In this document: piece by piece, positions 1 through 52,959 of the stretch
Layout of the letters: every line of letters begins with the position of its first letter
How positions within the stretch are numbered: the stretch's first letter is position 1
Origin: a virus
Taxonomy: Duplodnaviria > Caudoviricetes
IMG/VR virus record: IMGVR_UViG_3300033433_000003
Span: 1-52,959 of that record
DNA: 52,959 bases
Reading direction: 5' to 3' (one strand)
Notes under the pieces: generated by a model
The model's database searches: none
Told to the model about the DNA's origin: nothing
The model's input: only the letters and a program-made list of their open reading frames with translations
Made by a program: the position numbers and the translations under genes

Positions 1-127
1 GAGTGTAAAGACCAGGATTGAAGGAGAGAGTCGAAAAGGAGACTGTGTTGACAGTTCTGGTGACGTTGAGGCCAAAGCCTTTGCCGAATCCGAGCTTGAT
101 TCCGTAGCCGATACCATAGTCGATGTC
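1..127 (+). repeat. 127-bp exact terminal overlap (copy at 52833-52959); circular assembly
   Basis: First 127 nt are identical to the last 127 nt, and an ORF reads through the junction. Confidence 0.97.
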
Positions 128-268
128 TCGGCCATTGGCCTTGCCTTCACCGGTGACGACGTTCTGAAAGATGGCGCCAGCCTCCATTGCGCTTGCACTG
201 ATTGACGACATCGCCAGGGTACAGTTTGCTGCGAACAGCATCAGGGAGATTTTGAAAAACTTTTTCAT
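1..268 (-). CDS. 5' part of junction-spanning gene (268..1 joined to 52832..52339, 253 aa): signal peptide plus putative outer-membrane beta-barrel
   Basis: Manual translation from ATG at 268: MKKFFKISLMLFAANCTLAMSSISASA-MEAG...YGIGYGIKLGFGKGFGLNVT, continuing in frame into ORF 52339..52686. Confidence 0.8.
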   Translation of the reverse strand, partial: MKKFFKISLMLFAANCTLAMSSISASAMEAGAIFQNVVTGEGKANGRDIDYGIGYGIKLGFGKGFGLNVTRTVNTVSFSTLSFNPGLYT

Positions 269-377
269 TTGATTTTTTTTTGGTTTGATTATTGGAACGA
301 AAGAACATGGGTAATACACTGATAAACGCAAGGGCGGCAACCACTTCTGCCACCCCTATTGCGTACTGCCAAAGCAT
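147..377 (-). CDS. small membrane protein (3' end uncertain, A9 tract)
   Basis: TAATG coupling to the upstream gene; hydrophobic N-terminus; overlaps the next gene by about 120 nt. Confidence 0.45.
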   Translation of the reverse strand: MLWQYAIGVAEVVAALAFISVLPMFFRSNNQTKKKSNEKVFQNLPDAVRSKLYPGDVVNQCKRNGGWRHLSERRHR

Positions 378-859
378 TATTTGTCTACGGCGACAATCTT
401 CTCGAATGCTGGAGCGAATTTCTGAATGAAATACTCCCTCTGGCTTTCCAGGGTTCCGAGGGCCATCCGTGCCTCAGTAATCTTTCTGTCGAGCAGCTGA
501 AGAACGTTCTCCTTGGTGAAGAACTTCTCATAGTCGTCGTAAGGAATGATCTCGTATTCAGAGTTTTCCTTGGTGATCGTGACGAAGTCGAACGTTGCAG
601 CGTTGTAGCTCAGGGTGAGAGAAAGAACAACGATGGCCGGTCTCTCTTCAAAGTCATGGAAAGCTACAATGACTCCGGCCATGACTTTTGCCTCTGAATA
701 GCTACCTTTTTTCTTCAGAAGTTTGACAGCATCACCGACCTTGAAAGTTGTGACGACCTTCGCCTCTTTGGCTTCTACGACCATTTCGATGTTTCCGATC
801 CTCACAACTTTGCTGTTGGGAGCGATAACATTCTGTCTGATTTCGATTGATCCACTCAT
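377..859 (-). CDS. hypothetical protein
   Basis: 160-aa ORF downstream of a promoter motif, AACTAATCACC-ATG start context. Confidence 0.75.
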   Translation of the reverse strand: MSGSIEIRQNVIAPNSKVVRIGNIEMVVEAKEAKVVTTFKVGDAVKLLKKKGSYSEAKVMAGVIVAFHDFEERPAIVVLSLTLSYNAATFDFVTITKENSEYEIIPYDDYEKFFTKENVLQLLDRKITEARMALGTLESQREYFIQKFAPAFEKIVAVDK

Positions 860-899
860 GGTGATTAGTTTTAAGTTTTAAGCTGAACGCCTATCGTTC

Positions 900-940
900 C
901 GCCTTTATTAATATAATATAACTTTACTTACGCGCAAAAT
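900..940 (-). promoter_or_regulatory. putative early promoter (AAAGTTATTATATATTAA)
   Basis: Matches the repeated AAAAGTTA-N3-TATATTA motif. Confidence 0.55.
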
Positions 941-950
941 TTATTTTTGA

Positions 951-1979
951 CTACTTTACCAACTCCAAGCAAGCGTTAGCAATGTTAACCTTGATGTTAG
1001 ATCTGTCACCAAGATGCGCTCTTACGAATGTTTTCGATCTGTCTCCGTTTACATAGCCAGCTTCATGGTCTGAATACTGGCTGTAAGCATTTACCAAACC
1101 CCATGCCGTACCTTTGGAAGAAGTGAGGTTGTTTCCGATTGATTCACTTTCGTAAAGAGACATAATTCGACGGATGGAGCTTGAAGACTCTTCCACCTCT
1201 TCTTTGGTCATCTTCTGGCCATCTTCTGTCTTCCACTCTTTTTTGATCTGCGAAACCAGAATGTCGAGCGCCGTTTCCCTGTCCAATTTGATTCCTGCCA
1301 GGGTTCGTGCGTCGGTTATGAACTTGCCCCACACATCTTCAACCAATCCTGCCTTGAGCTGGGCATCTTTAGAATTGAAAATCTTATTGTGAGGAACTCG
1401 AACAATCGCCTTCTTTCCTGTTGCTCCGATGGACATCCTCAGGGTATTCCAGCAAACAACTCTGATGCTGGTCAGATGCACGCAGGTGGCCATTAAGCCG
1501 TCAACGCTGGATACGATCAATGCGTATGGAGCGACCATATCACCGTCACCGACATCTTCTGTTCCAGCAGTTTTTGCCAAAGCCCAGAACATTGTTCCTC
1601 CGAACAAACATCCGGCAGTCTCCATGCTGAATCCGTGATGTTCGATCAGATTTGAGAAGAAATCGATCATCATTCCAGGCTGAACAACCTTGTATTTTGA
1701 TCCAACGATGGAAAGAGGGAATTTGTTGTCTGATCTGAACAACGTTTTCTTTCCGGGGAAACGAGCTTGCGCAATTGGATATTCTGGCAATTCGCTGTCA
1801 TACTCAAAAATTGATGGGCTTGCCAAAGCTTCCCATTCCATTCCTGCCTCTCGCTTCCAAGTTTCGGCATCAGAGTATGGAGTCATAAGCTGACCCATTC
1901 CGTGCCAAGGTCGAGCGCCAACAAATGCTATTGCTGGCTTATCACCAGTCTGATCAATTTCGTGTGCCATGACTTTCAA
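951..1979 (-). CDS. DUF932 family protein (phage/plasmid LGT_TIGR03299-like)
   Basis: PWHGMG, VGSKYKVVQP, ETAGCLFGG, TSIRVVCWNTL and GTAWGLVNA motifs. Confidence 0.85.
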   Translation of the reverse strand: MKVMAHEIDQTGDKPAIAFVGARPWHGMGQLMTPYSDAETWKREAGMEWEALASPSIFEYDSELPEYPIAQARFPGKKTLFRSDNKFPLSIVGSKYKVVQPGMMIDFFSNLIEHHGFSMETAGCLFGGTMFWALAKTAGTEDVGDGDMVAPYALIVSSVDGLMATCVHLTSIRVVCWNTLRMSIGATGKKAIVRVPHNKIFNSKDAQLKAGLVEDVWGKFITDARTLAGIKLDRETALDILVSQIKKEWKTEDGQKMTKEEVEESSSSIRRIMSLYESESIGNNLTSSKGTAWGLVNAYSQYSDHEAGYVNGDRSKTFVRAHLGDRSNIKVNIANACLELVK

Positions 1980-2166
1980 TCATTAATTGTTTTATATCAT
2001 CTTGGAAATGCGATGAACAAACAAACTTGATGTCTACTTCGACATTCGGTCCTGATTCTGACTCGGAAACTCCATTGATTGATACTTCAATCTGATTCCG
2101 ATTCAAATTCTTAATAAAGCAAGTGTGCATTTTGACTTCAGCCAGGAACTCAAGTAACCAGTCCAT
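1954..2166 (-). CDS. hypothetical protein
   Basis: AAGGAG SD and promoter motif directly upstream. Confidence 0.6.
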   Translation of the reverse strand: MDWLLEFLAEVKMHTCFIKNLNRNQIEVSINGVSESESGPNVEVDIKFVCSSHFQDDIKQLMIESHGTRN

Positions 2167-2177
2167 CGTTAATCTCC

Positions 2178-2215
2178 TTTTTCTTTAATCTTAATATAAG
2201 TTAATTTTTTCGACC
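2178..2215 (-). promoter_or_regulatory. putative early promoter (GAAAAAATTAACTTATATTAAGATTAAAG)
   Basis: Same motif family as 12176, 16298 and 19047. Confidence 0.6.
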
Positions 2216-2236
2216 GAGCAAGTTTTATTTTTTGAA

Positions 2237-2497
2237 CTATATCAATTCATGACGTTCACATCCGTCTTGTCCTGAGAAATGTATATTGTGATCACAAGAA
2301 CACCAACCTTCATTCTGATCATAATCATCAAGTAGATGGAAAGATGTGCAATTGCAACACCATCTTTTGACACTTATTGATTTAACATATCTTGCGCAAT
2401 ATGAATCATAATGAACAAAATGGCTGTTTTTATCGCACCAGGAAAATGCTGATCTGGAATTAACTATTATGAATGCTTCACAATCTTTGCATCTCAT
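2237..2497 (-). CDS. small Cys-rich protein, two CxxC...C...C units
   Basis: Translation; coupled to the upstream stop. Confidence 0.6.
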   Translation of the reverse strand: MRCKDCEAFIIVNSRSAFSWCDKNSHFVHYDSYCARYVKSISVKRWCCNCTSFHLLDDYDQNEGWCSCDHNIHFSGQDGCERHELI

Positions 2498-3378
2498 TAT
2501 TCGCCATCCTCAAAATGCTCATGATCAGGATCTGATGCGTCAAATATATCATTGATCAGATCAAAAAGATATGGCCTGAATATTTTTGGATCTTCTGGAA
2601 TGGGATTTGCTTTGAGCTTAGATATCAATGCATTGAAATGCAGAACGTCAACTCCAATGAGCTGATCTTTCAACACCTCAACACTATTTAAATCAAGATT
2701 TGAAACATCATAAATCATCTTCAAGTATTCAGATGCTCCGCAGGTCCATCCTCTCTTTATGAACTTGCGTGTTCTTATGATCGAGCTGAGTGGATACCTT
2801 GAGCCGATATATTTCAGCTCTTTGGTCAATATGCATTGCATTGCAAATGTATCAAGAACCAAACCTTTGCTTGTCATATAAGACTTTACATGAGCAAAGT
2901 CAAAATTTTTATGGATTTCTTCTGGTGATCCTGTGAAGCGGGTGATGAACTGAATGCCGTCTGACAAGGTGACTGCATTATCAGTTATTGCGATTGGCAG
3001 GTAAGTTCCTTTGTCAGGTTTCTTTTTGGCCCTCAAGATTCCGTTGCTTCTGATGAATGTACGAACTCTTGTAGGATCTTTTTCATCAATTTTCACATAC
3101 ACATTGTCTTTATCAGTCTCTGAAAGCTTCGAGACATAGTATTCAGCAAGTTCTTTGCAGAATTCGGCATTGGAGAAGTAAACATCAAAGTCATTCGGTT
3201 CTTCCTGAAGCAACATCGATACTATGCTTCCGCCTGTAACAATATAATACTTTTCGATGCCATCAGCAAGTTTTGCATAATGATTCAAAGATTTGTCAGT
3301 CTTTGAGTAATCGATGATGGTCTTTTTCCAAGCATTGATTTTTGCTTTGATCGTTAGTTCGATGGTTTTCTTTTTCAT
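2497..3378 (-). CDS. nucleotidyltransferase-superfamily protein (pol beta / CCA-head-like)
   Basis: TGGSIVSMLLQEEPNDFDVYF (GG...DxD), later NFDFAH and R..KFIKRGW. Confidence 0.7.
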   Translation of the reverse strand: MKKKTIELTIKAKINAWKKTIIDYSKTDKSLNHYAKLADGIEKYYIVTGGSIVSMLLQEEPNDFDVYFSNAEFCKELAEYYVSKLSETDKDNVYVKIDEKDPTRVRTFIRSNGILRAKKKPDKGTYLPIAITDNAVTLSDGIQFITRFTGSPEEIHKNFDFAHVKSYMTSKGLVLDTFAMQCILTKELKYIGSRYPLSSIIRTRKFIKRGWTCGASEYLKMIYDVSNLDLNSVEVLKDQLIGVDVLHFNALISKLKANPIPEDPKIFRPYLFDLINDIFDASDPDHEHFEDGE

Positions 3379-3380
3379 TT

Positions 3381-3539
3381 TTAGCTTGGTTCGATTTCAG
3401 TATAAGTGTTACATTTTGGGCATACCCACATTTCGGTGACATATCCTGATTGCGAATGTTTATCGCAAACATATTTTAATTCAGTTTCGCATTCAGGGCA
3501 CACAGGTCGTTCAGAGCATTCTGAATCGTTGCTTGTCAT
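3381..3539 (-). CDS. 52-aa zinc-ribbon protein (not in ORF track)
   Basis: Manual translation MTSNDSECSERPVCPECE...WVCPKCN. Confidence 0.6.
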   Translation of the reverse strand: MTSNDSECSERPVCPECETELKYVCDKHSQSGYVTEMWVCPKCNTYTEIEPS

Positions 3540-3694
3540 GGCAGTTCCTCGTTTGCTGTTTCTTTTTTCTCAACGAATCCGTTGCAATCGTCAACAACTT
3601 TGATCATGCTGCCATCTTCGGCAACTTTGGTGATATAAACTGGATCACCAAGACAACATGCGTAATTAAAAAGGCAATGATCGCAAATATTCAT
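3536..3694 (-). CDS. 52-aa Cys-rich protein (not in ORF track)
   Basis: Manual translation MNICDHCLFNYACC...DDCNGF; ATGA overlaps at both ends. Confidence 0.6.
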   Translation of the reverse strand: MNICDHCLFNYACCLGDPVYITKVAEDGSMIKVVDDCNGFVEKKETANEELP

Positions 3695-3894
3695 CTTGCC
3701 TCCAACCAACGCTTGAACAACTCGGTATAGTTGCCTTTATCATCCTTGAATATCATCTCATGCTTGAACCTGTTGCACGGCATCGCTTCGTGCTTCAAGG
3801 AGAAAAGGTGGATGGAGCAGTAAGGTGATTCTTCCCTTATTTTTGATTCATGCTTGTAGATGCATGACAAGCAGCTCGGTGATTTGCTGGCCAT
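3691..3894 (-). CDS. small Cys-rich protein
   Basis: CLSC...YC...PC; tightly packed in the operon. Confidence 0.6.
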   Translation of the reverse strand: MASKSPSCLSCIYKHESKIREESPYCSIHLFSLKHEAMPCNRFKHEMIFKDDKGNYTELFKRWLEAR

Positions 3895-3895
3895 A

Positions 3896-4357
3896 TTATT
3901 GCTCCTTTTTGATTATTTCGACAATTCTGTATGCGCGTATCGCCTTTCCACGAGAGCGGTCATGATTTACTCCATTGACTACTGCGAGAACGTGACCTCT
4001 GGTGAACATGAGATAGGTTTTGCCATCCCTCCATTCATCAGGGTATCGATCCATATGGTGGGTGGTGACGTTTTTCAGAAGCTTTGCGTTACCAGGATAG
4101 CTTTTGATAATATTCTTGATATTAACTTCTACTATTTCAAAACCAAGGCTTCTTATGATCTCAATGATTATTGATGTCAGAACTCCAGCTTTAGTTCTTC
4201 CGTGCAGCTCACAAAGTCTCTTTGCCTCATGGTATCCTATTCCTGTAACAATGCTGATCGCCTTAATTGCGCAATCATTGTATTCACCAAGTTTTGCCGC
4301 CTCACTCTGAAGCAGCAAGTATTCGACGCTGTAGCAATTTTGTACAATTCTGCCCAT
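3896..4357 (-). CDS. papain-like (C39-like) Cys-His domain protein
   Basis: NDCAIKAISIVTG and GHVLAVVNG motifs. Confidence 0.55.
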   Translation of the reverse strand: MGRIVQNCYSVEYLLLQSEAAKLGEYNDCAIKAISIVTGIGYHEAKRLCELHGRTKAGVLTSIIIEIIRSLGFEIVEVNIKNIIKSYPGNAKLLKNVTTHHMDRYPDEWRDGKTYLMFTRGHVLAVVNGVNHDRSRGKAIRAYRIVEIIKKEQ

Positions 4358-4420
4358 GGTTATTAGTTTTGATTATATCGCCTTCCCTATAAAATTAATA
4401 TAGGATAAGATTTTAGAATT

Positions 4421-5359
4421 TCATAAGTTTTTCTTTGACAAATCATAGTTATTTTTCCATATAAGCTGTTTGATAACTTTTATGTCCTTCCATATATCAT
4501 CAAGCATTACATTCTTCCATATTGCATACCTGCCAAGCGAAAATACACCATAATCACGAGTAAGCAAATATATGCAGTGTTTCCTGAATTCATCATCTAT
4601 CGGAGCAAACTTTCCATTCTCTTGAATAGTTTCATCTAAAAATTCAACTTGGTCTGAATACTTTATTCCAAATGCAGCAATTGCTTCGCTTGTTGCAGCT
4701 CCAACAGATGATGATATGTCATTATTTATCATTTCAATAATAAGCATATTTCCAGTCAAAGATGCTCGGTAAATAGAATTGTTGTAATCAGGAAAATAAA
4801 CTGTTTGATAAACATCACATCTTTTAACCCTGTATCGTATGATTCTTATTTTTTCACTTTTGAACATTTTGAATTCATCAGCCTTCATATGCTGCAAACA
4901 ACTTATCATCTTATGCATTGGCATAGTGCTGATCAATTTATCTTCATTCAATCCTGATCGCTCTTGTTCAAAATCAAATTCATAATGAATCCTGTCATTA
5001 TATCTTTCAAGCAAAATTTCATGGAAGTTTTCAGGAGCGATGAACCGAGTGCAAGTCTCCATATTCCATATAGATCGATCGTCTATCGTATTGGCGACTT
5101 TTGTTGAATACTGATTGCAAAGCTTTATGTTTGGCTCTTTAAATCCACCTTTGCTCCATATGCCCTTATGTACGGTTACTTTCTTGAATGGAATGCCGAG
5201 GTGATCACCTATATCTGAAGTTCTGAATCTTAGCAGGGCGCGATGCGGCTTGATATCGCCTTTACTTGACTTTTCGTAAATAATTGAATCAGGGAAATGA
5301 GATGATGCAAGAAGTCCTGAAAGTCCAGCGCCGATGATCGAAATTGATTGGTTTTGCAT
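4421..5359 (-). CDS. FAD/NAD-binding flavoprotein (UDP-galactopyranose mutase / amine oxidase-like fold)
   Basis: N-terminal IIGAGLSGLLA dinucleotide motif, ISTMP, C-terminal SLGRYAIWK. Confidence 0.75.
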   Translation of the reverse strand: MQNQSISIIGAGLSGLLASSHFPDSIIYEKSSKGDIKPHRALLRFRTSDIGDHLGIPFKKVTVHKGIWSKGGFKEPNIKLCNQYSTKVANTIDDRSIWNMETCTRFIAPENFHEILLERYNDRIHYEFDFEQERSGLNEDKLISTMPMHKMISCLQHMKADEFKMFKSEKIRIIRYRVKRCDVYQTVYFPDYNNSIYRASLTGNMLIIEMINNDISSSVGAATSEAIAAFGIKYSDQVEFLDETIQENGKFAPIDDEFRKHCIYLLTRDYGVFSLGRYAIWKNVMLDDIWKDIKVIKQLIWKNNYDLSKKNL

Positions 5360-5387
5360 GATACTTATTATTTATTTATGTTTATAC

Positions 5388-5533
5388 ATCCTATGCCGGA
5401 CTTGCTTTTCCCGCTACCTTATAATATATTAAAAGGAAAGGAGCCGAAAAAGTATTTTATTTTTCTAAAACGTTTTAAAGTTACTCGCCTTTCCTTATAT
5501 TATAAGGGTTCGGCAGTATATAACTAATAAATT
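5388..5533. promoter_or_regulatory. divergent promoter pair (CCTTTCCTT...TATATTATAAGG on each strand)
   Basis: Transcription diverges here; similar motif present on both strands. Confidence 0.65.
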
Positions 5534-5538
5534 GAATC

Positions 5539-5919
5539 ATGCCTACAGTCTACGTCACTCAGATTCCCATTCGCAAAGATAAGCAAACAGGGGATTACGT
5601 ACCTTCACTCAACATATCTCCTGCATCGGAGTTCGGAGCAATAGAAATTCTGATGCCTTCGCAAGTCGGATATATTCATATCCCAACTCTTTTTACCACA
5701 CTTCGAGAAAAGCTCAGCAGCTATAACGCTGAAAATGGCGACGTTCTTTTGCCATTGGGCGATCCAGGAATTATTGCGGCTTCGACAGCAATACTTGCAA
5801 TCGAATATGGAAACTTTTCGATCCTGAAGTGGGAGCGAAACCTTGGAAGGTACGTTTCCACTCATTTCGATTATAATTTATATATGGAAAACAAAAGTTG
5901 GGCTTCCAAATATGAATAA
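5539..5919 (+). CDS. conserved phage hypothetical protein
   Basis: First gene of the rightward operon; alpha/beta pattern, LLPLGDP. Confidence 0.7.
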   Translation: MPTVYVTQIPIRKDKQTGDYVPSLNISPASEFGAIEILMPSQVGYIHIPTLFTTLREKLSSYNAENGDVLLPLGDPGIIAASTAILAIEYGNFSILKWERNLGRYVSTHFDYNLYMENKSWASKYE

Positions 5920-6193
5920 AGAGCTTGTACAAATAACTGATATGAGCCAAGTAAAAGTTGGCACAGTAATTCAGGAGGGGACTGTTCTAAGAATGGTTCT
6001 CAAAATTGAAGAGAGCGTAAATTCATATAGTAAGCACTATTATGTTTCTCATGGAGTAAAGATCACCGATGTTGAGCAGACTCCACAAGCCATAGTTGCA
6101 CGGCGGGAGCTTAAAGTCATACAGTATCTTTATTCTTCCGATGAATTTATAAATCCATCTTTCCGTACATTTAGGGTTACATTCAAAAACTAA
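5912..6193 (+). CDS. hypothetical protein, paralog family A copy 1
   Basis: Similar to 6687 and 6950; ATG at 5912. Confidence 0.7.
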   Translation: MNKELVQITDMSQVKVGTVIQEGTVLRMVLKIEESVNSYSKHYYVSHGVKITDVEQTPQAIVARRELKVIQYLYSSDEFINPSFRTFRVTFKN

Positions 6194-6207
6194 AAAATGC
6201 AAGCAAA

Positions 6208-6690
6208 ATGAAAAAGATTATCACACTTTACAAGAAAATCGAATCACTCGATGATCTGCAAGTTGGCGACATAATGATAAGGGCCAAAATTGATGCAGAT
6301 GGCCGTGCCCTTGCTACTTCAGGATGTGAACGGCCAGTTCTTTCTCAGAGAATTGGCGGAATCATTGCAATCGGCTACGACAGTGAAAAAGACGCTTTTC
6401 GCAGGGCAACTTGGGTTACACTTCAATTCCTGAATGAATGTGGATACCACCTCTTGGTAACTTCCGAAGATGAAGGAGAGTGGTTTGATCGTGAAGAAGC
6501 GGTAAAAATTCTTCATGCTGGAGGTATAGTGACTGATGAGGATGGAAGTGATTACTGGTATGACGAAAGAGGTGCTATGAAATATCGCACATCAAAAAGC
6601 AAGACTATATATCCAAGGGATTATGGCCTTCCTGTTGAAACGAAGCTTTACAAAGTTTGGACATCGAACAGTAAGATTTCTAAACAATGA
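6208..6690 (+). CDS. hypothetical protein
   Basis: 160-aa ORF in a packed operon. Confidence 0.7.
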   Translation: MKKIITLYKKIESLDDLQVGDIMIRAKIDADGRALATSGCERPVLSQRIGGIIAIGYDSEKDAFRRATWVTLQFLNECGYHLLVTSEDEGEWFDREEAVKILHAGGIVTDEDGSDYWYDERGAMKYRTSKSKTIYPRDYGLPVETKLYKVWTSNSKISKQ

Positions 6691-6953
6691 ATAAAGCTCT
6701 TGTTCAAATAAATGGCTTTTCAGATATAAAAATTGGAACAGTTTTTGAGAAGTCAGGAACTTACAGAATGGTTCTCGGATTCAAAACTTACCATGGCGTT
6801 CGTCGTGCATTGGTCAGCGATTTTGTTAGGGTAGACTCTGTTGATACAACTCCGAAAGCAATATCGGAAAGACAAGAATTGAAAAGGCCAACATTTTTGT
6901 TCAAGGAAGAAGATTTCAAGAAGCATAAATGCCAAAAGGTAACATTCAAATGA
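6687..6953 (+). CDS. hypothetical protein, paralog family A copy 2
   Basis: Shared VS..V....V..TP.AI..R.EL and VTF motifs. Confidence 0.75.
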   Translation: MNKALVQINGFSDIKIGTVFEKSGTYRMVLGFKTYHGVRRALVSDFVRVDSVDTTPKAISERQELKRPTFLFKEEDFKKHKCQKVTFK

Positions 6954-7231
6954 AAAAGAAGGTTCTTATACCAATTTGGGGTTGGAATGACCTGAAAGAA
7001 GGATCAATTTTCCAAGAAGGCAAGGTTTACAGAAAGGTTCTGAAATTCATCGAAGAAGGAGGTGTCAAAAAGGCCGTAGTTTCATATTTCGTTTGGGTAA
7101 ATGAAGTTGATGAAACGCCAGAGGCCATATCCGCACGGCCCGAGCTTGCAAAGCCGTGCTACAAGTTTGAACTGAAAGGTTTTACTCAATTCGGATCAAA
7201 AAGGGTTACATTCGTAGATGAACCAAATTAA
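6950..7231 (+). CDS. hypothetical protein, paralog family A copy 3
   Basis: Same motifs; ATGA coupling at 6950. Confidence 0.75.
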   Translation: MKKKVLIPIWGWNDLKEGSIFQEGKVYRKVLKFIEEGGVKKAVVSYFVWVNEVDETPEAISARPELAKPCYKFELKGFTQFGSKRVTFVDEPN

Positions 7232-7400
7232 AGAGTCGACAGCTGGACAGAAAAGGTCAGGTTGGCTTTACAACTTCAATCAATTGCAGGATATCAAAGA
7301 AGCTATGGATAAGCGTGGAGTAAGTCTCAGTTTGGAGACTATCGAAACGATGATCTATTCTCTTGAAAAGCTTGGTTTCTTGCAAATCAACAGAGGGTAA
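7218..7400 (+). CDS. hypothetical protein
   Basis: 60-aa ORF filling the operon gap. Confidence 0.55.
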   Translation: MNQIKESTAGQKRSGWLYNFNQLQDIKEAMDKRGVSLSLETIETMIYSLEKLGFLQINRG

Positions 7401-7404
7401 AAGA

Positions 7405-7902
7405 TTGATTACTTTAAGTGATATTGCAGTTGCCGTAAAAGAAGTTGATATGATCAACGAGGCCATAACTCTTCTTACGGATGAAATTGCAAGGCTTTCA
7501 AAGAAAAAAGCGTTGATTGAAGAGGAAACGATTCCTTCATCGTTTTTCGAGCTTGGAATAAAGTCAATCAAGCTTGAGGATGGGAGAAGTGTAAAGGTCA
7601 ATTTGGATGTCTATTCAAGTTTGGCTAACGACAACAAACCTGTTGCTTATCGATGGCTTGCTGAACACAACTTTGGTGGTCTTATCAAAGTTCAAATTGT
7701 CGCTAATTATTCAAAGGGAGAAAGAGAAAAGGCTGAACAAGAGTATGCAAAACTCATTGAAGCCGGTGTTGATGCAGGTCTGAAAGAAGATGTGCATCAT
7801 TCTACGCTTGCGTCATTCTTGCGAGAGCAGATCAAAGCTGGCAATGACCTGCCACTTGATATTTTCGGAGCAAGATCTGTTTTCAGAACGAAAATCAAAT
7901 AA
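7405..7902 (+). CDS. conserved phage replication-module protein (start uncertain)
   Basis: Coiled N-terminus, AYRWL...GGLIK, VHHSTLASF; precedes the SSB gene. Confidence 0.7.
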   Translation: MITLSDIAVAVKEVDMINEAITLLTDEIARLSKKKALIEEETIPSSFFELGIKSIKLEDGRSVKVNLDVYSSLANDNKPVAYRWLAEHNFGGLIKVQIVANYSKGEREKAEQEYAKLIEAGVDAGLKEDVHHSTLASFLREQIKAGNDLPLDIFGARSVFRTKIK

Positions 7903-7924
7903 TCACCTACTAACTGAATTCATT

Positions 7925-8785
7925 ATGTCCAAAGAAGAAAAGGCTGCTGCCAAAGAAGAAAATGCATTGGTCAATCAGAACAATGCACTTGCAGAAGTTC
8001 CTGAAACGATCGATTTTTCAGCTGATGCTGGTGGAGGCATGGAAGAGGTGGACAAAGATACCTTTGCCATTCCTTTTGTCGGTATTCTCCAGTCAAACTC
8101 GCCGAAATGCGAAACTGTCGAAGGTGCCAAGGCAGGAAAGTTCATCAACTCCATCACCGACGAACTTTTCGATGAACTCTATGTCATTCCCTGCGCCTAT
8201 ACAAGGCGTTACATCCGATGGGCACCAAGGGCGACTGGCGGCGGTTTCAAGGGCGAATACATGCCTATCGACATCGAAGCTGGCAAGGTCGAGGGGTGCA
8301 AAGAATATGATGGCACCTATATGTTCGACGTTCCCGAAGGCGCCACCAGATACGACAAAGATCAGAAGCCGCTGTTCGATGTCGCCAGAGATACCAGAAA
8401 TCACTACGTTCTCGGCAAGTCCAGTGATGGCTCGTGGTTTACCGCCATACTTTCTCTTTCGAGTTCGATGGTGAAAAGGTCAAAGCGCTGGATGTCTCGC
8501 ATTTACGGCATCGAAATGAAGGATGCCAAGGGAAAGGCTTTCAACCCTCCTTCATACTCTCATATCTACAAGCTCACGCCAGTCAGGGAAGAAAAAGGTG
8601 GTGACAAGTGGTGGTCTCTGGAGGCTTCACTTGTGGGTCCTGTTACCGACAAGCATGTGTACGACAAGGCGAAAGAGTTCAATCTCCAGGTTACTGCCGG
8701 TCTCATCAAGGCTGTTCCGATGCAGGATGAAGTTACCTCATCGAAGAAGGCTTCCAATGATGATGATAGTGACCTTCCGTTCTGA
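7925..8785 (+). CDS. single-stranded DNA-binding protein (putative)
   Basis: Acidic SSB-type C-terminal tail DDDSDLPF; highly expressed codon style; followed by a terminator. Confidence 0.7.
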   Translation: MSKEEKAAAKEENALVNQNNALAEVPETIDFSADAGGGMEEVDKDTFAIPFVGILQSNSPKCETVEGAKAGKFINSITDELFDELYVIPCAYTRRYIRWAPRATGGGFKGEYMPIDIEAGKVEGCKEYDGTYMFDVPEGATRYDKDQKPLFDVARDTRNHYVLGKSSDGSWFTAILSLSSSMVKRSKRWMSRIYGIEMKDAKGKAFNPPSYSHIYKLTPVREEKGGDKWWSLEASLVGPVTDKHVYDKAKEFNLQVTAGLIKAVPMQDEVTSSKKASNDDDSDLPF

Positions 8786-8802
8786 TACACTTGAGAGGGC
8801 GA

Positions 8803-8832
8803 TTCCCGGTCAACGTTGGCCGGGATTTTTTA
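8803..8832 (+). terminator. rho-independent terminator
   Basis: TCCCGGTCAA-CG-TTGGCCGGGA hairpin plus T-run. Confidence 0.8.
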
Positions 8833-8871
8833 TCAGTAAATAATTAATCATTAATCATTAAACCTCCAAAG

Positions 8872-9060
8872 ATGTCTCATACGATTGTATGCCCCCATTG
8901 CTCAAATGTCATCACAACAGAAATATCAAACAAATCAGATGCAGAAGACTGTGATGGTGAAGACATCATTTGTCATCATTGCGGAAAAGAGTTTATGATC
9001 AACATCAACTGGTCATGGTCGATCTCAACAGTAAAAATTGAAGAAAATGCAACAATTTAA
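8872..9060 (+). CDS. zinc-ribbon protein
   Basis: CPHC and CHHC. Confidence 0.7.
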   Translation: MSHTIVCPHCSNVITTEISNKSDAEDCDGEDIICHHCGKEFMININWSWSISTVKIEENATI

Positions 9061-11272
9061 GGTTGACACCCTTCGTGCAGCTCTTGAATATGCTGCAAAA
9101 GGTTGGTATATTTTCCCTCTACATTCAATCGATGAAAATGGACATTGCACTTGCGGAAGTGAAACTTGCACTGACGCTGGTAAGCACCCCAGACGTGAGC
9201 TGGTTCCAAAAGGTCTGAAAGCTGCCAGCAGGGATCTGTCCTTGATCGAAAGATGGTTTCATATTGAAGGTGAACCTTCGAACATTGGAATCGCGACAGG
9301 TGAAATCTCTGGAATCACAGTCATAGATATAGACATTGGCGACGGAAAGGGTGGAGCTGAATCATGGCAGGAGATCGTTACAGAGCATGGTGAAGTTCAG
9401 ACCCTTATGGCATCAACAGGTTCTGGTGGTGTTCATATGATATTTTTGTACAATTCAGCTTTGAAAACTGCCTCCAATGTTCTTGGCAAAGGCATAGACT
9501 GTAGAAATGATGGTGGTTACATTGTTGCTGCTCCTGGTCGTCATCGCAGTGGTGGCGTTTATTCATGGGTTGATGAGTCTGTGGAAATTCGTTCTTTGCC
9601 CGCCCACATGGCTCGAAGAAAAGAAACACGTGGAAGGCCAAAAAAGGGTGACCTTACCAAGGCCAAGTATTCTCTCAACACCGTGCAGGACATGCTGTCT
9701 GTGGTTCCGGCAGACGACCGAGACACCTGGAGAAATGTAGGAATCATTCTCGGAAGGGAATTCAAGCGTTCAGATGATGCCTGGCTTACTTATATTGAGT
9801 GGGCCGAAAAGGGAATGAAAGATGGCAAAAAGGGCAGAAATCATGATAAGATCATGCATGAAGCCTTTTATGAAATATCTGCTATCGACACATCTTCTGG
9901 AAGTCTTACGATGGGAACCATTGTTAAGATGGCTCTTGAAAATGGCTGGGCCCCAAAAGCTGGTGACGTTCCTATCGAAAACTTCATTTATTATGGTCCT
10001 GGAAATAACTACATTTATCGGCCAACTGGTTCAGCTTGGGTTTCCAGTGCAGTGGATGTGGCAGTTTCACCTGTAAATGAAGATGGCAAGATTTTGCAAG
10101 CTTCTGACTGGCTGAAGATGAATCAGCTTGCGACGTCTATGACATGCGACCCTTCCATCGAAGATGACTTTGTAAAAGGCTTCGACAACCGACACGGTGA
10201 AATATGCAAGGTTCCTGGCTCAGCAATATACAACAACTATATTAAGCCGACCATCGAGCCTGGAGATTCACGATTAGCTCAACCGTTCTTGGAGCATTGC
10301 GCAAAGGTGTTCAACAAAAAAGGTGATTGCGAGCAGTTCTTGAATTACATGGCTCATAGGGTTCAGAAACCATGGGAAAAACCAAGGTTCGCTCTTTTGA
10401 TTGCAGGTAGCCAGGGAGTTGGCAAAGATACAGCAATTGAAATGTGTGGTCCAGCAATCGGAACTTGGAACATAGCGAACATCGATCCTTCTGCATTTGA
10501 GAGTCAGTTCAATGAATACGCGGCTTCCACTTTGGTGCGTATCAGCGAGGCGGCCAATCTGCACGAAATGTCGAAATGGGCTTTCAATGAACGTACAAAA
10601 GTGCTGATTGCAGGAACTCCTGATGTTATGATGATCAATTATAAGTACGGAATGAAAAGTCCTATCAGGATGTACTGTGGAGTTGTGATTACCACAAATC
10701 ATCTTGGTTCCGGTATATACATTCCTGCTGACGATAGGCGATACGATGTTATTGAGACAGCATCAATGGAAGAAATGGGAATTGCAGACATCGATATAAG
10801 ACGACAATATTTCGATGATTTATGGAGTTGGTTCCTATTGCATGGCGGAGATACACATGTTGCGGCGTACCTTGCCAATCGTGACATTTCTGGATTCTCG
10901 GCATCCAATGGACAACGCAAGACTGATGCTCATAAGACTGTTGTTGCTGCTGGAATGTCGTCTGATGAATGGCTTGCAGACATTCTTGATGATTTGCAGG
11001 ACGTTGAAAACGCGCATGGGCGTGGCAAGCTGTTCGCCGTTCGTGGAGATGTTATAACATCCAAGGCTGAACAAAAAGGTGAAAAGGCCGGAGATGTGAA
11101 AAGGAAACTTGGCGCATCGTTGGGCCGTGCCGGTTTCCAGATTTACAGAAATCCTGATCGACAGGATGGCCGTTGGCTGATCGAAGGCAAGCGCACGACG
11201 GTATATGTTAAGAATGATGCGCCTGAAGGTATAATTCCAAATCAAATTGACGCTTTAAAGGAGATGTTCTAA
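9047..11272 (+). CDS. bifunctional primase-polymerase with PriCT-2 and SF3/DUF5906-type helicase
   Basis: NIGIATG, VIDID, TGSGGVH, GIDCRNDGGYIVAAP; Walker A GSQGVGKD; ITTNH, DDRRY. Confidence 0.9.
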   Translation: MQQFKVDTLRAALEYAAKGWYIFPLHSIDENGHCTCGSETCTDAGKHPRRELVPKGLKAASRDLSLIERWFHIEGEPSNIGIATGEISGITVIDIDIGDGKGGAESWQEIVTEHGEVQTLMASTGSGGVHMIFLYNSALKTASNVLGKGIDCRNDGGYIVAAPGRHRSGGVYSWVDESVEIRSLPAHMARRKETRGRPKKGDLTKAKYSLNTVQDMLSVVPADDRDTWRNVGIILGREFKRSDDAWLTYIEWAEKGMKDGKKGRNHDKIMHEAFYEISAIDTSSGSLTMGTIVKMALENGWAPKAGDVPIENFIYYGPGNNYIYRPTGSAWVSSAVDVAVSPVNEDGKILQASDWLKMNQLATSMTCDPSIEDDFVKGFDNRHGEICKVPGSAIYNNYIKPTIEPGDSRLAQPFLEHCAKVFNKKGDCEQFLNYMAHRVQKPWEKPRFALLIAGSQGVGKDTAIEMCGPAIGTWNIANIDPSAFESQFNEYAASTLVRISEAANLHEMSKWAFNERTKVLIAGTPDVMMINYKYGMKSPIRMYCGVVITTNHLGSGIYIPADDRRYDVIETASMEEMGIADIDIRRQYFDDLWSWFLLHGGDTHVAAYLANRDISGFSASNGQRKTDAHKTVVAAGMSSDEWLADILDDLQDVENAHGRGKLFAVRGDVITSKAEQKGEKAGDVKRKLGASLGRAGFQIYRNPDRQDGRWLIEGKRTTVYVKNDAPEGIIPNQIDALKEMF

Positions 11273-11733
11273 TGGAAGAGCCGCAAAAAGTATGCTATGC
11301 ATGTGCCGGAAGAGGGGTGAACTATGGGCGGACATGCGATGTTTGCAATGGTGAAGGGGTCGTTCCTTTGCACGTTTTTGGTCCGATTGATGTTGATTCA
11401 TATGAATCACCGTTCGTCGTGCAGTTTAGGGCCTTGCAAAATGTAATTCATGAGAATGCATTGAACAAAGGTTTTTGGAGCAATAACGATAACAAGGGTG
11501 AAAAAATATGTTTAATGCATGCTGAGTTATCTGAAGCTCTGGAAGCTATAAGGGATGGCGACCCGCCTGATAAACATTTGCCTCAGTACCCATCTTCTGC
11601 CGTTGAATTGGCAGATGCTGTTATTCGTATTATGGATTACTGTAAGCGATACAATCTTCCTCTTGTAGAGGCAATCTTGGACAAAATTGATTACAACCGT
11701 TCCCGGCCATATAAGCACGGAAAGGAGTTTTGA
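11272..11733 (+). CDS. MazG-like NTP pyrophosphohydrolase with N-terminal Zn finger
   Basis: LMHAELSEALEA...VELADAVIRIMD...YNRSRPYKHGK. Confidence 0.85.
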   Translation: MEEPQKVCYACAGRGVNYGRTCDVCNGEGVVPLHVFGPIDVDSYESPFVVQFRALQNVIHENALNKGFWSNNDNKGEKICLMHAELSEALEAIRDGDPPDKHLPQYPSSAVELADAVIRIMDYCKRYNLPLVEAILDKIDYNRSRPYKHGKEF

Positions 11734-12008
11734 TGTTCCAGTTTGAAGAATGGACAGTCGGTCTTGCATTCAATGAATGTGGGAAAGCAGTTGAAATTGA
11801 TTCTCCAGGCTATGAAAGGTCAAAACTTTCTATAAACAAGCAAACAGGAAATCTTTATGCAACATTCGGTCCTGTGGCTGAAGAGTGGCCTTTGCTGTCT
11901 TATTACATCATTTACGATGAAGAAGGGTTTTTCAGGTATTCTTCAAAAATGAATCCTGTAAAGCTTTGCAAGGGTGATATTGCAACTGTTATTTTCCCAT
12001 TTATGTGA
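11733..12008 (+). CDS. hypothetical protein
   Basis: Coupled to the MazG stop. Confidence 0.6.
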   Translation: MFQFEEWTVGLAFNECGKAVEIDSPGYERSKLSINKQTGNLYATFGPVAEEWPLLSYYIIYDEEGFFRYSSKMNPVKLCKGDIATVIFPFM

Positions 12009-12126
12009 TTTTCCTTCCGCCTTCCGCCTTTCGACCCTTCCGACCTAAAAATTTAGCCCGTTTTAACATGCGAGAACGGGCTATCTCCCCTTCTTTAATA
12101 TAAATATATGCCCTTAAAAAGTGCTT

Positions 12127-12225
12127 CGTATAACGTGTATTTTTAATCAGCGCCTATATTATGTTTATTCGATCCGAAAAGTTATCTTATATTAGGTTTA
12201 AGAATAGGCAACAACTAAACGGAGA
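12127..12225 (+). repeat. 99-bp promoter/RBS cassette, near-identical copy at 18998-19096
   Basis: CGTATAACGTGTATTTTTAATCAG...GAAAAGTTAT.TTATATTAGG.TTAAGAATA.GCAACAACTAAACGGAGA. Confidence 0.9.
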
Positions 12226-12230
12226 CTACA

Positions 12231-12473
12231 ATGGCTTTCAAAATTACCAGATTCGACGAGAAAGGAAAAGTCAAAAAAGTTGACTACTTCTTTTCCTTGA
12301 ATACTGTTATATTCGTAGCTTTCGGAGAAAAGGACTTTGAATTTATGAAAGAAGAGGTTTACGGTTATATGAATGAATGCGCATCTTACAGCAGCGGAAT
12401 ATCGTACATGAGAGATGGAACGATAGAATACACAGAAGGATGCTTCATAATCGAATTAACAGAAGATGTGTAA
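12231..12473 (+). CDS. small acidic early protein
   Basis: GGAG SD, own promoter. Confidence 0.75.
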   Translation: MAFKITRFDEKGKVKKVDYFFSLNTVIFVAFGEKDFEFMKEEVYGYMNECASYSSGISYMRDGTIEYTEGCFIIELTEDV

Positions 12474-12492
12474 TCTTTTATTTTGACCCTAT

Positions 12493-12520
12493 AAAAAGTT
12501 AAGCTATATTAAGTTATAGG
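12493..12520 (+). promoter_or_regulatory. putative early promoter
   Basis: AAAAAGTTAAGCTATATTAAGTTATAG motif. Confidence 0.6.
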
Positions 12521-12556
12521 GTTTCGATAGCAGTCAATTTAATCAAAGGAGTCAAA

Positions 12557-12841
12557 ATGCCTTATTACATGGATATCGAATACGCAAATTCAGATTTTCT
12601 GGAGCAGGAAGGCATTCATTGCGAGGGCGAGGAAAAGGAAATGGTAACTATCGGACCAAAAAACGAGTTCTTCGAGTTGCTTCAAGGTGTCTTCATTGCT
12701 ACCGATGCGACCATGCTGGAGTTGGAGAACGAAGTTCTGACTAACTACGCAAAGATGGATGGAGATTGCATTCTGTATCCTATAAAGGAGGCAACCTCTC
12801 TGAATGATGTCTTCTGCTACAAACTTTATTTCAAACCCTAA
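12557..12841 (+). CDS. small acidic early protein
   Basis: AAGGAG SD, own promoter. Confidence 0.75.
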   Translation: MPYYMDIEYANSDFLEQEGIHCEGEEKEMVTIGPKNEFFELLQGVFIATDATMLELENEVLTNYAKMDGDCILYPIKEATSLNDVFCYKLYFKP

Positions 12842-12851
12842 TCAACTAACG

Positions 12852-15800
12852 ATGAACATTGCATCTGTACGACCACTTTTCATTGTAGACGTAATCAACT
12901 CTGTTGGAGGTCTCTGCTCTACAATCTTGGCCCATGTCGAGTCGAACGAAGATATCATAGTCATGAGGAATCTCATTACCTCTGACTCAAACAGGGTTAG
13001 GTTTGAAAAGATTTTTGGCCCTATTCAGTTTGTTGAGCGAGAAGAGGCAAATGAATATGAAGAGGAAAGCTATTTTGAAAAGAATAGCAGTCCGATTCGA
13101 TTCGGCAGACCAAAGCTTATGACAGGACTCAAAGGTCGCCTCAACACTTTTACGCAGGAGGTCTGATGGATCAGCATGAATTTCAAGTCGGCGATCAGGT
13201 TATATATGATCCAAATGAAAAGTGGTGTTCTTTATGTTCTAAAAAGGTGGAGGTTGGATTTATATACTCCATAAGAAAAGATGGAACGATCTTTTGTAGA
13301 TTTTTCAGAATGTGGAGTGGACCATTTACCGCCGATGGCCTAAGGACAAGGTGTAATTCAGAAAACACTCCTGCAAGATTTCTGAAGCCTTGGCACTATG
13401 TTGAGCAGGATGTTGTTGATAATATTATCATTGAACTCCATAATGAAATAATGGATCATGAAAAGTGATTTGGATCTTGACAAAATTGTGGACCAAGTTC
13501 CACCAGGATTCACTAAGCACGACGATGATTCCGCGTACTTTCCAAAGGGAGTGAAAGAAGATACGCGAGTCAGTGTGATCATCGAATGCGAAGGAACCCT
13601 TGCTTTATGTCACGGCAGGGCCGAAAGCTTTGGTTGGCTTATCGATCATAAGCCTGGAATATGCCCAACTCCAGCTCCCATAACCCATTTCAAAGTCATA
13701 GAATGAAACGTGTATTAAAATTGATGTCGAAATGCCAGCCTGAAAAACCTGGATACTACTGGTATTTTCATGAAGATTACGAGCGTGATGGAATACAGAT
13801 TGCTTTATTTGATGTAGGTTGGTATATTCCAGGCGTAGAGCATTCTGTAAAAACTCCAACTCATTGGCTTGAGGTAGGACAAAAACCTTCGCTTCCATGA
13901 ATAAGACCATTTATTTGAATTCAGAATCTTTGGTTAAATATACATTCTTGGTTACGCCAAAGATGCATATCAAAGGTAATTCCAGGCAGCGGCGTCGTTG
14001 GCTTCGACGGCAAGAAAGGATCAAGGACTTTGTAAGGCAAGATATGATTCGAGAAATCAATAAATCAATATCAGAAATGATATATGGAGGAAAGAAGAAA
14101 TGAGAAGCTCAAAACCGAAATGTAATACTTGCATGGATCATGGCGAATTGCACGATGGCGGTGGAGTTGTAAAATGTCCTGACTGCAAGCCAGAACCTGA
14201 TCCGAAGCTTTCTGCCGATTTGATCGGTAAATGCGGTTTTGCTGAAAATAGGTTGATACGGAATCAAACAGATATCTTTGAGAAGATGGCTGATGATGAG
14301 GAAAAGTGGCCAAAATGGGATGCCAAAACTTACCACGACGCGAGCATCAAGCAGCTTGTCGAACAGCATAACTCCAGTGTTGGCCGCTTGGTTGACAGGC
14401 ACAACGACGAGATCGATAAGGATAGTTTTGAATCAGCAAATTTGCGCATACAGCTTTCCAGAAAGGAACGGGAAATACGTAAGCTGAAAATTCAGAAAAC
14501 AGGGCTTCTTAACGTGGCAAAAACGTTGTTGTTTGCTATTAAGAAAATGAATCCTCACCATTCTTGGATCAACGGTGCTGAAATACGCATAAAAAGATAT
14601 GGAGGCGAGTAATGGAATTGAAAGAAATTCAGGCATGTCGGATTGAGCTTGAGAATGATATTGCATTGTCAATAATGAAGTTTATCGCTGAAACAGGAAT
14701 TTCTCCAAGATCAGTTGAGATACAAATGCTTCGCGTCAATGCTTTTGGAAAGCCGATAACGTATACTGTCGGCCAAGTGGTGGTTTCAATCGACATCTGA
14801 TAAAATATATAACCTGAGGCTAATATGTATAGAGATTTAATATTGGTTGCTGTATCATCGTTGACCTTCATACTCATCATCATCCCTTGGTTGCCAGGCG
14901 CTTTATGGTGGTTAGCAACAAAACTGATCAGATACGATGCTTATTTGAACTTTATAACAAAATTCTGGGAGAACCTTAAATGAGCATATTGGAACACCGG
15001 ACTGATATGGAAAAAGAGTTAGACGCTTTATCCAACACAATCTCCGACATCAGCAAGGTGCTGGGAGGTGGGGAATGAAACAACGTGTGTGGAGTTCCGA
15101 ATACAACCAATGGGTCGAGGTTAACGTAGTGACGAAGGAAGAAAAAGAAGAGAGGCTGAGAAAGCTAAGGCATTACAATTTTTCGAAAGGTAAAAAGTTT
15201 GCGCTGTGGACACGGATAAAAAAACTCATAGCAAAATATGGAGGGCATGGAAAATGACTGACATACGAGACACTGGAGCGATGAACGATCAGCCAGTTAG
15301 TGACGCGCTCGCCGACTTTTTTCTTCGCCAGCGACTGTTCGACAGCCGGAGGCGTATTAAAGAACTCGAATCCAAGCTCGCCGCGCTGACAGCGGACTTT
15401 GAGCAGGCGAAAGAAAACGCAGAAACGAACGCAAGACTTCTCAACGAATCTCATGGTAAGCTCGCCGCCATGACCACGCCGCGCGAGGGTGACGCTGTGA
15501 TGGATGCTATTGCAAAAGCAGAGGATTACGAATACAGTAACCGTGGAGACTGTGAGGGGCATAATCCTGAAATAGAATACATCCGCCAAGTATACCAAGC
15601 CAAGTATACGAAGTGGGAAGCGGAGATCGCTGCGCTACGCACACAAATTCCAAGGATAGTAAAACCATTAGATATTGAGGTTTATGAATCAGGACACGGT
15701 TGGTGGCGTCGTGCGTGGTCATGCCCTATATGCGGAACTGAAACATCAAGATTCGGCAAACATCAGGGCGTTATACCAGATGGAGATAAATATTGTTCTT

Positions 15801-16274
15801 GCGGAGTAAAATTTGATTGGTATTATAAAGCTGAATCATGAATTTCCATATAATAATCAAAGTAATATTATGAAACCTTCATCGCTCAACGCCCGTCTCA
15901 AGGCATTAGTCGCCAGCAATTTGATCAAATGCAATGGATTCGACAGTGCCATGGCAAACAACACCTTGCTGGAGGCAGCAATATACATAGGTAAGCTTGA
16001 GAGAACGGTCACCAGGCTCGAAAATCACATATCAAAGTCTTACTTCCCACCACCGCCGCCCATTCAGAAAATAGAGCCGCTCAAAGACCTTTCAGAGGTA
16101 GAAATCAATAAACATGTCAAAGCAATACTTCACAATATCAACGCCATGTCGTCGAACACCACGGCTCCGACCAATGAATTGATCAACACTCTTCGCCTTA
16201 TTCATCAAGTCTCGACCCCCACCCACATCACATGGCTGGAAATATACTCTGACTTTAAGAATTTGTTTCAGTAA
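12852..16274 (+). other. run of about 12 short, translationally coupled hypothetical genes (e.g. 12852-13166, 13166-13468, 13458-13706, 13897-14103, 14100-14612, 14612-14800, 14825-14983, 15075-15257, ~15254-15841, ~15870-16274)
   Basis: Co-oriented ORFs with ATGA/TGATG overlaps; several CxxC motifs; no recognisable family. Confidence 0.65.
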
Positions 16275-16297
16275 ATTAGTATTTGACTATTCGGCCC

Positions 16298-16326
16298 GAA
16301 AAGTTATATTATATTAGGTTTAAGAA
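16298..16326 (+). promoter_or_regulatory. putative early promoter
   Basis: GAAAAGTTATATTATATTAGGTTTAAGAA, near-identical to 12176 and 19047. Confidence 0.7.
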
Positions 16327-16360
16327 GGGGCAGGATTAATCATAAATAAAGGAGATCGTC

Positions 16361-16711
16361 ATGTCTAAGCACGTAAAATATCAGTTGTTTCTCGAACTCG
16401 AACAAGCCGAGGGAACAAATGTTACGCACGACTGGCAGTTAATCATGGAATCGCCAATCTATGATACAGTAAGGGAGTTGGTCGAGGCTCAGCCAATCCT
16501 GATGTTTTTAACCGAGGATGACATTAATCATCTGACTGAGCAGGGAGAGTTGGACGGAGGATTTGGAGAGTTGGGTGGCATTTACACGAACGAACTTTCT
16601 TTCAATGAACTTCCATACATATATCATGGTGCAGCTTTCAGCCCAGCTTTTGGATCGTACATTTATTTGCCAGGAGTTTTGAACCTTGGAATTACCTACA
16701 TTCCTGCTTGA
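16361..16711 (+). CDS. acidic early protein
   Basis: AAGGAG SD, own promoter. Confidence 0.75.
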   Translation: MSKHVKYQLFLELEQAEGTNVTHDWQLIMESPIYDTVRELVEAQPILMFLTEDDINHLTEQGELDGGFGELGGIYTNELSFNELPYIYHGAAFSPAFGSYIYLPGVLNLGITYIPA

Positions 16712-16977
16712 TTGATTGCTGAACGGCGTAGTTGGACCTTTATTTCAGTGATGCGGGATGGAGAAAAAATTACGTCGTTCGGTATTTTAGGGGTGGAAGT
16801 GGTTGTGGAAAATACTCTCGAATTACGGTTTTTTAGGGTCGCCCGGAGAGCCGCATACTACGAAATTAGGAAATCGTGCTACGGGAAGGGAGTGGAAAAG
16901 TACGAGGGAAATACTTCGTTTTTGGGATGATAAACGCTGTTCGACGACCGCTGACCGATTAAGGACGGCGCGGGAGT

Positions 16978-17091
16978 TTCCCTGCCTTGTGTATTCCCTA
17001 TAAAAGATTTTATTAAATAAAGTATAGTAAAGGGCATGTAGAGGGGTTATTATTATTTATATTATAGACGTATATACCACAAGGCAGGGAA
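16978..17091. repeat. AT-rich element bounded by a 14-bp inverted repeat TTCCCTGCCTTGTG; candidate replication origin (copy 1)
   Basis: Perfect inverted repeat seen; related copy at 24443-24551. Confidence 0.8.
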
Positions 17092-17109
17092 GTTCCGGCA
17101 AGGTACTTA

Positions 17110-17550
17110 ATGCGAAATAACATGATAGGAGGCTGTATGCGGGAAATTACGTCGTCGTGCTTAGATATTACAATTTTAAAGGAATATTTCAAATATTATC
17201 CTGAAACAGGATTTATAGTATGGAGGAAAAAGTCATGTATCAAAAGCAGGATTGGAGCCGGAAACTTTGATTTAATGAGAGTTGAACGTGGACAGTTAAG
17301 TGAAGAAGATTCTGAAGTTGTTGCAGGAAATAGATATGATGGAGGCAGAAAGATTGTCTTCAGAGGTAAGCAAATGAAGTCGAGAAGAGTTGCTTGGATG
17401 TTGTATTATGGAGAGATTCCGAATGGGGATGTAATCAACATAGATGGAGATGTTTATAATGATAGGATCGAAAACCTTGGCGTGCTTACGAGAAGTGAAC
17501 GAATGAGAAGATTGATTAACAGAACGAGAGCTGAAGGAGGAATAGAATGA
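17110..17550 (+). CDS. degenerate HNH homing-endonuclease-like protein
   Basis: FKYYPETG.IVW N-terminus, RVAWMLYYGEIP, VINIDGDVYNDRIENL (catalytic His absent). Confidence 0.7.
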   Translation: MRNNMIGGCMREITSSCLDITILKEYFKYYPETGFIVWRKKSCIKSRIGAGNFDLMRVERGQLSEEDSEVVAGNRYDGGRKIVFRGKQMKSRRVAWMLYYGEIPNGDVINIDGDVYNDRIENLGVLTRSERMRRLINRTRAEGGIE

Positions 17551-17765
17551 TCTGGAAGTTTGTCAGATTAGTATTCATATTTTTTCAGCTGTATATTTTC
17601 ATATCGATTATAAGATGCACAGGAATGTAATAAATTTGGAAAATAAATTTTTGCGCCTATGGGGAAATTTCGTATATTTAATTAATGTGAATTGCTATTA
17701 ATTTGTGAAGATCAGGCTTAGTCGAATGGTTCGGCAAAAGCCAAAAACTTAAATGGAGATTGACC

Positions 17766-18419
17766 ATGTCCGAAAAAGTTGTAGACGAAATCCAGGCTGG
17801 CCAGATTCAGGATGCTGTTGAAGCTCTGACTGAAGCAGGTGAAGCCATCGAAGAAGCCAAGGAAGCTCTGGAAGGCGCTGAAAATCCTGAATGCTCTGAA
17901 AAGTCTGAAAAGGCCAAAAAGGAAAAGGAGTATGTTTCTCCTGAAGAAAAGAAAATCCATCAGTCCGAAGGAACCAAAAAGAGTTGGGAAGACCCTGGTG
18001 TTGCTGCTGCCAGAAAGATTCGCCGTGGCTGTATCGTTACCCCGCCTGATGGTGTCGGCACTGTACTTCGCTTTGCCAGTGTCTGGGCCGCATTCCAGTA
18101 TTACGCTTCCGAAAACCAGATCAATCTCGGCAATGTTTCCAAGGCGATATCTTTCAGGAGAGAACTCAGGATGGAGGATGGCAAGGAGATGGCCCTGGAG
18201 GTCGAAGGTGTCGGCTCATTCATGTTCAAGGATTGTCCGATTCCTGTGATCGAAAAGCCCAAAAAGGAAAAGGCAGTGAAGCCGAAAGAAGGTGAAGAGG
18301 GATTTGTCCCTGCCGAAAAGAAGGCCAAAAAGCCGAAGAAAGCCAAACAGACGCCTGAAAAACCCAATGAAATTCCGGTTGATGCTGAGCCTATGAATGT
18401 CGAAGCCAAATGGGATTGA
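17766..18419 (+). CDS. Lys/Glu-rich putative DNA-binding protein, paralog of 19957
   Basis: KSWEDPGVAAARKIRRG core; GGAG SD; own promoter and terminator. Confidence 0.8.
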   Translation: MSEKVVDEIQAGQIQDAVEALTEAGEAIEEAKEALEGAENPECSEKSEKAKKEKEYVSPEEKKIHQSEGTKKSWEDPGVAAARKIRRGCIVTPPDGVGTVLRFASVWAAFQYYASENQINLGNVSKAISFRRELRMEDGKEMALEVEGVGSFMFKDCPIPVIEKPKKEKAVKPKEGEEGFVPAEKKAKKPKKAKQTPEKPNEIPVDAEPMNVEAKWD

Positions 18420-18445
18420 CAGAAGCAAAGCATACGCATCGAAAT

Positions 18446-18478
18446 GAAACCCTGGTGAAAGCTGGGGTTTCTGTTTTT
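18446..18478 (+). terminator. rho-independent terminator
   Basis: GAAACCCTGG-TGAAAG-CTGGGGTTTC plus T-rich tail. Confidence 0.7.
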
Positions 18479-18997
18479 ATACAAACTAATTGAATATAAT
18501 GTAAGTGTTGATTAAAAAGAGATTCCGTGCTTAAAACTATGTGACACAAACACAAATCTGGCTCCGGCGAACGAAAATTGATAAATCGTAATGTAAACCA
18601 TTAAAATCTCTTTGTATCACGACCGTCGAACGACGATTCAACAACCATCATCCACCTTCCAACGTCCTTGGATTTTGAACAATTTCCACATACAGCGGCG
18701 TTCCCCTATACATAGACAAATCCAAAAACTTTGAAACTTCCACAAACGCTGGCGTTCCCATTATCATTAACAGAAACATCAACTTTGTTAATGGAAATGA
18801 AAGTGGCCCCACGAACAGTGAACATCGGTCAACGACCATGTTAATGGTGCCGGCAATGTTAATGGTAATGAAAGCTCTCTCCCTCGAACGACGACCGGCG
18901 ACCGACGACGAACGTACATATAATAGGCGTGTTTTAACATCGTATACGGCGCTATCGCATTGCTCCCCGAGTATTTAGACGACCGAAAAACGAAGCC

Positions 18998-19096
18998 CGT
19001 ATAACGTGTATTTTTAATCAGATGCTATATTATGTTTAACCGGCTCGAAAAGTTATATTATATTAGGATTAAGAATAAGCAACAACTAAACGGAGA
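18998..19096 (+). repeat. 99-bp promoter/RBS cassette, copy 2
   Basis: Aligns without gaps to 12127-12225. Confidence 0.9.
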
Positions 19097-19101
19097 ATAG
19101 A

Positions 19102-19377
19102 ATGTCTTACAAATACGTTATTACCTTCGACGACGATTCAACTTCCAACTCCTCTCTCTTCGATACAGTCGAAGAAGTGTATGCCGCACTCCCTTTCGAT
19201 TGGAAGTATTATGAAGAAGTAATTGGAGGGGATAGAATTGAAGATGTAAAGTATTTGAAAGAGCAATTGGATTTGGAATGTGCAATATCGGTGTACGATG
19301 CAAGAATCCAGGATTTGTTTGCCATAAAGCCAATTGCCTATAATGTAGCTGATGTAACTATTGAAATTGTAAACTAA
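19102..19377 (+). CDS. small acidic early protein
   Basis: Directly behind the cassette; GGAG SD. Confidence 0.75.
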   Translation: MSYKYVITFDDDSTSNSSLFDTVEEVYAALPFDWKYYEEVIGGDRIEDVKYLKEQLDLECAISVYDARIQDLFAIKPIAYNVADVTIEIVN

Positions 19378-19392
19378 AAGGAGCAACGAACG

Positions 19393-19491
19393 ATGACCGA
19401 CAAACGATGGTCTTGGACCGTGGCATTGGCAATGATTGGCCTTGGGCTTGGCGTTACATTGATCGAATGGCTTGTGTATCATCCGATGTGA
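19393..19491 (+). CDS. 32-aa membrane peptide (not in ORF track)
   Basis: AAGGAG SD; MTDKRWSWTVALAMIGLGLGVTLIEWLVYHPM. Confidence 0.55.
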   Translation: MTDKRWSWTVALAMIGLGLGVTLIEWLVYHPM

Positions 19492-19570
19492 CGTTCCTGG
19501 AGCGCCGGTCGCGCGGCGTGTTTTTGGAAATTTTCATATACATGAGCGTTCCCGTATAGGTATGTCGAAA

Positions 19571-19730
19571 ATGTAAATGATTATGAATGATGTAAATGGC
19601 AATGAAAGTGAAATCTGATGGTAATGGAATGAAATGGCAATGAAAATGGAATGGAATGAAAATGGAATGAAAATGGAATGAAAATGGAATGAAAATGGAA
19701 TGAAAATGTTATGGGCAAGGGATGATGTAG
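19571..19730 (+). repeat. ATGGAATGAAA 11-bp satellite (5 perfect copies at 19651-19705 with degenerate flanks)
   Basis: Direct inspection. Confidence 0.95.
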
Positions 19731-19731
19731 G

Positions 19732-19802
19732 TATACCTATACCCGGTAGGGGTATATACCTATACCCGGCAGGGGTATATACTGATACCCGGTAGGGGTA
19801 TA
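19732..19802. repeat. 3 x 23-bp tandem repeat TATACCTATACCCGGTAGGGGTA, each containing the inverted repeat TATACCC-N5-GGGTATA
   Basis: Direct inspection; 1-2 mismatches in copies 2 and 3. Confidence 0.95.
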
Positions 19803-19956
19803 AGCAAGGGCAAGGGACTTTGAAATAAAAAGTTATTATATCGAAAGTTTTTTACGAAAAAGTTAGGTTAATTCGATTTTTCGCCGTACTATTAAGGAGA
19901 AGGAACGGCAAGGTAGCCCGCCCTTCCCTATAACTAATAACTAAAAGGAGCGCAAA

Positions 19957-20427
19957 ATGCAGAACGCAAACGCAAACGTCGAAGCAGTCGAGATCGCAAG
20001 GCACTATAAAGCAAATCCCGAAGAGGAAATAAAAACGGCGATCGGGATCGGAGTAGCGAAGAGCTACGATAACCCTGCTATCGCTGCCGCCCGCAAGGTA
20101 AGGAGAGGCGTATACGTAACCGTAGGAGATGCCGCGCCCGCCTATTACGAAAGCACGTATAAAGCCTTTACCGGTCTTAAAATTCCCGCTTCCGTAGGGC
20201 AAATTATTGCTTTTCGCGGTCGCTTACGCAAGCCGGAAAACGCTGCCGGTCTGCCTTTTAAGGTCGGAGAGGTAACGTATTTCTTCTCCGATACGGAACG
20301 CATTCCTGCGAAGCCGAAAGCCGAAACGGTCGCACCGGAAGCCGCACCGGAAGCCGCACCGGAACCGGAAGCCGCACCGGAACCGGAAGCCGCACCGAAA
20401 AAGGGAAGGCGATCCGCGAAGAAATAA
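19957..20427 (+). CDS. putative DNA-binding early protein with APE(PE)A repeat tail; lies in the TGD/HCA-free island
   Basis: AAGGAG SD, KSYDNPAIAAARKVRRG core shared with 17766, own terminator. Confidence 0.85.
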   Translation: MQNANANVEAVEIARHYKANPEEEIKTAIGIGVAKSYDNPAIAAARKVRRGVYVTVGDAAPAYYESTYKAFTGLKIPASVGQIIAFRGRLRKPENAAGLPFKVGEVTYFFSDTERIPAKPKAETVAPEAAPEAAPEPEAAPEPEAAPKKGRRSAKK

Positions 20428-20447
20428 ACGACGACCGACCCGACGAC

Positions 20448-20479
20448 GAACCCCGCCCGCGAAGCGGGGTTTTTCGTTT
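20448..20479 (+). terminator. rho-independent terminator
   Basis: AACCCCGC-CCGCGAA-GCGGGGTT plus T-run. Confidence 0.8.
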
Positions 20480-20751
20480 CCCGTTTCGGCGGTTTGGAGC
20501 GCCCTCCCCATACCGATATACGGCGAACGGTGGCAGGTAAGTTAAACTAATTTAACTTTTTATAACAGGCTCATCGATCAACGAACCACATTCCCCGGAA
20601 ACAGTCCATTTTTCAACTTTCTCAGATCACCGAATCACGATTTTTATTTTTTCTGTACAAACTTTTGTTTCAAAAAGGCAATTTGCTTTTTATTAAAAAA
20701 ATTCGTATATTGCTTAATGGACATATTCAACAACAATAGTATCCATTGACC

Positions 20752-21414
20752 ATGGCAAACATAAAAGCAACGTTTGAAGTCACAAGACATCTTACTGAAG
20801 AAGAAGAAGACAGGAAAGCAGCACTACAAGTTCATGATCCTCACGCCGATATACCATTAGCACCAATAAAGCCGAAGCCCGCGACATGGGCTAAAGGTTC
20901 AAAACTCACGGACAAGAACGGTGAGCCAATCAGGAAGAAGGGCGTGCGTAACAAGCGATCTTTGGAAATCATAAGATCCATTGAAGAAGCATGTAGACTA
21001 CTTGGCGCCACCATGGAAGAGGATATCAAAGCGCTTTCACCTCTGAAACGAATGGAGATGTGGTGTAATCTTCAGGAATACCTGAGACCGAGGTTGGCGC
21101 GAGTGGAACAGACTGGCGAAGGAGGCGGACCACTCAACCACCGACACACCATCATCACCAGGCCACACGGAACTCCTGGAATTTCAGGCAATGCAGTCAA
21201 CCATAACTCTATCCAAGAAGGAGAGCCACATGAAGCCGCGCTGTTAAGTCATGGTGACATCGTTGATGAAGACGGTGTCGGGTTTGCTCAGACCGTGGTG
21301 ACGCACGTGAATCACGAGACAGGCAGTATCGTGCAGCATGTAGCCACGGTCAGACAACTTCCTTTGGACTGCAAGGTTCCTGAAGGTGAAACAGAAGTGG
21401 AGATAATATCATGA
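20752..21414 (+). CDS. terS: terminase small subunit (putative)
   Basis: KGVRNKRS, EYLRPRLARVEQTGEGGGPL; lies upstream of TerL. Confidence 0.7.
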   Translation: MANIKATFEVTRHLTEEEEDRKAALQVHDPHADIPLAPIKPKPATWAKGSKLTDKNGEPIRKKGVRNKRSLEIIRSIEEACRLLGATMEEDIKALSPLKRMEMWCNLQEYLRPRLARVEQTGEGGGPLNHRHTIITRPHGTPGISGNAVNHNSIQEGEPHEAALLSHGDIVDEDGVGFAQTVVTHVNHETGSIVQHVATVRQLPLDCKVPEGETEVEIIS

Positions 21415-21710
21415 CAGATATGAGTAAAATGACGATCGACGACCATTTTTATGGCGAGGGAAATGTAATCAAAATGAGGAAAGAGGATATTCATAGCGCC
21501 TGCGACCCTTTGATCGCAATGCTGAAGCATTTTGGAGTGAAAATTGATGACCTTTGCTCGGTGACCATCTCGGCAAATGGCGAAAATTATGGCATGGTAC
21601 ACATTGATTGCAAGTACCAATACACCAATTCAACAGGCGAATTTGGCTTTGAAAAGGTCAAATACAAGGTGGAAATCGACCGAAAATCGGAAGATCAGGA
21701 CGTTGAATGA
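21411..21710 (+). CDS. hypothetical protein
   Basis: ATGA-coupled between terS and terL. Confidence 0.65.
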   Translation: MTDMSKMTIDDHFYGEGNVIKMRKEDIHSACDPLIAMLKHFGVKIDDLCSVTISANGENYGMVHIDCKYQYTNSTGEFGFEKVKYKVEIDRKSEDQDVE

Positions 21711-23023
21711 TGATAAATGATCAAAATACATACGAAAATCCTGAAGAAGAGTTTGATGAGGATTTCGAGGATTATGAAGAAGATAGTCCTGACAGTGAAA
21801 GTCAGTTTATACTGAACTATCACGTGTATTTTGATCCAATTTATAATCCTGACAATCCGAACTACAAACGGCGATACATGATTTGGTATGGCGGCAGGGC
21901 TGGCCGCAAATCATGGGAGATTGCTCGTGGACTGCTGTTAAGATCGGCAAGTTCCAAGCTAAGAATTGTTTGCGCTCGTGAATTCCAGAATTCCATAGCT
22001 GATTCAGTTCTGAAGTTGTTGGAAGATCAGATTGGAATCATGGGAATGGAGAAGGAGTTCGATGTTCAACGAACGACGATCTACCATAAATACACAGGCT
22101 CTCAGTTCATTTTCAAGGGTTTGGCTAAAGCCAACATACAAGCTCTGAAATCATTGGAAGGCGCTGACTTGTGCTGGGTTGAAGAGGCTCAGGTTGTCAG
22201 TGAAGATAGCTGGAAAATCTTGACTCCTACCATTCGTAAGCCAGGTTCTCAGATCATAATCAGTCTGAACCCTGAGCTTGCTGAGGATCCAACCAGCGTG
22301 AGATACTTGATTAACACTCCGCCGAACTCCTACATATGTAAGATCAATTATACAGACAATATCGACTGCACGCCTGAAATCATCGAAGAAGCTGAATGGT
22401 GTAAAATCACCGATTTGGATGCATATAAGCATGTTTGGCTTGGTGAATTCAGGAAGGCGAGCGACGCTCAAATTCTGAAAGACAAGTGGATTGTTGATCG
22501 TTTTGAGCCTAAAGCAACATGGGATGGACCTTATTATGGAATGGACTTTGGATTCAGCACAGATCCTATGGCTTGTGTTGAAGTTTGGGTTGATTCTATT
22601 GCAAGAAAGTTGTATGTAAGGAGAGAGTCCGTGCGTAGAGGTGTTGAGGTTGAAGAGATGGAAGAACACATTACCAAAATGCCAGGCTCCAAAAGGTTTT
22701 TGCATAGGGCTGATAATGCAAGGCCTGAATTGATAAGCTATTTGAACTTACAAGGCTTTAATGTCGTTGCTGCACAAAAGTGGCAAGGGTCGATAGAAGA
22801 TGGAATAACATTCCTTAGATCATTTATCCAGATTGTAATACATCCTGATTGCAAAAACACAGAATTTGAATGCAAGTATTACAGTTACAAGATTGATAAG
22901 CTTACAGGCGAAGTAACAACCAACATAGTTGATAAGCATAATCACTGCATTGACGCTATACGTTATGCAATTGAGCCAATCGTAACAAGAAAGTTCATTA
23001 ATTATAAAAATTGGGTTAAATGA
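21707..23023 (+). CDS. terL: terminase large subunit, PBSX family
   Basis: YGGRAGRKS, CAREFQNSI, WVEEAQ, PTIRKPGS, GMDFGFSTDP, NHCIDAIRYA. Confidence 0.95.
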   Translation: MMINDQNTYENPEEEFDEDFEDYEEDSPDSESQFILNYHVYFDPIYNPDNPNYKRRYMIWYGGRAGRKSWEIARGLLLRSASSKLRIVCAREFQNSIADSVLKLLEDQIGIMGMEKEFDVQRTTIYHKYTGSQFIFKGLAKANIQALKSLEGADLCWVEEAQVVSEDSWKILTPTIRKPGSQIIISLNPELAEDPTSVRYLINTPPNSYICKINYTDNIDCTPEIIEEAEWCKITDLDAYKHVWLGEFRKASDAQILKDKWIVDRFEPKATWDGPYYGMDFGFSTDPMACVEVWVDSIARKLYVRRESVRRGVEVEEMEEHITKMPGSKRFLHRADNARPELISYLNLQGFNVVAAQKWQGSIEDGITFLRSFIQIVIHPDCKNTEFECKYYSYKIDKLTGEVTTNIVDKHNHCIDAIRYAIEPIVTRKFINYKNWVK

Positions 23024-24423
23024 AAAACAACGGCGAGGAAATTGTAGCAAATGTCAAAATATTTGATAAGCTTATCAATCTTGTTTCTGGAATAGGAAAT
23101 TCAAGGGATAAAACCAGTTACAACAAGAATATAATTGCTCAAAAGCTTACTCATGACGAACTTCTCGCTTTGTATTGCGACAACTGGGTTGCCGGTAAAG
23201 CTGTCGACATTTACGCTGAAGATATGGTCAGAAAATGGCGCAAATACAAGGGTGATCCCGAAAAAATAAAGTTGATTCAAGAAGAAGAAAAGCGAATTGG
23301 CCTCAAAGTCAAAATAGCCGACGCCGTGCGCTGGTCGAGACTCTATGGAGGTTCAGCAATCATACCTGTATTCAAGGGCGATACAAATCTTACGATCAGA
23401 ATGCCTCTTGACATAAATAGGGTGAAGAAAGGGTCGTTGGTCAAATTTTTGGTTGTTGATAGAACACTTCTGAATCCGAGCGGAATGATACAGCTCGATC
23501 CGTTCAAAGATAACTTTGGAGAGCCTGAACTGTATTCGATGGCAGGAAATGTTTCAGGAATTCACCATTCAAGGGTTTTCAAATTCTATGGAGTTGATCT
23601 TCCATATGCCGCAAAGCAGTTGAATAACTATTGGGGCGACAGCATTATTCAAAGGATGTATGAGACCATCAACAATGCTGGAACTACATTCAATTCAGTC
23701 GCTCAGATGATGCTTGAGATGGTAACCGACATCATCAAAATTCCGAACTTATCTTCACTTCTCTCCTCAAAAGATGAAACTGACTCAATTATTGAGCGTT
23801 TCAATATCATGAAGCTTCTTGGAAGCATATCTCAGGTCAAAATACTTGATCAGCAAGAAGAATATGAAAGGAAACAAATACAGATGACTGGAGTTAATGA
23901 CATCATAACTCAGCAGCTGACCATGGTTTCTGCATCTTCAAGTATTCCTGTAACAAGGTTCATTGGCACGAGTCCACGCGGTATGAACGCGACAGGAGAA
24001 AGTGATCTTGAGATACATTACGAGAACGTTCACTCGAAACAAGAGACTGATTTAAGGCCGAATCTGGAATCTTTTGACAAAATCATTCAGATGAACCTTT
24101 TCGGAAGTCTTGTTGATAATTACTCATTTGAGTTCCTTCCACTTTACATGCAGGATGGAAGAGAGATGGCTGAAACTGAGCAGATCAACTCCAATGCTCG
24201 TGATACATATATCAAATCTGGAGTTCTTACGGTCAAGTCTGTCGCACAAAAGCTCATTGATGAAGGATGGACAATTTCTCCTGATCATATGAAAAAGCTT
24301 GATGAACTTGATCAGAAGACAATGGAAAGATTGATGAATCCTCCAGAAAAAGTACCAAACGCTGTGGCGAAAAATGAGCCTGGAAAACCAAGCAAAGATC
24401 CAAAAAACCTTGTAAAAACCTAA
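23020..24423 (+). CDS. portal protein, DUF1073 family
   Basis: Follows TerL; WSRLYGGS, IHHSRV, IPVTRFIGTSPRGMNATGESD. Confidence 0.9.
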   Translation: MKNNGEEIVANVKIFDKLINLVSGIGNSRDKTSYNKNIIAQKLTHDELLALYCDNWVAGKAVDIYAEDMVRKWRKYKGDPEKIKLIQEEEKRIGLKVKIADAVRWSRLYGGSAIIPVFKGDTNLTIRMPLDINRVKKGSLVKFLVVDRTLLNPSGMIQLDPFKDNFGEPELYSMAGNVSGIHHSRVFKFYGVDLPYAAKQLNNYWGDSIIQRMYETINNAGTTFNSVAQMMLEMVTDIIKIPNLSSLLSSKDETDSIIERFNIMKLLGSISQVKILDQQEEYERKQIQMTGVNDIITQQLTMVSASSSIPVTRFIGTSPRGMNATGESDLEIHYENVHSKQETDLRPNLESFDKIIQMNLFGSLVDNYSFEFLPLYMQDGREMAETEQINSNARDTYIKSGVLTVKSVAQKLIDEGWTISPDHMKKLDELDQKTMERLMNPPEKVPNAVAKNEPGKPSKDPKNLVKT

Positions 24424-24442
24424 TAGGTATCTCTCTAAACTT

Positions 24443-24551
24443 TGCCTGCCTTGTGTATTCCCTATAAAAGATTTTAATAAAATAGTATTATTTCTGCTGT
24501 AAAAGGGATTAATTTATTTAGTTAAAAACTTTAGATATAACAAGGCAGGCA
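24443..24551. repeat. AT-rich element bounded by a 12-bp inverted repeat TGCCTGCCTTGT (copy 2)
   Basis: Shares CCTGCCTTGTGTATTCCCTATAAAAGATTTTA with 16981-17012. Confidence 0.85.
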
Positions 24552-24655
24552 TAGGCCGGAGTCGTGCCAAAGGTTATGTAAAAAATAATTAAAAAATAAT
24601 TTTTAATTTACTGGGAAAAATATTATATTACTCTTAACAGCAACATATACATTGC

Positions 24656-25813
24656 ATGAATAAAACAGTTTACATCACCGATAGCCAATCTTTGGGTAGT
24701 CACATTATTACCTCTGAAGGTTATCTCATCGCTGATGTTGACTTTGCAAGGATTGGTGTTCAGAATTACATGAACGCTGAACTTGGCATGATTCTTCCAA
24801 ATGCTCCGGCAAATGCAGTGTTCGGCCTTTACAGATCAGAAGAAGAGGTTTTCAATAAGGATTCAATGTCCTCATTTGAATTAATCCCTTTGACTGAACA
24901 GCACCCTGATGAATTCCTTGATTCAGACTCAGCAAAATACCATATGGTAGGAACAACCGGCCAGAATGCAAGACGCCATGGTGAAATGCTTTGCAACACA
25001 ATCAAGGTTATCGACAGAAATGTTGTCGATGCCATAATCAAAGGTGGAAAAAATCAGTTCTCGGCAGGTTATAATTCAAGGATCGTATACAAACCTGGCG
25101 TTTATAAAGGCGCCAAGTATCATTTTGTTCAGGAAAATATCAGAGGAAACCATCTTGCTGTTGCGCTCGACAACGCGAGGTGCGGTAATAAATGTTCACT
25201 AAAAGATTCAAATTCCATGGCAAACATTGCTGAGTCACTTACAGTAACAGTCAGTCTGTCAGATTCCGACAAGGAGTTTCTTGCTGGCGTCGAAGCATCA
25301 ATCAAAGATGCTGAAGAAAAACTCATCGAGTCATCAGTAAAGCTTGCTGATGCAGAAACCAAGCTTGCAGAAACTGAAGCAAAACTTGCTGATGCCGAAG
25401 CCAAAGCCGCGAAGATTCAGACTGACTGGGATTCGTGCAAACAGGTGAAGGATGCTGAAATCGCAACCATTCAGGCAAGTCTTGACGCAGCAAATGTGAA
25501 AATTGCTGACACATCTTTAATCGAAAAAATGGTTGACGAAAGGGTGAAGACAATCGTCGATTGCATCAGCATCATGCCTGACATCGACAGGAAGCTTTCG
25601 GACTCTGAAATGAAAAAGGCTGTGGTCATTGCCAAATGTCCTGATCTGAAAGATTCGATCGATGAAAAGTCTGCCGAATACATCAACGCTCGTTTTGATG
25701 TTCTTCTCACAACCAACATCGTCGATGCATTCCAGGTAAAGCCTGATGAAAATCAGAAGAGCGACCTGGTTGACTCCCAGGCTGTAAGGCAGAAAAGGAT
25801 CGATGGAAAGTAA
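24656..25813 (+). CDS. DUF2213 head maturation protease/scaffold
   Basis: EGYL...ARIGVQ.Y, YRSEEEVF, PLTEQHP, SAGY, IRGNHLAV...ARCG; coiled-coil C-terminus. Confidence 0.9.
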   Translation: MNKTVYITDSQSLGSHIITSEGYLIADVDFARIGVQNYMNAELGMILPNAPANAVFGLYRSEEEVFNKDSMSSFELIPLTEQHPDEFLDSDSAKYHMVGTTGQNARRHGEMLCNTIKVIDRNVVDAIIKGGKNQFSAGYNSRIVYKPGVYKGAKYHFVQENIRGNHLAVALDNARCGNKCSLKDSNSMANIAESLTVTVSLSDSDKEFLAGVEASIKDAEEKLIESSVKLADAETKLAETEAKLADAEAKAAKIQTDWDSCKQVKDAEIATIQASLDAANVKIADTSLIEKMVDERVKTIVDCISIMPDIDRKLSDSEMKKAVVIAKCPDLKDSIDEKSAEYINARFDVLLTTNIVDAFQVKPDENQKSDLVDSQAVRQKRIDGK

Positions 25814-25843
25814 TTAAAATAAACACTTGTAAAGGAGTCAATT

Positions 25844-26338
25844 ATGTCCGGTCAGATTCAGGTTACTTACCCAAAGACTATGGTTCAGGCTATTCCTGGC
25901 CTTATCTATGGTAATGAATTCACGACAACAACGAGGATCGCTGAAGCCGACATTCCGTTTGGCTATGCAGTCAAGCGCGGCACTGACAAAGATCGTCAAG
26001 CTTTGGTCGGCGGTGGCGCAGATTTTCTTGGCGTTCTCGTTCACACCCTTTCGCCTCAGGCATCGTACACCGATCAGACGATCAAAGGCTATGCAAACCA
26101 TGGCATCGACATTCTTCGTGAAGGCATGGTGATGGCCTCACCTTCCAATGCCGTAACTGCTGGCGACAAGGTTGCCATCAATACCTCGACTGGCCGATTC
26201 AAAGGTGGAGAAGCGGCTGTCGGCGAAACTCAGGTTTCCAACGCATTCTGGGATTCCAGCTGTGATGCTGATGGCTTTGCCATTCTCGTCATGGGTCTCG
26301 GCGCTGTCGGCACTGTCGCTGTCGCTGTCGCTCCGTAA
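25844..26338 (+). CDS. head decoration/cement protein
   Basis: Between scaffold and MCP; IPFGYAV, FLGV. Confidence 0.75.
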   Translation: MSGQIQVTYPKTMVQAIPGLIYGNEFTTTTRIAEADIPFGYAVKRGTDKDRQALVGGGADFLGVLVHTLSPQASYTDQTIKGYANHGIDILREGMVMASPSNAVTAGDKVAINTSTGRFKGGEAAVGETQVSNAFWDSSCDADGFAILVMGLGAVGTVAVAVAP

Positions 26339-26372
26339 TATTCATCAACCGTAAACAACAACACCAAAAACG

Positions 26373-27383
26373 ATGCCAAGAATTATCCAAGTAAAAGACA
26401 GCAAAGGCAAGAATGTCGAGATTGTCGACAACTACGGTGTGATGAACACTACGCTTGCCCTGAATGATGCCGATACAGGCATCTTCTTCGCCCGACAGCT
26501 GGAACTCAGAATGTCCAAAGCATTCGAGATGCTGTATCCCCAGTTCCCCGCAAGGTCACTCTTCCCGATCAACAACCAGGGTGGACCGTGGGTTGATCAG
26601 ATCGTCGCTGAATGGTTCGACAAGGTCGGAAAGGCCCAGATCGGCACTGGCGAAGAGAAATCAATGCCGCGAGCCGACATCAAGGGTGGCGAGGTCAAAT
26701 CGTCTGTTCGTCCCATCGTTACCAGCTTCGGCTATTCCTGGCTGGAAATCCAGCGAGCCATGTCAACCGGCCGTGATCTCGAACAGCGCCGCGCCAATGC
26801 TGCCATCTTCGCCTTCGAACAGCTTCTGAATCAGATCGCATTCTATGGCGATGCTGACGCCGGTCTGGAAGGATTCCTCACCAATACCAACATTCCTGTC
26901 AACAGCGCATCTGCTGATGGAACTGGCAATCACACCACCTTCGTCTCCAAGACGCCTGACACCATCGTTCAGAACATCAACAGCTGCATGAGCAAGCCGT
27001 GGATCGATTCCGGCATGATCCATACGCCGAACAGACTTCTGATGCCTCCGACTCAGTACGAATACATCGCATCCACCAAGATGTCGACATACAGTGATCA
27101 GACCATCCTGAGCTACCTGGAGACAAGCAATCGCTGGTTCAAAGGCGGAAAGGCTCAGATCATGCCTGTGAACGAACTCGCTGGCGGTTGCCCTGGCACG
27201 AAAACTGACTGCATGATCGCGTATGATTTCAATCCCGACATGTTGGAAATGTATCTGCCCTACCCCCAGAACTTCTTCCCTGTTCAGCTGGAAGGCTTCC
27301 AGTACACCGTGCCTTCCATCGGCTTCACCGGTGGCGTCGTCGTGCGCTATCCGAAGTCAATGAACATCGTCGGAGGTATCTGA
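26373..27383 (+). CDS. major capsid protein, DUF2184 family
   Basis: FFARQLE, FGYSWLEIQRA, AFYGD...GLEGFL, GGVVVRYP. Confidence 0.92.
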   Translation: MPRIIQVKDSKGKNVEIVDNYGVMNTTLALNDADTGIFFARQLELRMSKAFEMLYPQFPARSLFPINNQGGPWVDQIVAEWFDKVGKAQIGTGEEKSMPRADIKGGEVKSSVRPIVTSFGYSWLEIQRAMSTGRDLEQRRANAAIFAFEQLLNQIAFYGDADAGLEGFLTNTNIPVNSASADGTGNHTTFVSKTPDTIVQNINSCMSKPWIDSGMIHTPNRLLMPPTQYEYIASTKMSTYSDQTILSYLETSNRWFKGGKAQIMPVNELAGGCPGTKTDCMIAYDFNPDMLEMYLPYPQNFFPVQLEGFQYTVPSIGFTGGVVVRYPKSMNIVGGI

Positions 27384-27613
27384 TGAACAAGCTGATCAGT
27401 AAAAGCAGATACAACATCGGCTTCATGCTGTTCGGCATCGATGAGAGTGGAGTCAGGGTCAACGAGCGCGGCTTTGCAGTGATATCTGGTGAAAATCTGA
27501 TTTCAGAAGCGGAACTCAAAGACCTTGAACTCCAACCTCTTTTCAACAAGTGCATTTGTGATGGCACTTTCGTGGTCGAAAAAATCGGAACTGAAAAGCC
27601 AGAAGAAGCCTGA
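27383..27613 (+). CDS. small head-region protein
   Basis: Coupled to the MCP stop. Confidence 0.65.
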   Translation: MNKLISKSRYNIGFMLFGIDESGVRVNERGFAVISGENLISEAELKDLELQPLFNKCICDGTFVVEKIGTEKPEEA

Positions 27614-27614
27614 A

Positions 27615-27995
27615 ATGGACAAATTGGGATTGCTCGCCATCTACCCTGAATTTGAATCTGAGGAATTGTATCCTGAGATAAGAGTCGATGGCGCAATTTC
27701 AAATGCTATGGATGAGATATCAGAAGAAAAGTGGGGAATATATTATGTAAGAGGTGTATATGCTTTGGCGGCACACTTTCTTTCATTAAGATCGATTATT
27801 GCTTCAGCTGGAACTCAAGGTCGAGCTGATCTGGTATCTTCAACGATGGACGATGGAACAAGAATGGACTTTATGGGAAGAGGATCAAGCCAAAAGCTTG
27901 CAAAGCCTCTTGAAAAAACAGAATATGGTCACGAATATTTAAGGTTGATGGAAATTGTGGCTTATAAACAGCCAAGGCAAACAATTGCTTACTGA
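27615..27995 (+). CDS. head-tail adaptor, DUF4054-like
   Basis: YPEF, LAAHFL, TEYGHEY. Confidence 0.8.
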   Translation: MDKLGLLAIYPEFESEELYPEIRVDGAISNAMDEISEEKWGIYYVRGVYALAAHFLSLRSIIASAGTQGRADLVSSTMDDGTRMDFMGRGSSQKLAKPLEKTEYGHEYLRLMEIVAYKQPRQTIAY

Positions 27996-28354
27996 TGGCA
28001 AATAACATTTTTACTCCTGTTGTAAATGCGGCTATGGCCGCTTTCAACGGTTTAAAGAAGCCAATAACAGTAACAAACAAGCTTTCGACCTATAATGTAG
28101 AAACAAAGACTTATGGAAGTAAATCAACTTCTGAAGTCATTCACGGTTGGATATCAAAGTTTAAAGATTCTGTTATTGCCAACTCAGGTGGTTTGGTGCT
28201 GATAAATGACAGAAGGTTGTCTTTTTTGCCTGTTGATATAACTTGCATTCTTGATAGTAATTCGATAATTCAATTTGGCGGATCAAAATATAGGGTTATT
28301 GAAATATCATCAACAATAGATGAAAATAAAATCATAGTTCACGTGAGGAAGTGA
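27995..28354 (+). CDS. head closure protein (putative)
   Basis: Gene order and size. Confidence 0.65.
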   Translation: MANNIFTPVVNAAMAAFNGLKKPITVTNKLSTYNVETKTYGSKSTSEVIHGWISKFKDSVIANSGGLVLINDRRLSFLPVDITCILDSNSIIQFGGSKYRVIEISSTIDENKIIVHVRK

Positions 28355-28803
28355 TGGGCAGTTTTTCTGATCAAATATCTGCTTTTGTGAGAAAATCAAG
28401 AGCGAGTTGTTCAGCAATACATGCAAATGCAACAGTAGAACTTGAGAGAGCGATCATAAAAGACTCTCCATTAAAAACTGGAAGAACAAAAGCGAATTGG
28501 CAAGCAACGGTAAATGCACCAGCAATAACGGCATTGTATGAAAAGACAGGAATAGATTTTTATACATCAAATTATAACTGGCAAAAAACCGTAAAAGAGT
28601 CTGAAGACAGAATGAAGATGCTCGGAATTGATGGTGTTACATATATAAACAACCTTGTTAATTATGTTGTAGAACTTGAATATAATGCTCCAGGAGAAGG
28701 TGGAAGTTATCAAGCTCCTAATGGCATGGCAAGAATCAATGTTGCAAGGTGGAAAGAGATTGTTGGAATTGCATTGCAGAAAACACAGTTTGAATTAAGA
28801 TAG
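28354..28803 (+). CDS. HK97 gp10-like neck protein
   Basis: SPLKTGRTKANW, NNLVNYVVELEY, SYQAPNGM. Confidence 0.8.
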   Translation: MGSFSDQISAFVRKSRASCSAIHANATVELERAIIKDSPLKTGRTKANWQATVNAPAITALYEKTGIDFYTSNYNWQKTVKESEDRMKMLGIDGVTYINNLVNYVVELEYNAPGEGGSYQAPNGMARINVARWKEIVGIALQKTQFELR

Positions 28804-29216
28804 TGGCAGACAATAATAAAATAGCTGAAGCACTTGACATAAAGCTAAGCCAGTTTTCAAGTTTACCAACCGTCGTGCAATACGAAAATACAATGCTTGA
28901 TATGCCAGATGAAGAGCTTGGCATAGAATCATTTTTCATTCCTGGTGAAAGCACATATCCAACAATTGGAGCAAATGCTCCAGCAAAAGAGTTTGGAATA
29001 TATCAGATAAATGTTGTTGAGCAGCCTAATGTAGGAAGTGGAAGGGCATTGAAGAAAGCTCAGGAAATAAGGTCTTATTTCAACAGAGGTACAGTTCTTG
29101 TGAAAGATGAGGTAAATGTAAGAATTGTAAAGTCAACAATAGGTCCAGGGTTGACAAGTAAAGTTGACCAAAAATACAGAGTACCAGTAAGTGTTTATTA
29201 TGAATCATATTCTTAA
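28803..29216 (+). CDS. tail terminator (DUF4128-like)
   Basis: YEN, GIYQINV, YFNRGT, YRVPVSVYY. Confidence 0.75.
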   Translation: MADNNKIAEALDIKLSQFSSLPTVVQYENTMLDMPDEELGIESFFIPGESTYPTIGANAPAKEFGIYQINVVEQPNVGSGRALKKAQEIRSYFNRGTVLVKDEVNVRIVKSTIGPGLTSKVDQKYRVPVSVYYESYS

Positions 29217-29228
29217 AGGAGAAAGGAA

Positions 29229-30137
29229 ATGAGTACAGCAGCTGTTGGCGCAAAAACGGTCAGCCAGATCATTGCCGAGGTCACCGCTGGTACGCTGCCA
29301 GCAACGCCAGCGATGAAGGTTCTTCCGCTTGAGTCGAATACCCTGAAACTCTCAAAGGGCAGTCTCACTGACAACTCAATTCGTGGCGACAGAATGGGCG
29401 GCGACGTGCGCCCTGGAATGAACAAAATCGATGGCGACATCAAGTTCAACTATCGCTGCACTGAGTTTGATGAACTTTTGGAAAACATGTTCATGGGAGC
29501 ATGGACAACCAACGTTCTGAAAGCCGCGTCAACGGTGAAGAGCCATGCAATGGAAATTGGCCACACTGACGTCAATCAGTACAGCCAATTCCTTGGTTTG
29601 AGGGCAAATACTCTCGACATCTCTGCAAAGCCTGGTGACCTCATCAAATGCACGATGACGTTCATGGGAATGAGCAAAACTGATTACGCTGGAACGACAG
29701 CGGCTCAGTCAAGCGCCATGTACACCAAAGAGCCTTTCGACTCTTTCAATGGCAGCATTCAGGAAGGTGGCAGTGCAAGCGCAATCATCACAGGATTTGA
29801 CATCAAGATGTCGAACAACCTTGCTGAAAGCACAGTTCTTTTCAATGCCAACAGAACTGGAATCACAGCTGGCAATGTGTCTGTTTCTGGTTCGATAACT
29901 GCACAGTTCATCGATGCAGTTCTTTTCAACAAGTTCAAAAATGGCACAAACTCTGCCATCAGCATTACACTCACTGACCCTGCCGGAAAGAGCCACACGA
30001 TCCTGATTCCGAAGATCGTTTACACTGACTCTGATCTCAGCATTGCCAATGAGTCTGAGCTGACGCTGACGCTGACATTCAATGGCCAGTATGATTCGAC
30101 GACTGGCACAAAGATTCAGATCACAAGGGTTCCGTAA
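29229..30137 (+). CDS. major tail tube protein
   Basis: EVTAGTLPATP, SIRGDR, VSGSITAQF; position; no sheath gene present. Confidence 0.85.
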   Translation: MSTAAVGAKTVSQIIAEVTAGTLPATPAMKVLPLESNTLKLSKGSLTDNSIRGDRMGGDVRPGMNKIDGDIKFNYRCTEFDELLENMFMGAWTTNVLKAASTVKSHAMEIGHTDVNQYSQFLGLRANTLDISAKPGDLIKCTMTFMGMSKTDYAGTTAAQSSAMYTKEPFDSFNGSIQEGGSASAIITGFDIKMSNNLAESTVLFNANRTGITAGNVSVSGSITAQFIDAVLFNKFKNGTNSAISITLTDPAGKSHTILIPKIVYTDSDLSIANESELTLTLTFNGQYDSTTGTKIQITRVP

Positions 30138-30168
30138 TAACAATCAACAACCAATAAATCCACAGACC

Positions 30169-30567
30169 ATGGACTTATCAAATCTTTCGATTTCGGCACA
30201 TGACGGAGAATGGCTTCCGATCAATGCTCCTGATGGCACTCACATTCTCGACATGCTGATTGTGGGAAGGGATTCAACCGAATGCAAGGAGGCATCGCGC
30301 ATCGCCAGCGCGAATGTAAGGAAGATGAAGGGTGAAATCAAGCCTGAAAAGCTTGAAGATGATAACAAGAAAACAGTTATCGCGTGCATCAAAGACTGGC
30401 GTGATCCCGAGACTCTGGTGAACGAAATTACCTTCAAGGGTGAAAAGCTGAAATGCAATTACACCACAAAAAGACAGATCATCGATGAATTCCCGTTCAT
30501 CTATCGTCAGGTGGATGCTTACATCGTTGATGACGCGAATTTTTTCAAGGTGTTGGCGAAGAACTGA
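30169..30567 (+). CDS. tail assembly chaperone (gpG-like)
   Basis: Between tube and TMP; ends in the DDANFF slippery region. Confidence 0.8.
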   Translation: MDLSNLSISAHDGEWLPINAPDGTHILDMLIVGRDSTECKEASRIASANVRKMKGEIKPEKLEDDNKKTVIACIKDWRDPETLVNEITFKGEKLKCNYTTKRQIIDEFPFIYRQVDAYIVDDANFFKVLAKN

Positions 30568-30932
30568 AATCAATTTTACTCAAGCAAGTCAGGCTTGATA
30601 AGAAGATTGGGAAAGGTGAATCGGCCATAACAAGAAGAGAACATCTTGAACAAGTAGCGCTGTGTGGAGGAAAGAAACATGAAGACCTTGAGCCTGATAC
30701 AATACCTTATGCTGGTGAAGCTGTTTGGAAAGCATTTTGGTTTTTGTCAAGCAGAAGGTCTTCATTTGGAGGAATGGATGGCTCAATAAAGCCAATATCA
30801 ATTTTGGAAATAGAAAGTTACACTCGTATTATGAGAGTTGACTTTCGACCTTATGAAGTTGACATATTGGTTTCTCTTGACAATGAATATCTAAAGGTAG
30901 TAAGCGATGGACTTGGCGAGTCTTCAAATTAG
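30540..30932 (+). CDS. -1 frameshift extension of the tail chaperone (gpGT-like); slippery T TTT TTC at 30540-30546
   Basis: The -1 frame is open from 30540 to 30932 (TRREHLEQV...VWKAFWFLSSRR...PISILEI...EVDILVSLD). Confidence 0.8.
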   Translation, partial: FFQGVGEELKSILLKQVRLDKKIGKGESAITRREHLEQVALCGGKKHEDLEPDTIPYAGEAVWKAFWFLSSRRSSFGGMDGSIKPISILEIESYTRIMRVDFRPYEVDILVSLDNEYLKVVSDGLGESSN

Positions 30933-33900
30933 CATCAAGGAAGCTGGCGCAGCGAAAGCTTTGACCAACCTTGAAAAGCTGGAGAATAGAGCCAAGTCCC
31001 TCGAATTAGCAGTTGAATCGCTGAATAAAAAATTCGGCATAGGCAATAATATTGCCCTTAGCATATCGAATATCGGAGAGGCGGCTAATATATCCGCTAT
31101 CGCTGTTAAAACGTTAAAAGACACGCTTAATAGCATAGGGGTTAATAAGCTTTCCGAACTTGCTCGTTCAACGGAACAGTTAACTTCTGCAAACCAAAAA
31201 GCATCTGTAACATACAGAAAGCTTGCCGAAGATAAAGCGAAAGTTGAATTAGCCAACAACAAAATTTCTATATCAAATAAAGCTGTCGAAAAGTCTGAAG
31301 AGCAATTGAAGCTTGCTACTGAAAGACTATCTACACAGACAGCAAAAAAGAACAATGAGCTTGGAAAAGCCACCAAGATAACAGCTGATGGCGAAGCAGC
31401 CACGGCCCGTGCAGCCAAAGCCACATTGTCTCTTTCTGATGCGCAATCAAGATCTGAAAGAAATCTTCGCAAACACAATCAGACTTGGACTGAGCATATC
31501 GCAACAGTCGCTGGCGGCATACTTTTGTATCAGGGCATACGAAAGGCAATGTCTCTCGCCTGGGAAGGAATTGCTGGCGGAGTTCAGGCTGTTTCAGATT
31601 ATCAGGATGCTGTTATTGGAATGGCATCTATGTACACAACCCTTGCAAAAGATCAATCAAATATACCTGGAAAATATGCTGAAGCCAAAAGATATGCTGA
31701 AGCTTTAATTCCAGTTCTTCAGGATATTGATAAGTACACTGCGATGAATCTTTCGCAGCTTATCGAAATGAATACGGCGTTTGCATCTCAGGGCATAGCT
31801 ATGAATGCAAACAATAAAGAGCAAGTTCAAGGATATACCAATATTGCCAACGCAATACTTTTCTTAACAAAAGGTCAGGCGACATCTCGTCAGATTGCTC
31901 AGGAAATCAAAGCTGCTGTAGAAGGTCAACATAGGCCGAGCGACGCACTTGGAAAACTTCTTTACACACAGCTTGGAAGCACGCTGAAACCTACTCTTCA
32001 AACTTGGAGAGAGATTGGTAAAGCCCAAGGTGATAGCGGATATATAATTGGAAAGATGGGTGAGCTTCTTTCTGGTTACACAGCAGGATCACAAGATATG
32101 CTTGCAACATGGTCGGCAACGACAAGCTCATTGAAGACCACATTTGACATTGTAGCTCGTGAATCTTTGACTCCAGTTTTAAAGGATTGGGTAAGGTACA
32201 TTGGGCAATTCAATGAATACATAAGAGAGCATAAAAAAGAAATCGCCAGCGCCGTGCAGGGTGTTTGGAGCGATATGAAGACAATATTCCTGACGATAAA
32301 GGAAAACATATGGCTCGTTAAAACTGCATTTGAACTTGCTTTCAGCGCGAAAATCATACAAGCCATTATTGCAACTGAAGAAGCTTTGGCAGCACTGAAA
32401 ATTACAGGAGCTGCTGTTGGAATGGTCATGGGCACTGATCTGGTCATAGCAACCGGTGGACTTGCTCTCTCATTGGTTGGCATAGCATATATAATAGACA
32501 GTTTGATTAAAAAGTGGGAGACATTTACTAACGCCCTTGACCTTGCGAAGCTTGCTATGTCAGGCAAAATCACTCTTGGCGAGTGGGCGATGTCAGGACC
32601 TCAAGAGGCACAAACTTTACTTGATAGAGAAAAAATAAAACAGCAGACAGGATTTTATGAAAAAAATCCTTCATCGTTAACTGGCCAGCAAAATAGACGT
32701 CATGTCGGCGGGAAGTCTGTTGCTTCAAGCAATGCTTTGAATTTTGGATCATCAGCTTCTGATGGTAAAGTTTCTGTGACATATGGATCAGAATACTATA
32801 CTGTAAGAGGTGAAAATAAAATAAAACATTATTTTGATCCAAAAACAAGGGTTTGGAAAGAAGAGTTATACAAACCTGGAACAGCAAAAGCTGATGATCC
32901 AAAACTTGGCTTTCAGCTTGGAACGGCTCCGCCAGCAGCCGACAAATCAGCTGTCTCTGCTGCCAAAAAACTTGAAAGCGAAAGGAAAACTCTTGAAGAT
33001 CAGCTCATAAGAATAATTGGAAGGGAAGATGATTATACAAAATCCCTCACACAGTACAACCTTGCAATGGAAAAGGTTGAGAGAGCAAATGTAATAGGAG
33101 CTGGCAGCGCAAAATTGAGAGCAGATGCTGAATCATCAGCTGTCGCATCTCTTGGTGATTCTTTGAATAAAGGTTATGATAAGATAACCAAAGAGATGGA
33201 TAATAAATCATCTGTATTTTCAAAGTTTGGTCAAGCGATTGATGACATAAATCAGAGAAGTGTAGACTCAACAAATGCATTAAAGTCATTCGAGGGTGAA
33301 GTAAATTCAAGTAAAAGGTCTCAGTCTGAAAAAGCCAAATTGATTGCCACGGCAGAAAAATCTGTTGCAGATAGCAGAATACATGCTGAAGCAGCAACTA
33401 TGGCAACGGTGAATGCATTAAACAAAGAACTTGCAGCAAAAGGCATATATATAAAGGCAACAAAAGAAACTGTAAAACAAGTTACAGAAGCTGCAAACTC
33501 TGCATATGATCTTGGTGAAACGCTGAAGCACGCACTTGGCGAGTCAACTGATTTAAGCTCTGATTCAATCAAATATCTTTCAGAAGTATTCATGCTGCTT
33601 CAAACAAGAAGCAAGCTTGCAAGTGAAGGGTTAAGCACTTTGGTCAATACACTTTCTCTTGTTGGAACAGCTTTAAAAGGAATTGGTTCAATAGCTGGAG
33701 GCAGGATTGGCGGAGGAATCAGCACAATTGGTTCTGGAATAAATTTGCTTGGAAATCAGATTGATACATCAGGACTTGAAGGTGATGCGCTTAGGACAGC
33801 AAATACAAAAAATTCGATTAATTCAATATCAGGGTACACAGCAATAGCTTCTGGCGTTGGACAGATGATTGGTGGCAAAGTTGGTGGAACGATCACCAAT

Positions 33901-35718
33901 GTAGCAACTGGAGCGGCTGCTGGAGCGGCATTTGGACCGATTGGCGCAGTTGTCGGCGGTGTCGTCGGACTGGTCTCGTCCTTATTTGGTGGCGGAGCAA
34001 CAAAAGAAGATGGAGCTATTGCTGCTGGCGATTCACTTGCAAGCTGGAACAAGATTTCTGAAATGGCAGCTTCCGGTGGAACAACTGCCAAAGCAATGCT
34101 TGCCAAGTTCGGTGGAAACATCAATTATGCTGCGACATCATCGCACGAGTCTGATTTCTACGGGATGGGCTTTGATAATCTGCTTGGTGGGACCAAAGAC
34201 TTTGGAATGTTTTATACCAAGGAGAACAATTACAATCAGGATGTATTAAGCTATCTTGAAGGATTGACAAAAGCAGAGGCCACCATAAAGAGCATGACAA
34301 GTTCTGGTGTATCTCAAAAGCTTGAAGAAATCAATGCCAGCTATGACAGAATAATATCGACATATGGGCAGCTTTCAGGACTTGAAACTGCAAGGATGAA
34401 TGAACTCGTAAATGCTGTGATAGGACTTACGTCAGATTCTGTTACAAGCATGATTGCTGAGTCTATCAAAAGTAGCTCAACAGGAACAGCTGGAGACGCA
34501 TTCATAGCAAAGTGGAATGAAACTATTGCAACAGCCATTCAGAATATGGCTATAAGCAGTTTGGTTTCAAGTGTGATGTCAAGCTATCTTGAGCCAACAT
34601 TGGCTTCGATAACAACAAGATTGATGGCAGGAAATTTGAGTTCAGCTGATATGGCAGGTCTGATGTCTCAGGCCACGGCGGCTGGAAACTCCATCGTTCC
34701 TATGATCAACGCTTTGTCTGAAGCATTAAACAGTTCTGGCGCAATGGCGCAACAGGCAGCAAGCTCTCTTGATTCATTAAAGAACAGCGCTTGGCAGTTA
34801 CTGAATGATGTAAGCTCTATCAGAGATGCAGCTTTGAAATCGATGAATTCGACAGACGCTGCTCTTCAAAAAATTATGTGGAATTTCCAAGATGCGCAAA
34901 CATCGGTTAACAATGGATTCGATGCATTAAAGAGAAGTGTTGAGAATGATAAAACATCACTTACGTCTCTGAACTCAATGCTTGAAAGTGCATTGACCTC
35001 GGTTACGTCTAACAATGGTGTCACTCCTGATCAAAGAGCTTCTGCTCAGAATGCATTGTCTTCCATGCTGATAGCGGCACAGGGTGGTGTGATGCCAGAT
35101 TCAGGATCGTTGGGCGCCGTTCTTGGAAAGCTGACTGCACAGTCATCTCAGAATTACTCTTCAAAAGAAGCGTATTTGTATGACATGTACAGCTCGCAGT
35201 CAGGCATTAGCAGTTTGAATGATATAGTGAAGAGTCAGATAACTACACTTGACAATATATTGGCTGCCGCCCAAAAGCAGATTGATACTATTAATGGTGT
35301 CGATACAAGTGTAATATCAGTCGAATCTGCTGTTACTGCTCTCAGAGGCGATTTCATGACTTACTTCAGCAGTCAGCTTGCTTTAGCAAATGGCTCAACA
35401 GCATCGAATGATTGGTACACTCAGTATTATGAAAGACGGAGAGCTGTACTTGGATATGCAAGCGGCGGCGTGCATACTGGCGGTTATAGGATGGTTGGAG
35501 AATATGGCCCGGAGCTTGAATACACCGGCGCTTCAAGGATATTTAGCAATAAAGATTCAAGAGCAATTTTTGATATAAATCCTGCTGTTGATCAGATGGC
35601 CATGATGAGGGAAGATCTTAGAAGGTCAAATTATGAAATAGTTTTCAACTTAAAGAAAATTGTTAAAATAATTGATCGTTGGGACAAAGAAGGTCAACCT
35701 GCAACAAGAGATAACTGA
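30907..35718 (+). CDS. tape measure protein
   Basis: 1603 aa, MDLASLQI start, Ala/Ser-rich helical, C-terminal YASGG..GG..MVGEYGPELE. Confidence 0.92.
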   Translation: MDLASLQISIKEAGAAKALTNLEKLENRAKSLELAVESLNKKFGIGNNIALSISNIGEAANISAIAVKTLKDTLNSIGVNKLSELARSTEQLTSANQKASVTYRKLAEDKAKVELANNKISISNKAVEKSEEQLKLATERLSTQTAKKNNELGKATKITADGEAATARAAKATLSLSDAQSRSERNLRKHNQTWTEHIATVAGGILLYQGIRKAMSLAWEGIAGGVQAVSDYQDAVIGMASMYTTLAKDQSNIPGKYAEAKRYAEALIPVLQDIDKYTAMNLSQLIEMNTAFASQGIAMNANNKEQVQGYTNIANAILFLTKGQATSRQIAQEIKAAVEGQHRPSDALGKLLYTQLGSTLKPTLQTWREIGKAQGDSGYIIGKMGELLSGYTAGSQDMLATWSATTSSLKTTFDIVARESLTPVLKDWVRYIGQFNEYIREHKKEIASAVQGVWSDMKTIFLTIKENIWLVKTAFELAFSAKIIQAIIATEEALAALKITGAAVGMVMGTDLVIATGGLALSLVGIAYIIDSLIKKWETFTNALDLAKLAMSGKITLGEWAMSGPQEAQTLLDREKIKQQTGFYEKNPSSLTGQQNRRHVGGKSVASSNALNFGSSASDGKVSVTYGSEYYTVRGENKIKHYFDPKTRVWKEELYKPGTAKADDPKLGFQLGTAPPAADKSAVSAAKKLESERKTLEDQLIRIIGREDDYTKSLTQYNLAMEKVERANVIGAGSAKLRADAESSAVASLGDSLNKGYDKITKEMDNKSSVFSKFGQAIDDINQRSVDSTNALKSFEGEVNSSKRSQSEKAKLIATAEKSVADSRIHAEAATMATVNALNKELAAKGIYIKATKETVKQVTEAANSAYDLGETLKHALGESTDLSSDSIKYLSEVFMLLQTRSKLASEGLSTLVNTLSLVGTALKGIGSIAGGRIGGGISTIGSGINLLGNQIDTSGLEGDALRTANTKNSINSISGYTAIASGVGQMIGGKVGGTITNVATGAAAGAAFGPIGAVVGGVVGLVSSLFGGGATKEDGAIAAGDSLASWNKISEMAASGGTTAKAMLAKFGGNINYAATSSHESDFYGMGFDNLLGGTKDFGMFYTKENNYNQDVLSYLEGLTKAEATIKSMTSSGVSQKLEEINASYDRIISTYGQLSGLETARMNELVNAVIGLTSDSVTSMIAESIKSSSTGTAGDAFIAKWNETIATAIQNMAISSLVSSVMSSYLEPTLASITTRLMAGNLSSADMAGLMSQATAAGNSIVPMINALSEALNSSGAMAQQAASSLDSLKNSAWQLLNDVSSIRDAALKSMNSTDAALQKIMWNFQDAQTSVNNGFDALKRSVENDKTSLTSLNSMLESALTSVTSNNGVTPDQRASAQNALSSMLIAAQGGVMPDSGSLGAVLGKLTAQSSQNYSSKEAYLYDMYSSQSGISSLNDIVKSQITTLDNILAAAQKQIDTINGVDTSVISVESAVTALRGDFMTYFSSQLALANGSTASNDWYTQYYERRRAVLGYASGGVHTGGYRMVGEYGPELEYTGASRIFSNKDSRAIFDINPAVDQMAMMREDLRRSNYEIVFNLKKIVKIIDRWDKEGQPATRDN

Positions 35719-35720
35719 TA

Positions 35721-36632
35721 ATGAAAGTTATTAAGCAAATAACAGTAACAGATGATAAACTTGCATCTGCTTCAGTTGCAGAGAATGACTACGCGGCTTG
35801 GGAGGCTGCAACAAGTTATTTGATTGGAGCGATGGTCATCAGAACTGAAACGCACAGAATTTATAAATGTGTTGTTGCCGGAGTTGATTCTACAACCCCT
35901 GAAGATTCTGTTGTCTCAGTAACTCCGAGATGGGTTGATATGGGCCCGACAAATAGGTGGGCAATGCTTGATGGAATTATAAGCACGCAAACCATTTCTG
36001 CAACAACAATAGAATATGTTTTTAACATATCTGATATTATAGATTCTGTTTGCTTGTTCGGTCTTGTTGGTTCTTCAATAACCATCAAAGCTGAAGTAGA
36101 TGAATTAGGTGATATGGTTGAAGTTTACAATATGACCAAGTCTCTTGATTCATCATATATAAGTGATTGGTATCAATATTTTACAACTCCATTTTATCCA
36201 ATAAAAGAAGCATTCTTTACTGATCTTCCGATGTTGTCTGAGATGGTAATTACTGTAACAATTGTTGGAACTTATAATGTAAGGTGTGGGCTTATAACCT
36301 TTGGAACTATGACAGATCTTGGCTCTACACAATATAGGGCAAAGTTTGGAATGACCGATCACAGCATAAAAACAACCGATGAATTTGGAAATGCCATATA
36401 TGTAAAAAGAAATAAATCAAAGAGACTTGAGATTCCATTACAGATTAATAACTTTGATCTTAATACGTTTTGGAATTTCATGGATAGCATAGATGGACCA
36501 TGCGTGTGGCTCGGCTCTGATGATGACAGATATGTTGTATTATCAACTTATGGTTTTTTCAAAGACTTTGATGTTGATATTGAATTTCCAGAAGTTTCTT
36601 ATTGTACACTTCAAATCGAAGGATTAATATAA
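35721..36632 (+). CDS. distal tail / tail tip protein with a carbohydrate-binding-like W-x4-Y module
   Basis: Directly after TMP; AWEAATSY, WVDMGPTNRWAM. Confidence 0.7.
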   Translation: MKVIKQITVTDDKLASASVAENDYAAWEAATSYLIGAMVIRTETHRIYKCVVAGVDSTTPEDSVVSVTPRWVDMGPTNRWAMLDGIISTQTISATTIEYVFNISDIIDSVCLFGLVGSSITIKAEVDELGDMVEVYNMTKSLDSSYISDWYQYFTTPFYPIKEAFFTDLPMLSEMVITVTIVGTYNVRCGLITFGTMTDLGSTQYRAKFGMTDHSIKTTDEFGNAIYVKRNKSKRLEIPLQINNFDLNTFWNFMDSIDGPCVWLGSDDDRYVVLSTYGFFKDFDVDIEFPEVSYCTLQIEGLI

Positions 36633-37657
36633 TGCCAATAACGAATTTATCAGAACCACCGTCGAGACTTGACCCTTCAGGCTTTGCATCAAAAGCGAAT
36701 GCATTACTCGGAGACTTGCCGACATTCGTAAGTGAAGCAAATGCTCTTGAAGTAAATGTGAACGCGAAAGAAGCTTCAGCCGTTGCATCAGCAGCTTCAG
36801 CGTTGGAATCTGCAAATTCAGCTTCTGTATCAGCCTCAACTGCTGTTGCTGCAACAAACGCTGCCAAGTGGGTTTCTGGAACTACTTATGGAATAGGTGA
36901 TTGCAGATGGTCACCAATAACATATTATGTGTATCGCAGGAAAACTGTTGGAGCTGGAACGACAGACCCTTCTGCTGATACAACGAACTGGATATTGTTA
37001 CTTCCAGGAGTAGGTTTCTTGGTTAATGTTACTTCAGATATTCAAGCTCAGTTGAATACGAAAGCTTATGCGGCTGATGTTGCTGCTGCTCAGGATCAGT
37101 TAAATAAATCAGTTCCGGCAGGTCATATTTCTGAATGGGCTGGAGGTGATACTCCACCAACAGGATGGCTTGTCAGAGATGGTTCTTTAATCAACCGAAC
37201 GACATACGCCGCTCTGTTTTCAGCAATTGGCACGAGATATGGCGCTGGAGATGGAACAACAACATTCGCCCTTCCAGATGACCGTGGCGTCGTGCTTGCT
37301 GGATACAAGTCTGGTGATGCTGCATTTGGAAGTTTCGGTTCTGTTCTTGGAAACAAAGATGCAACGCTCGTTTACCACGGCCACTCGGTTTCTGATCCTG
37401 GTCATACTCATAGCGTTTATGATCCTGGTCACGCTCATAGTGAAACTGGCGGGATTCTTAATGGAAACTCAGGATTTATTCAGCAATTTGCTGAAGGCGG
37501 AGGATACATTTTTGGATCTAAGTCAACATCAGCAGCAGGAACTGGAATAGGAATTTATGGCGCTGGAACAGGAATCAGTGTTGCGGCAGCAGGTAGTTCA
37601 GCTACAAACGCAAATATCCAGCCAACAAGAGTGTATCTTCCAATCATTAAATACTGA
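36632..37657 (+). CDS. tail fiber with collar domain
   Basis: PTGWL..DGSLINRTTYAALFSAIGTRYGAGDGTTTFALPD.RG; HTHS repeats; IIKY end. Confidence 0.9.
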   Translation: MPITNLSEPPSRLDPSGFASKANALLGDLPTFVSEANALEVNVNAKEASAVASAASALESANSASVSASTAVAATNAAKWVSGTTYGIGDCRWSPITYYVYRRKTVGAGTTDPSADTTNWILLLPGVGFLVNVTSDIQAQLNTKAYAADVAAAQDQLNKSVPAGHISEWAGGDTPPTGWLVRDGSLINRTTYAALFSAIGTRYGAGDGTTTFALPDDRGVVLAGYKSGDAAFGSFGSVLGNKDATLVYHGHSVSDPGHTHSVYDPGHAHSETGGILNGNSGFIQQFAEGGGYIFGSKSTSAAGTGIGIYGAGTGISVAAAGSSATNANIQPTRVYLPIIKY

Positions 37658-37663
37658 CCTATT

Positions 37664-38119
37664 ATGATATTATATCATCTTGATGATGCTGGCGAATATA
37701 TCGGAGAGTCTGAAGCATTGCTTGATCCGCTGGAGAGTACAGAAAAAAATCCTGTATATTTGATTCCGAGGAATTCGACATCAAATACTCCTCCAGAAGC
37801 TGAAGTTGGCTTTGCAAGGGTATATGATGGTTCAACTTGGCGGCAGGTGATCGACAAACGTGGAACGATATTCTGGTCTTCATATTCTGAGTCTCATGAG
37901 ATCATTCATCTCGGAGTTGATGTTCCTGAAGGAGCATTGCTTGAAAGACCGGAACCTCCAGCTCCGCCAGCTCCGCCAGCTGATCCTGAAATTGTTTCTC
38001 CACGGCCTGTTGAGCCTATCGAACCTTTGACAATTGAGCAACTCGGACAACTTTTGCAGAGAACTCAAGAGCAGCTTGCTGCAATCCAAAGTCATATTGA
38101 TTCGATATCAAATCAGTAA
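37664..38119 (+). CDS. tail fiber assembly chaperone
   Basis: GEYIG, IPRNST...PP, W...DKRG. Confidence 0.8.
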   Translation: MILYHLDDAGEYIGESEALLDPLESTEKNPVYLIPRNSTSNTPPEAEVGFARVYDGSTWRQVIDKRGTIFWSSYSESHEIIHLGVDVPEGALLERPEPPAPPAPPADPEIVSPRPVEPIEPLTIEQLGQLLQRTQEQLAAIQSHIDSISNQ

Positions 38120-38129
38120 ATAAACAAAA

Positions 38130-38486
38130 ATGCCCCAGAGATTTGCTCATGTATTAGGAAACTTGGCTGATTTAGGAATTGTTGGTACAGCCATCGCTTT
38201 GAATACAGCATTGTCTTCTTCCAATGTTCCTGTGATCAATTTTGATAACCCGTCAACAAAAATTGCTTCTTATGCGGCATTATTGATAGCCATCGGAAAA
38301 TTGAGTTCATATCTTTCATCATCAATAGTCAGGGTAATGAAAGCTCAATCGGAAATCAAAATTGCCGAATCTTTTGTTGACCCTGAAATTTGCGCAAAGC
38401 TTGAGCATTACAAATGCTACAGGGCACCAGGTTGTGACACAAGAATTCACATTAAACCAATATCAGTAAAAAATGATCAGCAGTAA
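38130..38486 (+). CDS. membrane protein, possible holin
   Basis: Two hydrophobic segments; overlaps the endolysin start. Confidence 0.5.
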   Translation: MPQRFAHVLGNLADLGIVGTAIALNTALSSSNVPVINFDNPSTKIASYAALLIAIGKLSSYLSSSIVRVMKAQSEIKIAESFVDPEICAKLEHYKCYRAPGCDTRIHIKPISVKNDQQ

Positions 38487-38922
38487 AGATCCAAAGGCTT
38501 TAATTCCTATTGTTTATTCAAAGTATGAAAAATTTGCTGATCAATGCAGCAGATCTCATATTGATATAATTGTAACTTCCACCTATCGCGATTTGGAATC
38601 GCAAGGAGCTTTGTACTCTATCGGAAGAACAATAAAAGGTGAAGATGTTGATGCCAAAAACCCTATGGGCAAAATTGTAACAAATGCAAAGCCTGGCAAC
38701 TCTTTTCATCAATATCGTGTTGCATTTGATGTTGTTCCGATTATTCATGGAAAGCCTGTTTGGAACAATAAGCAATTGTGGGAAAGCATTGGAGCAATTG
38801 CGAAGGCGTGCGGATTGGAATGGGCGGGAGATTGGAAGAAATTCAAAGAAAAGTGCCATCTTCAATACACAAGCGGATTAACTCTCAAAGACTTCAAAAA
38901 CGGTAAAATACCAACTCAATAA
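38473..38922 (+). CDS. endolysin, M15 (L-Ala-D-Glu) peptidase
   Basis: TYR...Q..LY..GR, VTNAKPGNSFHQY..AFD, LEWAGDW, HLQ. Confidence 0.9.
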   Translation: MISSKDPKALIPIVYSKYEKFADQCSRSHIDIIVTSTYRDLESQGALYSIGRTIKGEDVDAKNPMGKIVTNAKPGNSFHQYRVAFDVVPIIHGKPVWNNKQLWESIGAIAKACGLEWAGDWKKFKEKCHLQYTSGLTLKDFKNGKIPTQ

Positions 38923-38933
38923 CGGAGACAAAA

Positions 38934-39338
38934 ATGGCCGGATCTTTTTCTGATTATCTGGAGATGCAAATTCTCAAATGGGCATTCACAACTGACGCTG
39001 TGACGAGGCCTACAGCATGGTATGTCGCTCTTTTCAGCACTGCTGAAGGTGACGCTGCTGGCGGCACTGAACTCACCGGCGCTGGCGGCTATGCAAGGCA
39101 GTCAATCGGTTCAATGGCGTGTACTGGAACAACTGCGCCACAGGCCGCAAACCAGGCCATCGTTACCTTTGGTCCGGCAACAGGAGCTGACTGGGCGACG
39201 GCAACACATTTCGCAATCATGGACGCACCAACTGGAGGAAATGAACTTGCATGGGGCCAGCTTCCCGTTTCAAAGACCGTTCAGGTCGGTGACTCGGCAG
39301 CCTATGCCATCGCAGCGCTGGTTGCATCGTTGGACTGA
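38934..39338 (+). CDS. conserved virion structural protein
   Basis: SDYLE, YVALF, GTE..GYARQ, W..ATHFAIMDAPTGGN.L. Confidence 0.75.
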   Translation: MAGSFSDYLEMQILKWAFTTDAVTRPTAWYVALFSTAEGDAAGGTELTGAGGYARQSIGSMACTGTTAPQAANQAIVTFGPATGADWATATHFAIMDAPTGGNELAWGQLPVSKTVQVGDSAAYAIAALVASLD

Positions 39339-39346
39339 TCGATTTA

Positions 39347-39378
39347 TGGCCAGGGCGAAAGCCCTTGGCCTATTTTTT
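39347..39378 (+). terminator. rho-independent terminator
   Basis: GGCCAGGGC-GAAA-GCCCTTGGCC plus T-run. Confidence 0.8.
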
Positions 39379-39397
39379 AATTTCAATGAGTATCTAA

Positions 39398-39646
39398 ATG
39401 GCTTTTTACACTGATGGAGTTGAGACTATTCAAGCTGTTCAGTTTGATGGAGTTGATTATGGAAAGCTTGCTGATCTTTCTTCATTGGTAGTCGGAAGTC
39501 CTGTTGAGAGAATTGATTCAACGTTCATTGTTCCTGGAACCCAAACTCCTGTTTCAGAAGGCAACTACTTCGTGCTATTTGTCGACAACACATTCGGCGT
39601 AATAGATGCTGAAACTTTTGAGTCTAAATATCAATTGACCGATTGA
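39398..39646 (+). CDS. hypothetical protein
   Basis: IQAVQFDG...FESKY pattern. Confidence 0.65.
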   Translation: MAFYTDGVETIQAVQFDGVDYGKLADLSSLVVGSPVERIDSTFIVPGTQTPVSEGNYFVLFVDNTFGVIDAETFESKYQLTD

Positions 39647-41997
39647 TGGCAACTGTACTCACATATACAGCAGCTGGAACTTCAACCTTTACAGTTCCTG
39701 ACGGAGTAACATCCATAATCATCAGACTTTGGGCTGGCGGTGGAGCTGGGGCTGGTCGAACTTCGCAGGGATGTGGAGGCGGCGGAGCAGGTGGTCAGTA
39801 TGTAATAAAAACTTTGACCGTAACTCCTGGTCAAGTTTATACCGTTGTTGTTGCAGCAGCAGCAGCAGGTTCAACGACATTAACAGTAAATGGTAATGAT
39901 TCGTATTTCTATCTTGTTTCTGGCACGAACCTTGCGCTCGCCAAAGGCGGAGCTGGCGCAACATTAAATAGCGCAACTGGAGCAACAGGATCGACCACAG
40001 GTGGAATAGGTGATACAGTATATAAGGGCGGCAATGGCCAGAACGGTTCTGGAACAACATACTCTGGAGGTGGCGGAGGCGGAGCTGGCACAACAGGAAA
40101 TGGTGGCACGAATGCCAATGCTACTGCAACAGCCGCAAGTCAGTTTGGCGCAGGAACTTCTTTGTCTGGCGGAAACGGTGGAGGTTCTCGTTCAACTGCT
40201 GGAGCTGGAAGCGCAGGTTCAACTGCTGGTGGCGGCGGTGGCGGCGCATGGCGTGCCACATCAACAAACAGAGCTGGCGGCGGTGGCGCAATTGGAAGAG
40301 CTGAGATTGAATATACTCCATATGTTCCTCCAGCCGGAAATGTTCTTGGATATGATCATATAGCAACAAATTCAGGTTATTTCCCTGCTGATTGTGGCGG
40401 TCTGAATAAGATCGTCGTAACACAGAACATCAACGTAACTGCCATGAGGCATTACGTAAATGGTGTCGGAAACATTAAAGGTGTTATCTACGCATCGGAT
40501 GGAGCAGGAGGTAAAGCTGGAACAGAATTATATAGGACAACTGCCGCAGCAAAAAGCGCCAGTTATACTTGGACAGAGAACACAGCATCATATACGCTAA
40601 CGCCTGGAACATATTGGTCAGGTTTTGTAGTCGACAGCGACACCTGGTCCTATTACGACACAGGACAAACCGGGGAAGAGCTGCTGGCGCTGAACGTGGT
40701 AACCGGCATATACACCACGCCGACCAACAGCCCAGGGATCAACTCGGACAACGTGGATGTTCAGGTTTCGTCTTATCTGACGTATACCACAGGATCAACA
40801 ACGCACGTTCTTACAGGGTCAATAGCCGGCCAATCTTCAATAAGCGGATCAATAAATAAGCTGTCAAAACTATCAGGTTCTATTGCAGGACTTAGTGTAG
40901 TTTCTGGATCAATGTACAGATCACTTAATGTTTCAGGAAGCATTTATGGAACAAGTTCTGTTTCAGGATCAATAAGAAAAGTATACAATATAACAGGATC
41001 TGTTCAATCATACAGTTTAATCGATGGCGCTTTAAAGAAAAAGTCAATTCTTTCAGGCTCAATACTTGGCGCATCGACAGTTTCAGGTTCGGCAACCAAA
41101 AAGTCAATTCTTTCAGGCTCAATACTTGGCGCATCGACAGTTTATGGAATTATCAGAAAGAAATCAATTCTTTCAGGATCAATTGCATCGATAGGATCGA
41201 CTTCAGGAACAATGAAGAAATCATCTTCACTTTCTGGATCGATAGTCAGCGCATCGACGGTACAAGGTCTGTTAAAAAAACTTTCCAAGTTATCAGGTTC
41301 GATAATCGCTCAGTCATCGGTGAACGGAACTATAACTTTGATTTTGCCAATATCAGGCTTATCAGGTTTTGTTTCTGCAACATCTTCAATATATGGTTCT
41401 CTTATCATAAATCGAAGGCTGTCTGGATCAGTCCAAGGCTCGTCGTCCGTAAATGGAACTCTTTCTGTAAACAGGAGGCTTGCAGGCCTGATTAATTCAA
41501 CCTTAAATGTATCAGGATCGTTAAACAAAAAATCAAAACTTTCAGGCTCAATATCTGGAACAACTTCATTTTCTGGAACGATCAGGAAAGTTTCAACTCT
41601 TAGTGGCACGATAACATGGATTGATTCCTTTGAAGGTTATCTTCATAATATTTCTACACTTTCAGGTTCTGTTTCATCGAAAGGATCTGTGACTGGAAAT
41701 ATTAAAAAATCTTCAAAGCTTTCTGGCTATATTCACTCGGCAGGATCAGTTACCGGTAATATAACAAGGATTGGCAAACTAAGCGGCTCCGTGCTTAGTT
41801 CCTCGAATGTATTAGGGTCGATTAACAAGCTTAATTGCTTGTCAGGTATAGTCTCTGGGGTATCGAACATATATGGAAATATCACGGCAGTAAAGTTCAT
41901 ACTTTATGTTAAAAATGGAGATCCAATAAAATGTGTTAACGTATTGAACTCCAACGAGCTTTATTTCAAAGTTACAGTTGATGTAGAAAAAATATAA
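39646..41997 (+). CDS. glycine-rich fibre/spike-like virion protein with ~20-aa SGSI repeats
   Basis: FTVPDGVT...WAGGGAG Gly-rich domain, central globular domain, then LSGSIxGxSxVSG repeats. Confidence 0.8.
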   Translation: MATVLTYTAAGTSTFTVPDGVTSIIIRLWAGGGAGAGRTSQGCGGGGAGGQYVIKTLTVTPGQVYTVVVAAAAAGSTTLTVNGNDSYFYLVSGTNLALAKGGAGATLNSATGATGSTTGGIGDTVYKGGNGQNGSGTTYSGGGGGGAGTTGNGGTNANATATAASQFGAGTSLSGGNGGGSRSTAGAGSAGSTAGGGGGGAWRATSTNRAGGGGAIGRAEIEYTPYVPPAGNVLGYDHIATNSGYFPADCGGLNKIVVTQNINVTAMRHYVNGVGNIKGVIYASDGAGGKAGTELYRTTAAAKSASYTWTENTASYTLTPGTYWSGFVVDSDTWSYYDTGQTGEELLALNVVTGIYTTPTNSPGINSDNVDVQVSSYLTYTTGSTTHVLTGSIAGQSSISGSINKLSKLSGSIAGLSVVSGSMYRSLNVSGSIYGTSSVSGSIRKVYNITGSVQSYSLIDGALKKKSILSGSILGASTVSGSATKKSILSGSILGASTVYGIIRKKSILSGSIASIGSTSGTMKKSSSLSGSIVSASTVQGLLKKLSKLSGSIIAQSSVNGTITLILPISGLSGFVSATSSIYGSLIINRRLSGSVQGSSSVNGTLSVNRRLAGLINSTLNVSGSLNKKSKLSGSISGTTSFSGTIRKVSTLSGTITWIDSFEGYLHNISTLSGSVSSKGSVTGNIKKSSKLSGYIHSAGSVTGNITRIGKLSGSVLSSSNVLGSINKLNCLSGIVSGVSNIYGNITAVKFILYVKNGDPIKCVNVLNSNELYFKVTVDVEKI

Positions 41998-42004
41998 TTT
42001 TTTA

Positions 42005-42298
42005 ATGACTATGAAAATTTATACTCCACCATGCTCTGTTAAGCTGATTGCCAAGATTGATCCTACTGAAAACCCTGACTCAGCAAAAGTAACTGTGAAG
42101 TGTTCAAGTGAAGAAATTGAAACAACCGTTATTTATGAAGAGGAAATGACGTATAATGAAGAGCTTAAACAATTTGAAAAGCAGTTGAATATAACTGCTT
42201 CAGGACCTTTTGGCGCGTACTCGCAGTTTAGTGAGGTGTTTTCTGGCTCTGGCTATGGATCTGATAAAAACTATTTTCTTGTAAACAAACCAAAATAA
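42005..42298 (+). CDS. hypothetical (Ig-like?) protein
   Basis: Beta-rich 97 aa. Confidence 0.55.
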   Translation: MTMKIYTPPCSVKLIAKIDPTENPDSAKVTVKCSSEEIETTVIYEEEMTYNEELKQFEKQLNITASGPFGAYSQFSEVFSGSGYGSDKNYFLVNKPK

Positions 42299-42301
42299 AT
42301 T

Positions 42302-42688
42302 ATGTCACTACCAATCATCGGATCACTTATTGATCTTGTAAGTAAATTCAAGTCAAGCCCTGAAGAGAGAACAAGACAGGCAGCTCTTGAAATTGAGCCA
42401 CTCATTCTTCAGCTTCAAGCAAATCTCGCTGAAGCGCAACATCCCAACTTCTTTGTTGCTGGTTGGAGATCAGCGGCTGGATGGGTTTGTGTGCTGGGAA
42501 TGTTCTACCAATACATCATATACAACCTTCTGATGTGGGTGTGGGCATTCTTTGGCGTCAAAGGCATTCCACCTCAGCCTCTTGATGTCGCCATTCTTAT
42601 GACGATGCTTGGCACGTTGCTCGGTGTCGGAACAATGAGGAGCTATGACAAAAGACAGGGAACTGACACAAAACAAATATCAAAATGA
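42302..42688 (+). CDS. holin (3TM / GTA-holin-like)
   Basis: NLAEAQH..FVAGWR...GWVC, LLGVGTMRSYDK. Confidence 0.85.
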   Translation: MSLPIIGSLIDLVSKFKSSPEERTRQAALEIEPLILQLQANLAEAQHPNFFVAGWRSAAGWVCVLGMFYQYIIYNLLMWVWAFFGVKGIPPQPLDVAILMTMLGTLLGVGTMRSYDKRQGTDTKQISK

Positions 42689-43002
42689 AAAGATTAATTC
42701 CACTTCTGCTCATTTCAGCAATGAGCCTTTCTGGTTGCCGGAACACCAACAATATGTTTGCTGGAGCCTGGGGTCTGAACACAATGACCAGGAACGCAAG
42801 CTCAGAACTTCTTGATGCCAACAAAATCACGGCGGCAGAAGGTCAGCACATCAAGGATGTCAATGATGAGGCTGCTTCAGCGCTCAATTCAGCTTGGAAG
42901 ATCAGGTTGGTGAACAAGGATGTCGCAAAAACAACGGTTCAGAAAGAAACTGAATCGCTCAAGCTTATTCTCAACTTCCTTGAATCAAAGGGTACAAAAT
43001 GA
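42685..43002 (+). CDS. lipoprotein, spanin candidate
   Basis: Lipobox LSG-C after a hydrophobic signal; follows the holin. Confidence 0.65.
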   Translation: MKRLIPLLLISAMSLSGCRNTNNMFAGAWGLNTMTRNASSELLDANKITAAEGQHIKDVNDEAASALNSAWKIRLVNKDVAKTTVQKETESLKLILNFLESKGTK

Positions 43003-43226
43003 ATATCTCAGAGTTCATCAAAATAGCTGAAGAGCTGGCTCCTTATGCCGAAACACTGATCAAAGTTTATCCAGAGGCTGCAAAGTTGATCAAAAGGCTT
43101 TCAGGGATCGTTACCGACGCTGATGTCGAAGAAATGAAACGTGAAGACGAAAGCGCATCGGCAAGACAGCAGTCATCGATCGACGCCCGCCGAAAGCGTG
43201 AAGAAGAGATGGCAAATAATGAGTAA
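42999..43226 (+). CDS. hypothetical protein
   Basis: ATGA-coupled last gene of the late operon. Confidence 0.65.
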   Translation: MNISEFIKIAEELAPYAETLIKVYPEAAKLIKRLSGIVTDADVEEMKREDESASARQQSSIDARRKREEEMANNE

Positions 43227-43261
43227 GTTATATTAGGTTAATTTTTTGCCTATATAACATG

Positions 43262-43298
43262 GAAAACCCGTAAAGCCTGGTCAACTTTACGGGTTTTC
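43262..43298. terminator. bidirectional terminator between convergent arms
   Basis: GAAAACCCGTAAAG-N9-CTTTACGGGTTTTC perfect 14-bp stem. Confidence 0.85.
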
Positions 43299-43373
43299 TG
43301 ATTTATTTGACACGTTATACGGCCCTAAAAATCGTCTCGCCTATACTTACCTATACCCTAAAAAGAGGGGTAT

Positions 43374-45257
43374 TTAAGCTGTCAAAAGGTTATTCGACAT
43401 ATTGAATAAACCTCTTTCCCTCCCTTTATCGACTATCGTGAACGACACATCCTGCTTGTTAATAAGGCATTCGATTATGTATTCATCAATAGTTCCTATT
43501 CCAGCATAGTTGTAGTATGTAACATCTTTCGTCTGACCAATTCGCATCGTGCGATCTTCGCTCTGAATTCTGTCTCTATACGAAAAGCTATTGCTGAAAT
43601 AATGAACACTCGAAGCAGCAATGAGAGTGAGACCTGTTCCGCCAGCTTTTTGGTTTCCTATGAAAACATCAAGTCCACTTTTCTCCCAGACCTCAACTTC
43701 TCCCTGCAAATGAATAAGCTCATCTTTCTTTTCAAACTGATCAATAATCTCAAGACGATCACTTCTTTTTGTCTTGCCATAATACCTTGCAGATGTGATT
43801 CCAAGCTCTTTCAGTGCATTGTGAATATCATCTATCTCGGTTGTGTACCTTGCCCATATAATCACCTTCTCACGCCGTTCGATGCACGCCGAAACCCTTT
43901 CCAAGAGAAGGTTTAACTTTGGATTTTCACCTGGTATTCTTACAGCAAACTCACTGCCGGGGTGCAAATAGTAACCTGATGTTATCTGTGAAAGTTTTGT
44001 TGCAGCAACAAGCCTTGTGAACGTTGCATCTTCACCTTCATATTCTATCCTTAACTGTTCCTCGGCCTTTTTGTATACAGAAGCCTGCTCAACAGTAAGG
44101 TAAAAAAATAATGTTTCATAAATCTTCTCAGGCAGATCAAGACAATCTTTCCTGAGAACGCGATATGAATAAGGTTCAATAAGTTTTGCAAGTTTGTCAA
44201 GGTTTTTGTATTGTGGCTTTTTGTCTTTGTCTCTTTCTACAATAATAGGAATCCTGTTTGGATTCAATGCAGATTTGAACTTTTTTAAGTGAACATTCAA
44301 TATCTGCTTTATAGATGTTATGAGTTCGATGCATCTCAGCTTTCCAGCATTTTGACTTTCAGGATTAAACATTCCTTCAAGTTCATCAAGCTTCTCTATA
44401 AACACTTCATAAAGGTCAGAGTCCCAAGCATCAAGAGCTGAAATACATTTGCTTAACAAAGGCATTCTTGCATTGGCAATGATGATTTTATAAAGTTCAT
44501 CATTGAACCTTTTTATATCAGATATTTGAACTGGATCAAGCTTTACCTTTTTGCCGACAATACTTTTAATAAGAGCATTGTTTGCAGGCAATGTTTTTGC
44601 ATATTCAGTTTTGAAAGCTCTGAATGATGATGTTTCAAGTATAGCCGGATTCAAGAACCTAAACTGGCTGAATGCGTCAAACGGAGAATTGTTGATTGGC
44701 GTACCAGTGATTATCTTTCTGTATTTGACCTTATCATGCTTTCTGAGTTTCTCCATGAATTTAGCTCTCATTCCAGTCGGATCTTTCATTGCATCACTTT
44801 CATCAGCGGCAATAAAAACTTTATTTCTCGTTGAAAGGAATTCAAGAATTTCATCAGTTCCTCTATCATATTGAAGGGCATCCCAGTTGAATGCATATAT
44901 CTTCAATAATCCATATTCATCGTTCTTAATAAATTCTTCACGCTCTTTTTGAATCCATTTTGCGTTGCCTGAATTCCAAGCGATAGATTTGTAGTTTACC
45001 CATTCAGGCATATGCTGAGCAAACTGCCCAACAATAGGTCGTGTCCAGTTCTCATGCACGCCATTTGGTGCGATTATCAAAACTGAATCAATATATCCTG
45101 ATTCCCATAGTTGGGCTATCTCATTTATGATCATCCAGCTTTTGCCTGTTCCCTGCTCACATAACAAAGCAAAGTATTCCCTCCCGGCATAAGTGGACAG
45201 GTAGTAAGCTTGATGCTTTAGCGGTTGAGTTTTGAATTTAGAAGGATGGAGGTTCAT
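43374..45257 (-). CDS. SNF2-like DExx helicase
   Basis: EQGTGKS, ADESD, TGTPINNSP, GGTGLTL, QSEDRTMRIGQ. Confidence 0.92.
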   Translation of the reverse strand: MNLHPSKFKTQPLKHQAYYLSTYAGREYFALLCEQGTGKSWMIINEIAQLWESGYIDSVLIIAPNGVHENWTRPIVGQFAQHMPEWVNYKSIAWNSGNAKWIQKEREEFIKNDEYGLLKIYAFNWDALQYDRGTDEILEFLSTRNKVFIAADESDAMKDPTGMRAKFMEKLRKHDKVKYRKIITGTPINNSPFDAFSQFRFLNPAILETSSFRAFKTEYAKTLPANNALIKSIVGKKVKLDPVQISDIKRFNDELYKIIIANARMPLLSKCISALDAWDSDLYEVFIEKLDELEGMFNPESQNAGKLRCIELITSIKQILNVHLKKFKSALNPNRIPIIVERDKDKKPQYKNLDKLAKLIEPYSYRVLRKDCLDLPEKIYETLFFYLTVEQASVYKKAEEQLRIEYEGEDATFTRLVAATKLSQITSGYYLHPGSEFAVRIPGENPKLNLLLERVSACIERREKVIIWARYTTEIDDIHNALKELGITSARYYGKTKRSDRLEIIDQFEKKDELIHLQGEVEVWEKSGLDVFIGNQKAGGTGLTLIAASSVHYFSNSFSYRDRIQSEDRTMRIGQTKDVTYYNYAGIGTIDEYIIECLINKQDVSFTIVDKGRERGLFNMSNNLLTA

Positions 45258-45700
45258 TATTTCCAGATTAAATATGTTCGTAAATCTTTTATTAGCATTT
45301 TTGGAACGTCACCATTTGGTTGAAGCGCAAACCAATAAGTTGATATTGAAATCAATTCATCAACCGTCATTTCATTTACGAAGTCAGCATATATACAACC
45401 ATCGATCAACATCCATCGTTTGTCGGTGCAAATCAATAACCATCCTACACCTCCAGCATTCTTTTGGTCAAGAAACCAATTTTTCTGCTCTGTTGATACT
45501 TTATGATTTGAACCAAACAGAGGTGTCGTACTACGCTTTGGCTCTTTCGGGGATTTGATTTCTATCCAACACTCACAGCCTTCCAAGCATTGGTTTACAT
45601 CTGGCATTCCGATGATCATCAAATTTTCTATTCTTTGAATTCTATCTTTGAATACCTTGATTGCCTTTCGATACTTCAAGTATGCTGACTTCTCACTCAT
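45257..45700 (-). CDS. VRR-NUC / Holliday-junction-resolvase-like nuclease
   Basis: GMPDV...WIEIK, Q..W. Confidence 0.8.
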   Translation of the reverse strand: MSEKSAYLKYRKAIKVFKDRIQRIENLMIIGMPDVNQCLEGCECWIEIKSPKEPKRSTTPLFGSNHKVSTEQKNWFLDQKNAGGVGWLLICTDKRWMLIDGCIYADFVNEMTVDELISISTYWFALQPNGDVPKMLIKDLRTYLIWK

Positions 45701-45733
45701 AATGATATATACATTAATAAATATTTGCTCATA

Positions 45734-45928
45734 CTATACCATCCTATTTTTGTAACTTCCACACTTGAAGTCTGTTCCTTTGCCTATTGACCATCGAAAG
45801 GTTTTTCTGGTTTTATCATCAACATGTCTAATCAAAACACGATTGAAAATTATGGAGGTTATTGTATTCAATATTCCAAGCCAGCTTGTACCTCTGAAAT
45901 AAAATCTGTTTTTAAAATACTTACTCAT
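45734..45928 (-). CDS. hypothetical protein
   Basis: Small ORF overlapping the dnaE stop. Confidence 0.5.
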   Translation of the reverse strand: MSKYFKNRFYFRGTSWLGILNTITSIIFNRVLIRHVDDKTRKTFRWSIGKGTDFKCGSYKNRMV

Positions 45929-48737
45929 TTTCACCATCCTTGGTTTTTGTTTTAACCTCTCCTTCAGGTTTATTTAGCCATTTCCATTTGGTTACAAAAG
46001 CATATCTTATTCCGTTCCAGAACTTTGCTCTAACAAGCAAATGGGCGCCAACAGGAACTGTATCCATCAATGTTCTTCCGCATCGCTCAAAGTCAAACCT
46101 GCCGATCCGTGCGCCTATGAGTTCTGTATCATCTCTGAACTTCAAGTCAATGAATGCGAATGGAGCGCCTTCAATTTTACCACCTCTCCTTTTAACAAAC
46201 ATCTCCTCATTGATGTCACGAGGGTTTTTGTGTACAAGTTCTGCGATAAAAACTCTTTCACATCCATGTCTCATTCCTTCTTCAAATTCACAGATATCAG
46301 ATACTTTGTCACAGTCAACATTGTACTTTTTAGGGTTTGCATAAATGTGACCATAGTTGTTGTGGAAAGGAAAGATGTCATCAAATTTTGATTTCTTCGC
46401 AAGGATTTTTTCTCTGTCTTTTGCAGACAACTTGCCTTCATTCCTGAGCGCAACAAACTTGGTTGCATTGGAATCTCCAATTCCTATCAATGCCGTGAAT
46501 CCGCCAAGAAGCATTCCATCTTTTACGCACCAAGTCTCTTCTGACTTTTCAATGTCGAACGGCGTAAACTGAACTCCTTCTCGACCCAACTCCCTGAGAA
46601 GTTCCAATGCTGAATCATCATCTTTGGCGTTCCTCAAGGTTGACGCTGCAAATTCAAGAAGGTGATACTTCTTCAAATATGCGCACCAATACGATATTAC
46701 AGCATAGCTGTACGTATGAGCTTTATTCATCTGCCACGAACCCATCGCATTGATAAGCTTCCAAGTCTTCATGGCTTCAGCTTCAGGAATACCGAGTGTT
46801 GCGGCTCCAGCAATAAAACGTGGAATGAACTTCTCGAAAAATTCAGTTCCCATTCGTTTTGAAATACCTTTCCTGATAAATGTCGTTTCTTCCCAGTTGA
46901 ACTTTCCGATGTTCCTTACAATAGCAAATGTCTGCTCCTGGTAAAGTGGAAGGCCGCAAGTTTCCCTCATACACTCTTCAACCAAAGGATGTAGCGCCGT
47001 ATATGGTTTGCCGTTCTTTCTGTCTACATAGTCATACACGATGCCGGCGCCATACGGTCCTGGCCTTGCCAAAGCTGTTACGTTATCAACTTCAGCAATG
47101 CTCTTGAATTCAACAAGCTTTGCCAAAGACCTCATTGCGTTCCCCTCGAACTGAAACAGTCCACAAAGTCTTCCAGAGCCAAACATAGATAGGACTTCTG
47201 GATCGTCAACAGGAAGATTATACCAGTCAATATTGATTCCTGTATCTTCAATGACACTCAACGTTCGCAGACCAAGAACATCAATTTTCAACAAGTTCAA
47301 AGACTCCGCTGCGTGCTTATCGCAGTGAGCAATTCCTTCAGCATCAACTGTTGCGTAGTTCGTAATCATATCATTGCAGATCAGAAGTCCAGCGGCATGA
47401 ACTCCAACGTGAGATGCATGACCTTCAAGCTTCGTTGCAATGATTGCATCAGGATACATTTTGATGAATTCCCTTCCAGGATCAGTTCCTGTAAGAGTGT
47501 CCTCCAGACAGTTAGTGGCACGAGCATCTGCAATTGACCTTTCAATCATCGCAGTCTTGACGTTATAAATCATTGCCGAAGGAATGTCGAGGGCCTTGCA
47601 TGTCGTTATGAGCGCACTTTTCGGCTTGTATACTGAGATAGTACCGATGTGAGCGACATTAGATGTTCCATATTTTTTCTCCATATATTCGAACACAATA
47701 TGCCTCTTCTTGTCAGGAAAATCAAGGTCGATGTCTGGGAGATCTTCGCGCGAGACATCAATGAATCGCTCAAAATACAGTCCTGGTGGGATCGGGTCGA
47801 TTTCTGTAATTCTTGCAAGATAGCAAACCAAAGAGCCTGCTGAGCTTCCGCGACTTGGCCCAACAAGCATATGCTGTTTTGCGTACCTAACCATATCTGA
47901 GACAATGATGAAATAGCTCGTGAAAGATTTTGACGCAATAAGATCAAGTTCGTATTTGAGCCTATCTTCATATACTTCATTCCAGATTCCCTCCATTTTA
48001 CGATATTTGATTCCTTCCCTACATAAAGCCTCCAAATCACCTTCTTCATGGATCATCGGAGCTTTACGAAGATTGAACATAGGGCATTGCAAAGCAATCA
48101 TTTCAGCTTGCTCTTGAAATTTGAGTTCTTCAAGTATATGCTGTTTCGTCATTTTCCTGCCAGCCTTCGATATGATTGCAAAAGGCTCTTCATCTTCTTC
48201 ATAGCAGAATGCATTGTCCGACGTTTCAACGATCCTGAGATTGTATTTGCTTGCCAGTGCTTTTTTCTTGGCGTTAAGAATCAAACTGGAAGGGTTAAGG
48301 TCAACAACAGCTTCAACCTCTTTCAAGAACTCTCCATCCAGTATATCTCCAGCAAATATCACGATATTGTTTGTCTTGGATATTTCCACGACATCATGAG
48401 TATACAACCTTGGAAGCTTCTGCTGGTACTGATTCGTTATTGTATTGTGATAGGCATTTGAATTGAAATTATACAATTCTTTCAGACCTTCTTGGTTCTT
48501 TGCGAGAAACCACATTTTTGTCTGCTCATTCTCGTCACTTACGATCAACTCAACGCCAAGAATTGGTTGAATCCCAGCAGCAACGCACGCCTTGTGCCAT
48601 GGTATGTGACCCCACGTTGAAGAGTCTACAATTCCTGCTGCTGTACATCCGATGTCTTTGAGTCTTTGAATAACTCTATCAATCTTGGCGTATGTCTGAC
48701 CAAAATGATATTCCGTGTGAAGCTTTAAGTGAATCAA
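45921..48737 (-). CDS. dnaE: DNA polymerase III alpha subunit (C-family)
   Basis: PHP N-terminus HTEY, GPSRGSSAGSLVCY, PDIDLDF, GVHAAG, KIDVLGL, NKAH..SY. Confidence 0.95.
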   Translation of the reverse strand: MIHLKLHTEYHFGQTYAKIDRVIQRLKDIGCTAAGIVDSSTWGHIPWHKACVAAGIQPILGVELIVSDENEQTKMWFLAKNQEGLKELYNFNSNAYHNTITNQYQQKLPRLYTHDVVEISKTNNIVIFAGDILDGEFLKEVEAVVDLNPSSLILNAKKKALASKYNLRIVETSDNAFCYEEDEEPFAIISKAGRKMTKQHILEELKFQEQAEMIALQCPMFNLRKAPMIHEEGDLEALCREGIKYRKMEGIWNEVYEDRLKYELDLIASKSFTSYFIIVSDMVRYAKQHMLVGPSRGSSAGSLVCYLARITEIDPIPPGLYFERFIDVSREDLPDIDLDFPDKKRHIVFEYMEKKYGTSNVAHIGTISVYKPKSALITTCKALDIPSAMIYNVKTAMIERSIADARATNCLEDTLTGTDPGREFIKMYPDAIIATKLEGHASHVGVHAAGLLICNDMITNYATVDAEGIAHCDKHAAESLNLLKIDVLGLRTLSVIEDTGINIDWYNLPVDDPEVLSMFGSGRLCGLFQFEGNAMRSLAKLVEFKSIAEVDNVTALARPGPYGAGIVYDYVDRKNGKPYTALHPLVEECMRETCGLPLYQEQTFAIVRNIGKFNWEETTFIRKGISKRMGTEFFEKFIPRFIAGAATLGIPEAEAMKTWKLINAMGSWQMNKAHTYSYAVISYWCAYLKKYHLLEFAASTLRNAKDDDSALELLRELGREGVQFTPFDIEKSEETWCVKDGMLLGGFTALIGIGDSNATKFVALRNEGKLSAKDREKILAKKSKFDDIFPFHNNYGHIYANPKKYNVDCDKVSDICEFEEGMRHGCERVFIAELVHKNPRDINEEMFVKRRGGKIEGAPFAFIDLKFRDDTELIGARIGRFDFERCGRTLMDTVPVGAHLLVRAKFWNGIRYAFVTKWKWLNKPEGEVKTKTKDGENE

Positions 48738-49285
48738 AGTAATGACTCCAAAAGTTGAGATTCAAGAAGAACTTCAGTCAAATCTTTTGCATCTGATAGA
48801 GCGCGGTGAGTTTGATTCAACGGCTTCTTCATGTAATGTTCATAAAGCACGGTGAGTTTTGGTCTGAACCCGAATATGTGATAATACTCCTGAACAGTAC
48901 AAATGATACACTTTGGCCACGGAAAGCTTTTGTTGGCTGCCGTACTGATTCGATTCAACTCCATACCAAGCATTCCTACATCAAATGGAGCATTATGAGC
49001 GATGAGATAATCAACGCCATACATTGCATCGATGATCGTCGGAAGGTACTGAGGGAAAGTTGGTTGACCTTTGAGCATCTCATTTGTGATTCCTCCAGCA
49101 TTTTTTGTTTGTTCTGCTGTTAGCATGAACTCTGGATTAATCAGCTGGCTGATCTCTTTTACAGGCCTAAGTCCATCAATTATGACAAGACCAAAATCTA
49201 TGATTCTTGGCTGCTGACTTAACGGCACTCTCTTGGGCTTTGGAAAACCTGTTGTTTCGGTATCGAATACGGCAAAACGGGGCAT
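48734..49285 (-). CDS. DEDDh 3'-5' exonuclease (epsilon/DnaQ-like)
   Basis: DTETTG, HNAPFD, HRALSDA. Confidence 0.92.
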   Translation of the reverse strand: MPRFAVFDTETTGFPKPKRVPLSQQPRIIDFGLVIIDGLRPVKEISQLINPEFMLTAEQTKNAGGITNEMLKGQPTFPQYLPTIIDAMYGVDYLIAHNAPFDVGMLGMELNRISTAANKSFPWPKCIICTVQEYYHIFGFRPKLTVLYEHYMKKPLNQTHRALSDAKDLTEVLLESQLLESLL

Positions 49286-49382
49286 AATCGTTAGTTTTTT
49301 GGGTGTTTTAACACGTTTTACGGGCTTAAAAATAAGGTCGGCGACCCGTAAGTATAGGCAAAAATTTAGCCTATATTTTTAA

Positions 49383-49808
49383 TCAGTCAGGAGTTATGCT
49401 TTCCAACATAGCAGAGTAGTTCATAAGGTCATGCGCTGAATCCTTGTGTCCTCCTTCATCCAAAGAGGCGCAATATCGCATGAGCTTGGTGACGATCTGT
49501 ACGATTACTCCAAGTTTGGTGGCAGAAGTGATTGCCATATCATTGGTATCAATATGTATGCCTTGCGGGAAAAGTGCCATCATCACAGGTCCGAACTGCT
49601 TGTATACATCACCGTACTTATCGCCATACTGCATTCGACGACCCATGAGCGTTTCTATTCCACCTTTGAGAGTTTTTTCAATCTCCGAAAGCTCCATTTG
49701 CCCGATAGTGCTTTGAATGTATCCTGGATCTGTAAAATATCCCATTCCACCTTTCGGAATATCAGTTGAATGAGAATTTGCTGGAGGATCAAATGCTTTG
49801 CTTAACAT
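49383..49808 (-). CDS. DUF1599/DUF6378-like all-alpha nucleotide-modification-associated protein (start uncertain)
   Basis: R..QYGD...KLMRY...HKDSAHDLMNYSAML. Confidence 0.6.
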   Translation of the reverse strand: MLSKAFDPPANSHSTDIPKGGMGYFTDPGYIQSTIGQMELSEIEKTLKGGIETLMGRRMQYGDKYGDVYKQFGPVMMALFPQGIHIDTNDMAITSATKLGVIVQIVTKLMRYCASLDEGGHKDSAHDLMNYSAMLESITPD

Positions 49809-49861
49809 AATTCTTTTGTCTTTTAGAGTTTTGATTATCTCTTCTTCTGTCGGTATATCTA

Positions 49862-50368
49862 TTATGAATACCCTTTTACGAGCTGAGTCATCAGCGCCAG
49901 GTTTCGTTCGACGATGCCGATAATTACGCCCATATGGACTTGGAGTTGCCATGCTACCTCTCTGTTTTTTTCATAGTAAGGATTATTGACCAGCGTGCGA
50001 ATTGTTTCCTCTGTCCAGAAACTTTTGTGGTCAAGGTCTTGATATGCAATCATTCCGAGCCTATGTGGCACGACGATGTTCAGGGTTCCGCCGACAACCA
50101 AAACTCTTTCGCATTCCTTCAGAATTCTGATTGCATCTTCTCCGGTGAGATGTTCAAAGAAATGGAATGCCCAAATTGTGTCCATCGATTCACTCGGGTA
50201 TGGTATGTTTGACGTTACAGCGTCCCAATCTGGCCAATCGATGTTTTCGCAGTTTGGAAGCTTGTTTGCTCCACAACCGAGATTCAGCTGGTATTTACCT
50301 GGCTCAATAAGCTCAGGAATATCACGTTTCATTCCAAGCTTAAAAAATTCGTTGATGTTAAATGACAT
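49862..50368 (-). CDS. class I SAM-dependent methyltransferase (type 11-like)
   Basis: LNLGCG, HFFEHL, RVL..GG.L.IVVP, DLDHK. Confidence 0.85.
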   Translation of the reverse strand: MSFNINEFFKLGMKRDIPELIEPGKYQLNLGCGANKLPNCENIDWPDWDAVTSNIPYPSESMDTIWAFHFFEHLTGEDAIRILKECERVLVVGGTLNIVVPHRLGMIAYQDLDHKSFWTEETIRTLVNNPYYEKNREVAWQLQVHMGVIIGIVERNLALMTQLVKGYS

Positions 50369-50804
50369 TTTTGTTTATTCTTTTCATTGTTTGCTGAATG
50401 CCCTGCTTTTTGTACATCTCAAGAACGATGGCCCTATCATCGTAAGCCATATCTATTACTGCACCGGGATTGGCCTCCAAGAACATTTTTAGGAAATGCA
50501 TTTTCAGAATATGGCTTGGCATCTTGTTGCCATTCGGCCTCATATATACCAAATCTGTATTTATGTTATTCTTTGCAAGCCAAAGTTTTGTTGCAAGAAT
50601 ATACTTGATTGGTCTGCCAGTGAATATCACTACGTTTTCGGGGAAAGGAATATCTGGATACCAATTGAAATCATCTATGCCACACCCGCTGTGATAAGCC
50701 TCAAGCTTTTTGTTCCTGCTAAAACTATTTGTATCACCAAGCCAATGCTGCCTCCATCCATCATTTGAAATGCAGTTGTCGAGATCAAGTATAGTGTAAT
50801 TCAT
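50358..50804 (-). CDS. HAD-family phosphatase (PNKP 3'-phosphatase-like)
   Basis: DLDNC, FTGRP, MRP...K, YDDR. Confidence 0.85.
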   Translation of the reverse strand: MNYTILDLDNCISNDGWRQHWLGDTNSFSRNKKLEAYHSGCGIDDFNWYPDIPFPENVVIFTGRPIKYILATKLWLAKNNINTDLVYMRPNGNKMPSHILKMHFLKMFLEANPGAVIDMAYDDRAIVLEMYKKQGIQQTMKRINKNVI

Positions 50805-50837
50805 AACTTCTTCATTCTGATTGGGGATAATGAACTC

Positions 50838-51140
50838 TCAATGTACATAAGTCTTCAAGTTGAATTGATAAATCAAATAGTCAGGATTTCTTTTTTTGAT
50901 AGTTCCTATCTTGGTAAGCGTCTTTCCTTTGTAAACGCAACAAGGAAGTCTATCGCCAAAAAGTTGATCTGTTACGTATTTTATAGATTCAACTATCATC
51001 CTTTCGTGTCCATCAAAAATTATGTCTCCGACCTTTATGGTGTTATTTGAAAAGGCATACTCTTTTGCAATCAAATTCCTTTCCAAATCAAACTTTGCTG
51101 TTAAAGCTTTTTTCTTCGCAATGTACTCGATTGTTGTCAT
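50838..51140 (-). CDS. hypothetical protein
   Basis: Coupled to the thyX stop. Confidence 0.65.
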   Translation of the reverse strand: MTTIEYIAKKKALTAKFDLERNLIAKEYAFSNNTIKVGDIIFDGHERMIVESIKYVTDQLFGDRLPCCVYKGKTLTKIGTIKKRNPDYLIYQFNLKTYVH

Positions 51141-51859
51141 CAGAACTCCTTTCTCATTTTGTCGACGATTTTCAAAAGCTCACCTCTTTCCTTGAGATCG
51201 TGAAATTTTTGTTTTGCGTACTCTTCGATCTGATTGAAGTAGTCACGCTTTTTTGAGAACAGGAACTTTTCGGCCCAAGGGTGTTCAGCAAGTACAGCTT
51301 CTGTCAATTTTGATACAACCTGCTGATATTCATCCTGAGTCCTTCCACCGCTCCTGGACTTCACGATATCAGAAATGGTTCTCAGATTGAAGTTGCAAAA
51401 AATATTCGTGCTGATATTTGTTGGAAGAATACCTCTGGCATCTTCCGGTTGCTGACCGCAATCTTCAACAAGCCTTTTGTAAAGGTGCTGTGTGATTCTT
51501 TTATGCCACCTTATAAGTCTCATTGCCTCTTCAGACTTCATGTTTCCTTCGGTAAAGATGTAATCGAACTCAGACTGGTTCGTCACTCTCATTGTCTGTT
51601 GGGCATACGAGGCTGTTCGAGTGCGAACCTGCTGGTGAGTATAGGCGCGTGATACACCTTCGATCAGCAAATTGTAATTCACAAACTCCCACGCACTTGG
51701 CACAGTATTGGCTATATAATCCAGATTGGCCTCAAGAGTTGACTCATGCATTTCCATTATCGCATTCCATGTGAAAGGCGTAAGTTCAAGTCGAGTTGAC
51801 TTTGCAAAAATCAGCGTTTGCGCGGCGTTCGGCGTACAGTTGATAAGTGTTACTTGCAT
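51140..51859 (-). CDS. thyX: flavin-dependent thymidylate synthase-like protein (divergent)
   Basis: IEGVSRAYTHQQVRTRTASYAQQTMR, EDARGILP, NLRT, R...Q.E. Confidence 0.85.
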   Translation of the reverse strand: MQVTLINCTPNAAQTLIFAKSTRLELTPFTWNAIMEMHESTLEANLDYIANTVPSAWEFVNYNLLIEGVSRAYTHQQVRTRTASYAQQTMRVTNQSEFDYIFTEGNMKSEEAMRLIRWHKRITQHLYKRLVEDCGQQPEDARGILPTNISTNIFCNFNLRTISDIVKSRSGGRTQDEYQQVVSKLTEAVLAEHPWAEKFLFSKKRDYFNQIEEYAKQKFHDLKERGELLKIVDKMRKEF

Positions 51860-52119
51860 CAGTTCTCCATTGCTTTCATGAATTTTCTGAGCTTTTCATC
51901 ATTTTCTTCTGCAATTTCTCTCAATGTCTTATATGCAACGTCAAGAACTAATTTCAGACATCCGAATGGAACTCCGGTCAATGCTGATTTCAGCATACAC
52001 CTATTGTGATATTTATTGTTTGTTGTAGTAGATGCTTGTCTGATAAGCATCAATATGCAAATTGGAATGCCAGGCTGATGGATGGATGAAACAGGGCCGA
52101 GGAACGGGGCGTTTTTCAT
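51859..52119 (-). CDS. hypothetical protein
   Basis: TGATG coupling to thyX; start uncertain. Confidence 0.45.
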   Translation of the reverse strand: MKNAPFLGPVSSIHQPGIPICILMLIRQASTTTNNKYHNRCMLKSALTGVPFGCLKLVLDVAYKTLREIAEENDEKLRKFMKAMEN

Positions 52120-52162
52120 GGCAGGATGTAGTTTTAAGTTTTATCGTCAAAAATCAACTTCG

Positions 52163-52235
52163 TAAGCGATGCGGGGTTCGAACCCGCGACCTCCTGCTCC
52201 CAAAGCAGGCGCGCCACCAGCTGCGCTAATCGCTT
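52163..52235 (-). tRNA. tRNA-Pro (TGG), no encoded CCA
   Basis: Cloverleaf: AAGCGAT/ATCGCTT acceptor, CCTGC-TTTGGGA-GCAGG, GGTTCGAAC T-arm. Confidence 0.92.
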
Positions 52236-52256
52236 ATAAATTCAAGTGTATCTTCG

Positions 52257-52329
52257 AGCCACCCAAGGGAATCGAACCCTCAACCTGCCGATTACAAATC
52301 CGCTGCTCTACCAATTGAGCTAAGGTGGC
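52257..52329 (-). tRNA. tRNA-Thr (TGT), no encoded CCA
   Basis: GCCACCT/GGGTGGC acceptor, TAGCTCAATTGGTAGAGC D-arm, TTTGTAA loop (one G-G mismatch in the stem), GGTTCGATT. Confidence 0.92.
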
Positions 52330-52338
52330 TGGCCAAGC

Positions 52339-52832
52339 TTAGTTAAAAGCTTTGGTGACGGAAAGCTTGCTCATGATGCAGCTTCCGAGGTCCAGGTTGA
52401 TGTTATCCATCGGCTGATTATAGACATAGTCTGCCTGCAAGGACAGATCGAAGCCTTTCAGCTTTTTCGTCACTTTCAGGCCGCCGTCAAGTACCATAGC
52501 GTTGTTCGTTTCGCCATCCATCTTTGCGATGTTCTGACCGATACCGATGATCATACTGAAACCTTCGCCAATCGGCGCTTCATAGGTCGGCATGATCTGA
52601 TATACCACGATGTCGTGCGTCTCATTTCCCATGCTGGCACTCGCAGGGACATTCTGGCTTGGCACGCCGGGCGTTCCGTCGATCACGGTGGTCGGAGTTT
52701 CGGCGGTGTAGCCTGAGGGAGTTACCGACGCGATGCATCGATTGTTCCTGCTACCAACATAGTGTATCTGCTCAGGGTAGTACGATGACGGCGAACCGGG
52801 AATGACGATCGGTGACGTTCCGGGCTGCTCAG
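52339..52832 (-). CDS. 3' part of the junction-spanning outer-membrane beta-barrel-like gene
   Basis: In frame with 268..1; alternating amphipathic strands; ends SKLSVTKAFN. Confidence 0.8.
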
Positions 52833-52959
52833 GAGTGTAAAGACCAGGATTGAAGGAGAGAGTCGAAAAGGAGACTGTGTTGACAGTTCTGGTGACGTTG
52901 AGGCCAAAGCCTTTGCCGAATCCGAGCTTGATTCCGTAGCCGATACCATAGTCGATGTC

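What the first reader, a model, noticed from the sequence alone, without database searches (positions are those of the whole stretch)
19824..20494. A whole gene written without TGA/TGG/TGT or TCA/CCA/ACA: a candidate modification-free island
Seen: reading base by base, these ~670 bp (promoter, RBS, gene 19957-20427, terminator) contain none of the six words TG[A/G/T] or [A/C/T]CA. All 8 TG dinucleotides are TGC and all ~19 CA are GCA. A naive 6/64 expectation is roughly 60 occurrences, and the rest of the genome is full of these words. The constraint appears to override the protein sequence: there is no Trp, the only Met is the start (ATG-C), and the stop is TAA. Where the paralog at 17766 has KSW and SVW, this gene has KSY and STY. 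Inference: virion DNA carries a bulky base modification in the TG-D/H-CA context. This gene, near the likely packaging start, would need to be readable by host RNA polymerase at entry, and its product may help express the modified remainder. Alternative: first-entering DNA avoids a host defence target.
Basis: partly seen in the sequence, partly recalled or inferred. Interest (0 to 1): 0.93.

Follow-up and report, generated by a model that had tools for sequence, protein, structure and literature searches.

The report
Phage gene purged of TGD words
One small phage gene and its control regions completely lack a three-letter DNA word that is common everywhere else in the genome; related phages show the same gap, which points to an unidentified enzyme that reads that word on DNA.

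Summary
Window 19822-20494 (673 nt) holds none of TGA/TGG/TGT/TCA/CCA/ACA. About 76 are expected from the genome's density, and the next longest gap is 147 nt. The absence holds in all three reading frames and in both non-coding flanks. It survives a codon-preserving shuffle: 0 observed, about 16 expected, minimum 7 in 3000. Among about 500 short motif sets, TGD/HCA is the top outlier here and in a syntenic relative. The relative (L002/L004, about 50% protein identity) has about 1.09 kb with 5 words against about 103 expected. Eleven orthologous proteins (1665 aa) contain no residue pattern that forces such a word, while all 31 distant homologues contain 2 or more. The divergent early-promoter region (5388-5532) is also word-free in both phages. 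Chance, composition, codon usage and mRNA-level causes are excluded. The cause is old purifying selection against a 3-bp duplex word. The agent is unknown. My best guess is a TGD-specific DNA-marking or DNA-cutting activity (0.35). The main rival is the phage PrimPol's priming word (0.2). No modification gene was recognised, and the physical genome ends could not be determined.

The parts
19822..20494 (.). Stretch with no TGA/TGG/TGT/TCA/CCA/ACA on either strand (the island)
19957..20427 (+). Gene for P0001 (156 aa): PHROG 4730, unknown function, weak NUMOD/I-HmuI-like DNA-binding leads, C-terminal PEAAPE repeats
19939..19951 (+). Leader/Shine-Dalgarno box AACTAAAAGGAGC. It is shared with the leaders of the genes at 19102 and 12231, where those copies read AACAACTAAAC and the island copy reads AATAACTAAAA (ACA replaced by ATA)
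   Evidence: (family D6)
20448..20472 (+). Intrinsic terminator hairpin followed by a T run. The island ends about 20 nt after it
19732..19802 (.). Three 23-bp direct repeats (TATACC.ATACCCGG.AGGGGTATA) in a zone with 1 word against 8.8 expected (19727-19822). Possible operator or iteron sites
19570..19725 (+). TG-dense tandem array with an 11-bp period (AATGGAATGAA...). The left 250 nt hold TGD 36 and HCA 3, the most extreme skew in the genome
20495..20745 (+). Right flank, rich in HCA on the + strand (TGD 5, HCA 19). This is the opposite polarity to the left flank
17760..18419 (+). Unconstrained paralogue P0002 (35% identity over 116 columns; 73 words in 654 nt; 14 forced violations)
5388..5532 (.). 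Second word-free zone: the intergenic region between the two divergent gene arms (0 against about 13 expected). It lies next to the cumulative GC-skew minimum (5704)
20746..21414 (+). Conserved downstream neighbour in the small-terminase position. It matches no family, so the label rests on position only
21707..23023 (+). Large terminase (Terminase_3 plus the RNaseH-like C-terminal domain)
9038..11272 (+). PrimPol-PriCT_2-D5-type helicase. Candidate reader of a short priming word (rival explanation)
18887..18913 (+). Copy 1 of a 25-27-nt direct repeat (AACGACGACCG..CGACGACGAAC). Copy 2 is at 20427-20451, inside the island's 3' end
52162..52329 (-). tRNA-Pro(TGG) and tRNA-Thr(TGT). They decode CCA and ACA, two of the six avoided words

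Best explanation
The island is a self-contained gene cassette. It comprises upstream repeats, a leader/Shine-Dalgarno box, a 156-codon gene for a small, probably DNA-binding protein, and an intrinsic terminator. One 3-bp duplex word, TGD (read as HCA on the other strand), has been purged from it and kept out by purifying selection that predates the divergence of a phage clade.

Shown:
- The exclusion ignores reading frame, coding status and strand.
- The two flanking-base rules (not C after TG; not G before CA) are exact reverse complements.
- The exclusion limits the protein's alphabet: no Trp, Met only before codons that start with C, and no His/Gln after residues that lack G-ending codons.
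- It recurs in a syntenic relative and in 11 orthologous proteins.
- The master early-promoter region is word-free too.

Inferred: the selective agent reads double-stranded DNA, or either single strand equally, at single-site resolution. It travels with this phage lineage and acts on the rest of the chromosome, which carries about 6000 copies of the word.

My committed guess is a TGD-specific DNA-marking activity, meaning a covalent base modification, or less likely a cutting or nicking activity against which the bulk DNA is protected. On this view, DNA that must be read in its native form by sequence-specific proteins is kept free of the target. That DNA includes the early promoters, the operator or iteron repeats, and this whole cassette. 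The cassette product may then act on, or help use, the marked remainder. The chemistry, the enzyme and the timing are all unknown.
For: 1. The exclusion is real and specific. The gap is 674 nt against a next-longest gap of 147 nt. TGD/HCA is the top outlier among about 500 motif sets in the window (score 67.8) and in L004 (35.7), while three control loci reach at most 11-18.
2. The effect is at DNA level. Out-of-frame words are 0 against about 16 expected under a codon-preserving shuffle. In non-coding flanks both word classes are absent: W 5' flank 0 against 12.3, L002 5' flank 0 against 36.5 over 434 nt.
3. It is conserved. L002 9486-10571 has 5 words against 103 expected. Gene order is shared: ThyX, DUF932, NTase, FAD-oxidase-like, PrimPol (74% identity), paralogue, island gene, downstream neighbour.
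4. It shapes the protein. There are 0 forced violations in 11 orthologues (1665 aa), where 56 are expected at the 3.37 per 100 aa rate of the 31 distant homologues, every one of which has 2 or more. Of 54 ORFs in the window, only this gene has zero.
5. Regulatory DNA shares the avoidance. Zone 5388-5532 has 0 against 12.8 and ranks 1 of 64 XY[^Z] sets. The homologous zone of the relative has 0 against 7.6. In two further intergenic regions the TG/CA sets are the most depleted: 6 against 21 and 7 against 17. The island copy of a shared leader has ATA where the two other copies have ACA.
6. The rest of the genome is not depleted (observed/expected 0.89-1.42), so the bulk DNA must tolerate or be protected from the agent.
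7. Precedent: context-specific partial modification in phages. Examples are dPreQ0 at GA or GGC (titles and abstracts of PMC7544227 and PMC10484667 in the listing) and Mom (abstract of PMC13219725).
Against: - No DNA-modifying or restriction-type enzyme was recognised. Pfam was run on 48 ORFs; PHROGs, NCBIfam and PADLOC on subsets. The only methyltransferase is a 168-aa small-molecule-type fold.
- No chemical or kinetic data exist. The two public read sets are contigs only.
- Early genes next to the word-free promoter carry the word at normal density. A mark therefore cannot simply block transcription, which leaves unexplained why the whole coding region of this one gene must be clean.
- The strand polarity of the flanks (TGD-only on the left, HCA-only on the right) has no natural role under a symmetric mark.
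- L005 shares the replication and nucleotide-metabolism module (PrimPol 62%, ThyX, methyltransferase, PolIII alpha) but has no word-free zone and no P0001 homologue in the 22 kb held.
- The relative tolerates 5 exceptions, so a single site is not lethal.
Confidence: 0.35

Rival explanations
1. No-priming zone. TGD is the template word at which the phage's own PrimPol-helicase starts primers. The island and the early-promoter region are kept free of it on both strands, and arrays of the word face outward on each side, as at a bidirectional origin. On this view the upstream repeats would be iterons and P0001 perhaps the origin-binding protein.
For: - A PrimPol with a PriCT_2 helix-bundle domain and a D5-type helicase is present, and it is the best conserved protein between the two phages (74%).
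- The NrS-1 PrimPol uses GTGA/GTGG and TTTGGTTA, words that contain TGA or TGG, and its fourth base matters only weakly (passages of PMC8718748). NrS-1 also has the closest cultured large terminase (46.8%).
- A primase reads either single strand, which gives reverse-complement symmetry.
- The word must stay common elsewhere, and no modification genes are needed.
- Flank polarity fits outward leading-strand starts. W left is 36:3 and right 5:19; L002 left is 33:9 and right 2:25. The same polarity is seen around zone 2 (17:6 and 5:16).
- Zone 2 sits at the GC-skew minimum.
Against: - No known harm comes from priming inside about 1 kb, so strong per-site selection is hard to justify.
- Only the helicase part aligns with NrS-1 (29% identity), so the word cannot be transferred by homology.
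- NrS-1 itself shows no motif-free island (maximum score 11.7).
- L005 and L006, with 62% and 55% identical PrimPols, have no word-free zone within 10 kb either side.
- The flank polarity may instead reflect G-poor 5' leaders.
Confidence: 0.2
2. Target-free leader. The cassette lacks the target of a host defence (a very short restriction site, a modification-dependent nuclease context, or a CRISPR PAM). It encodes an anti-defence protein that must be made before the rest of the DNA is attacked, as in leading-region site avoidance.
For: - Local site avoidance in the first-injected region, with sites elsewhere tolerated, is documented (abstract of PMC12455610).
- The cassette is autonomous, with its own leader and terminator.
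- It lies beside the packaging genes.
- The bulk genome is not depleted, so it would need a protector.
Against: - The entry order is unknown. The assembly is circular with a 127-nt overlap and no read ends were available.
- The large terminase belongs to Terminase_3. My recollection that such enzymes usually package by headful, without a fixed entering end, comes from no call.
- A 25.7-kb sample of the genome bin that holds the relative's contig has normal word density (93.9 per kb).
- The same word is conserved across phages of 42% and 37% GC, whereas host restriction specificities change quickly.
- P0001 matches no PADLOC model.
- It does not explain the word-free early promoter in mid-genome.
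Confidence: 0.15
3. Packaging runway. The terminase nuclease prefers TGD. The DNA next to the pac/cos cut is kept free of the word to prevent a second cut while the packaging motor engages or terminates.
For: - The island sits between phased TG-dense arrays and the terminase genes.
- In both phages it ends about 230-250 bp before the conserved downstream gene.
- A duplex nuclease gives strand symmetry and single-site sensitivity.
Against: - Large-terminase nucleases are not known to have such specificity (my recollection, from no call).
- The HNH gene of the window has no counterpart among the relative's ORFs at E <= 1e-5.
- It does not explain zone 2 or the intergenic TG/CA depletion.
Confidence: 0.07
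4. Recurrent local mutation. A context-specific process keeps converting TGD to CGD (A-to-G on the CA strand) in this unit, so no site survives.
For: CG is 80 against 25 expected, and GC is raised to 52%. The relative's island has 66 CG per kb against 22 per kb in the rest of the contig.
Against: - The CG excess is largely explained by codon choice (CCG, ACG) and by a CG-rich repeat that also occurs outside the island.
- The shared leader shows ACA to ATA, not ACG.
- No mechanism is known for sharp, conserved boundaries.
- The protein stays conserved (invariant columns).
Confidence: 0.05
5. RNA- or translation-level cause. This would be either adaptation to a tRNA pool lacking the tRNAs with UGD anticodons, or resistance of the mRNA to a sequence-specific RNase.
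For: - The phage carries tRNA-Pro(TGG) and tRNA-Thr(TGT).
- It also carries a CCA-adding-enzyme-like protein and PNK/HAD-type proteins, so conflict over tRNAs is plausible.
- In-frame NCA codons are absent.
Against: - Out-of-frame and non-coding avoidance of both word classes.
- TGT is avoided while TGC is allowed, although one tRNA reads both.
- The two flanking-base rules are reverse complements of each other, which an RNA-reading enzyme would not produce.
- 434 nt upstream of the relative's gene are also clean.
Confidence: 0.04
6. Chance, foreign composition or low-complexity coding.
For: - GC is 52% against 42%, and the protein has a low-complexity PEAAPE tail.
- A low-complexity K/A/E-rich gene in a Pbunavirus gives a 563-nt AT-free run, which shows that such artefacts exist.
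Against: - All shuffles, including one that keeps the island's own dinucleotides, exclude it.
- Residues 1-118 are not low-complexity.
- The flanks are clean as well.
- The avoidance is conserved in relatives.
Confidence: 0.01

Closest known systems
[quoted passage not shown] Murciavirus against a Type I R-M system (abstract of PMC12455610). The T7 gene 0.3 region and the T5 first-step-transfer region are recalled, not checked here.
   Same: A motif is absent from one defined region although it is present elsewhere. The region lies at a genome landmark and could encode an early-acting protein.
   Different: Here the word is only 3 bp and degenerate. It is excluded completely over a whole cassette, to the point of restricting the protein's amino-acid alphabet, and it is conserved across a clade. 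No host system with this word is known, and entry order is unknown.
Context-specific partial base modification of phage DNA: dPreQ0 at GA/GGC (PMC7544227 and PMC10484667, listing) and Mom on adenine (abstract of PMC13219725).
   Same: Short, degenerate sequence contexts. The word marks about 27% of G positions here (6011 of 22,277 G+C), similar in scale to the substitution level given in the PMC10484667 abstract (about 16.5% of G).
   Different: No DpdA, Mom or 5-hmdU-pathway genes were recognised. No modification-free island was mentioned in the abstracts and passages I saw.
Short degenerate-word nickase/methyltransferase pairs of chlorella viruses (CviPII, CCD). Recalled, not checked here.
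   Same: A 3-bp word whose third base is 'not C'.
   Different: Different word and different host domain. No nickase or methyltransferase gene was found here.
Template words of AEP primase-polymerases: NrS-1 uses GTGA/GTGG and TTTGGTTA (passages of PMC8718748). GTG for pRN1 is recalled.
   Same: Three- to four-nucleotide words containing TG, read on single strands. The enzyme has the same domain architecture.
   Different: No exclusion zones are reported for primase words (search). The catalytic and helix-bundle parts do not align by BLASTP.
Vertebrate CpG islands (analogy only; the listing held only vertebrate and RNA-virus work).
   Same: A CpG-rich, TpG/CpA-poor block covering a promoter and gene start within a genome of ordinary composition.
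   Different: TGD is absent rather than merely at baseline. The boundaries are those of one cassette. No evidence of cytosine methylation exists here.

Membership tests
PHROG 4730 (phage protein family of unknown function) | Significant match to the family profile | tested here: met
   P0001 E 2.9e-07 and P0002 E 2.6e-06. The two are paralogues (E 2e-10).
NUMOD / I-HmuI-type DNA-binding module | Fold or profile match to the I-HmuI C-terminal or NUMOD domains | tested here: inconclusive
   Pfam gives 0 families. Model mean pLDDT is 68.5. Foldseek places 1u3e_M at rank 2 with E 0.87. VIA gives 1u3e_M Z 4.2, with no match at Z >= 5. Atlas clusters in which 29% of members carry NUMOD1 or 27% carry I-HmuI_NUMOD-like score 0.84 and 0.82, which counts as leads only.
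Leading-region defence-site avoidance with an anti-defence gene | The motif is absent from the region but present elsewhere | tested here: met
Leading-region defence-site avoidance with an anti-defence gene | The region is the first DNA to enter the cell | not testable with these tools
   Circular assembly with a 127-nt overlap. Only Logan contigs were available, so no read ends.
Leading-region defence-site avoidance with an anti-defence gene | The motif equals a host defence recognition site | tested here: inconclusive
   A sample of the bin that holds the relative's contig has normal word density (93.9 per kb in 25.7 kb). The host's identity is itself uncertain.
Leading-region defence-site avoidance with an anti-defence gene | The product is a known anti-defence protein | tested here: inconclusive
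   No PADLOC, Pfam or NCBIfam match. No anti-defence library was available.
Context-specific phage DNA hypermodification (DpdA, Mom or 5-hmdU pathways) | Presence of the pathway enzymes (TGT-like DpdA with preQ0 genes, Mom-type GNAT, 5-HMUDK with aGPT-Pplase) | tested here: not met
   None was recognised among 48 ORFs in Pfam or in the PHROG, NCBIfam and PADLOC subsets. Weak candidates only: a PNK-like kinase (phrog_4889), ThyX, a small SAM methyltransferase and an FAD amine-oxidase-like fold. Many ORFs remain unmatched.
Context-specific phage DNA hypermodification (DpdA, Mom or 5-hmdU pathways) | Modified nucleosides in virion DNA at the context | not testable with these tools
   No raw long reads and no chemistry. 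Contigs only.
Moron-type autonomous cassette (definition recalled) | Own terminator and a composition different from the neighbours | tested here: met
   Terminator at 20448-20472. GC is 52% against 42%.
Moron-type autonomous cassette (definition recalled) | Own promoter | tested here: inconclusive
   No sigma-70-like site in 19824-19956. A leader box shared with two other genes is present.
AEP PrimPol priming word | The enzyme starts primers at the word | not testable with these tools
   Architecture only: Prim-Pol + PriCT_2 + D5-type helicase. The words of NrS-1 come from the literature.

The most novel reading that the evidence does not exclude
About one base pair in nine of this phage chromosome (every TGD) carries a context-specific chemical mark made by enzymes that no current family model recognises. 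The genome keeps 'blank' control regions: the master early promoter, operator repeats, and one entire gene whose protein alphabet has been reshaped to stay unmarkable. This would be a viral counterpart of CpG islands. The phage's own tRNA-Pro and tRNA-Thr and its CCA-adding-like enzyme might even feed an aminoacyl-tRNA-dependent modification, as Mom does with Gly-tRNA. Should the word instead prove to be the PrimPol priming triplet, the island would be the first 'no-priming zone' to define an origin architecture.
Probability: 0.25. Interest if true: 0.92.

Novelty: new variant of a known kind. Interest (0 to 1): 0.82.

Why it matters
Motif avoidance is the classic footprint of an enzyme that reads DNA. 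Here the footprint is unusually sharp. It is a 3-bp degenerate word, absent over 0.7-1.1 kb. The exclusion is strong enough to ban Trp and nearly ban Met from a protein, and it is conserved over roughly 50% protein divergence. Yet no enzyme with that specificity is known or recognisable in the genome.

The footprint gives the exact word (TG followed by anything but C) and a built-in negative control, the island itself. That makes the question directly testable in long-read signal data, by nucleoside mass spectrometry, or in a primase assay. Whichever agent is responsible would be new, whether a base modification, a nuclease or a priming rule.

The protein-level signature (no W; M only before L/P/H/Q/R; no H/Q after F/Y/H/N/D/C/I) also offers a way to search protein databases for further constrained genes without needing their DNA.

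Tried and rejected
Collection scans that gave no relative:
- Viral contigs with P0001, P0005, alignment A1, the large terminase, and PrimPol alignment A3.
- Metagenome contigs with A1.
- 'phages' with the DNA of 19000-23000 and with P0001.
- Genome contigs gave 1 locus. The second metagenome scan gave 2 PrimPol relatives without the island.
- The DNA of the other ten orthologues could not be fetched. The look-up tool for encoding contigs is closed and I did not call it.

- L005 and L006 are not in a held record.

Read sets. There were two runs, both Logan contigs. The contigs break at the repeats bordering the island (about 19680 and about 20350-20368). One small contig of the second run (20165-20315) is identical to the window. 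There are no ends, no usable depth and no modification signal. The uncovered interior is no finding.

Fold of P0001. No match at Foldseek E <= 0.001 or at VIA Z >= 5.

Search for an agent. The following gave no DNA-modifying enzyme:
- PADLOC.
- NCBIfam.
- PDB sequence searches of five unknown proteins.
- Atlas.
- A fold of the 293-aa protein, which turned out to resemble CCA-adding enzymes.

Controls and side tests:
- The putative host bin is not depleted in the word.
- NrS-1 has no motif-free island.
- The Pbunavirus AT-free run is a low-complexity artefact.
- I examined the HNH endonuclease at 17110-17550 as the agent and dropped it, because the relative's contig has no counterpart.

Literature. 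Seven searches found no report of a TGD/HCA-free or comparable word-free gene in a phage. Supplementary files were not consulted.
Full report
**What the window is.** It is a complete virus record of 52,959 nt whose ends overlap by 127 nt, so the assembly is circular. Two gene arms diverge at about 5.4-5.5 kb and converge at about 43.3 kb.
- The rightward arm carries Pam3 gp32/33/34-like genes, a PrimPol-PriCT_2-D5 helicase, many small ORFs, an HNH endonuclease, the paralogue P0002, the island gene, a conserved 222-aa protein, the large terminase, the portal and the structural genes.
- The leftward arm carries an FAD amine-oxidase-like protein, a CCA-adding-enzyme-like nucleotidyltransferase, DUF932, two tRNAs, ThyX, a HAD phosphatase, a small SAM methyltransferase, a PNK-like kinase, an exonuclease, DNA polymerase III alpha and an SNF2 helicase.

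**The observation.** The six words TGA, TGG, TGT, TCA, CCA and ACA occur 6011 times (113.5 per kb). The longest gap between them is 674 nt (19821 to 20495). The next longest are 147, 87 and 82 nt. Inside the gap all 8 TG are TGC and all 19 CA are GCA.

The expected number of words depends on the null model:

| Null model | Expected words | Minimum seen |
|---|---|---|
| Genome-wide density | about 76 | - |
| Mononucleotide shuffle of the island | 62.1 | 43 of 3000 |
| Markov chain with the island's own dinucleotides | 18.3 | 5 of 3000 |
| Protein recoded with the genome's codon usage | 32.5 | 18 of 20000 |
| Gene's own codons permuted among synonymous sites (out-of-frame words only) | about 16 | 7 of 3000 |

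The observed number is 0 in every case. TGD and HCA are each separately absent out of frame (6.5 and 9.6 expected) and in both flanks. In a scan of about 500 two- and three-letter motif sets, HCA/TGD is the strongest motif-free outlier in the window, with a score of 67.8. The same scan flagged an AT-free run in a Pbunavirus. That run is a K/A/E-rich low-complexity gene, so such artefacts exist. The present island is not of that kind: residues 1-118 of the protein are of ordinary complexity, and the non-coding flanks are clean too.

**Conservation.**
- A contig binned into a Bacteroidetes MAG (L002/L004, 37% GC) has the same gene order as the window: ThyX, DUF932, the nucleotidyltransferase, the FAD-oxidase-like gene, early genes, PrimPol (74% identity), the paralogue, the island gene (48-51%) and the downstream neighbour (51% over 75 aa).
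- In that contig, L002 9486-10571 has 5 words against 103 expected. Its 434-nt upstream non-coding part has 0 against 36.5. HCA/TGD is again the top motif set.
- Only protein sequences were available for further orthologues, so I derived the residue patterns that force a word whatever the codon choice: Trp; Met not followed by L, P, H, Q or R; and His or Gln preceded by F, Y, H, N, D, C or I.
- The 11 closest homologues (E <= 7e-17; 38-54% identical to P0001, except the near-identical P0003) have 0 such patterns in 1665 aa. All 31 more distant homologues have 2 or more (306 in 9093 aa, or 3.37 per 100 aa). Of 54 ORFs in the window, only this gene has none.
- The L002 orthologue has one Trp. 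The paralogue P0002 has 14 forced patterns and 73 words in 654 nt.
- The constraint is therefore a property of one orthologous clade and not of the wider family. It is old, and it has shaped the protein.

**Surroundings.**
- The second-longest gap in the window (5386 to 5533) is the intergenic region between the two divergent arms. It has 0 words against about 13 expected, and TG[^C] ranks 1 of 64 XY[^Z] sets there. The homologous region of the relative has 0 against 7.6.
- Two other intergenic regions are most depleted in TG/CA sets: 6 against 21 and 7 against 17. Non-coding DNA at 18420-19101 and 20495-20745 is not depleted.
- A leader shared by three genes reads AACAACTAAAC in two copies and AATAACTAAAA in the island copy.
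- The island is bracketed by polar flanks. The left flank is a TG-dense array with an 11-bp period (TGD 36, HCA 3 in 250 nt, the genome's maximum). The right flank is HCA-rich (5:19). The relative shows 33:9 on the left and 2:25 on the right, the latter being the minimum of that locus. Zone 2 has the same polarity, 17:6 and 5:16.
- This polarity may also reflect G-poor leaders and gene starts, so I treat it as an unexplained observation.

**What it is not.**
- Not chance, and not composition or foreign origin.
- Not codon or tRNA adaptation, because out-of-frame and non-coding words are avoided and because TGT is avoided while TGC is allowed.
- Not an mRNA-level constraint. The two neighbour rules are exact reverse complements of each other, and several hundred nucleotides upstream of the relative's gene are clean.

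What remains is a reader of duplex DNA, or of either single strand, that works at single-site resolution. The same word is conserved in phages of different GC content. A 25.7-kb sample of the putative host bin is not depleted. The agent therefore more likely travels with the phage lineage than with a particular host strain.

**Which agent.** I could not decide, and I give odds.
- A TGD-specific DNA mark, or a cutting activity against which the bulk DNA is protected: 0.35. This best fits the shared avoidance in regulatory DNA and the normal density elsewhere. Against it, no such enzyme was recognised, and it does not explain why one coding region must be clean.
- The priming word of the phage's PrimPol: 0.2. 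Related enzymes use GTGA/GTGG and TTTGGTTA (passages of PMC8718748), and this reading explains the symmetry, the normal density elsewhere and the outward-facing flanks. Against it, it lacks a fitness rationale, and L005 and L006 have similar PrimPols but no word-free zone in 22 kb each.
- A defence-target-free leader: 0.15. A precedent exists (abstract of PMC12455610), but it needs the cassette to enter first, which could not be tested.
- A packaging runway (0.07), recurrent mutation (0.05) and RNA-level causes (0.04) are weaker.

**The product.** P0001 belongs to PHROG 4730. Its model is of moderate confidence, with mean pLDDT 68.5. The only recurring lead is the DNA-binding C-terminal region of the homing endonuclease I-HmuI and NUMOD-type modules. 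All the supporting scores are weak: Foldseek E 0.87, VIA Z 4.2, and Atlas 0.82-0.84. I regard it as a small, probably DNA-binding protein. Nothing shows what it does.

**Literature.** Seven full-text searches found no report of a comparable word-free gene in a phage. I read passages of PMC8989533 and PMC8718748, and the outline and abstract of PMC12455610 and PMC13219725. All other papers were seen only as listings. These statements come from my own recollection and no call: the T7 and T5 early regions, CviPII (CCD), pRN1 (GTG), the definition of morons, and headful packaging by Terminase_3-type enzymes. Supplementary files were not consulted.

**Verdict.** Its cause is unknown.

Noticed in passing
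window 52162-52329 (-), 2497-3378 (-), 49383-50804 (-): Possible tRNA-repair and tRNA-supply set. It comprises tRNA-Pro(TGG) and tRNA-Thr(TGT); a 293-aa protein whose confident model (pLDDT 88) matches CCA-adding enzymes (23 PDB chains at E <= 0.001, best 2.7e-05); a PNK-like kinase; a HAD/PNKP-type phosphatase; and a small SAM methyltransferase. This suggests the phage counters a tRNA-damaging host defence.
   Followed up: partly
window 4421-5359 (-): The first gene of the leftward arm has an FAD amine-oxidase / UDP-galactopyranose-mutase-like fold (Atlas TM about 0.78 over about 300 residues). Homologues at about 38% identity occur in 362 phage records, mostly Pbunavirus, beside PolIII alpha genes. 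Its function in phages is unknown.
   Followed up: partly
window 19477-19726 and 20495-20744; L002 9236-9485 and 10572-10821; flanks of window 5388-5532: The word-free zones are bracketed by opposite strand polarity of the word, with TGD on the + strand to the left and on the - strand to the right. This holds in both phages and at both zones. It may mark an origin-like architecture, or it may simply reflect G-poor leaders.
   Followed up: partly
window 18887-18913 and 20427-20451: A 25-27-nt CG-rich direct repeat (24 of 27 columns identical) brackets a 1.5-kb segment. That segment holds a small ORF, the TG-dense array, the 23-bp repeats and the island gene.
   Followed up: no
window 12160-12233, 19030-19104, 19880-19959: Three + strand genes share a leader (…TTATATTAGG…AACTAAACGGAG…ATG). 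It may be a phage-specific promoter and RBS module.
   Followed up: partly
window 20300-20400: The PEAAPE repeat tail varies in copy number. P0003 is identical to P0001 except for a 6-residue deletion. The Logan contigs of both runs break in this repeat.
   Followed up: no
L007 5009-5572 (Pseudomonas phage E2005-C): A 563-nt run without AT dinucleotides. It is explained by a K/A/E/R-rich low-complexity coding region and served as a control for motif-free runs of trivial origin.
   Followed up: yes
L005 (metagenome contig, 22 kb held): A relative that carries the same replication and nucleotide-metabolism genes, all on one strand. Its TGD/HCA density is low overall, 74 per kb at 42% GC, and ACA/TGT is at 0.51 of expectation.
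   Followed up: no
window 5704 and 43248: The cumulative GC-skew minimum and maximum coincide with the divergence and convergence points of the two gene arms.
   Followed up: no

What the first reader, a model, noticed from the sequence alone, without database searches (positions are those of the whole stretch)
49383..51859. Candidate novel nucleotide-hypermodification pathway built around a divergent ThyX
Established: the ThyX signature is RHRx7S(x)R with an active-site Ser. Seen: here it is RTRTASYAQQTMR (His to Thr, Ser to Thr). The gene is co-oriented with a HAD phosphatase, a small-molecule-type SAM methyltransferase, a DUF1599/DUF6378-like helical protein, a proofreading exonuclease and the phage's own DnaE. 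Elsewhere are a flavoprotein (4421-5359), a nucleotidyltransferase (2497-3378) and a MazG-like pyrophosphatase (11272-11733). I recognise no dUMP/dCMP hydroxymethylase, 5-HMUDK, aGPT-PplT, glycosyltransferase, PurZ or 7-deazaguanine gene. Inference: a non-canonical pyrimidine is made and incorporated, then elaborated in a sequence-specific way, which would fit the TGD pattern. From memory the gene set resembles the PB1-like replication module; this was not verified.
Basis: partly seen in the sequence, partly recalled or inferred. Interest (0 to 1): 0.78.

Follow-up and report, generated by a model that had tools for sequence, protein, structure and literature searches.

The report
PB1-type ThyX–flavoprotein cassette, likely thymidine hypermodification
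This phage carries the same nucleotide and replication gene cassette as the PB1-like Pseudomonas phages, whose DNA was recently shown to carry sugar-decorated thymines made by unknown genes, so its odd thymidylate-synthase-like enzyme and neighbouring flavoprotein are testable candidates for that pathway.

Summary
The genes are real and co-oriented. They are a Pfam-level ThyX (RTRTASYAQQTMR), a HAD phosphatase, a small-molecule-type SAM methyltransferase, a helical protein, a proofreading exonuclease and DnaE, in the same order as PB1 gp61-gp55. The His-to-Thr and Ser-to-Thr changes are not special: 88 of the 150 best representatives have RTR, and both positions flip repeatedly on the tree. 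Three other things are special. The whole subfamily lacks the lid Tyr and the stacking His of canonical ThyX. It falls below the NCBIfam equivalog cut-off. It sits just downstream of a UDP-galactopyranose-mutase-like flavoprotein (77 of 80 and 72 of 76 related IMG/VR loci). A 2025 preprint reports that Pbunaviruses F8 and 14-1, which carry this cassette, replace about a quarter of their thymidines with sugar-type derivatives in a TG motif, and names Pbunavirus as an example of phages lacking known modification genes. The window has a 674-nt island with no TGD word on either strand. No ThyA, Tet/JBP, 5-HMUDK or ADDT family is detectable. I put about 0.55 on the cassette taking part in thymidine hypermodification, about 0.35-0.4 on the ThyX itself making a non-dTMP product, and about 0.35 on ordinary dTMP supply. 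The DUF1599 and nucleotidyltransferase labels were not verified.

The parts
51140..51859 (-). ThyX-family flavoenzyme, 239 aa. RxR motif is R79-T80-R81, Ser position is T89, R91 is kept, lid position is V92.
   Evidence: Pfam Thy1 96.6 bits. TIGR02170 74.1 bits, below the 87.9 cut-off. Aligned to T. maritima ThyX chains. Aligned to PB1, Ralstonia phage, Bacillus phage and Clostridium phage ThyX.
50838..51140 (-). 100-aa ORF of unknown function, in the position of PB1 gp60.
   Evidence: No Pfam, PHROG or NCBIfam match. Position compared with PB1.
50358..50804 (-). HAD-superfamily phosphatase, 148 aa. It corresponds to the N-terminal half of PB1 gp59. Both motif-I aspartates are present (ILDLDNC), and YDDR lies near the C-terminus.
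   Evidence: HAD_PNKP E 1.8e-5. phrog_415 and phrog_4889. BLASTP to PB1 gp59 residues 11-146, E 7e-7. Pnkp1 4xrp E 0.0035. Sequence read.
49862..50368 (-). Small class-I SAM-dependent methyltransferase of the small-molecule type, 168 aa. It is an optional accessory of the cassette.
   Evidence: Methyltransf_11/25/12. phrog_6636 E 1.6e-52. Nearest solved relative is a D-glucose O-methyltransferase, 6uv6, E 3.8e-5. Found in 21 of 156 related loci, always between the flavoprotein gene and DnaE. Present in 14-1 and absent from F8.
49383..49808 (-). Helical protein, 141 aa by the downstream start (189 aa if started at 49952, which overlaps the methyltransferase gene). It corresponds to the C-terminal domain of PB1 gp59.
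   Evidence: phrog_4889 C-terminal part, E 5.8e-7. BLASTP to PB1 gp59 residues 244-331, E 2e-6. The database holds the 141-aa form. No Pfam match. AlphaFold2 mean pLDDT 57.6, helices only, no specific fold match.
48734..49285 (-). DnaQ-like 3'-5' proofreading exonuclease.
   Evidence: RNase_T E 1.2e-20. phrog_192.
45921..48737 (-). DnaE-type DNA polymerase III alpha subunit, 938 aa.
   Evidence: PHP, DNA_pol3_alpha and finger domains. 62% identity to the Ralstonia phage PY059YO380 homologue and 41% to 14-1 and F8.
43374..45700 (-). SNF2-family helicase (43374-45257) and the small phrog_2165 protein (45257-45700). These are the counterparts of PB1 gp55 and gp56.
4421..5359 (-). UGM-like FAD/NAD(P)-binding flavoprotein, 312 aa (phrog_4828). 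It is the conserved upstream partner of the ThyX gene. In this genome it lies about 5.5 kb upstream on the same strand, across the terminal repeat.
   Evidence: Invariant IxGAGxxG...E motif. AlphaFold2 pLDDT 90.2. UGM chains are the top hits: Foldseek E 1.7e-11; Z 22.4, rmsd 3.3 over 300 residues, against 18.8 for the next class. ThyX follows it in 77 of 80 loci. Present upstream of ThyX in 72 of 76 loci. Found in 362 phage records.
11272..11733 (+). MazG-like nucleotide pyrophosphatase, 153 aa. Substrate unknown.
   Evidence: phrog_5658 and phrog_3301 'pyrophosphatase', E about 5e-28. No Pfam family above threshold.
2497..3378 (-). 293-aa protein (phrog_4400, function unknown).
   Evidence: A homologue lies between the flavoprotein gene and ThyX in L085.
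19822..20495 (.). Island with no TGA, TGG or TGT on either strand. It covers a strong ribosome-binding site, ORF 19957-20427 (156 aa) and a terminator. It is indirect evidence that TGD is a word that matters at the DNA level in this phage.
   Evidence: Longest gap 674 nt, against a mean of 67 and a maximum of 105 in 200 first-order Markov genomes. 0 of 20000 simulations from the island's own dinucleotide content gave zero words. Synonymous recoding expects 32 words (range 19-45) and 0 are seen.

Best explanation
The finding is the core of a conserved phage cassette. On one strand it runs: UGM-like flavoprotein, ThyX-family enzyme, HAD phosphatase, helical protein (the last two are fused as gp59 in PB1), sometimes a small SAM methyltransferase, proofreading exonuclease, DnaE.

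Shown here:
- the cassette and its conservation;
- its presence in Pbunavirus;
- retention of the arginines and glutamine that hold FAD and dUMP in ThyX;
- loss, across the whole subfamily, of the lid Tyr and the stacking His.

Shown by others: Pbunavirus virion DNA carries sugar-type thymidine derivatives in a TG motif, and Pbunavirus is named as an example of phages lacking known modification genes.

Inferred: the cassette supplies the nucleotide-level arm of such a thymidine hypermodification in this phage too.
- My preferred version (about 0.35-0.4) starts with the ThyX-family enzyme passing a one-carbon unit from methylene-tetrahydrofolate through flavin N5 to C5 of dUMP. Without the Tyr/His pair it reduces the exocyclic methylene poorly. 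It therefore releases a 5-hydroxymethyl-type (O-substituted) dUMP instead of dTMP.
- In that version the HAD phosphatase, the helical protein and the MazG-like enzyme clear thymidine nucleotides. The phage's own DnaE incorporates the analogue. Unidentified DNA-level enzymes then elaborate it at TGD and convert the rest to thymine, as in the classical hmU-derived pathways.
- A weaker version (about 0.2) has the ThyX making ordinary dTMP while the UGM-like flavoprotein, with or without the methyltransferase, does the sugar chemistry.
For: - Synteny with PB1 gp61-gp55, and pairwise matches of both halves of gp59.
- A ThyX relative lies just downstream of the flavoprotein gene in 77 of 80 IMG/VR loci. 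The median gap is 339 nt. The 3 misses have at most 2.4 kb of downstream sequence.
- In reverse, the flavoprotein lies upstream of ThyX in 72 of 76 loci, and in 63 of 64 loci with at least 2.5 kb of upstream sequence.
- In the phage collection both genes occur in 292 Pseudomonas, 27 Escherichia, 9 Serratia and 6 Xanthomonas records. The Bacillus, Gordonia, Clostridium and Sulfolobus ThyX hits are not among the named host groups of the flavoprotein.
- The lid position is V 68, T 5, A 3 and Y 0 in 76 readable cassette ThyX sequences. Bacillus and Clostridium phage ThyX outside the cassette keep RHR..S.RY and the H-x-S-x-x-E-H stretch.
- The window ThyX scores 74.1 bits against TIGR02170, below the equivalog cut-off of 87.9.
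- Literature, passages read. Tyr91 and Ser88 are called strictly conserved, Y91 mutation slows flavin oxidation 1000-fold, and H53 stacks on folate and FADH- (PMC11940539). Acid-quenched FDTS yields hydroxymethyl-dUMP by water addition, and the Ser-to-Ala mutant is active (PMC4913046).
- Literature, passages read. hmU phages use a dUMP hydroxymethylase, a dTTPase, a dTMPase and their own polymerase, and virion DNA of the hypermodifying phages holds no 5-hmdU (PMC8989533).
- Literature, passages read. In F8 and 14-1 about a quarter of thymidines are replaced by nucleosides of 362 and 390 u, in a TG motif (PMC12191111).
- The flavoprotein's nearest fold is UDP-galactopyranose mutase, a sugar-nucleotide enzyme.
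- The window has a TGD-free island.
- No ThyA, Tet_JBP, HMUDK_hel or ADDT family is found in the window.
Against: - No measurement exists for this uncultured phage. The only public run found holds it as contigs.
- All the arginines that bind dUMP and FAD are kept. Ordinary dTMP synthesis therefore stays fully possible, and compensating residues could replace Tyr and His.
- His versus Thr and Ser versus Thr versus Ala flip often. RHR-type members share the cassette.
- Three quarters of Pbunavirus thymidines are canonical. TG specificity must be set on DNA, and no DNA-level enzyme is identified in the cassette.
- The preprint text never mentions ThyX or thymidylate (0 occurrences).
- F8, 14-1 and the Ralstonia relative show no TG-word island. 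Loci around the cassette in relatives show none either.
- The F8 motif includes TGC (FspI and ApaLI are blocked), whereas the window's island tolerates TGC. The motifs, if both are modification motifs, differ.
- The methyltransferase is absent from most relatives (135 of 156 loci), from F8 and from the Ralstonia phage.
Confidence: 0.55

Rival explanations
1. This is ordinary nucleotide supply plus replication. The ThyX is a genuine flavin-dependent dTMP synthase of a divergent phage subfamily. The neighbouring flavoprotein is an auxiliary, for example a dedicated reductase that replaces the lost NADPH/His53 function, or is unrelated. HAD plus the helical protein is a PNKP-like end-healing or nucleotide phosphatase. 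The methyltransferase is an accessory gene. Any DNA modification in these phages is made by other genes.
For: - Pfam Thy1 match over the full domain.
- Q76, R79, R81, R91, R142 and R169 are conserved against canonical ThyX.
- The His and Ser positions are labile within one cassette-bearing clade.
- Thymidylate synthases are common in lytic phages, and databases annotate the PB1 gene as such.
- Most thymidines in F8 and 14-1 are canonical.
- Eukaryotic UGMs bind NAD(P)H (entries 5vwt and 5vwu), so a reductase role is conceivable.
Against: - The subfamily lacks Tyr91 and His53 equivalents in 76 of 76 readable sequences. Y91 mutation costs 1000-fold in flavin oxidation.
- The window ThyX falls below the equivalog cut-off.
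- The near-obligate pairing with a UGM-like protein is not known for cellular ThyX (this last statement is from recall).
- The only cassette-bearing phages whose DNA was analysed are thymidine-hypermodified, and the preprint names them as an example of phages lacking known modification genes.
Confidence: 0.35
2. The TGD-free island and the cassette are unrelated. The island reflects avoidance of a host or phage nuclease, or a DNA-binding requirement at a highly expressed gene. This phage's DNA is unmodified.
For: - The island lies about 25 kb from the cassette.
- Relatives with the cassette show no comparable TG-word island.
- Other word-free stretches in relatives are compositional. The AT-free stretch in 14-1 and F8 is a lysine-alanine-glutamate repeat on an A-poor strand.
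Against: - The avoidance is symmetric on both strands and exempts only TGC/GCA.
- It survives controls for the island's own dinucleotide content and for codon choice.
- The motif resembles the TG motif reported for the cassette-bearing Pbunaviruses.
Confidence: 0.1

Closest known systems
Pbunavirus (PB1, F8, 14-1) replication and nucleotide module, and their TG-motif thymidine hypermodification (Yee et al. 2025 preprint, PMC12191111)
   Same: Same gene order: ThyX, small ORF, HAD plus helical domain, exonuclease, DnaE, small protein, SNF2 helicase. The UGM-like flavoprotein (ORF65) lies upstream. A MazG-like enzyme and a Pam3_Gp34-like protein lie elsewhere in the genome. The ThyX is RTR-type without the lid Tyr. 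The DNA word of interest starts with TG in both.
   Different: Protein identity is only 35-42%. The window genome is 53 kb at about 42% GC, against 66 kb. HAD and the helical protein are separate genes with the methyltransferase between them. About 5.5 kb of extra genes lie between the flavoprotein gene and ThyX. The window's island spares TGC, whereas F8 blocks enzymes with TGC sites. No chemistry is known for the window phage.
Canonical flavin-dependent thymidylate synthase ThyX (T. maritima, M. tuberculosis, H. pylori; PF02511, TIGR02170)
   Same: Same fold family over the whole domain. It keeps the Q-x-x-R-x-R, R91, R142, N158/R160 and R169 equivalents that bind FAD and dUMP (PMC6514825 section 3.1).
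   Different: His of RHR becomes Thr. Ser88 becomes Thr. Tyr91 becomes Val. The His53 stretch H-x-S-x-x-E-H becomes V-P-S-A-W-E-F. His178 becomes Arg. The score is below the equivalog cut-off. It is always paired with a UGM-like flavoprotein.
Classical thymidine hypermodification and hmU-phage pathways (SPO1, PhiW-14, SP10, M6, ViI; Lee et al., PMC8989533)
   Same: The logic the cassette could follow: a thymidylate-synthase-like enzyme makes a C5-functionalised dUMP; phosphatase and pyrophosphatase remove thymidine nucleotides; the phage polymerase incorporates the analogue; sequence-dependent post-replicative elaboration follows and leaves thymine elsewhere.
   Different: Those pathways use a ThyA-family dUMP hydroxymethylase, 5-HMUDK and aGPT-Pplase or amino-acid:DNA transferases. 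None is detectable here. The candidate enzyme here is of the unrelated ThyX fold.
UDP-galactopyranose mutase
   Same: The 312-aa flavoprotein aligns over 300 residues at Z 22.4 and has the Rossmann dinucleotide motif.
   Different: It is 50-200 residues shorter than UGMs, with 12-17% identity and no Pfam match. Substrate and chemistry are unknown. Protoporphyrinogen and amine oxidases follow at Z 16-19.

Membership tests
ThyX / flavin-dependent thymidylate synthase | Thy1 domain (PF02511) above the gathering score | tested here: met
   96.6 bits against 24.8, covering profile positions 1-191 of 191.
ThyX / flavin-dependent thymidylate synthase | NCBIfam TIGR02170 equivalog cut-off | tested here: not met
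   74.1 bits against 87.9.
ThyX / flavin-dependent thymidylate synthase | RHRx7S signature | tested here: not met
   The window has R-T-R x7 T. 88 of the 150 best representatives also have RTR.
ThyX / flavin-dependent thymidylate synthase | Arginines and glutamine that bind FAD and dUMP (T. maritima Q75, R78, R80, R90, R147, R165, R174) | tested here: met
   Q76, R79, R81, R91, R142, R160 and R169 align with them. Residue roles are from PMC6514825 and, for T. maritima numbering, partly from recall.
ThyX / flavin-dependent thymidylate synthase | Lid Tyr (Y91) and stacking His (H53) | tested here: not met
   V92, and V-P-S-A-W-E-F in place of H-x-S-x-x-E-H. 0 Tyr in 76 cassette homologues.
ThyX / flavin-dependent thymidylate synthase | Makes dTMP from dUMP | not testable with these tools
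   Needs an enzyme assay or thyA complementation.
Classical thymidine hypermodification pathway | ThyA-family dUMP hydroxymethylase | tested here: not met
   PF00303: no six-frame match at E<=1. The control rang in 10 of 14 genomes.
Classical thymidine hypermodification pathway | 5-HMUDK and amino-acid:DNA transferase / aGPT-Pplase | tested here: not met
   PF18723 HMUDK_hel and PF18724 ADDT: no match at E<=1. Other aGPT-Pplase families were not searched.
Classical thymidine hypermodification pathway | Tet/JBP thymine hydroxylase as the alternative entry | tested here: not met
   PF12851: no match at E<=1.
Classical thymidine hypermodification pathway | dTMPase and dTTPase that clear thymidine nucleotides | tested here: inconclusive
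   A HAD phosphatase and a MazG-like pyrophosphatase are present. Their substrates are unknown.
PB1-like (Pbunavirus-type) replication module | Gene content and order ThyX, gp60, gp59, exonuclease, DnaE, gp56, SNF2 helicase | tested here: met
   gp59 is split here, with a methyltransferase gene inserted.
DUF1599 / DUF6378 (helical protein 49383-49808) | Match to PF07659 or PF19905 | tested here: not met
   No hmmscan hit at E<=10. No six-frame hit at E<=10. The Atlas shows neighbour clusters in which only 10-14% of members carry these families, with scores of 0.91 and 0.89, so remote kinship stays open.
UDP-galactopyranose mutase (flavoprotein 4421-5359) | UGM fold with a Rossmann FAD site | tested here: met
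   Z 22.4, rmsd 3.3, 300 residues aligned. GxGxxG is invariant.
UDP-galactopyranose mutase (flavoprotein 4421-5359) | Sequence-family membership and mutase activity | tested here: not met
   No Pfam or NCBIfam family. No PDB sequence hit with the profile. Activity is not testable here.
Polynucleotide kinase-phosphatase (database label of PB1 gp59) | P-loop kinase domain together with the HAD phosphatase | tested here: not met
   Only the HAD_PNKP phosphatase part is found, in both the window protein and PB1 gp59. No kinase family was reported.

The most novel reading that the evidence does not exclude
The ThyX-family enzyme and the UGM-like flavoprotein form a two-flavoenzyme system that puts a sugar-derived carbon chain on C5 of a deoxyuridine nucleotide by covalent flavin-N5 iminium chemistry. 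UGM forms an N5-C1 sugar adduct, and ThyX transfers an N5-bound carbon to C5 of dUMP. The product would be a C-linked or O-linked glycityl-thymidine.

By my own arithmetic, the 362 u nucleoside of F8 equals deoxyuridine bearing a 1-deoxypentit-1-yl group at C5. It equally equals 5-hydroxymethyl-dU in ether link with a tetritol. Where present, the optional methyltransferase would further decorate the adduct. 14-1 has the methyltransferase gene and a nucleoside 28 u heavier than F8, which lacks the gene.
Probability: 0.08. Interest if true: 0.95.

Novelty: new variant of a known kind. Interest (0 to 1): 0.7.

Why it matters
PB1-like phages are among the most used therapeutic phages against Pseudomonas aeruginosa. 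Their DNA was reported in 2025 to be hypermodified, and the preprint names them as an example of phages lacking the genes previously tied to genome modification.

This work gives a short, conserved and testable candidate set: a ThyX without the lid Tyr and stacking His, the UGM-like flavoprotein beside it, HAD plus the helical protein, and an optional methyltransferase. The set is spread over at least 362 sequenced phages of Pseudomonas, Escherichia, Serratia, Rhizobium, Xanthomonas and other hosts, and over hundreds of metagenomic contigs.

If the ThyX-fold enzyme makes a hydroxymethyl-type nucleotide, it would be, as far as I recall and as far as my searches showed, the first flavin-dependent pyrimidine hydroxymethylase. 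It would be an independent invention of the entry step of thymidine hypermodification. If it makes plain dTMP, the obligate flavoprotein partner still needs an explanation.

Tried and rejected
- His-to-Thr and Ser-to-Thr as a functional signature. Rejected: this is the commonest state, and both positions are labile.
- Near-identical DNA in the phage collection. None found.
- Helical protein.
  - No Pfam match and no DUF1599 or DUF6378 six-frame match.
  - Only 3 homologues beyond the window's own record, and 9 PB1-type fused forms. No related IMG/VR locus by pattern search.
  - AlphaFold2 model at pLDDT 57.6.
  - Foldseek found nothing at E<=0.001; faint MazG- and HisE-like rows have probability of 0.57 or less.
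  - VIA wide search gave only generic helical bundles at Z of 7.7 or less. The profile against PDB gave nothing.
  - Its fold and function stay open.
- Fused ThyX homologues. 10 of the long representatives were scanned as a clue to function (I picked them by length). They showed only Thy1, inteins in two, and one Pam3_gp59-like extension.
- Nucleotidyltransferase label. Not supported.
- Complex prediction of ThyX with the flavoprotein. No verdict: score 0.00, controls not run. This is no evidence either way.
- Word-free islands in relatives.
  - The strongest ones in 14-1 and F8 (AT-free, about 570 nt) are a low-complexity repeat in ORF66.
  - No TG-word island appears in 14-1, F8 or Ralstonia phage PY059YO380, nor in 118 cassette loci of at least 10 kb.
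- Pam3_Gp34-like protein in the Atlas. Only its own family came back.
- Public reads for a direct look at modification.
- Literature.
  - Searches found one paper on Pbunavirus DNA modification (PMC12191111).
  - No paper in the held library holds 'Pbunavirus', 'hypermodified' and 'thymidine' besides it.
  - 'DUF1599' occurs in 3 papers, none of them read.
  - Supplements were not seen. Extended figures of PMC12191111 (structures, MS/MS) are known to me only by their legends.

Full report
**What the window is.** The window is a complete 52,959-bp virus record with direct terminal repeats. I measured an exact 127-bp repeat at the ends. When the ends are joined, a minus-strand ORF with a signal-peptide-like start runs across the junction. 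GC content is about 42%. Megablast finds no close relative in the phage collection. The only public run that holds the phage is a peat metagenome kept as contigs.

**The observation.** The minus strand from 52119 down to 43374 encodes, in this order:
- a ThyX-family protein (51140-51859, 239 aa; Pfam Thy1 96.6 bits);
- a 100-aa ORF;
- a HAD phosphatase (50358-50804);
- a small class-I SAM methyltransferase (49862-50368);
- a helical protein (49383-49808 or 49383-49952);
- an RNase_T-type exonuclease;
- a 938-aa DnaE;
- a small phrog_2165 protein;
- an SNF2 helicase.

The motif reads VRTRTASYAQQTMRV. Against T. maritima ThyX chains it aligns as Q75/Q76, R78/R79, H79/T80, R80/R81, S88/T89, R90/R91 and Y91/V92. 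Further on, R147/R142, N163/N158, R165/R160, R174/R169 and H178/R173 align. T. maritima numbers are the chain numbers minus the 12-residue tag, which is my reading.

**The PB1 likeness is real.**
- PB1 has gp61 ThyX, gp60, gp59 (labelled 'polynucleotide kinase/phosphorylase'), gp58 exonuclease, gp57 DnaE, gp56 and gp55 helicase in the same order.
- The window's HAD protein matches gp59 residues 11-146. The helical protein matches gp59 residues 244-331. Here gp59 is split, with the methyltransferase gene between the halves.
- The nearest cultured relative by ThyX is Ralstonia phage PY059YO380 (57%), followed by Vibrio phage PVA7 (41%) and the PB1-likes (37%).
- The Ralstonia phage has the HAD and helical ORFs adjacent and no methyltransferase.

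**The motif change is not diagnostic.**
- PB1 itself reads VRTRTGAYQQETSRA.
- Among the 150 best of 1,825 representatives, 88 have RTR, 27 RHR, 10 RSR, 7 RNR, 4 RQR and 2 RAR. Another 3 are odd and 9 are gapped at the motif. The Ser position is S, T or A.
- I built a FastTree tree of 117 near-full-length rows. I dropped 34 of 151 rows that filled fewer than 170 of the 189 core columns, and I did not remove the motif columns. On it the His position needs at least 22 changes (7 between His and non-His) and the Ser position at least 27.
- Published work says the serine is not a nucleophile and that the Ser-to-Ala enzyme is active (PMC4913046, passages).

**What does set the subfamily apart.**
- The window protein scores 74.1 bits against the NCBIfam equivalog model TIGR02170, whose cut-off is 87.9.
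- The residue after the conserved Arg is the lid Tyr of canonical ThyX. It is V in 68, T in 5, A in 3 and Y in 0 of 76 readable cassette homologues.
- The stretch that carries the stacking His (H-x-S-x-x-E-H in Bacillus and Clostridium phage ThyX) reads V-P-S-A-W-E-F here, and similarly in PB1, the Ralstonia phage and an RHR-type member.
- According to PMC11940539 (passages), Tyr91 and Ser88 are strictly conserved and Y91 mutation slows flavin oxidation 1000-fold. His53 stacks on folate and on reduced flavin and hydrogen-bonds to Tyr91.
- PMC6514825 (section 3.1) describes the Tyr as a lid that shields uracil C5 and flavin N5 from solvent.
- PMC4913046 reports that quenched reaction intermediates add water to give hydroxymethyl-dUMP.
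- A natural ThyX without the lid and its partner His is thus a plausible candidate for releasing a hydroxymethyl-type product. This is inference and was not tested.

**The conserved partner.**
- It has 663 homologues at E<=1e-5 and an invariant IxGAGxxG...E motif.
- Its AlphaFold2 model has pLDDT 90.2.
- UDP-galactopyranose mutases top Foldseek (E 1.7e-11). They also top the second-look aligner (Z 22.4, rmsd 3.3, 300 of 312 residues). Protoporphyrinogen oxidases follow at 18.8 and amine oxidases near 16.6.
- Of 383 relatives in IMG/VR, the best 80 loci were fetched. A ThyX relative follows on the same strand in 77 of 80, at a median gap of 339 nt. The three misses end at most 2.4 kb after the gene.
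- In those 80 loci, HAD is found in 60, the helical protein in 51, the exonuclease in 53 and DnaE in 48. Many loci are short.
- Starting instead from RHR-type ThyX (76 new loci), the flavoprotein lies upstream in 72 of 76, and in 63 of 64 with at least 2.5 kb upstream. It accompanies His-type ThyX (35 of 38) and non-His-type ThyX (37 of 38) alike.
- In the cultured-phage collection the flavoprotein occurs in 362 records. The host counts equal those of this ThyX subfamily for Pseudomonas (292), Escherichia (27), Serratia (9) and Xanthomonas (6).
- In the window the pair is separated by about 5.5 kb of extra minus-strand genes: phrog_3754, phrog_4400, DUF932, phrog_15098 and the junction ORF. 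L085 has a similar arrangement.

**The methyltransferase.**
- It is of the small-molecule type. Its nearest solved relative is a D-glucose O-methyltransferase (E 3.8e-5), and it has faint NCBIfam hits to an oligosaccharide methyltransferase.
- It is optional, occurring in 21 of 156 related loci. A few loci come from the same contig.
- When present it always lies on the cassette strand between the flavoprotein gene and DnaE, at varying positions.
- In Pbunaviruses it sits about 40 kb away, among early genes, in 58 Pseudomonas phage records.
- 14-1 has it (51.5% identity). F8 has no match at E<=1e-3 and carries an unrelated 170-aa gene at that place.

**Outside evidence.** Yee et al. (bioRxiv 2025, PMC12191111; I read the abstract, passages, legends and extended tables, not figures or supplements) report the following.
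- F8 and 14-1 digests contain new nucleosides of 362 u and 390 u that replace about a quarter of the thymidines.
- The modification sits in a TG motif.
- Pbunavirus is named as an example of phages that do not carry genes previously implicated in genome modification.

'ThyX' and 'thymidylate' occur nowhere in that text. My searches found no other paper on the matter. By my own arithmetic, 362 = 5-hydroxymethyl-dU (258) + tetritol (122) - water. It also equals dU with a 1-deoxypentityl group at C5. 390 is 28 u more.

Lee et al. (PMC8989533, passages) describe the classical scheme. A ThyA-family dUMP hydroxymethylase, a dTTPase, a dTMPase and the phage polymerase place 5-hmdU in DNA. It is then elaborated after replication, and virion DNA holds no residual 5-hmdU. 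The window has no ThyA, Tet_JBP, HMUDK_hel or ADDT match at E<=1. It does have a thymidylate-synthase-like enzyme of the other fold, a HAD phosphatase, a MazG-like pyrophosphatase and its own DnaE.

**The TGD word.**
- Window 19822-20495 contains no TGA, TGG or TGT on either strand. Genome-wide there are 6,011 such words, and the next longest gap is 147 nt, in the divergent intergenic region beside the flavoprotein gene.
- In 200 first-order Markov genomes the longest gap averaged 67 nt, with a maximum of 105.
- 0 of 20,000 sequences drawn from the island's own dinucleotide content had zero words (mean 18).
- Synonymous recoding of ORF 19957-20427 with the genome's codon usage gives 32 words (range 19-45), against 0 observed.
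- In the island, TG occurs only as TGC and CA only as GCA.
- This shows strong DNA-level selection against TGD in one highly expressed-looking gene. It fits a TG-centred modification that has to be kept out of that gene, but it does not prove one.
- Relatives do not show such an island. The F8 motif evidently includes TGC.

**Verdict.** The gene set, its PB1 kinship and the TGD signal are confirmed. The signature argument is not. I consider it somewhat more likely than not (0.55) that this cassette takes part in a thymidine hypermodification of the Pbunavirus kind. Within that, I put about 0.35-0.4 on the ThyX itself giving a non-dTMP product and about 0.2 on an ordinary ThyX with the UGM-like flavoprotein doing the sugar chemistry. 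Ordinary dTMP supply with no link to modification keeps about 0.35. The sequence-specific DNA-level step and the roles of the helical protein, the 293-aa protein and the methyltransferase remain open.

Noticed in passing
window 19822-20495: A 674-nt island has no TGA, TGG or TGT on either strand. It covers a strong ribosome-binding site, ORF 19957-20427 (156 aa, PEAAPE repeats and a basic tail, no Trp or Cys, no Pfam match) and a terminator-like hairpin. The next longest gap (147 nt, 5387-5533) is the divergent intergenic region beside the flavoprotein gene.
   Followed up: yes
window 19730-19810: Three tandem-like copies of a roughly 25-nt element (GGTATA..CCCGGTAGGGGTATA) lie just upstream of the island. 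They could be an operator or promoter array.
   Followed up: no
window 1-127 and 52833-52959; ORF across the junction: There is an exact 127-bp terminal repeat. With the ends joined, a minus-strand ORF of about 255 aa with a signal-peptide-like N-terminus (MKKFFKISLMLFAAN...) crosses the junction. It lies between the DUF932 block and the ThyX block.
   Followed up: partly
L006 6707-7207 (14-1) versus L008 7033-7545 (F8): 14-1 carries the methyltransferase homologue (51.5% identity). F8 has an unrelated 170-aa gene at the same place. The reported modified nucleoside of 14-1 is 28 u heavier than that of F8, which equals either two methyl groups or CO.
   Followed up: partly
L001 8434-9211 (Ralstonia phage PY059YO380): The deposited annotation lists an opposite-strand ORF where the plus strand encodes the HAD phosphatase homologue. 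All 60 genes of the record are labelled hypothetical or nearly so.
   Followed up: no
P0089, P0092 (ThyX representatives): Two ThyX homologues carry inteins inserted just before the RHR-motif region. Another (P0041) has a Pam3_gp59-like N-terminal extension.
   Followed up: no
L007 about 17700-18270 (14-1 ORF66) and the same place in F8: An AT-free stretch of about 570 nt is a lysine-alanine-glutamate low-complexity repeat on an A-poor strand. It is a compositional artefact and not a word-avoidance island.
   Followed up: yes
window 9038-11272, 17110-17550, 951-1979, 7790-8785: Other genes found: a PrimPol plus DUF5906/VapE-like primase-helicase, an HNH_3 endonuclease, a DUF932 protein, and a Pam3_Gp34-like protein shared with Pbunavirus ORF51.
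   Followed up: partly
PMC12191111 Extended Data Table 3: The enzyme listed as DraI has the site CACNNN/GTG, which contains TG, yet it is reported to cut F8 DNA. The F8 motif may therefore be narrower than TG.
   Followed up: no
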